From a virus: a stretch of 28,566 nt of DNA. The stretch is from IMG/VR virus record IMGVR_UViG_3300009431_000983; one strand, given 5' to 3'. The notes beneath the pieces are model-generated. The model was given only the letters and a program-made list of their open reading frames with translations, was not told where the DNA came from and searched no databases. Numbering within the stretch: position 1 is the stretch's first letter; each line of letters starts with the position of its first letter. This document shows, piece after piece, positions 1-28,566 of this stretch. Made by a program: the position numbers and the translations under genes.

Positions 1-1183
1 GAGATCCACACATCGAACAACAACCACCAGAACTAGTGCCCGCAAAAAGCGGAGGTTGTACCAAGCGCTCCGGATAAGTGGCGTAATGCTTTCCACGGTA
101 CTGGGCCACAGGAACATGAAAAACATCCCTGCATCTACGAGATCTCTCCTCATCTGAAGAAGCCTCACCGTCCCCAGTGCGCTCTACGATGGCCTCTGTG
201 TCGAAATAGTAATCGTCGGTCTTAGTGAACACAAAGACATGTTCGTGGGACTTTACTAAACGGCCTCCACCCCTCTTCCTGGAAACCCTACGCCCCTGCC
301 AGCACTTAAAGCACCCGCCCCCACCGCAGTGCTGACAAGTCTCATCCCTGACTTCATCCTCCCAGCCCACCATACTCTCCGGCATGGGGTTGGGCTTGGC
401 CCAGATTACGTCACCTCTCAACACCCAACCATGACTCTCCATCGTGGTCTGTAAGGTCCACGCTCTCATCTCTTGTGTAACTTCTGGAATAACTTCCGCG
501 TAGTTGTCACCGCTCGCAGACTGCACCAGACGACTGATCCACTCGTTTATCCTGGTGGACGGAATCACAGACATGCCCTGAGCGCCGAACGCCAACCTCC
601 AGGGTACACCAATGAAACTCCCCGTCTTAATGTGTGGACAGTCTCTGCGATTTCCTCGATAAAGAGGTAATGCTCCCTCTTCTTTCACAGCCCTGGATAG
701 GCTGTTCTCTCCCCCTCCCGGGTTTTTACAGCTTCCCTTTGCGGTCCAGTAACCATCACCAATAACCAGCCATAGAGTTCCATCCGGCCTCAAAACCCTG
801 CGCACCTCTCTGAGAACCTCCAAAAGATGCTCGACGTACATCTCTGGAGTGGGCTCCTGCCCTAACGCTCCGTTCCAGGCCCCACATTGAGTGCACGCCT
901 GGGTCTTTTTGCGGTCGTACTTGAAAGAATAAACGGTGCCTGTCTTGCCTCGAATGCTCTCAGCGGAACCCCTGAGAGCATTTCGATTTTCATTCATCAG
1001 CCCTCCATCCGTCTCAACCCAGACGTGCTCACACGACCGGTCTCCGCCCCAGATCGAGTGGATTACGTCGTAGGCCCGCATACCGAAATAGGGAGGACTG
1101 CAGATACAACAATGAAAGAAGTCATCCGGCAACTCTCTCAGTTTCTCCCTGCTGTCCCCCACAAGCACGTGCGCTTCAGACAC
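1..1183 (-). CDS. DNA methyltransferase (beta-class N6-adenine/N4-cytosine), 3'-truncated by window edge
   Basis: Manual minus-strand translation is open from about 1183 to position 1 with no stop, which is why it is missing from the ORF track. N-terminus reads VSEAHVLVGDSREKLRELPDDFFHCCICSPPYFGMRAYD (motif IV SPPY). It continues with a Cys-rich insert (CEHVWV..CTQCGAWNGALGQEPTPEMYVEHLLEVLREVRRVLRPDGTLWLVIGDGYW) that is clearly paralogous to the 2150..3355 protein. Likely GTG start at 1183, giving a TGA/GTG overlap with the upstream gene. The C-terminal part including motif I lies beyond the window. Confidence 0.75.
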   Translation of the reverse strand, partial: MSEAHVLVGDSREKLRELPDDFFHCCICSPPYFGMRAYDVIHSIWGGDRSCEHVWVETDGGLMNENRNALRGSAESIRGKTGTVYSFKYDRKKTQACTQCGAWNGALGQEPTPEMYVEHLLEVLREVRRVLRPDGTLWLVIGDGYWTAKGSCKNPGGGENSLSRAVKEEGALPLYRGNRRDCPHIKTGSFIGVPWRLAFGAQGMSVIPSTRINEWISRLVQSASGDNYAEVIPEVTQEMRAWTLQTTMESHGWVLRGDVIWAKPNPMPESMVGWEDEVRDETCQHCGGGGCFKCWQGRRVSRKRGGGRLVKSHEHVFVFTKTDDYYFDTEAIVERTGDGEASSDEERSRRCRDVFHVPVAQYRGKHYATYPERLVQPPLFAGTSSGGCCSMCGS

Positions 1184-1571
1184 CTTGTTGAACCTCCGTT
1201 CCTTTGACGGTCCCCAAGGAAACCCGCTCCTCTTCAGAAAAACAGGTATCTAGATATCGAAAACCCCTGAACGACTTAAGGCCCTCACCCCAGGGTCGCT
1301 CCAACTTCTGAAAATCCGGAGATCTCCACACGACGTGAACCCCCTTCCAGTCTTTATCGTGTACCTCGCAGTGCATATCCCGATCCGTCACTTCGTGCAC
1401 CTTAGCCTTGGCGACGACTTCGCCATTCAACTGAAACCAGATGCTCTCTCCTGGAGAAAGTCGTTTGGGTCTGGCCGATAAAGTGTGCCACTCGATGAAC
1501 CCCTCTCCCAAATCATAGTCGTTCCAAAATGACTCTGCGTCCCCCTTCCTGACACACACTACCACGTCCAT
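1176..1571 (-). CDS. hypothetical protein (possibly a small PUA-like beta-barrel; function unknown)
   Basis: ORF 1176..1652 trimmed to the internal ATG at 1571 (MDVVVCVRKGD...). That start lies 1 nt after the TGA of the upstream methyltransferase (TGAgATG coupling). The longer N-terminal extension would overlap the methyltransferase by about 80 nt. No recognisable catalytic motif. Confidence 0.5.
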   Translation of the reverse strand: MDVVVCVRKGDAESFWNDYDLGEGFIEWHTLSARPKRLSPGESIWFQLNGEVVAKAKVHEVTDRDMHCEVHDKDWKGVHVVWRSPDFQKLERPWGEGLKSFRGFRYLDTCFSEEERVSLGTVKGTEVQQGV

Positions 1572-1572
1572 C

Positions 1573-2178
1573 TCACACCTCCCCTTTGCAGAAAATCGTA
1601 GTCGTCCGAAAACGATGATTGGTGGACCTGGCGATCCCGATGAAACCTCCAAGCTGCCATCCGTCTTTTTTCCTGAACGGAGGATAGACGCAGTCTAACC
1701 ACACCAAGTAACCACCAGCTCTCGTAACCGCGGCGCACTCAATAACCACCGGCTTCCTCTTAACCATCGGAAAGTTGTACTTCTTGGCGTCCTCTTTACT
1801 GTACGGAGGGTCCGCAATAACCAAATCGAACTGGCCTGGCTCGAAAAACTCGCTCAACTGATGAGCATCGCCCTGAACGTCCACCTCTCCCTGGATGTCA
1901 AACCGAGTATAGTTCCCTTCAGGTAGGGATCCAGAAAAAAGATGTAAAATGTTCTCCGCATCGGGAAACATGGACATGACTCTCTTGAGGTAATTCGGCG
2001 GATACGCCCCGTAGAGTCTGCTCTTGTTCCTGAAATCGTTGCCTAAACACCAGTACCCAGTGAGCCACTCTCTACCGTTGTTCTCCGTAACCACCAGATG
2101 GGAAGCGGGCCACTTCGCGAAAGCAGCGTTGTAAAGCCGGGCTCGGTGTTCAAGCTTCCAGTGAGAATTCATCGGCAC
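1573..2178 (-). CDS. N6-adenine DNA methyltransferase (gamma-like order: FxGxG then DPPY)
   Basis: 201 aa. HLFSGSLPEG (motif I-like) is followed about 40 aa later by LVIADPPYSKED (motif IV DPPY), a classic amino-methyltransferase signature. Overlaps the downstream methyltransferase by 29 nt. Confidence 0.75.
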   Translation of the reverse strand: MPMNSHWKLEHRARLYNAAFAKWPASHLVVTENNGREWLTGYWCLGNDFRNKSRLYGAYPPNYLKRVMSMFPDAENILHLFSGSLPEGNYTRFDIQGEVDVQGDAHQLSEFFEPGQFDLVIADPPYSKEDAKKYNFPMVKRKPVVIECAAVTRAGGYLVWLDCVYPPFRKKDGWQLGGFIGIARSTNHRFRTTTIFCKGEV

Positions 2179-3355
2179 TTTCCACCTTCACTTCGGTTAA
2201 GAGACCTAACTCCTCGTTCACTCGTTCCTCGGCCTGACTTGCATAATCGTCCCCGATCTCCACCAGAACCGCTTCCCTGCCGATCTCCGCGGCAACTTTA
2301 CCAACCGTCCCAGACCCACCGAACATGTCCAGAACTCTACAGGGCGCTGCCTCTCCCTCAACTTTACAATTACAGTCCTGAACCCAGCCCACGGGATGGT
2401 CCTCTTCCAGGACTCTAAAAAACGGTCTACCACACCCTCCACAACACCCGCCGTCGCTGGTACCTAACTTCAGGCACCTGCGCACCAAATTCGGAGGAAA
2501 CACCGCGTAGTGTTGCCCAGGATAGTTCTGGAGTCCGATTCTCCACACAGATCGAATGTTTTTACCCCTCTTTGCGAATTGACTGGCGTCGGACCGGTCC
2601 TCACTTCCAGCGGCCCAACCTCTTCCCTGTGAACCTGCACGTACTTTGGCCCCTCCCGAGAGCGGATATTCTATTCTCTTCCTGGAAGCCTCACTGTAGG
2701 GCTCTCTGTTGCCTTCCATGTCATAGAAATACGAATCCTCTCCCTTCGTCAGAAGATAGAGGTACTCGTGTATCCGATTGGGTCTGCCGGACCCATTCTT
2801 TCTCTTCAGTATCTTACCCTTCCAACACTCCCCGCACGCTCCGTCCTCGCAAGACTCGCACTTACCAACCACCTTGTAATGAGCATCGTGGACGCTCTCT
2901 GGGAAGACGTTGGGCTTTTCCCAGACACAGTCACATTTGTGAGTCCAGCCCTCCTTCATCATCTCCTGAACCACCCGAGAAGGCACACACAGCAAGTTGC
3001 CTTTACGGTAATCCCCATGAGTCTTCTTGCAAAAGGAATCTCCGATGTTTAACCAGAAAATACCGTCGGACCTCAAAACACGAAAAGTCTCTCTGAAAAT
3101 CTCCACCAGGTGTTCGATGTAGAGGTCTGAAGTAGGCTCCCACCCCAACTGCCCTATCCAGGCACCGCAATCAGCACAAGTACCGTCATCCACCCAGGTA
3201 TGCTCACACCCCGCCTCTCCCCCATACGCCAGATCCGGAGCTTCGTACTTTCGAAGCTGGTAGTACGGAGGAGACGTTATCACACAATGAAAGTACTCAT
3301 CGGGAATACGCCCTAAAACGGACAGAGCGTCCCCCCTAACGATGCTAATGGACAT
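2150..3355 (-). CDS. DNA methyltransferase (beta-class N6A/N4C) with Cys-rich zinc-finger-like inserts
   Basis: 401 aa. N-terminus GDALSVLGRIPDEYFHCVITSPPYYQLRKY (motif IV SPPY). C-terminus VLDMFGGSGTVGKVAAEIGREAVLVEIGDDY (motif I FGGSGT), i.e. beta-class circular permutation. Inserts CEHTWVDDGTCADCGAW and CESCEDGACGECWKG are paralogous to the 1..1183 protein. Confidence 0.85.
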   Translation of the reverse strand: MSISIVRGDALSVLGRIPDEYFHCVITSPPYYQLRKYEAPDLAYGGEAGCEHTWVDDGTCADCGAWIGQLGWEPTSDLYIEHLVEIFRETFRVLRSDGIFWLNIGDSFCKKTHGDYRKGNLLCVPSRVVQEMMKEGWTHKCDCVWEKPNVFPESVHDAHYKVVGKCESCEDGACGECWKGKILKRKNGSGRPNRIHEYLYLLTKGEDSYFYDMEGNREPYSEASRKRIEYPLSGGAKVRAGSQGRGWAAGSEDRSDASQFAKRGKNIRSVWRIGLQNYPGQHYAVFPPNLVRRCLKLGTSDGGCCGGCGRPFFRVLEEDHPVGWVQDCNCKVEGEAAPCRVLDMFGGSGTVGKVAAEIGREAVLVEIGDDYASQAEERVNEELGLLTEVKVESADEFSLEA

Positions 3356-3370
3356 AACTACTTTTGCCGG

Positions 3371-3892
3371 TCAGAACTTACTGACGACTTGCCCACCACT
3401 CTCCTTCGATTCCCCATCAGTCCCTGTTGGTTTCCCAGCTTCCTCACGCGGCCCCACGAACGCTGAAGGTGAAACCTCTTCCACTTCTTGAACATCCACA
3501 ATCTCCCACTGTTCGTTATCATGCCCCTTCCTCTGGTCCATCAGCCACCAGGCCAACTCACCGTTCCCTGTGGATACTGCTTCTCTGATCTTCCTACGAA
3601 TCCTGTTTTCTTGAGCAACACCCTCCTGTTGCTCTTTCATCTCCTCACCGATTGCGCCAGGCATCGACACATCGTCATAGCTCCAGACGTTACTGGACAT
3701 TCGCCGTCTGTAGATAGCTAACGCAGCCGCCCTACACCGCAACTCAGAAGAAGCGTCGTAAACCTTGAGCCCGTCCGGTTCCTTGACCACCAAAACCTTA
3801 ACCGGGAATTTCGACGGTTTGGTTCTACCGTGACAGTCCTTGTATTTCTTACCGCTACCACACGGACAAGGCTTGTTTCTTCCCGTTTTCAT
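3371..3892 (-). CDS. SEC-C metal-binding motif protein, function unknown
   Basis: 173 aa. N-terminal KPCPCGSGKKYKDCHG matches the SecA-C-terminal (SEC-C) zinc-binding motif. The rest is acidic and uncharacterised. Confidence 0.6.
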   Translation of the reverse strand: MKTGRNKPCPCGSGKKYKDCHGRTKPSKFPVKVLVVKEPDGLKVYDASSELRCRAAALAIYRRRMSSNVWSYDDVSMPGAIGEEMKEQQEGVAQENRIRRKIREAVSTGNGELAWWLMDQRKGHDNEQWEIVDVQEVEEVSPSAFVGPREEAGKPTGTDGESKESGGQVVSKF

Positions 3893-3911
3893 TCCAAAAT
3901 GTCCTAAAGAG

Positions 3912-3943
3912 GGTCACCGTTTCCGTCCCTGGAAACGGTGACC
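3912..3943 (-). terminator. perfect 13-bp GC-rich hairpin (GGTCACCGTTTCC-gtccct-GGAAACGGTGACC) 13 nt after the stop of 3957..4199
   Basis: Seen directly. On the minus strand it is followed by CUCUUUAGGACAUUUUGG, a weak/interrupted U tract. Candidate intrinsic terminator or mRNA-stabilising stem-loop. Confidence 0.4.
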
Positions 3944-3956
3944 AGACCCAACAGCA

Positions 3957-4199
3957 CTAGTCGTAGTCCCCGTCGTCTAGAAGATCCACCTCTCTGGCAA
4001 TACTCGATTCATTCAAGTAGCGCTCCAAGTGCGCTTTGAGATTGGGGTGCAAATCCGTCATCCCAGACAATCTGACTAAAAACTGCAAGCCTTCATCAGT
4101 ACAACCCACGAACCCAATCGTTCTTCCCGCATTCTTTCCCGTCTTGAACTTGTATCCGGAAGCCTCCTTGAATGTCATCTCGACGCTTGCTTCCATCAA
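3957..4199 (-). CDS. hypothetical small protein (80 aa)
   Basis: Start ATG overlaps the stop of the upstream NDT-like gene in an ATGA arrangement (translational coupling). Ends 13 nt before a perfect 13-bp hairpin. Confidence 0.55.
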   Translation of the reverse strand: MMEASVEMTFKEASGYKFKTGKNAGRTIGFVGCTDEGLQFLVRLSGMTDLHPNLKAHLERYLNESSIAREVDLLDDGDYD

Positions 4200-4759
4200 T
4201 CCTCCTCCAAAGCGTCCTCAGAAAAAAGACTAGGACAAGATCTGTATTCGCTAAGAAGAATACCCAACGCTTCCAGGGGATCTTCTACCAGAGGTCCTCC
4301 GTCGTATTCCTGATGCAGAGGATTCAAAATGCGAGTAGTCCCATAAGTATAGGCCAGCCACATGTCGGGAAAATAGCACGGCCCACTTACCCACACCTGC
4401 TTACCTAAGGCCCTGGCGGTAGCCACCTCCGTAAGAGTCCCGTACACGTCCTGGCTGGAAATCCAGGCGAAAGTCACATCTGCCATCCTCACCGCTTCCC
4501 GAGATAGACGCCCCAGAATTACCCTCGCCCTGAAACGGTCCTGCCTGGCGATCCCGTCACAAATCTCCAAATATGGTCCGGTGTAGTCTAATCCGTCACC
4601 TAAACCGTCAGTGATTATTCGCCACGCTCTAGGTACTGTGTCCAACCTGTGATGTGAAGTCGCATATCCCTCAGGGAACTCACTAATCACCGGATCTCGC
4701 CAGCGCCCCGTAGGACCACTCACCTTACCCGCCAGGTAGAACGCTATCCTCTCGCTCAC
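4196..4759 (-). CDS. nucleoside 2-deoxyribosyltransferase / DNPH1(Rcl)-like N-glycosidase superfamily protein
   Basis: 187 aa. N-terminal RIAFYLAGKV (IYLAG-type motif) and C-terminal DVTFAWISSQDVYGTLTEVATARALGKQVWV (D..G T.E.G.A.A.GKPV-like motif) match the NDT/DNPH1 flavodoxin-like fold family as I remember it. Start overlaps the end of the PurA-family gene (4756..4759). Confidence 0.6.
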   Translation of the reverse strand: MSERIAFYLAGKVSGPTGRWRDPVISEFPEGYATSHHRLDTVPRAWRIITDGLGDGLDYTGPYLEICDGIARQDRFRARVILGRLSREAVRMADVTFAWISSQDVYGTLTEVATARALGKQVWVSGPCYFPDMWLAYTYGTTRILNPLHQEYDGGPLVEDPLEALGILLSEYRSCPSLFSEDALEED

Positions 4760-5889
4760 TTTTCTTTGAACCCCAAAAAGTCCCAGACATGGTTCTGCTG
4801 AGGCCCAGTACCCACCAGAATCACCGGAAGTCTCGTTTCCTCCCGCACCTGTCCAATGAACTCCCGAACCTTGGGAGGTAGCTCAGAAAACTCGTCTCCA
4901 CATGTGCCGAAACAGCTATAGTCAAGATAGTTAGCGAAGTTCAGTACTAGCTTGGTCACACCGTTCAGCCGACACGCTCTCTTGATCTGCTCCATGGAGA
5001 AGGTTGCCACCCGCCGCACCCTCTTAGTGACAGTCGTCAACTCCATCAAGTCGTAGTCCTCCGGGTATCCTGCTTCCTCCTTAATCTGCTCCCAGGTGAT
5101 CTCCTCTTGGTCCGGATACCAGTCCCCGGAATAGCCAACTTGCCTGCCGCCCTCAACCACGTTACCCACCCGTATCGGATAGGGCCTGAATACACCATAC
5201 ACGTCACCCAGGTCTCTGGGTGAAATGCCCGTATCCGTCAATTCCCTGGAGACGGTACACTCACGAGAAGTGCAAAACGGATAGGACTGACCGTGTAGCA
5301 TCCCCAAAGAAAAACCCTGGCTTCCTTCAGCCAGAAACATCCCCTGCTCCACAGCTTCCTGGATTACGTTGAACCACTCCCCCTCAGGCACAACCATAGA
5401 CGACAATTCCGATACATCCCTTGCCAGAACTACTCCCTCTCCCCGCATCATCCTCTCTACCTGAACGGCCCCCGACCCCTGCATGGTGGACGCCAAATGC
5501 TTAGTACTTCCCTCATTACCCACCTTTCCACTTTCCACCTCGGCATGCTTTTCGGTTACAACCATCGCCCTCGGATGAATGTGCACCGAAGAACTGTCAA
5601 GAGAACACTCATTTATCTCCTGTAGAAGTCTCTCAACGAAAAATCCCGCCCCAGGACCCACGTAAACTTCGACATCTTGTCCCTGATGCCTGAGAAAAGC
5701 ACTTACCGGAATCAACTTGGACACGAATTTACGGCCGTCCGCCAGTACTATAGTGTGTCCGGCATTTGGCAGATTATTTGTCCCCGCCCCCGTTACGTTG
5801 AACCTTTCCGCCAGATATCCAGCGATCAGACCCTTCCCACAACTACCGAACTGCAAATCCACCACAACGTTGAAACAACCACGAAGCAT
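4756..5889 (-). CDS. adenylosuccinate synthetase family enzyme (PurA/PurZ-like), divergent P-loop
   Basis: 377 aa. NVVVDLQFGSCGKGLIAGYL aligns with the PurA P-loop VVVGtQWGDEGKGKivD. NNLPNAGHTIV aligns with GGhNAGHTvv (conserved His). QGFSLGMLHGQSYPFCTS aligns with the QGtlLDidhGTYPfVTSS region of PurA. The SD GGAAGGGAGAA sits 8 nt upstream of the ATG. Confidence 0.75.
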   Translation of the reverse strand: MLRGCFNVVVDLQFGSCGKGLIAGYLAERFNVTGAGTNNLPNAGHTIVLADGRKFVSKLIPVSAFLRHQGQDVEVYVGPGAGFFVERLLQEINECSLDSSSVHIHPRAMVVTEKHAEVESGKVGNEGSTKHLASTMQGSGAVQVERMMRGEGVVLARDVSELSSMVVPEGEWFNVIQEAVEQGMFLAEGSQGFSLGMLHGQSYPFCTSRECTVSRELTDTGISPRDLGDVYGVFRPYPIRVGNVVEGGRQVGYSGDWYPDQEEITWEQIKEEAGYPEDYDLMELTTVTKRVRRVATFSMEQIKRACRLNGVTKLVLNFANYLDYSCFGTCGDEFSELPPKVREFIGQVREETRLPVILVGTGPQQNHVWDFLGFKEK

Positions 5890-5968
5890 GGAAACATTCT
5901 CCCTTCCAAGAAAGAGCGGTCAAAACTCCCATTTTTTCTACTTTGATGAAATCAGGCGGTTGTTCCCG

Positions 5969-8764
5969 TCAACCGCTGCACCCGTCACCCGCTCCGCAGT
6001 TCAAACACTTGTGACAGGTCCCATTACGCACCATCATGAATCCGCACCCTGGGCAAAGTGGCGCGTCCTCCGTCATCCTGAAAGCGTGGTCCTTGGTTTC
6101 AGCCTGTCTGATGGACGTTTCCTGTTCTTCTCTCTCTTGATTGTGCACCTCTTCCTCGTGGCCGTCGCCACTGACCTCAGGTATGAAGCTCTCCGAAGAG
6201 TCCAAGTCCTCAAGAAACTTGATACCAAGCCAACGGAACACATAGTCTACCACCGACTTGGCCAACCGTATATCCGGATTCTTAGTGTGGCCCGCCGGCT
6301 CGAAACGCATGTAACTCAGCTTGTCCACCAGGGCCTCAAGAGGAACACCATACTGTAGAGCGATAGAAGAAACAATGGCAATCGTGTCCATCAGACCAGA
6401 AATCGCACTCCCCTGCTTCGCCATCTTCAGGAAGATTTCCCCCGGCCTCCCATCATCGTACTTGCCGACCGTAACGAACCCTTCGAAACCTCCAATGTCG
6501 AAACGATGCGTGAGGGACTGCCTCTCCCCCGGAAGGTGCTCCCGCTCTGGACGAACCGCCGCCTTTTCTTCCTTACTCTTTGAAGTGCCGGAATTCAGAG
6601 GCTGCGCCTTCTTGCAGTTGTCCCGGTAGATAGAAATGGACTTGAGTCCCATCTTCCAAGCCTGAACGTACAAATCAAGGATCTCAGGTCCGGTCGTTTC
6701 CTCCGGAACGTTTACCGTCTTGGAAATTGCCCCTGAGAGAAATGGCTGAACCCCAGCCATCATTCTGAGGTGCCCGCTGTGATGGATCGACCGAGTACCG
6801 CTTAAAGGAACAAGAGCGCAGTCGAACACGGACAAGTCATCTTCTCTAAGACCTGGCGCTCCTTCGATGGTTTCTTTGGACTCCAGGTGGTCAAGAATGC
6901 CTGAAACCTCCCCGTCCCTGTAGCCCAGCACCACCAGTCCGTCCCGAACAGACTGGTTGACAATGCTCATTTCCCCTCCGCCTGAAAGCTTCTTCGTCTT
7001 TACTAGGGCGAGATCCGGCTCAATCCCTGTGGTATCGCAGTCCATCATGAAAGCGATAGTTCCTGTAGGCGCTAAGCACGTTACCTGGGCATTCCTGAAT
7101 CCGAAATGTGCACCATCCTTCAAAACATCTGCCCAAACATCCGAAGCCTTGTTACCTAGCTCCGTCTCAACTCCCCTGAAACCGTGACTTGCTGCCTGCG
7201 CGGCATGCTCGTGCATCACCGACATGAAAGACTGTTCGTTGTTGCGATATCCAGGGAAGACCCCCTTTCTCGAAGCCAACGAAGAAGAGGTCCTGTACGC
7301 TTCGCCCGTCATGACCGAAGTCAGAGCCGCAGCATAGTTGCGGCCTAAGTCACTGTCATAGGCGACACCCTTAGACATCAAAAACGCACCCAGATTGGCG
7401 TAGCCCAGACCAAGCGGCCTAAAATCGTTACTGTTCCTGGAGATCTTCGTTGTCGGATAGCTCGCCTTGCTCACAAGAATGTCCATGGCCGTGATTATCA
7501 CCCTGACCGTGTGACAGAACAGGGAAACGTCAAAAGACCCATCCTCACAAGTGAAACTCTTCAGGTTGAGAGATGCCAGATTACAGGCGCTATCGTCCAG
7601 GAACATGTACTCACTGCACGGATTGGAGGCGTTGACTCTGCCTGAATCCCTGCAGGTGTGCCAGTGATTGACGGTCGTATCGAACTGTAAGCCGGGATCG
7701 CCACAAGCGTAAGTTGACCTGGCGATCGCCTCAAGGATCTTCTTGGCGGGAATTGTGTCTACTGGCCTGCCCGTCACCACCTCGGTAGTTTGCCAGTCCT
7801 CACCCTTCTCAACTGCTGTCATGAAGGCATCCGGAACTCTCACTGAAAAGTTCGAATTCTGGAAAAAGACTGAACTATACGCCTCTCCGTTCAAAGAGTT
7901 GTCATATCCCGCCTCTACCAAAACTTGGGCCTTACGCTCCTCTCTGGTCTTGGCCTCAATGAAGTCCAGGATGTCCGGATGATCCACATTCAAAATCTGC
8001 ATTTTCGCGGCTCTGCGCGTCTTCCCTCCAGACTTGATGACACTAGCGAAAGCATCGTACCCCCGCATGAAAGCCAAAGGTCCCGAAGCAATTCCTCCAG
8101 CGCTCAAGTGCTCCTTGGAAGACCGGATAACGCTCAAGTTGGTGCCTGTACCAGAACCATACTTGAAAAGCATGCCCTCTGTCTTGGATAGCCCCAATAT
8201 GGAGTCCATGCGGTCTTCAACCGAGTTGATGAAACAAGCAGAGCACTGAGGACGATTCTCAATCCCTACGTTGAACCATACCGGACTGTTAAAGCAACCC
8301 ACCTGAAACAACAAGATGCTGGTCAATTCGTCCCTGAAGGTTTCAGCCTGCTCCTCTGTCTCAAAATAGTCCTGCTCCTCTCCCCACCTAGTGATCGTAG
8401 TCACCACCCTCCCAATCAACTGCTTAACACTGTATTCCCTACCAGGACTGCCAACTGCCCCCCGAAAGTACTTAGAGGCGACAACGTTGGTGGCGAGTTG
8501 AGACCAGGTCTTTGGTACTTCAACCCCCTCTTGTTCAAAAACGACTGTCCCGTCATCCCCGTTGATTACGGCCTTTCTGGTCTCCCACTCCACACGCTCG
8601 TATGGGTCCTTTCCTTTTACCGACCACTGCCTTTCGAGAGTAAGTACGCCCTTACCGTTTCCAGAAGACGGCCTAACGTCTCCTGCGGACTGCGTGGACG
8701 TTACTCCCTCTGTAATGCTTGCCCGTCCTCGCTCTACAGTAGCTACTGCTTGTCCCTCTGCCAT
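5969..8764 (-). CDS. nrdJ: ribonucleotide reductase, class II-like (adenosylcobalamin-type NrdJ) large protein with C-terminal zinc ribbon
   Basis: About 930 aa. ASKYFRG, NSPVWFNVG, CSACFI, GSGTGTNLS, NPCSEYMFLDDSACNLASLNL (RNR active-site Cys/Asn/Cys/Glu region) and C-terminal CPGCGF..CHKCLNCG. Start trimmed to the ATG at 8764 (MAEGQ), preceded by GGGAGGAGG. The longer frame starts with TTG at 8791. Confidence 0.85.
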   Translation of the reverse strand: MAEGQAVATVERGRASITEGVTSTQSAGDVRPSSGNGKGVLTLERQWSVKGKDPYERVEWETRKAVINGDDGTVVFEQEGVEVPKTWSQLATNVVASKYFRGAVGSPGREYSVKQLIGRVVTTITRWGEEQDYFETEEQAETFRDELTSILLFQVGCFNSPVWFNVGIENRPQCSACFINSVEDRMDSILGLSKTEGMLFKYGSGTGTNLSVIRSSKEHLSAGGIASGPLAFMRGYDAFASVIKSGGKTRRAAKMQILNVDHPDILDFIEAKTREERKAQVLVEAGYDNSLNGEAYSSVFFQNSNFSVRVPDAFMTAVEKGEDWQTTEVVTGRPVDTIPAKKILEAIARSTYACGDPGLQFDTTVNHWHTCRDSGRVNASNPCSEYMFLDDSACNLASLNLKSFTCEDGSFDVSLFCHTVRVIITAMDILVSKASYPTTKISRNSNDFRPLGLGYANLGAFLMSKGVAYDSDLGRNYAAALTSVMTGEAYRTSSSLASRKGVFPGYRNNEQSFMSVMHEHAAQAASHGFRGVETELGNKASDVWADVLKDGAHFGFRNAQVTCLAPTGTIAFMMDCDTTGIEPDLALVKTKKLSGGGEMSIVNQSVRDGLVVLGYRDGEVSGILDHLESKETIEGAPGLREDDLSVFDCALVPLSGTRSIHHSGHLRMMAGVQPFLSGAISKTVNVPEETTGPEILDLYVQAWKMGLKSISIYRDNCKKAQPLNSGTSKSKEEKAAVRPEREHLPGERQSLTHRFDIGGFEGFVTVGKYDDGRPGEIFLKMAKQGSAISGLMDTIAIVSSIALQYGVPLEALVDKLSYMRFEPAGHTKNPDIRLAKSVVDYVFRWLGIKFLEDLDSSESFIPEVSGDGHEEEVHNQEREEQETSIRQAETKDHAFRMTEDAPLCPGCGFMMVRNGTCHKCLNCGAGDGCSG

Positions 8765-8830
8765 GCTAACACTCCTCCTCCCTGTACCCAATGTTTACCT
8801 TCTCAACCTGAACTATCTGACGCTTCGCTG

Positions 8831-9454
8831 CTAGCCGAATAGAGCAGCGTCCACCACCTGCGAAGATACTGGACGATCGGACTTTCCCTGGGAAAGCCAC
8901 TCTTTGAACTGACCCCAGGTCAAAGCTGTAACGCTTCCTAGTCCTTTCCACCCAGGCTCGTAGTTACTTAAATATCCTTCTCTTGCCGCCTTCTCATTGG
9001 TGAACCCAACCATCACCTTGTGCTCATCGAACTCGCCATCCCAATTCTGGTCAACAACAAAAACGACTTCTGATTCCGGATTGTCTCCTATAAACACATC
9101 GATGTGGTCTCCATCAGCATCACTCTCTGTCAAACGGATATACCCGTAATGATGCTTCATCTTGATGGACCACTCCACGCCGTCCGAACTCTTTCCGCTG
9201 CGGGTTTGCCCCTTCCCTGTCTCAATCGTAATAGGGAGGCCCCGAACCGTAACTTTGCCTTTACGGTAATTCCCCGTCTCTTTCTGCTTTTCGGTGGGAT
9301 TTGGCTCGCACTTCTTGGCCGCCTCGTCAATCAGCTTCTTCAGGTCACCGTTCACCTGGGCAACCACTATCGACAGAAGCTGACTTGCCGACTTTAATCT
9401 TCCGTCTGCACCTATCACCACTGAAATCCCTATACCCGTTGTACCGTGCTTCAC
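8831..9454 (-). CDS. divergent family-I inorganic pyrophosphatase-like protein
   Basis: KHHYGYIRLTESDADGDHIDVFIGD resembles the PPase core NYGYI..T.S.DGDP.DVLV. Weaker matches elsewhere in the protein. Start uncertain: GTG at 9454 has no SD, while GTG GTG at about 9416 is preceded by AGGGA. Confidence 0.45.
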   Translation of the reverse strand: MKHGTTGIGISVVIGADGRLKSASQLLSIVVAQVNGDLKKLIDEAAKKCEPNPTEKQKETGNYRKGKVTVRGLPITIETGKGQTRSGKSSDGVEWSIKMKHHYGYIRLTESDADGDHIDVFIGDNPESEVVFVVDQNWDGEFDEHKVMVGFTNEKAAREGYLSNYEPGWKGLGSVTALTWGQFKEWLSQGKSDRPVSSQVVDAALFG

Positions 9455-9622
9455 GTTGACAGTTCGTCCGGCCTTGGCGGACTCTTTACAGCCGCAATAA
9501 AGGGCTATAAACAGCGAAATGTCTGTTCTGTCACAAGAAACTGCCCGTACACGACGAAGTGATGAACGAAACTGAATTCGCCCACCACTTCGTTATACCG
9601 ACTACAGGGACTACACCTATTT

Positions 9623-11154
9623 CTAACTTCTGGCCCAAAGTCTGGAGCGGAAATCGTAACTATATCCGCGGCCCTTCAGGTGCTTCTTCACTGCGTTGAT
9701 TTCCGACTTCGTGTAAGCCTCAAGCTCCGTTCCCTCAGGCAATCTCGCCGTAGTTCCCTCCTCATCGAGACTGCCGCTGGAGAACGTGCTCAAAAGTTCA
9801 ACGAGTCTCGCCTCAGTAACCTTGCCGTTACTCCCGGAAGGAGACTTGCTCTTCTTGGACGTCGTCTTGCGGCTCGCCTCCTCCTCAGGGTCAAACACTT
9901 TGCAACGAGTGATGACCGTCTGCTTGATTCCACGATATTCGTCATGCTTCTTGATGGTGCCCCGAACCAGCCGGTAGTCACCATATTCCCAGTCCTCATC
10001 ATAGTAGCTGGAGGAGAACCAGACAAATTGGTTGCCGTCTTCGTCTTCCAGCTTGTGGATGTGAGTGACTCCATAGTCTCCTTCGCTTCCCCGACGCTTC
10101 CGATATGTCTGCTGTTCAAAAACTTAAGGTCCCGCTCCTTGCGCTCGACTTCCCGCTCCATGTGTCTCTGATAGGAGGGGTAAATCGAAACCGCAAGGCC
10201 AATACCCCGACTGTCCACGTGCCCGATATTGGCCACGACCTTGATATTGTAAAGGTAATCGTTGTCTTCACCGACCGCAGCCGCCCACCATATCGCGGCC
10301 TCTGCCTGCTCCTTAACCTTGTCGGTCAGGGCTTCCCGGACGCTCTCCGCCCACTCAATGTCTCGTCGCTCCTTGAACCCACCACGAGGGGGTTCCATGT
10401 ACTTCATGACGCTGCATGCGGTGGACGTAGCACCGAAACCCTGCTCCCGGGCCTTGGTTGACGAAAGCCAGCCCTCGACCTTGATGACGGCTCCGGTCAC
10501 TTCCAGAAGATGCTTAAGGTCATAAAGCCGAGGACCTCCACCACCGAAACCTCCCTCAGTGTCGGAAGCCTCAGCCATGAGGTCCTTAAGGTCATAAAGC
10601 ATCGTTGCCCAAAGAGCCGCAGCATGAGGATCTTCGTTGGCGGCCCCCAAGAAATCCTGGATGCACTTCCGGCCAACCTGGACATAACGCCCGTCCTCGT
10701 GCTGCAGGACGAAAGTATCCTTGCGATTCCGGATAGTGCCGCAGTGGTCGCAAATCCGACCACGATTCCGCTGGTCCTCAGGACATTCCTCCCCAGGAAC
10801 ACAGCGAACAAGAGTAGCCTCTTCCAACTGCTGGATGGAAGCGATGAACTTCCAGCCCTGCAAGTGAGGCTTCTCGCCGGAAACCCTAATCTCGTGAAAT
10901 TCAATGATGGTAAGCCGCCGAGGGTCGAAGTTATCGAACATCTCCTCCGGATTGCAACCCTCTTCCAGGGGAATCTGAGGAGTGTTGGACTTTTCCTGGT
11001 AGTATCGCTGAACGGTCGTCCCGAGGTCATCCATCTGGACCTCCGGACGCCCGAGCTTCCTTGCGCGCTTGTTAATCTTCTCGACCGCTTCCTGAAGCGT
11101 CTGAAGATTAAAACCAGGAATGGCGTAGGTTTCTTCGAATCTCTCGTCCGTCAT
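9623..11154 (-). CDS. hypothetical CxxC zinc-finger protein, apparently requiring a -1 frameshift (or carrying a homopolymer indel) near 10118-10122
   Basis: Frame X (11154 down to about 10120) reads MTDERFEETYAIPGF...CDHCGTIRNRKDTFVLQHEDGRYVQVGRKC...ERDLKF. Beyond that point it degenerates into an Arg-rich low-complexity tail until 9790. Frame Y (-1) is open from 10123 to 9623 with no start codon and reads protein-like sequence (GSEGDYGVTHIHKLEDEDGNQFVWFSSSYYDEDWEYGDYRLVRGTIKKHDEYRGIK...GYSYDFRSRLWARS). One extra T in the T5 run would fuse X to Y, giving about 515 aa. Real start is the second ATG (11154), with GGGAGA 7 nt upstream. Confidence 0.5.
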
Positions 11155-11185
11155 GTCTCTGTCTCCCATAGGTAGGTTTTCCCCA

Positions 11186-11222
11186 CCTTTATATACACCG
11201 CTCAGGCGTTTGGTTTCAATCG
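11186..11222 (-). promoter_or_regulatory. promoter module P1 (minus strand cgaTTGAAAccaaacgcctgagcgGTGTATATAAAggtgGGGAAAACCTacct...GGGAGAcagagacATGAC)
   Basis: sigma70-like -35 TTGAAA, 17-18 nt spacer, extended -10 TGTATATAAA. A conserved leader follows. Drives the 11154 gene. Confidence 0.6.
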
Positions 11223-11232
11223 GGAGACAGTC

Positions 11233-11805
11233 TCAAACCTCAGGTGTATCGCCTCGATACACCCCGGGACCTCCGAAGTTCTTCCTGGCAGTCTCGAAAA
11301 AGTTCGGAACCGTCGTTTCCAACTCCTTATCGTATTCCATGCCCAACCGAACCACGCCCCCTTCCCTCTCGAAGTGCCACAAGCGGGCAACTCTCGGCTG
11401 ATCCCTCCACTCAACGTGAACGTATATGGCGTCCCCCACCACGCCCCGGTTCATGCTTGCCGATTCAAAAGACACCACCCGTTTGCCCTGGTCAGTCGAT
11501 CCCATAACCGTGCCGACCTCATCCACCATCGCCAGTGCCTGCACCCCCACATCTAGCAAAGAATGCCTGATGATTTCGGCAACCGCAATCTGCCAATCCG
11601 TCCTATCTTCCGGAAGCCAACTCTTAAGGTCAAAAATCAGAACACTGATCGTCTTGACCACAAAGATCGCAGGATCCACCCTGCCGTCCCGACACATGAC
11701 CTCCTTGGCCATCTCCATGAGATACTCACCATAACTCCTGGGGTCATGGTAAGCACGAGGTACCTTGTGTATCCCCCTTGACCCGGTCTGAAACATGTCG
11801 TGCAC
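11233..11805 (-). CDS. hypothetical protein
   Basis: 190 aa ORF, compactly packed between neighbours. A promoter module follows its stop. No recognisable motifs. Confidence 0.5.
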   Translation of the reverse strand: MHDMFQTGSRGIHKVPRAYHDPRSYGEYLMEMAKEVMCRDGRVDPAIFVVKTISVLIFDLKSWLPEDRTDWQIAVAEIIRHSLLDVGVQALAMVDEVGTVMGSTDQGKRVVSFESASMNRGVVGDAIYVHVEWRDQPRVARLWHFEREGGVVRLGMEYDKELETTVPNFFETARKNFGGPGVYRGDTPEV

Positions 11806-11814
11806 GAAAACCCC

Positions 11815-12246
11815 CTACCTGTTCTCCAGGTATGCCTTCCTGACTTTAAACCAATACTTCCTAGTCTCCTTTTTGTTATACCCCCTAGGTCCGCCATTGT
11901 GAACTCTGGCAAGGACCTCCATGTTCCAGGAAGCAAGCGCCTTAGGCACATACCGCTTCCAGTAGTTATACATCACTCTCTCCGCGTAGGTGATGTTGCT
12001 GACGTCCTGGTATCTCCCCTTTGTCCTGGAATCCTTCCAATAGGCCTGACTTATCTGATACGGACCCAAGGACCTGCCGTTGTCTCCAAGCACGTTTGCG
12101 GGATTCCGAAAGGACCCGCTCTCGACAAAGCGGATGGCTTTGTAAAACTGCCTGACGTTTACCGACTTCCCCTTGAGGGGCACCTGCCCCCAGGCCGACA
12201 CGCACAAACTGGCCAGAAGAATGGTGAAAACATAGCGAATCTTCAT
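11815..12246 (-). CDS. secreted SLT/lysozyme-like (lytic transglycosylase-like) protein
   Basis: 143 aa. N-terminal Sec signal peptide MKIRYVFTILLASLCVSAWGQ. FVESGSFRNPANVLGDNGRSLGPYQISQAYW resembles the SLT-domain catalytic E-S ... NP.A.S..GA.GLMQ region. Confidence 0.5.
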   Translation of the reverse strand: MKIRYVFTILLASLCVSAWGQVPLKGKSVNVRQFYKAIRFVESGSFRNPANVLGDNGRSLGPYQISQAYWKDSRTKGRYQDVSNITYAERVMYNYWKRYVPKALASWNMEVLARVHNGGPRGYNKKETRKYWFKVRKAYLENR

Positions 12247-12256
12247 GCTTCCCTCC

Positions 12257-13753
12257 TCAGGTTACAGTCAACTCACAGACAGAACTCAGTTGAACACCAT
12301 GTTCCTCAAAAAATCCAGGCTCTTCCAAAGCTAGAGACGCCACGCCTACCGCTAATCTGCACAGGGCTTCGTGGTACTCGTCATCCAAGTGATTCCCGCA
12401 AAACTCGTGTCCCAACTCGTGTATCAAAATCCTCAGATGCCTATCAGATATCTCATCGAAAAACGCTCTCCCCAAGCAACTCACGTTGTAGTCCAGAGTC
12501 CGGTTGCCATAAAGGGCCTCGAACTTTCTGGACTTCCCCCGCAGCCTGATCATCCGTACTTCGATTTCTATGTCCGCCACCCTCCTGGCAAGCTCCTTTG
12601 AAAACTCCGCCACCCTCCGCATTCCTCTCGTCCAGCCCTCCTCTGAAATCACCAGGTCTGGATCCTCCCCACCAGAACCCGGCCTTGGCGTAGGGAAAAC
12701 CCTCCCTGAAGGCTGCATGTTCTCGCTACGCCTGACATTCTTCCACTCACCACCACTTAAAGATCCGCCTGTCACAACGTTGAATCCGTTTGCGTAGGCC
12801 CGATAGTTGGCCTCCTTGTCCGTCGGATCCTGAATAACTCGGTCCCTGCCGAACCGATGAGTCAACATTGTGTCCAGTGCCTCATCCGAACAACGCTCAT
12901 CGCTCGTAGCCTCCCTTACCCAGGAATCGCTGGCGGCTTCCCTCTCGATTTCACCGTGCATTTCGTTCAACACGGCCACCCGCAAAGTCTTCAAGTAGTG
13001 AGGAGTGACGTTGTTCCTCTCCATGTTCAGGGGTACCTTTTGCTGAACATTGACATGCCACTCATCTCCTGTGGCCACCACCGGTAGCCCCATTTCGAAA
13101 ATCTGAGACTTCTCCCCATCACGAACCCGGAATAGCTCCACCGTGGTTTTGCGTATGCTCCGCCGCAAAACCCCATCCTCTCTGGCAATCAACGTCGCCA
13201 GACTCTCCTCGAAAGAGTGTACTGCCTCTGGCCTGCTGACTACTTCCCCGTTGAAAACGGTTACTACGTCTTCCGGGGGAATCAACGCCTCAACGTATCT
13301 CTCAAACTCTCCTACTTCCTCATCCGTAAGCTCCAGAACCCCGCAGAATACGGACCCCACTTGAGTCCCGGAGTCACTGGTTTTTCTCCGACCTCCCCGC
13401 TGGAAAGACACAGTACCCTTGGTGGTCTCGATTCTCGCGGACCGGCACAAGGATAGAATGAACTTCTCGCCTACATTGAACCGACCTCGCTTACCCGGAT
13501 CCTTCAGCTTCGTAGATTCTGCGAACAAAGTGTAAGCATGGGAAATGTCCCAAAATCCGGCGGGATCATCATCCACTACTCGGTATTCGTACATACCGCT
13601 ACCCCCGCCTCTCTTTCTCTCCAGAGAAATCTCCACCCTGGAGACATTCTGATCCCAGGCGTTCTGTATGGGTTCAGCGAGAATACAGGACTTCCCGCGC
13701 CTCTCGATGAGTTTACGCAGTCCTTCCTGGTCTACTTCGAACCAACTCGGCAT
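12257..13753 (-). CDS. GHKL-type (Bergerat fold) ATPase domain fused to HExxH zinc-metallopeptidase-like C-terminal domain
   Basis: 498 aa. N-terminal AEPIQNAWDQNVSRVEISL (E..NA.D N-box) and VVDDDPAGF (D.G.G-like G1 box). C-terminal RILIHELGHEFCGNHLDDEYHEAL (HExxH plus a downstream E). Confidence 0.6.
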   Translation of the reverse strand: MPSWFEVDQEGLRKLIERRGKSCILAEPIQNAWDQNVSRVEISLERKRGGGSGMYEYRVVDDDPAGFWDISHAYTLFAESTKLKDPGKRGRFNVGEKFILSLCRSARIETTKGTVSFQRGGRRKTSDSGTQVGSVFCGVLELTDEEVGEFERYVEALIPPEDVVTVFNGEVVSRPEAVHSFEESLATLIAREDGVLRRSIRKTTVELFRVRDGEKSQIFEMGLPVVATGDEWHVNVQQKVPLNMERNNVTPHYLKTLRVAVLNEMHGEIEREAASDSWVREATSDERCSDEALDTMLTHRFGRDRVIQDPTDKEANYRAYANGFNVVTGGSLSGGEWKNVRRSENMQPSGRVFPTPRPGSGGEDPDLVISEEGWTRGMRRVAEFSKELARRVADIEIEVRMIRLRGKSRKFEALYGNRTLDYNVSCLGRAFFDEISDRHLRILIHELGHEFCGNHLDDEYHEALCRLAVGVASLALEEPGFFEEHGVQLSSVCELTVT

Positions 13754-13762
13754 GTTCGTTTC

Positions 13763-14593
13763 CTACATGTTCCAACAACCGTGAAGACACCCCTTATCAA
13801 TGTGGTCTGCGGCCCCGGACCGAATCAGGTCCCGAACCTCCTCGATCGAAAGCTCCTTACGAAACCGGTGCTGAATCTTCTGCTCCACTTCCACATGCTG
13901 GTCCAAAAGTTCCTCGTTGTGCACACCAGCGATGAGCAGGGCATCCTTGGGAGCGAAAATGCAGAAGCAGCACGACAACCGAGGCATTCCCACGTCATAC
14001 GCCCAGTGGTGATTCGTCTCGATGGAGTGAATCCGATCCCAAACCTGCTTCTCCGTCCAGTCGTGGACCGGAAGCCAGTCATCAACGTGCCTGGTGGAAG
14101 AACTCGCCCGCTTGTTGTGGGTGAAGGGCTTCCTTTTCGCACGACTCGGAGACTCCTCCGCTCGCAACCCCATGCAGTTGAGAATCCGGCAAGGACCCCC
14201 GCCGTTCTCCTTCTGCAACCGCACGTAAATCTTGCGAATCTGATCGCGCTTGTGGTCCGAAGTGCAAAACCTGGCGCAGGACGAGGGCCACATCTGCCTC
14301 TTCTCCACGTGCTCCAGGATATCTCCCAGGACCTCCCCCTTCTGATTCACCGTGCCCTTACGGCTCACGATTTCGTATCGAAACCCATAATGGGCGCAGT
14401 GCTCTTTGAACAGGTCCACCGTCCCTGGCCAGTCCATCCGGCCAAGGTCGGCGTGAACCATGATGATCCGGTCTTCGATCCCCAGTTCCTTACACAGGTG
14501 GTAGACCTTATCAGTCGTTACCTGGGAGTCCTTACCGGCAGAACTGCTGATACAGATGAAATCGTAGCTCGCTAAATCCGGTGTTTCGACCAT
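13763..14593 (-). CDS. PAPS reductase / DndC-like PP-loop ATP pyrophosphatase family protein
   Basis: 276 aa. FICISSSAGKDSQV (PP-loop SGGxDS). VHADLGRMDWPGTVDLFKEHCAHYGF (like CysH DTG..FPET). C-terminal RLSCCFCIF Cys cluster. A promoter module with SD AGGGGACAGAGA is immediately upstream. Confidence 0.7.
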   Translation of the reverse strand: MVETPDLASYDFICISSSAGKDSQVTTDKVYHLCKELGIEDRIIMVHADLGRMDWPGTVDLFKEHCAHYGFRYEIVSRKGTVNQKGEVLGDILEHVEKRQMWPSSCARFCTSDHKRDQIRKIYVRLQKENGGGPCRILNCMGLRAEESPSRAKRKPFTHNKRASSSTRHVDDWLPVHDWTEKQVWDRIHSIETNHHWAYDVGMPRLSCCFCIFAPKDALLIAGVHNEELLDQHVEVEQKIQHRFRKELSIEEVRDLIRSGAADHIDKGCLHGCWNM

Positions 14594-14625
14594 TTTCTCT
14601 GTCCCCTAAATAGAAGGTTTTCCCG

Positions 14626-14662
14626 CTTTTATATACACCGCTCGAAGCCACGAGTTCAATCG
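14626..14662 (-). promoter_or_regulatory. promoter module P2 (TTGAAC - N17 - GTGTATATAAAAGCGGGAAAACCT...AGGGGACAGAGA ATG)
   Basis: Same module as P1, upstream of PAPS-reductase-like gene 13763..14593. Confidence 0.6.
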
Positions 14663-14748
14663 TACATAGTAGTGGCGGTCCAACAAGGACCGCCACCCGG
14701 CGTGGCAGGAGCCAGCCGTTAGGGAAAACCCCCTAAGGGGTCAAGTTT

Positions 14749-16119
14749 TTATGCTGCGGTCATCCAAAGCCTTTCGTGAAACCGGTAGCTGAACCCGTTG
14801 GACTTGAGCCAACTCTTGACTCTCCGAATCAGTCCTGAGTCATACTCCTTCAGGGCCTTGCCTTCGGGGAGGCTAACGGCCAGCGGCTTGCCCTCGGCAT
14901 CCACCTTGACGGCGAAGGTCAAGACCTCCTCACTAGCATTCCCTCCCGAATTGCTCTCCAGCATGGACGTAGTCACGCTCTCGATATCGCCAGAGAGGAC
15001 CGAGTCCCAGTTACCGTCGAAACTCTTCTTGGCCTTGTCCTTGACCAGACCAGGAGCAGCGACCAGCATGTCCTCTATCGTCGGATAAACGTCCTCCTGA
15101 CGCTCAGCCAGGTAGATTCGGTTGCTGCGGGCCACTTCAGTGACCGGCTGTCCGCTCTCGGCGGCCATTTCTGCCAGGCGGGCCTCAATCTCTTCCCGGT
15201 CACCCCGGTGAAGACCCTCGACCTTCCGGTCGGCCCGTTGCTTCTTCCAGTAAATTCTCCGGACTCGGTAGACGGCCCATTCCTCTTCAGCGAGAACCTC
15301 TTCCAGGTTGCCCACGGCGTCCTCATTACCGTCATCCCGGACGCAGGTCTCGACGCTCTTTTTCGGATAAAGAGTCATGCGAGGGTTCAAAGCGGTGGAC
15401 ACCCGCTCCAGGAGCATGGCCTCAGCGGCGGCTTCCGGATGGTCCTGATAGCGGTCGAGAATCTCACCCTTGCCGTTGGAGAAAGGGCAGAAGGAGCAGC
15501 AACTCTTCTTCCAGGCGACTCCCAGAACTTCCTCGATGTACTGCTCGCACTTCTCACGACCCCACCCCCAGTCAACCAGGGGGTAACTTACGTTCCGGTA
15601 GTCCGTCGCGAAAGACTTGTCCCTCTCGACCCGCTTAAGCTCATCTGCGTTGAAGCCGATGATGTGCTTGTATTCCGTGCCAGGAAAGCTGTCGTGAATC
15701 CAGGCGTCCAGCACCACACCCTTGAACTTGATGGAGCACCGACGATTCCCAACCGTAAACTGAGGAACCGTTCCCGCCGAAGTGAGTTCATCACTCAGCG
15801 TGTACTGACCTTCCAGAAGAACCTCCGTTGGCTCATCAGTGTCGGACAGCACCACGTAGACCTCCCCCTCCTTGAGACTGGGGCCTTTGCGGGCCACCTG
15901 GACATAGCGAATGCCATGCTCCCGGAGAAGGGGCAAGATATGCTCTTCGAGCAACTTCTTGGTGTCTGGGAACTCGTTGCCGACTTGCGAGGTGAGAACG
16001 ACCAGGTCTTCAAGCTCGAAATCCCTGGAAGCCGGCTCAAGGATCCAACGCAGGAGGATGGCCGTTGAGTCAACGCCCATCCCGTAAGAAAGGATAATCG
16101 GAGTTTTGCTGTCTGTCAT
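14749..16119 (-). CDS. PAPS reductase / DndC-like PP-loop ATP pyrophosphatase family protein (long form)
   Basis: Start trimmed to the second ATG (16119). The first ATG lies inside the promoter -10 element GTGTATGTATATAAAAG. TPIILSYGMGVDSTAIL (PP-loop). KSCCSFCPF Cys motif. Long acidic C-terminal extension ending ...KSWLKSNGFSYRFHERLWMTAA. Confidence 0.7.
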   Translation of the reverse strand: MTDSKTPIILSYGMGVDSTAILLRWILEPASRDFELEDLVVLTSQVGNEFPDTKKLLEEHILPLLREHGIRYVQVARKGPSLKEGEVYVVLSDTDEPTEVLLEGQYTLSDELTSAGTVPQFTVGNRRCSIKFKGVVLDAWIHDSFPGTEYKHIIGFNADELKRVERDKSFATDYRNVSYPLVDWGWGREKCEQYIEEVLGVAWKKSCCSFCPFSNGKGEILDRYQDHPEAAAEAMLLERVSTALNPRMTLYPKKSVETCVRDDGNEDAVGNLEEVLAEEEWAVYRVRRIYWKKQRADRKVEGLHRGDREEIEARLAEMAAESGQPVTEVARSNRIYLAERQEDVYPTIEDMLVAAPGLVKDKAKKSFDGNWDSVLSGDIESVTTSMLESNSGGNASEEVLTFAVKVDAEGKPLAVSLPEGKALKEYDSGLIRRVKSWLKSNGFSYRFHERLWMTAA

Positions 16120-16148
16120 CTCTGTCCCCTGTAGGTAGGTTTTCCCTA

Positions 16149-16184
16149 CTTTTATATACACCGCTCAGGGACAGTTTTTCAATC
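16149..16184 (-). promoter_or_regulatory. promoter module P3 (TTGAAA - N17 - GTGTATATAAAAGTAGGGAAAACCTACCTACAGGGGACAGAG ATGAC)
   Basis: Near-identical to P1 across about 50 nt including the leader. Upstream of gene 14749..16119. Confidence 0.6.
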
Positions 16185-16197
16185 GTACAGGCCCCCG

Positions 16198-16689
16198 TCA
16201 GACCCTCACGATACCCACCTTCGAGTCCTCTGAACCTACCAGGAGCAATGCTCCCTGTCGCATCTCTGCACCAAGCTCCCTGGTGATCGCCGTTAAATCC
16301 TCGAAATCTACCCCGGAGACCCCCGCAGTGGTACTGTTCGAATTGAACAGACAACCGCTCTCCGGATCCCGATATTCCCCGGATATGGCCCCCCCAATGA
16401 CCCACTGGGTAGTGCCAAGATTCCTCCTGTCACGGAGAACCCTGGAAACGGCAGTCCTTATGGCTCTCTTGATTTCCGCCGTTGAACGACGACCTCCCTC
16501 GGAACTCACGGGGAACACCAGAACACCCCCCGAACCCTCCGGAGATGTGGGTTCTGACGAAGAACCCATGACCTTTTTGGCCAAGAGGTACTCGTCACCG
16601 CTCAGGACATGCGCATCCCCTAGGTCCGGATCAGGAATCACATGAAAAGACGCTGAAATCTTTGTGGCTCCCTCAGGATTTTGACTCAT
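16198..16689 (-). CDS. hypothetical protein
   Basis: 163 aa from the ATG at 16689 (the TTG alternative is at 16698). No confident family assignment. Lies downstream of a structured intergenic element. Confidence 0.5.
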   Translation of the reverse strand: MSQNPEGATKISASFHVIPDPDLGDAHVLSGDEYLLAKKVMGSSSEPTSPEGSGGVLVFPVSSEGGRRSTAEIKRAIRTAVSRVLRDRRNLGTTQWVIGGAISGEYRDPESGCLFNSNSTTAGVSGVDFEDLTAITRELGAEMRQGALLLVGSEDSKVGIVRV

Positions 16690-16698
16690 GGTCGTCAA

Positions 16699-24814: not shown

Positions 24815-24846
24815 AACTTACCCACCGTACTTCTAAATGACTGGCT

Positions 24847-25038
24847 TTAGTCTTCGACGCACAAAAAGACCTTGAGGAACCTCCACAAACGTCCCCAGAG
24901 GGTCCTCTTTTTCATACTTTCCTCAACCTTTGCCAGCCTATTCATCCCGCCCGAATCGGAAACATAGGTGTTCACAGGCTTGCTCCGTACATGCCGCTTC
25001 CGTCTCCTACGGTCCCCCTCTGGTGTGTTCCTGGACAT
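24847..25038 (-). CDS. small ORF (63 aa), doubtful
   Basis: Only ORF in an otherwise 390-nt gap. Arg-rich. A 7-bp hairpin GAACCCAgggaTGGGTTC sits immediately upstream of the ATG. No strong SD. Confidence 0.25.
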   Translation of the reverse strand: MSRNTPEGDRRRRKRHVRSKPVNTYVSDSGGMNRLAKVEESMKKRTLWGRLWRFLKVFLCVED

Positions 25039-25203
25039 ACCGAGAACCCATCCCTGGGTTCTTACGCTCCTCTCTCTAGAGAAACGCTCTTTGCCAACTC
25101 AAAGGAGACTCTTTCACGTACCATGAAACCTTCTCTTAGGTCGCAAAGATCCCGCACAGAACACACTTACCTGGTTACACAAAAAACCTAGAAATCGCGC
25201 CTC

Positions 25204-25470
25204 CTACCGACCCCCGGCTTTCTCATCCAGAAGGTCCGCCAACCCCCTCAGGGAAGTGGCCAACCGCTGCATCTGACCAGAAGTACGAAAGGCCTCCGTA
25301 AGAACCCCGAAACCCTTGGCATCGACATGTGCAACCACCATCGCAGCATCCTTTTTAAGGGTGACTGTTGGCGGCTCGACATACTCACTTTTCTTGATAT
25401 CCTTCCTGGGAACGACCACCAGGTCCAGCCCACCACGCACTACTGGTATTCCACCGTTGTTTCTTGGCAT
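25204..25470 (-). CDS. hypothetical small protein (88 aa; possibly AbrB/MazE-like fold)
   Basis: Preceded by promoter module P9 and SD AGGACAGGGAT. GLDLVVVPRKDIKK is reminiscent of swapped-hairpin DNA-binding proteins, weakly. Confidence 0.5.
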   Translation of the reverse strand: MPRNNGGIPVVRGGLDLVVVPRKDIKKSEYVEPPTVTLKKDAAMVVAHVDAKGFGVLTEAFRTSGQMQRLATSLRGLADLLDEKAGGR

Positions 25471-25505
25471 ATCCCTGTCCTCGTGAAAATGTTTGCATCT
25501 CTACG

Positions 25506-25539
25506 AACATATACACACGAGAAACCAAGGATTTTAACC
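25506..25539 (-). promoter_or_regulatory. promoter module P9 (ggTTAAAAtccttggtttctcgtGTGTATATGttcg ... AGGACAGGGAT ATG)
   Basis: Upstream of 25204..25470. Overlaps the 3' end of the preceding ORF. Confidence 0.45.
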
Positions 25540-25893
25540 GACGGCAACCGCTGATTCTGGATACCTGTTGTGCCGATTGCTAGCGAAATTGTTGGAAAAC
25601 GCCCGCCTCACCCAGGTCTTCTTGACCGGCTCTTCGCACCACTGCTCCGACCAGGAGACTACCCACTCGACCGCCTGTGCCATGGTCCTCACACAAGTCA
25701 ACTGACAGTCCGAACCCCGCTCCAAGTCATCCTCGATGGGATCAAAGTCCTCGTCAATCTCCCCCAGGGCTTCGATCGGCCAGTCACCACTACCGGGCCA
25801 GAAATAGTACACCGAAAACTCGTAAGGAAACTCATCCTGAGGCTGAACGTCTCGATAACAGCCCCTGAGCACTCGTATCTGTTGTTCAGTCAT
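25534..25893 (-). CDS. hypothetical acidic protein
   Basis: 119 aa ORF, compact spacing. No motifs recognised. Confidence 0.45.
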   Translation of the reverse strand: MTEQQIRVLRGCYRDVQPQDEFPYEFSVYYFWPGSGDWPIEALGEIDEDFDPIEDDLERGSDCQLTCVRTMAQAVEWVVSWSEQWCEEPVKKTWVRRAFSNNFASNRHNRYPESAVAVG

Positions 25894-25927
25894 TTCCCTG
25901 TCCCCCAGTTCTCCCCAACAGGCTTCC

Positions 25928-26158
25928 CTACCTGCTCTGGACGATCTGAATCTGGAACTGTTCCCCGTCTTCCGTGTCGATGACTAGGCCCGGGGCATCG
26001 CACAGGATGCCGGCCTCCTCGAAAGTCCTGACGTTCGAGAGTTCGTCCGACAGTTCAACGGCCCCGTCGATCTCATCAAGCTCTACCTCGTCAATGTCCC
26101 CCTCGGACACTGCGTCGAGGATGTCCTTGATGTTTACAACCAGTTCTCCCTTGGTCAC
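25928..26158 (-). CDS. hypothetical small acidic protein (76 aa)
   Basis: GTG start preceded by GGGAGGACTGAGAC, the same leader end as other promoter modules. A promoter module sits about 50 nt upstream. Confidence 0.5.
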   Translation of the reverse strand: MTKGELVVNIKDILDAVSEGDIDEVELDEIDGAVELSDELSNVRTFEEAGILCDAPGLVIDTEDGEQFQIQIVQSR

Positions 26159-26210
26159 GTCTCAGTCCTCCCTATCTTGGTTATGCCGTCTCCGGCAGTA
26201 TTCACCTGTA

Positions 26211-26244
26211 ACTATATACACCACAAGTCCCGAAAGTTTCAATC
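26211..26244 (-). promoter_or_regulatory. promoter module P5 (ggaTTGAAActttcgggacttgtgGTGTATATAgt)
   Basis: Upstream of 25928..26158. The leader ends GGGAGGACTGAGAC GTG. Confidence 0.55.
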
Positions 26245-26248
26245 CGCC

Positions 26249-26869
26249 CTACACCTCTTCCCCGGTCTCCGGCTCCTCCACGTATCTGGCTTTATCATGA
26301 GATAGCCGGTTGAACCTCTGAACAGCCCCCGAAGTATGGACGTTCTTTTCGTCCCCATTACCTCTCATGGACTCCACCATAGCGTTCTCCACAAGGGGCA
26401 TCAGGTGGTCCGGAAGCCTGGTTAAACTCTTGAATCCGAGGACCTCCGGATACCCTACTGTAACACCCTCGAAATCCGCCATCAAAACAACCCCTACCGA
26501 CCGACTGACCATGCTCCTGGACTCTTCCTCGTCGTCCGTCACGGGACATACTCGGGTTGGCTCCCTTTGCACTTTGAATAGTCTGAACCTACTCATACCC
26601 TCTTGGTACTTCGGGTGACTTCGGAAGCAACAGAGCATCTCCTCTGCCAGTTTGTCCAGTTGCCGCCAGATTTTCAGTTCCACGAACCAGTTCGAGAACT
26701 TCCCCGGCTCCTCCACCACCAGGTCGAACATGGGAACGTTGATATACGCCGAAATACTTGGTCCCTCAACCTTTCCAAACGCATCTGTCACCGCGAACGC
26801 CACTTCCCCCTCGAATTTCCGTATGACTACCTCCTCCCCGTCTTTGACTTCCCACTCAATCTTCTGCAT
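26249..26869 (-). CDS. hypothetical protein
   Basis: Start trimmed to ATG 26869 (MQKIEW...), with SD GGAGGG. TAATG overlap with the upstream gene. Confidence 0.55.
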   Translation of the reverse strand: MQKIEWEVKDGEEVVIRKFEGEVAFAVTDAFGKVEGPSISAYINVPMFDLVVEEPGKFSNWFVELKIWRQLDKLAEEMLCCFRSHPKYQEGMSRFRLFKVQREPTRVCPVTDDEEESRSMVSRSVGVVLMADFEGVTVGYPEVLGFKSLTRLPDHLMPLVENAMVESMRGNGDEKNVHTSGAVQRFNRLSHDKARYVEEPETGEEV

Positions 26870-27183
26870 TATTGACCCTCCGGCCAAATCAAGATATCTG
26901 CCCTACCTATCAACACCAACCAAGCAAGTTTAACTCGATTCTTCAACGTCCCAACGCCAATGGTCCTGGCGGGTACCCACTTCCCATTGATCTCAGCTTG
27001 ACACTCATTTATGTGCCTAAGAAGACCCTTCAGACTCCACCTAACCGGTGCCTTCATCAGTATTTTCCTCCTCACGAATTCCTCGATTTTATACCCGCTC
27101 CGCCTGTACACACAACTGGCCGTGCACCCTCCTTGCGGTGGCGCACGGCCAGTTGACATTTCCCCCGGCGAACTCTTACTCAA
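26869..27183 (-). CDS. hypothetical protein (start uncertain)
   Basis: Stop overlaps the next gene's ATG (TAATG). Possible starts are the TTG at 27183, which overlaps the upstream stop, or the ATG at 27162 (MSTGRAPP). Confidence 0.4.
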   Translation of the reverse strand: MSKSSPGEMSTGRAPPQGGCTASCVYRRSGYKIEEFVRRKILMKAPVRWSLKGLLRHINECQAEINGKWVPARTIGVGTLKNRVKLAWLVLIGRADILIWPEGQ

Positions 27184-27535
27184 GCTGGATCAGATTGCGA
27201 TGCCGGCGAAGATCGCCGAGATAGACCCCCAAAACGTCCGGCGGGTCTACATCACAGAAACTGTCCCTCGACGTGTCCCAGGTATTATCGTAATCAAAAG
27301 CGCGGTGAAGAACGACGAGCAATGCGGCCAGGCTGCTTTCCTTCCAGCGGTCCAGCCAGTCTTTGTCCAGGGTAACCTCGCCCCGGAGTGGACTGACAGT
27401 CCCGCCGTCAGACAGTGTAGCCCAGGTCACATCCTGGGTTTGCGGAACGTCCGCCTGGACCACCGCTGGTACCAGTAACACGAACGCCGCGATCAGCGCG
27501 AACAGAATCGTCGGACCCCGACACTTGTGGAGCAT
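27176..27535 (-). CDS. secreted small protein (Sec signal peptide)
   Basis: ORF trimmed to the ATG at 27535, with SD AGGAGG 6 nt upstream. MLHKCRGPTILFALIAAFVLLVPAVVQA|DVP is a canonical signal peptide with an AxA cleavage site. About 100-nt leader from the promoter-like module at about 27630-27670. Confidence 0.6.
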   Translation of the reverse strand: MLHKCRGPTILFALIAAFVLLVPAVVQADVPQTQDVTWATLSDGGTVSPLRGEVTLDKDWLDRWKESSLAALLVVLHRAFDYDNTWDTSRDSFCDVDPPDVLGVYLGDLRRHRNLIQLE

Positions 27536-27628
27536 GCTGCACCTCCTCTGGTAGCACACCAAAAAAAGAAACCTCGAAGCAACGTATCGAAAAACTCGGC
27601 GGTCCACAGTGACCGCTCCGCTTTGTGT

Positions 27629-27672
27629 ACTTTTATACATACACCACTGAAGTCACTTATTTCACCGAAATA
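27629..27672 (-). promoter_or_regulatory. promoter module P8, variant (GGTGAAAtaagtgacttcagtgGTGTATGTATAAAAgtac)
   Basis: Upstream of the secreted-protein gene, with an about 100-nt leader. Confidence 0.35.
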
Positions 27673-27685
27673 ACCCACAAAAGAC

Positions 27686-28120
27686 TTAGTAATCCGACGC
27701 ACAGATGTTTGCTCTCTTCATCCACAGCGCCCACACAAAATCTTTCAACTGGCCAACCACCCTAGGCGGTAATCTGCTCCCACCCAACCGCTTGTAAACA
27801 ATACCTAGAACGTTTCGATACAACCACCTGCTCCTCAACTCCCACACCGCCCGCTCATGGCGAGTTTCCAATACGAAATCCGTAACCTTCTTTACGGAAA
27901 TATTCACCGGCCTGGAAGCTCTTTTCACTTCCCCCGCTGGAGGAGACAACCTGAGATCCGAAGGAATGGGCTTATTCGGGTTTAGCAGATGAACCGGTTC
28001 CAATCCCACTCTCTTTCTTCGGGTGTTCTCCGCAATCATGGTCAAGTAGAGCCCATGAATCGCAGAAATACTACCCCCCATCCTCACTGATGACACTGGT
28101 AAAACCGCCCCGACACTCAT
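27686..28120 (-). CDS. hypothetical protein
   Basis: 144 aa. ATGA overlap with the upstream gene. Confidence 0.4.
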   Translation of the reverse strand: MSVGAVLPVSSVRMGGSISAIHGLYLTMIAENTRRKRVGLEPVHLLNPNKPIPSDLRLSPPAGEVKRASRPVNISVKKVTDFVLETRHERAVWELRSRWLYRNVLGIVYKRLGGSRLPPRVVGQLKDFVWALWMKRANICASDY

Positions 28121-28335
28121 ACCGTCACGTCCACCAGGTTACCGGTTGTTGGTCTGTCCTCTGCTGTTCGATAATGCCCCGCCACCTGCGGCGTCTTTCC
28201 ATCAGTGGCTCCTTCCACGGGTTTTTGTTCAACCGATGTTGCTTTTGCCTTTAAACCCCCGCCCCCGTAGTAGAGCAAATAAGCAACTGCCCGGTCCCCT
28301 CGTTGCATACCAACCCACCTGGGAAGACTGCTCAT
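28117..28335 (-). CDS. hypothetical small protein
   Basis: 72 aa, Gly-rich. Translationally coupled to the downstream gene. Confidence 0.35.
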   Translation of the reverse strand: MSSLPRWVGMQRGDRAVAYLLYYGGGGLKAKATSVEQKPVEGATDGKTPQVAGHYRTAEDRPTTGNLVDVTV

Positions 28336-28338
28336 GCC

Positions 28339-28563
28339 CTAAACCTCAATGTCAACGAAACTTCCCGGGGAATAACCCAACTCCGGTTCCGAGGAAGCGG
28401 GTATTTCAAACACCCCACACAAATGATCCCTCATTCCTTCGGTCGAGTTCTGTACCCGGTCCGGAGACTTTTTTGCCGCGTTCTCCTCTGCCATCTCGTA
28501 TGCTCTCTCTGCTATTTCATCGGTTACCAAAGGAGCGGTGAAGTCCTTCTGCCCGCTCAACAT
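28339..28563 (-). CDS. hypothetical small acidic protein
   Basis: 74 aa. ATG 3 nt from the window end. Upstream context is not visible. Confidence 0.35.
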   Translation of the reverse strand: MLSGQKDFTAPLVTDEIAERAYEMAEENAAKKSPDRVQNSTEGMRDHLCGVFEIPASSEPELGYSPGSFVDIEV

Positions 28564-28566
28564 CTC

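Follow-up and report, generated by a model that had tools for sequence, protein, structure and literature searches.

To our knowledge, only one pathway replaces adenine (A), in the DNA of some phages, by 2-aminoadenine (Z), a base-pair partner with three hydrogen bonds, and PurZ, a phage enzyme, catalyses its committed first step; the characterised Z phages are all small siphoviruses or podoviruses, which use either DatZ, MazZ and DpoZ or DutZ and DmtZ. Z genomes resist many restriction enzymes. The residues separating PurZ from PurA are F12, S14, P233, Y244, W252, T262, F295 and Y298 in phiVC8 numbering (bioRxiv 10.1101/2025.10.22.683976). In S-2L PurZ, the pocket is formed by S23, S131, C204, T273-T276, R280, N305, F306, position 308 and V241 with the insertion following it; this insertion (A242-W250, after R-V) pushes V241 against C2' and, together with V241, is held responsible for the rejection of the 2'-OH (PMC8342488). 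NDT-family proteins tied experimentally to Z phages are DmtZ (PMC12884076) and NDT-M2 (bioRxiv preprint). In DmtZ of Gordonia phage Ghobes, Asp12 contacts the adenine N6, and for the DUF5664 protein of Arthrobacter phage Wayne, hydrolysis of dATP, dGTP and dUTP to monophosphates has been demonstrated (PMC12884076).

The locus compared here with these systems lies in the window, by which we mean the whole analysed stretch of 28,566 nucleotides (IMG/VR record IMGVR_UViG_3300009431_000983). Contig L001 shares 14,678 bp with the window, with one mismatch over that length, and carries an identical PurZ; together, about 33 kb of this genome were examined. Phage origin was indicated by three tRNA genes and PHROG matches in the window. 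When 25 kb were compared by megablast with 50,697 phage records, nothing matched, so the element does not belong to a known phage. A look-up with the right-end protein, used for rightward extension of the contig, returned only short internal contigs. The genes considered below were as follows.

4196..4759, minus strand: NDT-superfamily protein (DNPH1 / nucleoside 2-deoxyribosyltransferase fold), 187 aa
4756..5889, minus strand: purZ-type gene, 377 aa, with PurA-family homology and PurZ-diagnostic residues
5969..8791, minus strand: class II (B12-dependent) ribonucleotide reductase NrdJ; PF02867 2.8e-132, PF08471 2e-22, PF12637 TSCPD 1.2e-11; phrog_84
8831..9454, minus strand: stand-alone InPase-domain protein, 207 aa; PF18823 InPase 5.2e-53
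L001:15160-15642, 0.5 kb past the window edge: stand-alone DUF5664/PF18909 protein; PF18909 2.2e-14

The 377-aa PurA-family protein of the original prediction proved to be a real ORF, which spans exactly 4756-5889 from ATG to stop and reads 5889→4756 on the minus strand. Its product matched the adenylosuccinate synthetase family (Pfam PF00709, 1.1e-35) and PHROG 1211, annotated as '2-aminooxy adenylosuccinate synthetase' (2.8e-58). Among PDB sequences, the top solved relative was PurZ of Vibrio phage phiVC8 (6FM1/6FKO, E 1e-53), with S-2L PurZ at E 3e-37, while the PurA-like chain 7VF6, which we take to be PurZ0, matched much more weakly (3e-21). The protein aligned full length with both PurZ and PurA structures. 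The top NCBIfam model was the PurZ model NF038379 with 226.7 bits, under its cut-off of 300; the archaeal-type PurA model NF003295 followed closely with 202.4 bits (cut-off 368), and every PurA model scored far under its own cut-off. Identity to the PurZ of phiVC8, S-2L and the Acinetobacter SH-Ab 15497 type was only 37-42%, and no deposited phage carried a protein more than 42% identical. The identical protein was found on two more contigs from other JGI samples, one of which is L001.

The motifs that had been quoted for this protein were all present, namely the altered P-loop VVVDLQFGSCGKGLIAGY, PNAGHT and QSYPFCTS. In QFGSCGKG, the catalytic Asp13 of PurA is replaced by S16 (phiVC8 S14, S-2L S23), and all of the listed phiVC8-numbered diagnostic positions were in the PurZ state (F14, S16, P238, Y258, W266, T285, F318 and Y321 in window numbering). 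The complete dGMP/ATP pocket of S-2L PurZ is kept as well. The residues for the dGMP base and its 2-amino group (phiVC8 F12 and T262; S-2L S131, C204, T273-T276 and R280) are represented by F14, T285, S134, C206, T285-T288 and R292, and the donor pocket is of the ATP type N-F-x-N-Y (N317, F318, N320 and Y321 in LNFANYLD), with phiVC8 F295 and Y298 and S-2L N305, F306 and Q/N308 as counterparts, whereas the GTP-reading motif of PurA is T-K/M-x-D. When the 2'-OH-recognising residues were checked, the V241-type position and the insertion following it were in the PurZ state; the insertion, after RVG (IRVGNVVEGGRQVGYSGDWY), is longer than that of phiVC8. The hallmarks of PurA are absent, with S for the catalytic Asp13, T for the Asp-loop Gly and N for the GTP-reading Asp.

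These features extend to metagenomic relatives, 118 of 119 of which keep S14, T262 and F295 (phiVC8 numbering), and 117 of 119 keep Y298. The Cys directly after the P-loop Ser, found in 79/119 relatives, is the sole peculiarity of the clade within the P-loop. Since a Ser-for-Asp P-loop is the defining feature of PurZ, it argues for ordinary PurZ chemistry; of the two possibilities originally drawn from this motif, the PurZ type was retained and a new chemistry was rejected, QFGSCGKG being a known PurZ signature.

Phylogeny was analysed using a neighbour-joining tree with 200 bootstraps, built on part of the published PurZ data set. PurA and PurZ0 (with BpsS140) were split off at 88%, PurA sequences formed their own group at 99%, and classical PurZ and the window clade, which is composed of metagenomic proteins, were recovered at 97% and 100%, respectively. 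The window clade lies on the opposite side of the split from PurA and PurZ0 and joins classical PurZ as a sister rather than being nested in it. Thus the phylogenetic check proposed earlier placed the protein outside PurA and PurZ0, and the prediction of a PurZ-like rather than PurA protein agrees with the PDB and profile rankings, the pocket residues and the tree.

Since all of the tested published PurZ-diagnostic residues are present, the window enzyme is assigned from its sequence to the PurZ type, and neither to PurA nor to GTP-using PurZ0. The leading explanation, given a probability of roughly 0.7 together with the pathway outlined below, is that the gene encodes a divergent enzyme of the PurZ type, with substrates and activity predicted from its homologues, and that the phage carrying it is uncultured and probably large. 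This kind of enzyme is already known; in this case the usual partner genes are missing, and the lineage, as yet uncharacterised, is found chiefly on marine phage contigs of very large size.

Canonical partners were searched for using local profiles for DatZ, MazZ, DUF550, DutZ, DmtZ and PolA, and none was found on the window and L001. DatZ, MazZ, DUF550 and PolA/DpoZ were also absent within ±10 kb of purZ in 25/25 IMG/VR loci of the window clade. Among 55 classical PurZ loci, DatZ was present in 52, any of MazZ, DUF550 and DUF5664 in 52, and PolA (DpoZ) in 47. For these profiles, the original statement that neither DatZ nor MazZ can be recognised therefore holds, but a MazZ-like DUF5664 gene is located 0.5 kb past the edge of the window. 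Its product scored 53.6 bits against the Pfam cut-off of 27, was 33% identical to Wayne gp50 over 110 aa, and also matched the N-terminus of the DUF5664-DUF550 protein of Acinetobacter phage Barton; a PDB sequence search gave no match. We regard it as a putative dATP/dGTP pyrophosphohydrolase homologue, which would supply a MazZ-like function just outside the window.

The class II RNR named in the prediction was found directly upstream of purZ, and JGI puts the NrdJ start at 8764. The predicted pyrophosphatase-like and NDT/DNPH1-like neighbours were likewise recovered. In PHROG, the 207-aa protein matched large polyvalent proteins over their InPase segment, and it is probably an inorganic pyrophosphatase of the phage/plasmid polyvalent-protein type, with a conjectural role in the pathway. 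All of these accessory genes share the transcription direction of purZ.

The GTG start of the 187-aa gene overlaps the purZ stop (GTGA), and the two genes are translationally coupled. The product has the NDT-superfamily fold with the catalytic Tyr and Glu; this was obtained using a full HMMER search and an MSA-based model, while single-sequence AlphaFold was useless (pLDDT 35.6). No direct match was found in Pfam, PHROG or NCBIfam, a word-indexed protein search returned only the protein itself, and BLASTP against DmtZ and other references returned nothing. The protein is of the YLAGK...WR-type subfamily and lacks the conserved Cys/His cluster of that subfamily. The DmtZ HMM gave no match on the window, placing the protein outside the DmtZ group, and the sixth residue past the catalytic Tyr, corresponding by counting to Asp12 of Ghobes DmtZ, is not Asp (Y8-L-A-G-K-V-S14). 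In a narrow alignment of its NDT subfamily, linkage to purZ was found in 0/27 viral loci; an NDT-like gene was near purZ in all four distinct close-relative loci covering the upstream region (L012, L013, L015 and L017). One close NDT relative (P0129) is on a contig of only 893 bp. By analogy with DmtZ, we propose the 187-aa protein as a candidate dAMP-directed N-glycosidase/transferase.

The window contains three DNA methyltransferases. The original prediction had described DPPY enzymes, which is correct for 1573-2178, while the other two carry SPPY. They had been taken to argue against Z replacement; however, Dam-type DPPY N6A methyltransferases also stand beside purZ in canonical Z clusters that have DatZ, DUF550 and PolA, so this argument fails.

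What is established directly is the homology, the residues of the pocket, the fold, the order of the genes and the comparative context; on this basis we infer the substrates and activities given below, and also that the DNA contains Z. PurZ would use dGMP and aspartate, with ATP or dATP as phosphate donor, to form N6-succino-2-amino-2'-deoxyadenylate, as do phiVC8 and S-2L PurZ. Host adenylosuccinate lyase and host kinases would then convert the succino product to dZTP, which would enter phage DNA in place of dATP. The class II RNR may boost the deoxynucleotide supply, and the DUF5664 protein may convert dGTP and dATP to dGMP, dAMP and PPi, supplying PurZ with dGMP while draining dATP; the InPase would clear the PPi from this dNTP pyrophosphohydrolase. 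The NDT-fold protein might break dAMP into adenine and deoxyribose-5-phosphate, and possibly move the sugar phosphate onto the Z base, as DmtZ does in PurZ0 phages. Because the partner profiles were negative in the window and in the clade loci, the half of the pathway that excludes dATP is putative. The arrangement is similar to the DmtZ/DUF5664 solution that was described for PurZ0 phages in 2026 (PMC12884076).

The window clade differs from classical PurZ in the Cys after Ser (C15), in G130A and in extra insertions at ~246-252 and ~270-280, and these changes could alter the specificity of the window enzyme. It is conceivable, though unlikely, that PurZ-like chemistry serves another substrate or end: GMP (the ribonucleotide) or another 6-oxopurine nucleotide would be aminated and the adjacent RNR would then make the deoxy form, or Z nucleotides would be made for partial substitution or a non-genomic role without full adenine exclusion. 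The position of purZ directly downstream of the class II RNR is consistent with this, as are C15, A130 and the two extra insertions, the negative searches for DatZ, MazZ, DUF550 and PolA in the window and 25 clade loci, a conserved 250-aa protein found with purZ in 17/25 of these loci, and the GlnA-like and Mom-like flanks in relatives. However, all of the described dGMP contacts are kept, including V241 and the next insertion for 2'-OH rejection, and a dATP/dGTP pyrophosphohydrolase homologue with an NDT-fold protein fits a deoxynucleotide pathway with adenine removal.

Far less probable is that the window enzyme belongs to the GTP-dependent PurZ0 type, the evolutionary intermediate of Arthrobacter and Gordonia phages with DmtZ and DUF5664 partners. 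The NDT-fold protein and stand-alone DUF5664 in the place of DatZ do recall PurZ0 phages (PMC12884076), and over the C-terminal ~50 residues the protein aligns with PurZ0 and archaeal PurA rather than phiVC8 PurZ; but its base pocket is ATP-type (N317, F318, N320, Y321), while PurZ0 has (T/S)-M-x-D-Q and PurA T-K/M-x-D, so that at phiVC8 295/298 and S-2L 308 the residues are M, Q and D in PurZ0 and F, Y and N in the window protein. In addition, 7VF6 matched far more weakly than phiVC8 PurZ, PurZ0 (Wayne/Ghobes) grouped with PurA apart from the window clade (88% bootstrap), and the DmtZ and DutZ profiles were negative here. On the ATP-type pocket and the separation in the tree, PurZ0 identity was rejected. 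An ordinary auxiliary PurA (IMP + Asp + GTP) raising AMP synthesis in infection, as some large phages carry, would agree with PF00709 membership and with the true PurA genes of huge phages (735-kb phage LR756503 has GDEGKGK), but is the least credible reading and was rejected on the S, T and N at the PurA hallmark positions, with all PurA models far under cut-off and PurA separate at 99% bootstrap.

Returning to the PurZ-type enzyme, close relatives were found on T4-like contigs up to ~400 kb with T4 gp13, gp15 and sheath genes, which again points to a phage origin, and a literature search on PurZ in jumbo phages or myoviruses found nothing relevant. GlnA-like and Mom-like genes flank purZ in relatives. 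A DeoC-like identity considered for the 250-aa conserved protein was unsupported by Pfam and PDB searches. We tentatively suggest, at somewhat under even odds, that the window protein stands for a third lineage of PurZ, distinct from PurZ0 and from the classical enzymes and occurring mostly in T4-like jumbo phages of aquatic metagenomes, which would make Z-DNA without DatZ, MazZ or DpoZ via NDT-fold proteins, DUF5664, DUF6378 or NUDIX hydrolases and the 250-aa protein, presumably with a non-family-A polymerase.

The locus points to a large environmental PurZ lineage with intact catalytic residues and other partners, much of it on jumbo-phage contigs. If its members make Z-DNA, Z genomes would cover a wider range of hosts and of genome sizes, jumbo phages included; a new group of enzymes that exclude adenine would come to light, with dATP/dAMP-clearing candidates for XNA and synthetic biology; and metagenomic surveys would need to catch a clade whose scores lie under the cut-off of the curated PurZ profile. 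If no Z-DNA is made, the clade would be a natural test of the residues truly setting PurZ specificity.

Compared with known systems, the window protein shares its fold with phiVC8 and S-2L PurZ (6FM1, 7ODX) and the SH-Ab 15497 type, and resembles them in the Ser-for-Asp P-loop QFGS[T/C]GKGLIAGYLAE, the dGMP pocket, the NFxNY pocket and the insertion after RVG/RVA. It differs from them in having Cys for Thr after Ser, an extra ~10-residue insertion ahead of ELTTVTK and an archaeal-PurA-like C-terminal segment of ~50 residues, in forming a separate clade (100%), and in the lack of adjacent DatZ, MazZ/DUF550 and DpoZ. With archaeal-type PurA (Pyrococcus horikoshii, 2D7U/5K7X) it shares the short-form architecture and a full-length alignment including the C-terminal segment (E 1.3e-35), but that PurA has the P-loop Asp, the Asp-loop Gly and the GTP-reading T-M-L-D. 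Against solved DNPH1/Rcl, MilB/BcmB and NDTs, the 187-aa protein is only 12-20% identical and carries a long insertion separating strand 1 from strand 2. In the PurZ0 module of Wayne and Ghobes (PurZ0, DutZ and DmtZ, with or without DUF5664; PMC12884076), as in this locus, an NDT protein by the synthase and a stand-alone DUF5664 replace DatZ and MazZ, whereas the window has a synthase of the ATP (PurZ) type, no DutZ and an NDT protein of another subfamily.

The 377-aa purZ-type product (4756-5889, minus strand, ATG start at 5889) is encoded by a real gene, and two further contigs from other JGI samples encode the identical protein. L001, one of the two, matches the window across a 14,678-bp overlap, a single mismatch apart, and runs 4.8 kb past the window's left end. 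The window genes are dense and nearly all on the minus strand, with negative GC skew throughout. No match was obtained in a DNA-level search of the window against deposited phages, and the closest phage PurZ proteins share only 37-42% identity with the 377-aa protein. The protein matched Pfam PF00709 (1.1e-35) and PHROG 1211, '2-aminooxy adenylosuccinate synthetase' (2.8e-58). The best solved-structure match was phiVC8 PurZ (6FM1/6FKO, 1e-53), followed by S-2L PurZ (7ODX, 3.4e-37) and Pyrococcus PurA (1.3e-35); weaker matches were the PurA-like chain of 7VF6 (2.9e-21), which we take to be PurZ0, and bacterial PurA (~1e-13).

Diagnostic residues were taken from the literature, and the protein was aligned with PurZ of phiVC8, K300, ZP6, Barton and S-2L, PurZ0 of Wayne and Archimedes, the Bacillus phage BpsS-140 homologue, PurA of P. 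horikoshii and E. coli, and one megaphage PurA. In phiVC8 numbering, F12, S14 and T262 contact dGMP's 2-amino group, F295 and Y298 the adenine ring of ATP, and P233, Y244 and W252 are also listed (bioRxiv 10.1101/2025.10.22.683976). The S-2L pocket includes S23, S131, T132, R146, Q190, C204, T205, R240, V241, T273-T276, R280, N305, F306 and Q308, and a PurZ-specific insertion presses V241 against C2' (PMC8342488). Every listed position was in the PurZ state in the window protein, which bears out the PurZ-type reading of the original prediction; its quoted motifs (VVVDLQFGSCGKGL, PNAGHT and QSYPFCTS) were all found in the ORF. The insertion after RVG is present and longer than in phiVC8. The sole P-loop oddity is Cys for Thr after Ser, found likewise in 79 of the 119 metagenomic relatives. 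PurZ0 departs from the window protein at the donor pocket (M/Q/D). PurA differs at three sites, having D in the P-loop, G in the Asp-loop, and K or M together with D in the donor pocket. The top NCBIfam model was PurZ, at 226.7 below the curated cut-off of 300, with the archaeal-type PurA model close behind; thus, judged by sequence, the protein is a divergent member of PurZ and is predicted to work like it.

Clustering inside PurA, the alternative raised with the original prediction, was not seen in a PurA-rooted neighbour-joining (distance-based) tree of 131 sequences (362 columns, 200 bootstraps), in which classical PurZ (phiVC8/S-2L type) was the sister of the window clade. Bootstrap support was 100% for the window protein with all 119 metagenomic relatives, 97% for classical PurZ, and 88% both for PurA + PurZ0 and for PurA + PurZ0 + BpsS-140. 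The window clade and classical PurZ have the derived ATP-type pocket in common, and the window clade keeps an archaeal-like C-terminal segment. On this distance tree, which covers part of the published data set, the clade is likely a sister lineage of PurZ. BpsS-140 branched between PurZ0 and PurZ. Among tblastn matches in the phage collection, the PurA homologue of this phage (vB_BpsS-140, L006:7929-9050) scored highest (213 bits, 3e-59). It shows Ser and an ATP-type F/Y pocket, yet carries V12, E15 and A262; neither DatZ nor MazZ is annotated near it. The 735-kb uncultured phage LR756503 (L011:8001-9176) encodes a canonical PurA with an intact P-loop (GDEGKGK), so huge phages carry true PurA as well as PurZ-type genes.

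Gene order was read along the minus strand, higher coordinates lying upstream of purZ. The neighbours are:

8831-9454, minus strand, InPase pyrophosphatase (PF18823, 5.2e-53)
5969-8791, minus strand, class II RNR
4196-4759, minus strand, 187-aa ORF, GTG start overlapping the purZ stop (GTGA)
3957-4199, minus strand, 80-aa ORF
3371-3892, minus strand, SEC-C-motif protein
2150-3355, 1573-2178 and 1-1198, minus strand, three DNA methyltransferases
L001:15160-15642, 481 bp past the window edge, DUF5664/PF18909 protein of 160 aa (2.2e-14)
L001:15987-16491, three tRNA genes (Leu-TAG, Cys-GCA, Asn-GTT)

Beyond the tRNA genes, L001:16947-19465 holds a 514-aa protein and then an ARPP-1/ARPP-2 domain protein (8.4e-24).

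A direct family search with the 187-aa protein gave no match. With a full HMMER search 457 relatives were obtained, and among 41 that were aligned, 40 carried PF05014 (nucleoside 2-deoxyribosyltransferase, NDT) and 39 also PF15891. Its AlphaFold2 model (150 sequences, pLDDT 85.4) had human DNPH1 as top Foldseek match, and both catalytic residues, Tyr (Y8) and Glu (E111, GTLTE), are kept. The NDT/DNPH1-like and PPase-like proteins noticed earlier are thus present, as this ORF and the InPase. The NDT subfamily of the 187-aa protein was found near PurZ in 0 of 27 viral loci, and the window copy is without the Cys/His cluster of that subfamily. Its association with purZ is thus lineage-specific, and we infer the substrate solely by analogy. 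The L001 DUF5664 protein shares 33% identity with Wayne gp50; a further match is to an Acinetobacter phage DUF5664-DUF550 protein, in the N-terminal domain of the latter. The phage Wayne DUF5664 protein converts dATP, dGTP and dUTP to monophosphates, while DmtZ, of the NDT family, cleaves dAMP by hydrolysis and passes deoxyribose-5-phosphate on to the Z base, 2-aminoadenine (PMC12884076). Local profiles for DatZ, MazZ, DUF550, DutZ, DmtZ and family-A polymerase found nothing in the window or L001 (33 kb in all), in agreement with the earlier remark on DatZ and MazZ.

Contigs bearing relatives at ~60% identity measure up to 293 kb and have T4 gp13, gp15 and sheath genes; those with IMG/VR relatives at 42-60% identity reach 408 kb. 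Local profiles were used to scan 80 IMG/VR loci, 55 of them classical (38-42% identity; contigs 4-89 kb, mostly <50 kb) and 25 of the window clade.

Table. Loci with each gene within +/-10 kb of purZ (classical PurZ; window clade)
DatZ: 52/55; 0/25
MazZ, DUF550 or DUF5664: 52/55; 0/25
Family-A polymerase: 47/55; 0/25
Conserved 250-aa protein: 0/55; 17/25
Class II RNR: 0/55; 4/25
NDT-like gene: 0/55; 4/25
NUDIX: 0/55; 3/25
DUF6378: 0/55; 2/25
GlnA-like gene: 0/55; 2/25

The 250-aa protein, noticed in relatives on jumbo-phage contigs (L012, L013, L015, L017, L020-L040), lies just upstream of purZ in these 17 loci; D63, P65, G67, K74, K181 and N185 are invariant in its alignment, and Pfam and PDB searches gave no match. 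An NDT-like gene, detectable by the 187-aa family profile, lies ~3 kb upstream of purZ in 4/4 distinct close-relative loci that were retrieved by exact look-up and span that region (L012, L013, L015, L017). A GlnA-like gene is directly 3' of purZ in several clade loci, and Mom-like (PF25680) genes flank purZ in L013 and L014.

The methyltransferases stand in a row (window 1-3355, minus strand, and L001:13496-15040) with a 158-aa ORF between them. The DPPY motif ascribed to them holds for the small one (1573-2178, phrog_3816); the other two, PF01555 paralogues, have SPPY and insertions rich in Cys. They had been held to argue against full replacement of adenine. That argument fails, since three canonical Z clusters with DatZ, DUF550 and PolA carry a D12-class Dam-type DPPY N6-adenine methyltransferase a few kb from purZ (L054:8880-9845; L066:12536-13660; L081:11545-12270), and a methyltransferase of this kind is thus no evidence against Z replacement. 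N6 of 2-aminoadenine could be the target of such enzymes.

Elsewhere in the window, a 947-aa protein (19502-22345, minus strand) has the shoulder and vault-repeat domains of the major vault protein (PF11978, 1.6e-23; PF17795, 1e-6), an unusual feature on a phage-like contig; its PHROG search gave no match. The minus-strand block 12257-17899, perhaps a second module for DNA modification or anti-defence, contains a weakly matched GHKL-like ATPase, a 166-aa protein, two PAPS-reductase/PP-loop proteins (phrog_424; 13763-14593 and 14749-16161) and a DUF932 protein (16862-17899, 4e-53). Three predicted small proteins (18831-19325, 18412-18831 and 22991-23326, minus strand) look like a paralogous family, with the common C-terminal motif ...RW/VW-x-T/N-x-SY/TY-R/K-x-F-R/Y-G-x-x-C-x-x-H-x-E-S; gene calls are uncertain here because of the overlap between ORFs 17967-18749 and 18412-18831. 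A destabilase-type (i-type) lysozyme homologue (11815-12246, minus strand; PF05497, 6.7e-7; N-terminal signal-like segment) is a possible lysis gene amid the metabolic block.

The proposed pathway is based on the PurZ-type active site and on the translational coupling of purZ to an NDT-fold protein that has the catalytic Tyr and Glu; the DUF5664 homologue, InPase and class II RNR lie on one strand with purZ, within 10 kb. DUF5664 would convert dGTP and dATP to dGMP, dAMP and PPi, and InPase would pull this reaction forward. PurZ would then form succino-2-amino-deoxyadenylate from dGMP, Asp and ATP/dATP, and host PurB and kinases would take this on to dZTP in the manner of known Z phages (PMC12884076, PMC8342488). 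Removal of dAMP, and perhaps recycling of its sugar phosphate onto the Z base, would fall to the NDT-fold enzyme, while class II RNR would supply deoxynucleotides. We put the probability that the 377-aa enzyme acts as PurZ within a Z pathway at roughly 0.7; for the specific accessory roles the odds are about even.

Within the searchable literature, no paper was found that connects PurZ with jumbo phages or myoviruses. That the clade is a third PurZ lineage making Z-DNA, in jumbo phages and with none of DatZ, MazZ and DpoZ, is a tentative reading, somewhat short of even odds, and a new system variant is not claimed because ~33 kb is visible of a probably much larger genome. Compared with PurZ, the window protein agrees at all residue-level positions, whereas it scores below the curated profile threshold, its locus departs from canonical synteny and its tree position is that of a sister lineage. 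Compared with the PurZ0 solution published in 2026, the partner set is alike (NDT-like + DUF5664), but the synthase is an ATP-type PurZ and the NDT protein belongs to another subfamily.

Follow-up and report, generated by a model that had tools for sequence, protein, structure and literature searches.

A probable out-of-frame deletion truncating a phage gene of the phrog_2319 family

The window analysed here, by which we mean the whole stretch of 28,566 nucleotides, carries on its minus strand a gene whose coding sequence is divided between two reading frames. Its neighbours are all on the minus strand too: they include a class II ribonucleotide reductase, an adenylosuccinate synthase, an InPase and a destabilase-like lysozyme and, further, PAPS-reductase-like genes, DUF932 and DNA methyltransferases. 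The upstream part of the gene is an open reading frame (ORF) of 459 aa (P0001; 9790..11169, frame 0), in which residues 1 to 361/364 are homologous to phrog_2319, a widespread, uncharacterised phage family of unknown function. Both the homology and the coding character of this ORF fade near residue 361-365, leaving an out-of-frame tail of about 95 aa after residues 361/364; its last ~95-110 residues are rich in Arg, Ser and Thr and non-coding by codon usage, and no homologue of them was found, so that an earlier note on this DNA was apt in calling the tail Arg-rich and junk-like. The downstream part lies in the -1 frame of the same strand, which is open from 10123 to 9623 (166 sense codons followed by a stop at 9625-9623), has coding-like codon usage throughout, and comprises what appears to be the remnant of a C-terminal beta-barrel (strands beta2 to beta5; 9893..10084) and a lineage-specific C-terminal extension of 89 aa (9626..9892). 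The 336-nt "intergenic" gap that follows the 459-aa ORF is the out-of-frame remainder of this same gene.

The 89-aa extension ends in the pattern LPEG..L..Y....I..VK..LK..G(Y/F)SY.F..RLW, and over its last ~40 residues the -1 ORF is similar to the C-terminus of a 470-aa PAPS-reductase-like ORF of the window (14749..16161, phrog_424; tblastn E 1.4e-8), on which the paralogous tail motif occupies 14764..14973, also on the minus strand; the claim that the two proteins have a terminal motif in common thus stands. It had also been claimed that the -1 frame has no possible start codon, which holds for the conserved part of the ORF and fails beyond it: the first ATG, GTG or TTG in that frame is a GTG at 9898, 75 codons in. 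A separate start for the C-terminal part of the gene was considered and rejected, as this codon lies past the conserved barrel domain and has no Shine-Dalgarno (SD) sequence; the AAGGAG-ACT-ATG at 10083-10072 belongs to frame 0.

Codon usage was scored as a log-likelihood, with ten other genes of the window as the training set. For frame 0 the score is positive as far as ~10120, then drops and is negative after ~10060; for the -1 frame it is positive from ~10120 and remains so to 9625, so that by this measure the coding frame changes between 10120 and 10060. From the scores of both frames we conclude that the two-frame structure of the gene is real and that the frame-0 tail is not coding-like.

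Homology searches point to a single gene. The joined protein matches the phrog_2319 profile in one stretch (residues 12-425 against profile positions 3-396 of 399; E 6.6e-64), in agreement with the earlier note's view that the two ORFs are one gene. A search of 5.8 billion proteins returned, besides the window's own P0001, 57 homologues of ~390-620 aa and 23-39% identity, every one of which aligns through the junction into the C-terminal domain. By tblastn, 377 of 50,697 phage records match, each as a single piece, and in 49 of these the piece covers at least 80% of the query and thus spans the junction in one frame; the phages matched include Vibrio phage KVP40, Aeromonas phage Aeh1, Salicola phage SCTP-2 and Streptomyces phage Zuko, and nearly all the matching records bear the annotation "hypothetical protein". 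The comparison with orthologs that had been proposed as a check for one continuous ORF therefore comes out in favour of continuity, and no split homologue was found among the 57 proteins and 377 phage records. These relatives are situated in non-structural or early regions of phage genomes: P0004, for example, adjoins a Prim-Pol/VapE gene and precedes the terminase genes, and P0002 has an integrase and a DNA methyltransferase among its surrounding genes.

The architecture of phrog_2319 consists of an N-terminal region with an invariant C-x-H-C...C, a helical middle and a C-terminal five-stranded beta-barrel. Seven invariant residues are present in the window protein (C140, H142, C143, R149, G166, C169 and K407), and these, with the full-length profile match, indicate that the gene is a member of the family. 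It differs from the other members in three ways: 13 residues are absent (beta1 in the C-terminal barrel), its C-terminal third sits in another frame, and it bears the 89-aa extension, which is absent from most members; the intact barrel in one frame that is expected of the family is thus replaced by a barrel without beta1 whose remaining strands lie in the -1 frame. Searches of the joined protein against Pfam and of PDB profiles gave no match, and the matches of Foldseek against viral models (BFVD) were uncharacterised phage proteins throughout. Four other PHROGs also match the C-terminal barrel with their own C-termini, which makes the barrel a mobile module.

The place at which the frame changes can be read from the conserved residues on either side of it. 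The minus strand here runs GAC CTT AAG TTT TTG AAC AGC AGA CAT ATC GGA AGC GTC GGG GAA GCG AAG GAG ACT ATG GAG, with codons divided as in frame 0. Codons 352-360 (10090..10116) encode N-S-R-H-I-G-S-V-G, which corresponds to the family motif S-x-H-(V/I/F)-G-x-V-G-x-(R/K), whose S, H, G, V and G are kept in 41, 29, 53, 34 and 46 of the 57 homologues, respectively. The frame-0 peptide NSRHIGSVGE fits every conserved position of this motif. On a ten-column PSSM its score of 22.7 bits equals the median for true homologues, and no other of the 42,564 stop-free 10-mers in the six frames of the window reaches it; read in frame -1, the same stretch gives EQQTYRKRRG and -18.9 bits. With an HMM built from the homologues, the hmmsearch alignment covers profile positions 6-333 in frame 0, where it ends at ...SRHIGSVGEAKET (an end also given as ...ERDLKFLNSRHIGSVGEAKET), and positions 338-408 in frame -1 (E 9e-27), where it starts near ...GSEGDYGVTHIHKLEDEDGNQFVWF. 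The lesion interval is GGGGAAGCGAAGGAGAC (10076..10092, minus strand), in which the last frame-0 homology, at G360 or possibly as far as E364, abuts the first homology of the -1 frame, E-G-D-Y-G-V, from 10084. A scan over every possible junction peaks at codons 361-362, where the joined protein scores 418.8 bits (codon 361); the whole-protein score is flat within ~5 bits, and the strong discrimination between junctions comes from the local motif score. The frame-0 motif and the peak of the scan together place the frame change between G360 (10090) and Y-G-V-T (10075 onward), by sequence comparison at about 10076-10090.

At this junction the gene is also shorter than its relatives. From the first G of the motif to the aromatic residue of (Y/F/W)-G-(V/T)-T there are 9 residues in the window; in the homologues the same spacing is at least 22, and it is 22-23 in 50 of the 57. 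What the window lacks corresponds to residues 337-349 of P0002, EVFTLTFTGWSEF, 13 residues that all 57 homologues have. The AlphaFold2 model of P0002 (pLDDT 86.9) predicts a C-terminal barrel of five strands, 336-351, 354-362, 368-373, 385-398 and 401-414, the first of which is modelled with pLDDT above 90 and has the missing 13 residues as its body. The model of the window's chimera has four strands only, at 370-375, 381-386, 401-412 and 415-426. Thirteen codons and one base make 39+1, or ~40 nt, a length of the form 3n+1; continuous relatives, together with conserved residues missing at the junction in a number that amounts to 3n+1 or 3n+2 bases, are what is expected of a gene-disrupting out-of-frame deletion, and this gene shows both. 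The bases GAAGGAG (7-8 bases) read K-E in frame 0 and E-G in frame -1, and each reading fits the family consensus on its own side, as would be expected of a deletion between short direct repeats.

We therefore regard an ordinary and probably recent out-of-frame deletion, truncating a phage gene of unknown function, as the likely explanation. In this phage lineage one internal deletion of 3n+1 nucleotides, most simply ~40 nt, would have occurred with its junction at ~10076-10090, removing strand beta1 of the barrel and putting all of the gene that follows in the -1 frame; a single deletion of this size explains the lost strand and the -1 offset alike, and we infer one event behind the two. Normal translation would then give the 459-aa product, with ~361-364 native residues followed by ~95 out-of-frame residues (for example, the tail peptide ETMESLTSTSWK), and the remaining barrel and the 89-aa tail would stay untranslated, so the gene is presumably truncated in function. 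The deletion would be recent because the -1 frame is still open and coding-like. What speaks against a deletion is this same condition of the -1 frame, which is open over 166 codons and very near the family consensus and hence requires either a recent event or continued translation; pseudogenes are, moreover, uncommon in compact phage genomes. The earlier note did not consider a deletion.

The earlier note had instead placed the frame change within 10100-10126, at a T5 run (plus-strand AAAAA at 10118-10122; minus strand CTTAAGTTTTTGAAC, which we confirm), as either a one-base indel or slippage on UUUUU, either of which would give the joined peptide ...ERDLKFFEQQTYRKRRGSEGDYG...; we consider a change at exactly this run extremely improbable. 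The -1 frame does open at the T5 run, as the note reported, and does so because a TAA (10126-10124, by the codon table) stands just upstream; the whole-protein HMM score with a junction here, 413.9 bits, is only ~5 bits under the optimum. However, frame 0 stays homologous for 10-14 codons past T5, through NSRHIGSVGE(AKE), the near-invariant G357 (53 of 57) and G360 (46 of 57) are recovered in frame 0 only, and the scores of the ten codons past the run, given above, differ sharply between the two frames. The true junction lies ~30-40 nt 3' of the run in gene orientation and outside the reported interval, and between FFEQQ and RRGS the joined peptide is incorrect; the T5 run marks only where the -1 frame first opens. 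There is no support for slippage on UUUUU, since G_TTT_TTG is not a canonical X_XXY_YYZ slippery heptamer and no homologue has the same arrangement. A homopolymer error at T5 is contradicted by the frame-0 motif downstream, and two other contigs have an identical sequence. These are the JGI contigs Ga0117909_1009232 (19.5 kb, sample 3300009320; 100% identical to the window over 14,675 bases) and Ga0171657_1104959 (2.06 kb, sample 3300013120; 100% identical over 2,063 bases), both of which carry the same 459-aa product. Given this identity, a random consensus error appears unlikely, although the three contigs may stem from related samples. An artefact near the true junction, not at T5, could take two forms, a missing base in GGGG (10092-10089) atop a natural in-frame deletion of 13 codons, or a ~40-nt deletion made by assembly, and we hold such an artefact to be rather unlikely. 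The G4 run does lie inside the junction interval, one added G restores the frame (the real gene would then be one in-frame ORF, ...HIGSVGGSEGDYGVTH...), the -1 ORF is intact and coding-like, and identical contigs could share reads or come from related samples. Yet the three were assembled separately, homopolymers of 4-5 nt are not error-prone in short-read consensus, and no repeat is long enough to collapse the assembly. The missing-base form would further require that a natural strand loss and a 1-nt error, two independent events, coincide within ~10 nt in a 1.5-kb gene, which by our own estimate would happen in under ~1% of cases, and the repaired protein would still be without the strand kept by all 57 homologues. 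An 11-nt tandem duplication (GGAAGCGxxGG) was also considered as the sole lesion: removing one unit restores the frame, yet ~17 family residues would be missing, and it was rejected because a second, in-frame deletion would also be needed. An intact or otherwise different allele was not found: blastn against the 50,697 phage records gave no match, scans of viral and metagenome contig collections for peptide patterns gave no relative, and scans of the same collections for exact 30-mers found nothing. The best non-self protein is 39% identical, and with no closer relative the ancestral sequence and the exact length of the deletion are estimated from distant homologues only.

Programmed recoding within 10076-10101, as a -1 shift or as an 11-nt hop, would produce both the 459-aa protein and a fusion of ~510 aa with the barrel remnant and the shared C-terminal tail, and would be visible in trans-frame peptides such as HIGSVGE-(S)EGDYGVTHIHK, HIGSVGE/SEGDYGVTHIHK or HIGSEGDYGVTHIHK; we judge it quite improbable. 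In its favour can be cited the -1 ORF itself, coding-like, open for 166 codons and without a start before the conserved domain, and the preservation of the tail motif on a second protein of the same phage. Several local features could also be read as signals. A 7-nt direct repeat, GGAAGCG, occurs at 10101-10095 and 10090-10084 with an 11-nt period (close 7-mer repeats number ~0.04 per 50 nt in the window), and sets identical GGA AGC codons in frame 0 (first copy) and in frame -1 (second copy); in the hop, peptidyl-tRNA(Gly) would move from GGA at 10101-10099 to the repeated GGA at 10090-10088. An SD-like AAGGAG lies at 10083-10078, inside the lesion interval, and an RNA hairpin is predicted from ~10070 (9991..10070, minus strand; -28.2 kcal/mol, z -2.66). 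In programmed frameshifting a stimulatory RNA structure lies 5-9 nt downstream of the slippery site, an SD-like element ~10-14 nt upstream of it, or both; with no slippery site here, such distances have no reference point. Against recoding stand the following: frame 0, searched over codons 330-459, contains no X_XXY_YYZ heptamer, the contexts within the junction interval being C_GGG_GAA, G_GAA_GCG and G_AAG_GAG; the hairpin is only mildly better than shuffles (4 of 200 as good) and was the one significant case among three windows tested; the putative take-off codon is not followed by a stop codon or other known bypass signal; an Rfam scan of the window gave no element; and the arrangement is absent from the 57 homologues and the 377 phage records. 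Any fusion would in addition lack the conserved strand beta1, and with the hop the motif's conserved V-G would be lost too. A tRNA scan of the window found nothing. The narrower proposal that, once the deletion had taken place, the GGAAGCG repeat came to serve for recoding, through an 11-nt tRNA(Gly)/tRNA(Ser) hop or a non-canonical -1 shift assisted by AAGGAG and the hairpin, we consider highly improbable; were it true, part of the barrel and the shared tail would be restored, and a truncated and a fused protein would both be made. Recoding in general finds no positive support here, and we take the repeat, the AAGGAG and the hairpin for chance features or a mutational scar.

For annotation, a deletion of the kind proposed means that the 459-aa ORF is best labelled a disrupted phrog_2319 member and not a complete protein, and that its last ~95 residues should not be taken for real protein sequence. 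For scans of this kind in general, the opening of an alternative frame gives only the upstream bound of a frame change, which should be located by conserved motifs before homopolymers or slippery sites are invoked. Recoding, if it did occur, would make this a new non-canonical recoding site in a phage.

Among known systems, three bear comparison with this locus. Programmed -1 frameshifting, as in dnaX, the lambda G/GT tail-assembly chaperones and the IS3-family transposases, shares with the window gene the pair of overlapping ORFs in frames 0 and -1, of which the downstream one is without a start, as well as an SD-like AAGGAG inside the gene and a hairpin close by; the window gene differs in that it has no X_XXY_YYZ heptamer, that no homologue keeps the two-frame arrangement, and that a conserved strand is deleted where its frame changes. 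The bypassing of T4 gene 60, with its GGA take-off and landing codons, is similar in its matched GGA codons in different frames and in the hairpin nearby, but the gap in the window is 11 nt and not 50, the take-off codon is followed by AGC and not by a stop, and the locus falls 13 residues short of its homologues, with no inserted gap to be bypassed; the junction does not qualify as a bypass of the gene 60 type. With the ordinary frameshifting indel or pseudogene the window gene has in common that what is one ORF in all relatives is here divided over two frames, that the junction lacks conserved residues, that the downstream part is without its own start codon, and that neither a recoding signal nor a conserved split was found; the window differs in its undecayed downstream frame, with 166 codons free of stops and strong homology.

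The disrupted phrog_2319 gene belongs to a family with members in many cultured phages (KVP40, Aeh1, and Salmonella and Dickeya phages). A C-x-H-C...C signature (C140, H142, C143 and C169 in the window's protein) is invariant across alignments A1-A3 of the family's homologues, in which a DFLG motif is also conserved; the signature is possibly a zinc site. A profile search of the PDB found no structural relative of the family, and a search of BFVD returned uncharacterised phage proteins only. In one record, that of Tunturiibacter phage Tunturi_5, a homologue is labelled 'RecT-like ssDNA annealing protein', a label that none of our searches backed.

At the lesion where the gene passes from frame 0 to frame -1, the minus strand carries two copies of the 7-nt direct repeat GGAAGCG with an 11-nt period (10084-10101); the first copy lies in frame 0, the second in frame -1. 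The repeat may be the scar of a templated insertion or of slippage, or it may have arisen by chance, the chance expectation for such close 7-nt repeats being about 0.04 per 50 nt.

The gene ends in a C-terminal motif of about 40 aa, LPEG..L..Y....I..VK..LK..G(Y/F)SY.F..RLW (minus strand, 9626-9740), which tblastn (E 1.4e-8) also places in a 470-aa PAPS-reductase-like ORF matching phrog_424 (motif at 14764-14973, minus strand). The two proteins are otherwise unrelated, and the motif, which has no Pfam match, could be a docking or targeting tail common to both. The -1 frame stops at 9623, and from there to the InPase gene (8831-9454) some 170 nt (9455-9622) contain no obvious gene; this gap is the largest in the region even with the disrupted gene extended to its true end, and neither a promoter nor a terminator consensus was found in it.

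The 470-aa ORF (14749-16161, minus strand) neighbours a second PAPS-reductase-like ORF, of 276 aa (13763-14593, minus strand; PF01507), and beside the pair lies an ORF of 498 aa that matches HATPase_c_3 weakly. These genes, taken with several N6/N4 DNA methyltransferases that the window encodes, suggest a DNA-modification module.

All long ORFs of the window lie on the minus strand, and GC skew is strongly negative throughout (-0.08 to -0.31). Scans of the whole window found no tRNAs and no Rfam matches; the contig is absent from viral_contigs, an IMG/VR-based collection, and blastn against 50,697 phage records found no DNA-level relatives. The contig is phage-like.

A 947-aa ORF (19502-22345, minus strand), without a PHROG match, resembles the major vault protein (MVP): it matches the MVP shoulder domain PF11978 at E 1.6e-23, contains a Vault_3 repeat and aligns with residues 467-769 of rat MVP (phmmer E ~1e-9). 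For an MVP-like protein, a phage context is unusual.

What the first reader, a model, noticed from the sequence alone, without database searches (positions are those of the whole stretch)
11186..11222. Nine-fold repeated promoter + 5' leader module (other copies at 14626, 16149, 19369, 26211, 24056, 17939, 27629, 25506)
Minus-strand consensus is cgaTTGAAA-N17-gGTGTATATAAA(a)G(t/c)(a/g)GGGAAAACCT...(A)GGGGACAGAG(AC)ATGAC.

The -35 and extended -10 are near sigma70 consensus. In the best copies (P1-P3) the about 45 nt between -10 and ATG, including the GGGAAAACCT box and the SD, is also conserved. This implies a shared leader-RNA element with a shared regulatory or translational function, not just a promoter. 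In two cases the six-frame ORF start falls inside the -10 box, so the true start is the downstream ATG.
Basis: seen in the sequence. Interest (0 to 1): 0.5.

Follow-up and report, generated by a model that had tools for sequence, protein, structure and literature searches.

The report
Repeated promoter family in uncultured phage
A phage-like metagenomic contig carries nine copies of one two-part promoter-like motif in front of its gene blocks, three of them with an extra conserved 10-base box and ribosome-binding site. This is a normal way for phages to organise transcription, with one small unexplained detail.

Summary
The motif cGA-TTGAAA-N14-GGTGTATAT occurs nine times with identical spacing. 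All copies are on the coding (minus) strand, 34-102 nt upstream of a start codon. Shuffled sequence gives none, and every GTGTATRT in the window belongs to a copy. A possible tenth copy lies inside an ORF at 27900-27928.

P1, P2 and P3 also share a 71-nt module. Its conservation is mosaic. The first eight spacer bases are random, while GGGAAAACCT (predicted +1 to +10) and the ribosome-binding site GGGGACAGAGA are identical. The three downstream genes are not recent duplicates, so the blocks are selected.

The spacer is N14 to GGTG, or 18 nt to TATAT, not N17. TG abuts the -10, and the canonical T at -7 is present in only one of nine copies. The leader is not a structured RNA. Folds are unremarkable, P2 lacks the hairpin, and Rfam gives no match.

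The core of the box also occurs twice exactly in inverted orientation, which is unexplained.

Best reading: a phage promoter family for a bacterial-type RNA polymerase, with a co-regulated subclass heading DNA-modification and nucleotide-metabolism operons. It is a new member of a known kind, of modest interest. No transcription data exist, and only one distant relative was found.

The parts
11191..11219 (-). P1 core promoter, TTGAAA-N14-GGTGTATAT (15/15). It heads the operon starting at ATG 11154: a RecT-like/phrog_2319 protein, then InPase, class II RNR and a PurZ-like gene.
   Evidence: gene content
14631..14659 (-). P2 core promoter, TTGAAC-N14-GGTGTATAT (14/15). It heads the PAPS-reductase gene starting at ATG 14593.
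16154..16182 (-). P3 core promoter (15/15). It heads the 456-aa PAPS-reductase-like gene starting at ATG 16119. The six-frame ORF start, GTG at 16161, lies inside the -10 box.
19372..19400 (-). P4 core promoter (15/15). It heads the 164-aa gene starting at ATG 19325.
26214..26242 (-). P5 core promoter (15/15). It heads the 76-aa gene (GTG 26158) and the 119-aa gene that follows.
24059..24087 (-). P6 core promoter, TTGAAA-N14-GGTGTATGT (14/15). It heads the block that runs to the vault-like 947-aa gene. The first start codon of this block is uncertain.
17942..17970 (-). P7 core promoter, TTAAAA-N14-GGTGTATAT (14/15). The stop codon TAA of the upstream gene lies inside the -35. It heads the DUF932 gene starting at ATG 17899.
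27637..27665 (-). P8 core promoter, GTGAAA-N14-GGTGTATGT (13/15). It has a leader of about 100 nt before ATG 27535, which starts a small protein with a signal-peptide-like N-terminus.
25509..25537 (-). P9 core promoter, TTAAAA-N14-TGTGTATAT (13/15). The upstream stop codon TAA lies inside the -35. It heads the 88-aa gene starting at ATG 25470.
27900..27928 (-). Possible tenth copy, GTGAAA-N14-GGTGAATAT (13/15). It lies inside predicted ORF 28120-27686 and is followed at once by a terminator-like hairpin at 27898-27879.
11174..11183 (-). GGGAAAACCT box of P1, predicted +1 to +10 of the transcript.
14615..14624 (-). GGGAAAACCT box of P2.
16137..16146 (-). GGGAAAACCT box of P3. The 11-mer TAGGGAAAACC lies at 16148-16138.
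14720..14730 (+). Inverted exact copy of the 11-mer TAGGGAAAACC. It lies just after the stop codon of the P3 gene, overlaps a bidirectional terminator-like hairpin (14728-14741), and sits about 107 bp upstream of the P2 box.
12691..12701 (+). Second inverted exact copy of TAGGGAAAACC, inside the coding region of the 498-aa gene of the P2 operon.
11156..11166 (-). Shine-Dalgarno box GGAGACAGAGA of the P1 gene. The same box, GGrGGAC(A/T)GrGA, also sits directly before start codons at 14596-14606, 16119-16129, 19325-19335, 25472-25482, 25895-25905 and 26160-26170.
14672..14697 (-). Strong stem-loop of 11 bp upstream of P2, with no U-tract. Comparable hairpins lie upstream of P4 (19433-19466) and P1 (11243-11263, overlapping the end of the upstream ORF).
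27599..27616 (-). Terminator-like hairpin plus T-run located inside the P8 leader, about 20 nt downstream of the -10.

Best explanation
The nine (possibly ten) copies are a family of two-part, sigma-factor-dependent promoters. They start successive co-directional transcription units in the early or middle region of an uncultured, probably large, probably 2-aminoadenine (Z-genome) phage.

A bacterial-type RNA polymerase holoenzyme would contact TTGAAA as a -35 element and GGTG-TATAT as an extended -10 element, 18 nt apart. Transcription would start about 7 nt downstream. The polymerase is most simply the host's, carrying its primary sigma factor.

Three copies (P1-P3) form a subclass. They carry the same promoter, an invariant GGGAAAACCT at about +1 to +10, and a short, purine-rich, unstructured leader ending in the ribosome-binding site GGGGACAGAGA. 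These three drive the DNA-modification and nucleotide-metabolism operons: two PAPS-reductase-like genes, and a RecT-like gene followed by InPase, RNR and PurZ-like genes. The box most likely gives them a shared level or timing of expression, either as a start-site-proximal operator or initial-transcribed-sequence element, or as a sequence-specific RNA site. It does not act as a folded RNA.

Shown: the motif, its statistics, its placement, the mosaic conservation, and the lack of RNA structure. Inferred: promoter activity, which polymerase or sigma factor acts, the start sites, and what the box does.
For: - Fixed geometry in 9 of 9 copies. There are 10 sites matching at least 13 of 15 bases, against 0 in shuffles. 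GTGTATRT is found only in the copies.
- All copies are on the coding strand. The -10 lies 34-55 nt before a start codon (102 nt for P8), directly after the upstream gene's stop or overlapping it.
- P1, P2 and P4 are preceded by strong hairpins.
- Within P1-P3 conservation is mosaic. Spacer positions 1-8 are about 25% identical. CGA, the -35, GAGC-GGTGTATATAAA, GGGAAAACCT and GACAGAGA are invariant apart from one base in P2's -35 (TTGAAC).
- The similarity stops at the ATG, and the downstream proteins are not recent paralogs.
- The only detectable relative is L059. It shares the P3-like protein at 56%, the vault-like protein at 50% and the PAPS reductase at 32% identity. It has three intergenic, gene-oriented GTGTATAAT sites where 0.03 are expected. 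This supports reading GTG+TATA(A/T)(T/A) as an extended -10 with a canonical TATAAT.
- No sigma factor or RNA polymerase gene is in the window.
- The leaders have no significant fold and no Rfam match.
Against: - There are no transcription data of any kind, and the host is unknown.
- T at -7, a key sigma70 contact, is present in only 1 of 9 copies. The TG abuts the hexamer rather than being one base away. The generic sigma70 scan finds only P7 and finds no excess of sigma70-like sites.
- Absolutely invariant spacing and an invariant GTGTAT are more typical of a specialised sigma factor.
- The window is only a 28.6-kb fragment, so a phage sigma factor or polymerase could be encoded elsewhere.
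- The core of the box also occurs twice inverted, away from promoters. A simple initial-transcribed-sequence role does not explain this.
- Only three sequences support the subclass, and no close relatives exist to test conservation.
Confidence: 0.7

Rival explanations
1. The promoters are read by a specialised sigma factor rather than the host primary sigma. This could be a phage-encoded or ECF-like factor, or another phage-directed form of RNA polymerase. The family would then be a middle or late class, not a host-consensus early class.
For: - Spacing is identical in 9 of 9 copies. GTGTAT is invariant, instead of the TAnnnT pattern.
- T at -7 is missing in 8 of 9 copies.
- From my own knowledge, the -35 reads TGAAA(c) and the downstream element TGTATA, loosely like ECF promoters such as B. 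subtilis sigmaW (TGAAAC-N16-CGTATA).
- The window is a fragment, and large phages often encode sigma factors.
- No copy occurs in 1-11000, so other promoter classes may exist.
Against: - No sigma factor or polymerase gene is in the window.
- The relative L059 uses a canonical TATAAT after the same GTG.
- TTGAAA matches TTGACA at 5 of 6 bases.
- The spacing differs by one base from the sigmaW geometry, and the ECF-critical CGT is absent.
Confidence: 0.2
2. The P1-P3 modules, and the terminator-plus-promoter arrangement at P1, P2 and P4, are mobile regulatory cassettes in the sense of the PeSLs of T4-type phages. Their similarity would be kept by recombination or gene conversion, and they would serve as crossover points for shuffling genes.
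For: - Stem-loop followed by promoter at P1, P2 and P4.
- Several copies head ORFans in a region of small unknown genes.
- The modules are 71 nt long and flank unrelated genes.
- PeSLs are described as sigma70-like early promoters with an adjacent stem-loop terminator that mediate modular shuffling (PMC2839356, PMC4122927).
Against: - Homogenisation by recombination should also keep the neutral spacer bases identical, but spacer positions 1-8 are random.
- Only 3 of 9 copies have a strong upstream hairpin.
- The hairpins differ in sequence.
- No related genomes are available to show indels bounded by the modules.
Confidence: 0.15
3. The GGGAAAACCT box works through base pairing or protein binding that involves its inverted copies. 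One version is a long-range RNA duplex between the 5' leader (UAGGGAAAACC) and GGUUUUCCCUA downstream in the same transcript, at the P3 mRNA 3' end and inside the P2 operon. The other version is an asymmetric DNA site for a phage regulator, with promoter-proximal and distal sites, comparable to the repressor 'stoperator' sites of cluster A mycobacteriophages (from my own knowledge).
For: - The exact 11-mer TAGGGAAAACC occurs 3 times in the window, once sense and twice antisense. I calculate about 0.014 expected (57,132 positions on both strands divided by 4^11).
- Both antisense copies lie in or behind transcription units that carry a box.
- One lies about 107 bp upstream of the P2 box.
- The box is as conserved as the -10.
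Against: - The copy at 14720-14730 overlaps a G-rich stem plus T-run terminator. That composition raises the chance of resemblance, and terminated transcripts would lack most of the complement.
- P1 has no antisense partner.
- No candidate regulator was identified.
- There are only three sense and two antisense instances, and no comparative data.
Confidence: 0.2
4. The conserved leader is a structured cis-regulatory RNA, such as a 5' stabilising hairpin, an attenuator or a riboswitch-like element.
For: P1 (GGTGGG-GAAAA-CCTACC) and P3 (GTAGG-GAAAA-CCTAC) can form a small hairpin.
Against: - The hairpin energy is only about -6.8 kcal/mol, with z about -1.
- P2 cannot form the hairpin, and its best fold is -2.4 kcal/mol.
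- The 5' arm lies upstream of the predicted start site.
- The leader is only 32-36 nt long.
- Rfam gives no match at E<=1.
Confidence: 0.05

Closest known systems
Conserved host-type (sigma70-like) early promoters repeated through lytic phage genomes, including the PeSL promoter/stem-loop cassettes of T4-type phages (PMC2839356, PMC4122927)
   Same: A strong two-part promoter consensus is repeated many times in one orientation in front of small, mostly unknown genes. Some copies are preceded by a stem-loop that could stop upstream transcription. The modules flank unrelated genes.
   Different: The -10 is GGTG-TATAT(a), with the TG abutting and no T at -7. There is no AT-rich UP-like tract. Only 3 of 9 copies have a strong upstream hairpin, and these hairpins share no motif. 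There is no evidence of recombination at the copies. The phage is not shown to be T4-like.
Start-associated sequences (SAS/ESAS) of cluster K mycobacteriophages (PMC3203893)
   Same: A conserved motif of 11-13 nt that includes the ribosome-binding site sits a few bases before the start codon of a subset of genes. Here it is GGrGGAC(A/T)GrGA before 7 genes. In three of them it is combined with a second conserved element further upstream.
   Different: The sequence, host group and phage group differ. Here six of the seven carriers are the first gene after a promoter copy, so the box is part of a promoter-leader module rather than an independent start-site signal.
Extended -10 (TGn-TATAAT) promoters of bacterial primary sigma factors
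   Same: A TG-containing extension lies directly upstream of a TATA-type hexamer. The relative L059 shows GTG-TATAAT without a consistent -35.
   Different: The register is shifted by one base, with TG touching the hexamer. In the window a -35 is also present at fixed distance, and -7 is usually A.

Membership tests
Primary-sigma (sigma70-type) promoter | -35 hexamer resembling TTGACA | tested here: met
   TTGAAA (5 of 6) in 5 copies. TTGAAC, TTAAAA (twice) and GTGAAA in the others.
Primary-sigma (sigma70-type) promoter | Spacer of 16-18 nt between the hexamers | tested here: met
   18 nt to TATAT(a) in all nine copies. This is the upper end of the range.
Primary-sigma (sigma70-type) promoter | -10 hexamer TATAAT with A at -11 and T at -7 | tested here: not met
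   TA at -12/-11 is present in 9 of 9 copies. Position -7 is A in 6, G in 2 and T in only 1 (P7). The generic scan requiring T at -7 finds only P7.
Primary-sigma (sigma70-type) promoter | Extended -10 TG at -15/-14, one base before the hexamer | tested here: not met
   TG is invariant but directly abuts TATAT, at -14/-13. The same register occurs in L059's GTGTATAAT.
Primary-sigma (sigma70-type) promoter | Transcript 5' ends about 7 nt downstream of the -10, and dependence on holoenzyme | not testable with these tools
   No transcript data are available. The organism is uncultured and the host is unknown.
PeSL (promoter-early stem-loop) cassette | Strong sigma70-like promoter joined to an adjacent stable stem-loop terminator | tested here: inconclusive
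   Strong upstream hairpins occur at P2 (-38 kcal/mol, z -5.6) and P4 (-41 kcal/mol, z -7.4), with a 10-bp stem at P1. The other six have none.
PeSL (promoter-early stem-loop) cassette | Copies act as recombination points bounding gene indels between related genomes | not testable with these tools
   No close relatives were found in any collection searched. Random spacer bases argue against recent homogenisation.
Known structured leader RNA (Rfam family) | Match to a curated covariance model, or a fold clearly better than shuffles | tested here: not met
   No Rfam match at E<=1 over the whole window. Leader z-scores range from -1.4 to +1.8.
Cluster K mycobacteriophage SAS | The 13-bp SAS consensus close to start codons, in Mycobacterium phages | tested here: not met
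   The box here is GGrGGAC(A/T)GrGA. This is an analogy of position only. I recalled the SAS sequence from memory and did not test it against the window.

The most novel reading that the evidence does not exclude
The GGGAAAACCT/TAGGGAAAACC box is a new orientation-independent regulatory site, acting as an operator or as an RNA-RNA pairing partner. It couples three DNA-modification and nucleotide-metabolism operons of a PurZ-encoding (2-aminoadenine) phage. The unusual -10 (GTG-TATATA, no T at -7, invariant spacing) reflects promoter recognition adapted to Z-substituted DNA or to a phage-specific sigma factor.
Probability: 0.12. Interest if true: 0.6.

Novelty: new member of a known kind. Interest (0 to 1): 0.3.

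Why it matters
The family gives a ready transcription map of nine units for an orphan phage lineage with no cultured relatives. It also supplies a compact, highly specific promoter signature (GTGTATRT) that could help find more of this genome and hint at the host's polymerase preferences.

If the phage really replaces A with 2-aminoadenine, as its PurZ-like gene suggests, these A/T-rich promoters would be a defined substrate for asking how RNA polymerase opens and reads Z:T DNA. The P1-P3 box would be a small, testable handle on co-regulation of DNA-modification genes. None of this changes current understanding of phage transcription.

Tried and rejected
**Searches for relatives**
- Megablast of 19.6 kb against 50,697 phage records found no match.
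- Exact-pattern scans for GATTGAAA-N14-GGTGTATAT gave only single matches. There were 31 in IMG/VR, mostly in low-GC contigs, and 108 in 185,579 reference genomes, scattered over unrelated taxa. This is my reading of chance-level background. No multi-copy genome or prophage appeared.
- Protein-anchored locus searches gave only relatives of 37% identity or less, or nothing. These used DUF932 in viral and metagenome contigs and the vault-like protein in viral contigs.
- The two JGI contigs carrying the DUF932 protein are 100% identical sub-fragments of the window.
- The three large homology searches gave nearest relatives at 56%, about 60% and 49% identity, so conservation of the intergenic modules cannot be tested.
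- Of four relatives' contigs with DNA, only L059 shares the -10 type.

**Host identity**
- RNR and vault-like homologs point to many phyla, including Planctomycetota, Acidobacteriota and Eremiobacterota. I drew no host conclusion.

**Alternative explanations tested**
- RNA structure of the leader was rejected.
- Gene duplication as the source of P1-P3 similarity was rejected.
- A second L059 motif, TTCCGGATTT-N15-GCAATAG, is absent from the window.
- GGGGACAGAGA is not enriched overall at 2 mismatches (19 observed against 18.8 expected). Only its placement before start codons is notable.

Full report
**What the window is**

The 28,566-base window is a complete metagenomic contig. The self-hit protein cluster reports a longest contig of 28,566 bases, and two shorter JGI contigs are 100% identical to parts of it. 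All substantial ORFs lie on the minus strand, and GC skew is negative throughout.

Gene content is phage-like:
- A PurZ-like adenylosuccinate-synthetase homolog. Its best solved relatives are 6FM1/6FKO (E = 1e-53), which I know to be the PhiVC8 PurZ, and 7ODX, the PurZ of S-2L (E = 3e-37). Its best NCBIfam model is amino_Aden_PurZ at 227 bits, below the 300-bit cut-off.
- A class II ribonucleotide reductase, an InPase-domain protein and DNA methyltransferases.
- Two distant PAPS-reductase-like proteins.
- A DUF932/TIGR03299 phage/plasmid protein.
- A 947-aa protein with vault-shoulder domains, whose phage homologs are in 460-735 kb uncultured phages.
- Many small ORFans.

No sigma factor or RNA polymerase gene, tRNA or Rfam family is present.

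**Checking the observation**

All nine listed copies exist. Anchored on the -35-like hexamer they read cGA-TTGAAA-N14-GGTGTATAT-a, with the same 14-nt gap in every copy and 13-15 of 15 specified bases matching.

The window holds 10 sites matching at least 13 of 15 bases, against none in 60 dinucleotide-preserving shuffles. The 8-mer GTGTATRT occurs exactly nine times on both strands, all in the copies, where 0.49 are expected.

A tenth, weaker copy (27928-27900) lies inside a predicted ORF of unknown validity. No copy occurs in 1-11000.

The intended meaning, a 17-18-nt spacer between hexamers, is correct. The remark that six-frame ORF starts fall inside the -10 box holds for the ORFs starting at 16161 and 27640. 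The likely true starts are 16119 and 27535.

**Placement**

Every copy is intergenic and oriented with the genes.
- The -10 lies 34-55 nt before the next start codon, or 102 nt for P8.
- The copy starts 4-20 nt after the upstream stop in five cases (P1, P3, P5, P6, P8).
- It overlaps the upstream stop codon in P7 and P9, where the TAA inside TTAAAA explains the variant -35.
- It follows a long gap with a very stable hairpin in P2 and P4.

The nine copies therefore divide 17 kb into nine co-directional units. This is the expected layout of promoters, and I take promoter function as the best-supported reading. No transcript data exist.

**How close the motif is to sigma70**

The fit is only partial. 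TTGAAA matches TTGACA at five of six bases. The downstream element is best read as GTG + TATAT(a), which leaves an 18-nt spacer. The TG touches the hexamer instead of being one base away, and T at -7 is present in only one copy. The generic sigma70 scan recognises only P7 and finds no excess of sigma70-like sites overall.

Support for the register comes from the only detectable relative, L059. It shares three proteins with the window at 32-56% identity. L059 has three intergenic, gene-oriented GTGTATAAT sites where 0.03 are expected. That is the same GTG extension in front of a canonical TATAAT, but without a consistent -35.

This favours a bacterial-type holoenzyme with an extended -10 preference. 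The invariant spacing and the invariant GTGTAT keep a specialised, possibly phage-encoded or ECF-like, sigma factor open as a rival.

**The P1-P3 module**

P1, P2 and P3 share a 71-nt module (repeat family D1, blastn, alignment). Its conservation is mosaic:
- Invariant: CGA, GAGC-GGTGTATATAAA, GGGAAAACCT and GACAGAGA. The -35 is also conserved, apart from one base in P2 (TTGAAC).
- Essentially random: the first eight spacer bases (1/8, 1/8 and 3/8 pairwise matches) and the 10-11 nt between the box and the ribosome-binding site.

Similarity ends at the ATG. The downstream proteins are unrelated (P1 against P3) or only 28% identical over 82 residues (P2 against P3). The similarity is therefore not a by-product of gene duplication and is unlikely to be recent copying. 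The blocks look selected.

With a start site about 7 nt after the -10, GGGAAAACCT occupies +1 to +10.

The ribosome-binding box GGrGGAC(A/T)GrGA is wider in distribution. It sits directly before seven start codons, six of them the first gene after a promoter copy.

**The leader is not a structured RNA**

The P1 and P3 leaders can form a 5-6-bp hairpin (about -6.8 kcal/mol, z about -1). P2 cannot, and the 5' arm would lie upstream of the predicted start. All nine leaders fold no better than shuffles, and Rfam gives nothing.

**An unexplained detail**

The 8-mer GGAAAACC occurs on the minus strand only in the three leaders, and its complement occurs there twice. Both complements extend to the exact 11-mer TAGGGAAAACC of P3, read on the plus strand. 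I calculate about 0.014 exact occurrences expected.
- One copy (14720-14730) lies just after the P3 gene's stop, overlaps a bidirectional terminator-like hairpin, and sits about 107 bp upstream of the P2 box.
- The other (12691-12701) lies inside a coding region of the P2 operon.

This suggests a site that works as double-stranded DNA, such as an asymmetric operator with distal partners, or as an RNA pairing partner of the leader. The terminator context of one copy and the small numbers keep this tentative.

**Comparison with known systems**

The arrangement works like the conserved host-type promoters that punctuate the early regions of lytic phages. For P1, P2 and P4 it also resembles the PeSL terminator/promoter cassettes of T4-type phages (PMC2839356, PMC4122927). 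The start-codon-proximal box resembles in position the start-associated sequences of cluster K mycobacteriophages (PMC3203893).

It is not a member of those families by sequence or phage group. The defining PeSL property, recombination at the cassettes, cannot be tested because no close relatives exist.

**Verdict**

This is a real and statistically solid repeated promoter family with a three-member subclass carrying an extra conserved box. It is a new member of a known kind. Interest is modest. The most interesting open points are the inverted box copies and how such A/T-rich promoters would function if the genome is Z-substituted.

Noticed in passing
window 4756-5889 (-): A PurZ-like adenylosuccinate-synthetase homolog. 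Its best solved relatives are 6FM1/6FKO (which I know to be the PhiVC8 PurZ) and 7ODX, the S-2L PurZ. Its best NCBIfam model is amino_Aden_PurZ, at 227 bits against a cut-off of 300. Together with the neighbouring InPase-domain protein (8831-9454) and class II RNR (ATG 8764 to 5969), this suggests a phage that replaces adenine with 2-aminoadenine. DatZ, MazZ and DpoZ were not identified in the window.
   Followed up: partly
window 19502-22345 (-): A 947-aa protein with major-vault-protein shoulder and repeat domains (SPFH-like). Its phage homologs are only in uncultured 460-735 kb phages (38-42% identity). Bacterial homologs at about 46-49% identity occur in many phyla.
   Followed up: partly
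window 14720-14730 (+) and 12691-12701 (+): Two exact inverted copies of the P3 leader 11-mer TAGGGAAAACC lie away from any promoter. One overlaps the terminator-like hairpin after the P3 gene. The other is inside a coding region.
   Followed up: partly
window 11222-11230 (-) versus 11159-11167 (-): A 9-nt sequence CTGTCTCCC just upstream of the P1 -35 is the exact complement of the P1 ribosome-binding region GGGAGACAG. In read-through transcripts from upstream it could mask the P1 ribosome-binding site. P3 has a 7-nt equivalent inside its spacer.
   Followed up: no
window 27599-27616 (-) and 27879-27898 (-): Both P8 and the possible tenth copy are followed within about 20 nt by a terminator-like hairpin with a T-run. 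These could be promoter-proximal terminators or attenuators, or sources of short transcripts.
   Followed up: no
window 9455-9789: A 335-nt gap with no convincing ORF lies inside the P1 operon, between the RecT-like gene and the InPase gene. It has no Rfam match and no copy of the promoter motif. Other motif-free gaps of about 165 nt lie at 25039-25203 and 16699-16861.
   Followed up: no
window 9790-11154 (-): The P1 gene product (phrog_2319) has as its best named phage relative a 'RecT-like ssDNA annealing protein' of the 309-kb Tunturiibacter phage Tunturi_5 (28% identity). Other hits are in jumbo Vibrio, Aeromonas and Salicola phages. This hints that the contig comes from a large phage.
   Followed up: no
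L059 15593-15970 (+); L059 gaps at 4634-4837, 5750-5826, 12885-12935 and 14786 onward: The relative contig L059 encodes a tmRNA. It also carries a second four-copy intergenic motif, TTCCGGATTT(c/g)(a/c)AG-N10-12-(T)GCAATAG, distinct from its three GTGTATAAT sites. This is probably a second promoter class. It is absent from the window.
   Followed up: partly
window 8764-8791 (-): The longest RNR ORF starts at TTG 8791, but a strong ribosome-binding site (GGAGGAGG) precedes ATG 8764, which is the likelier start.
   Followed up: no
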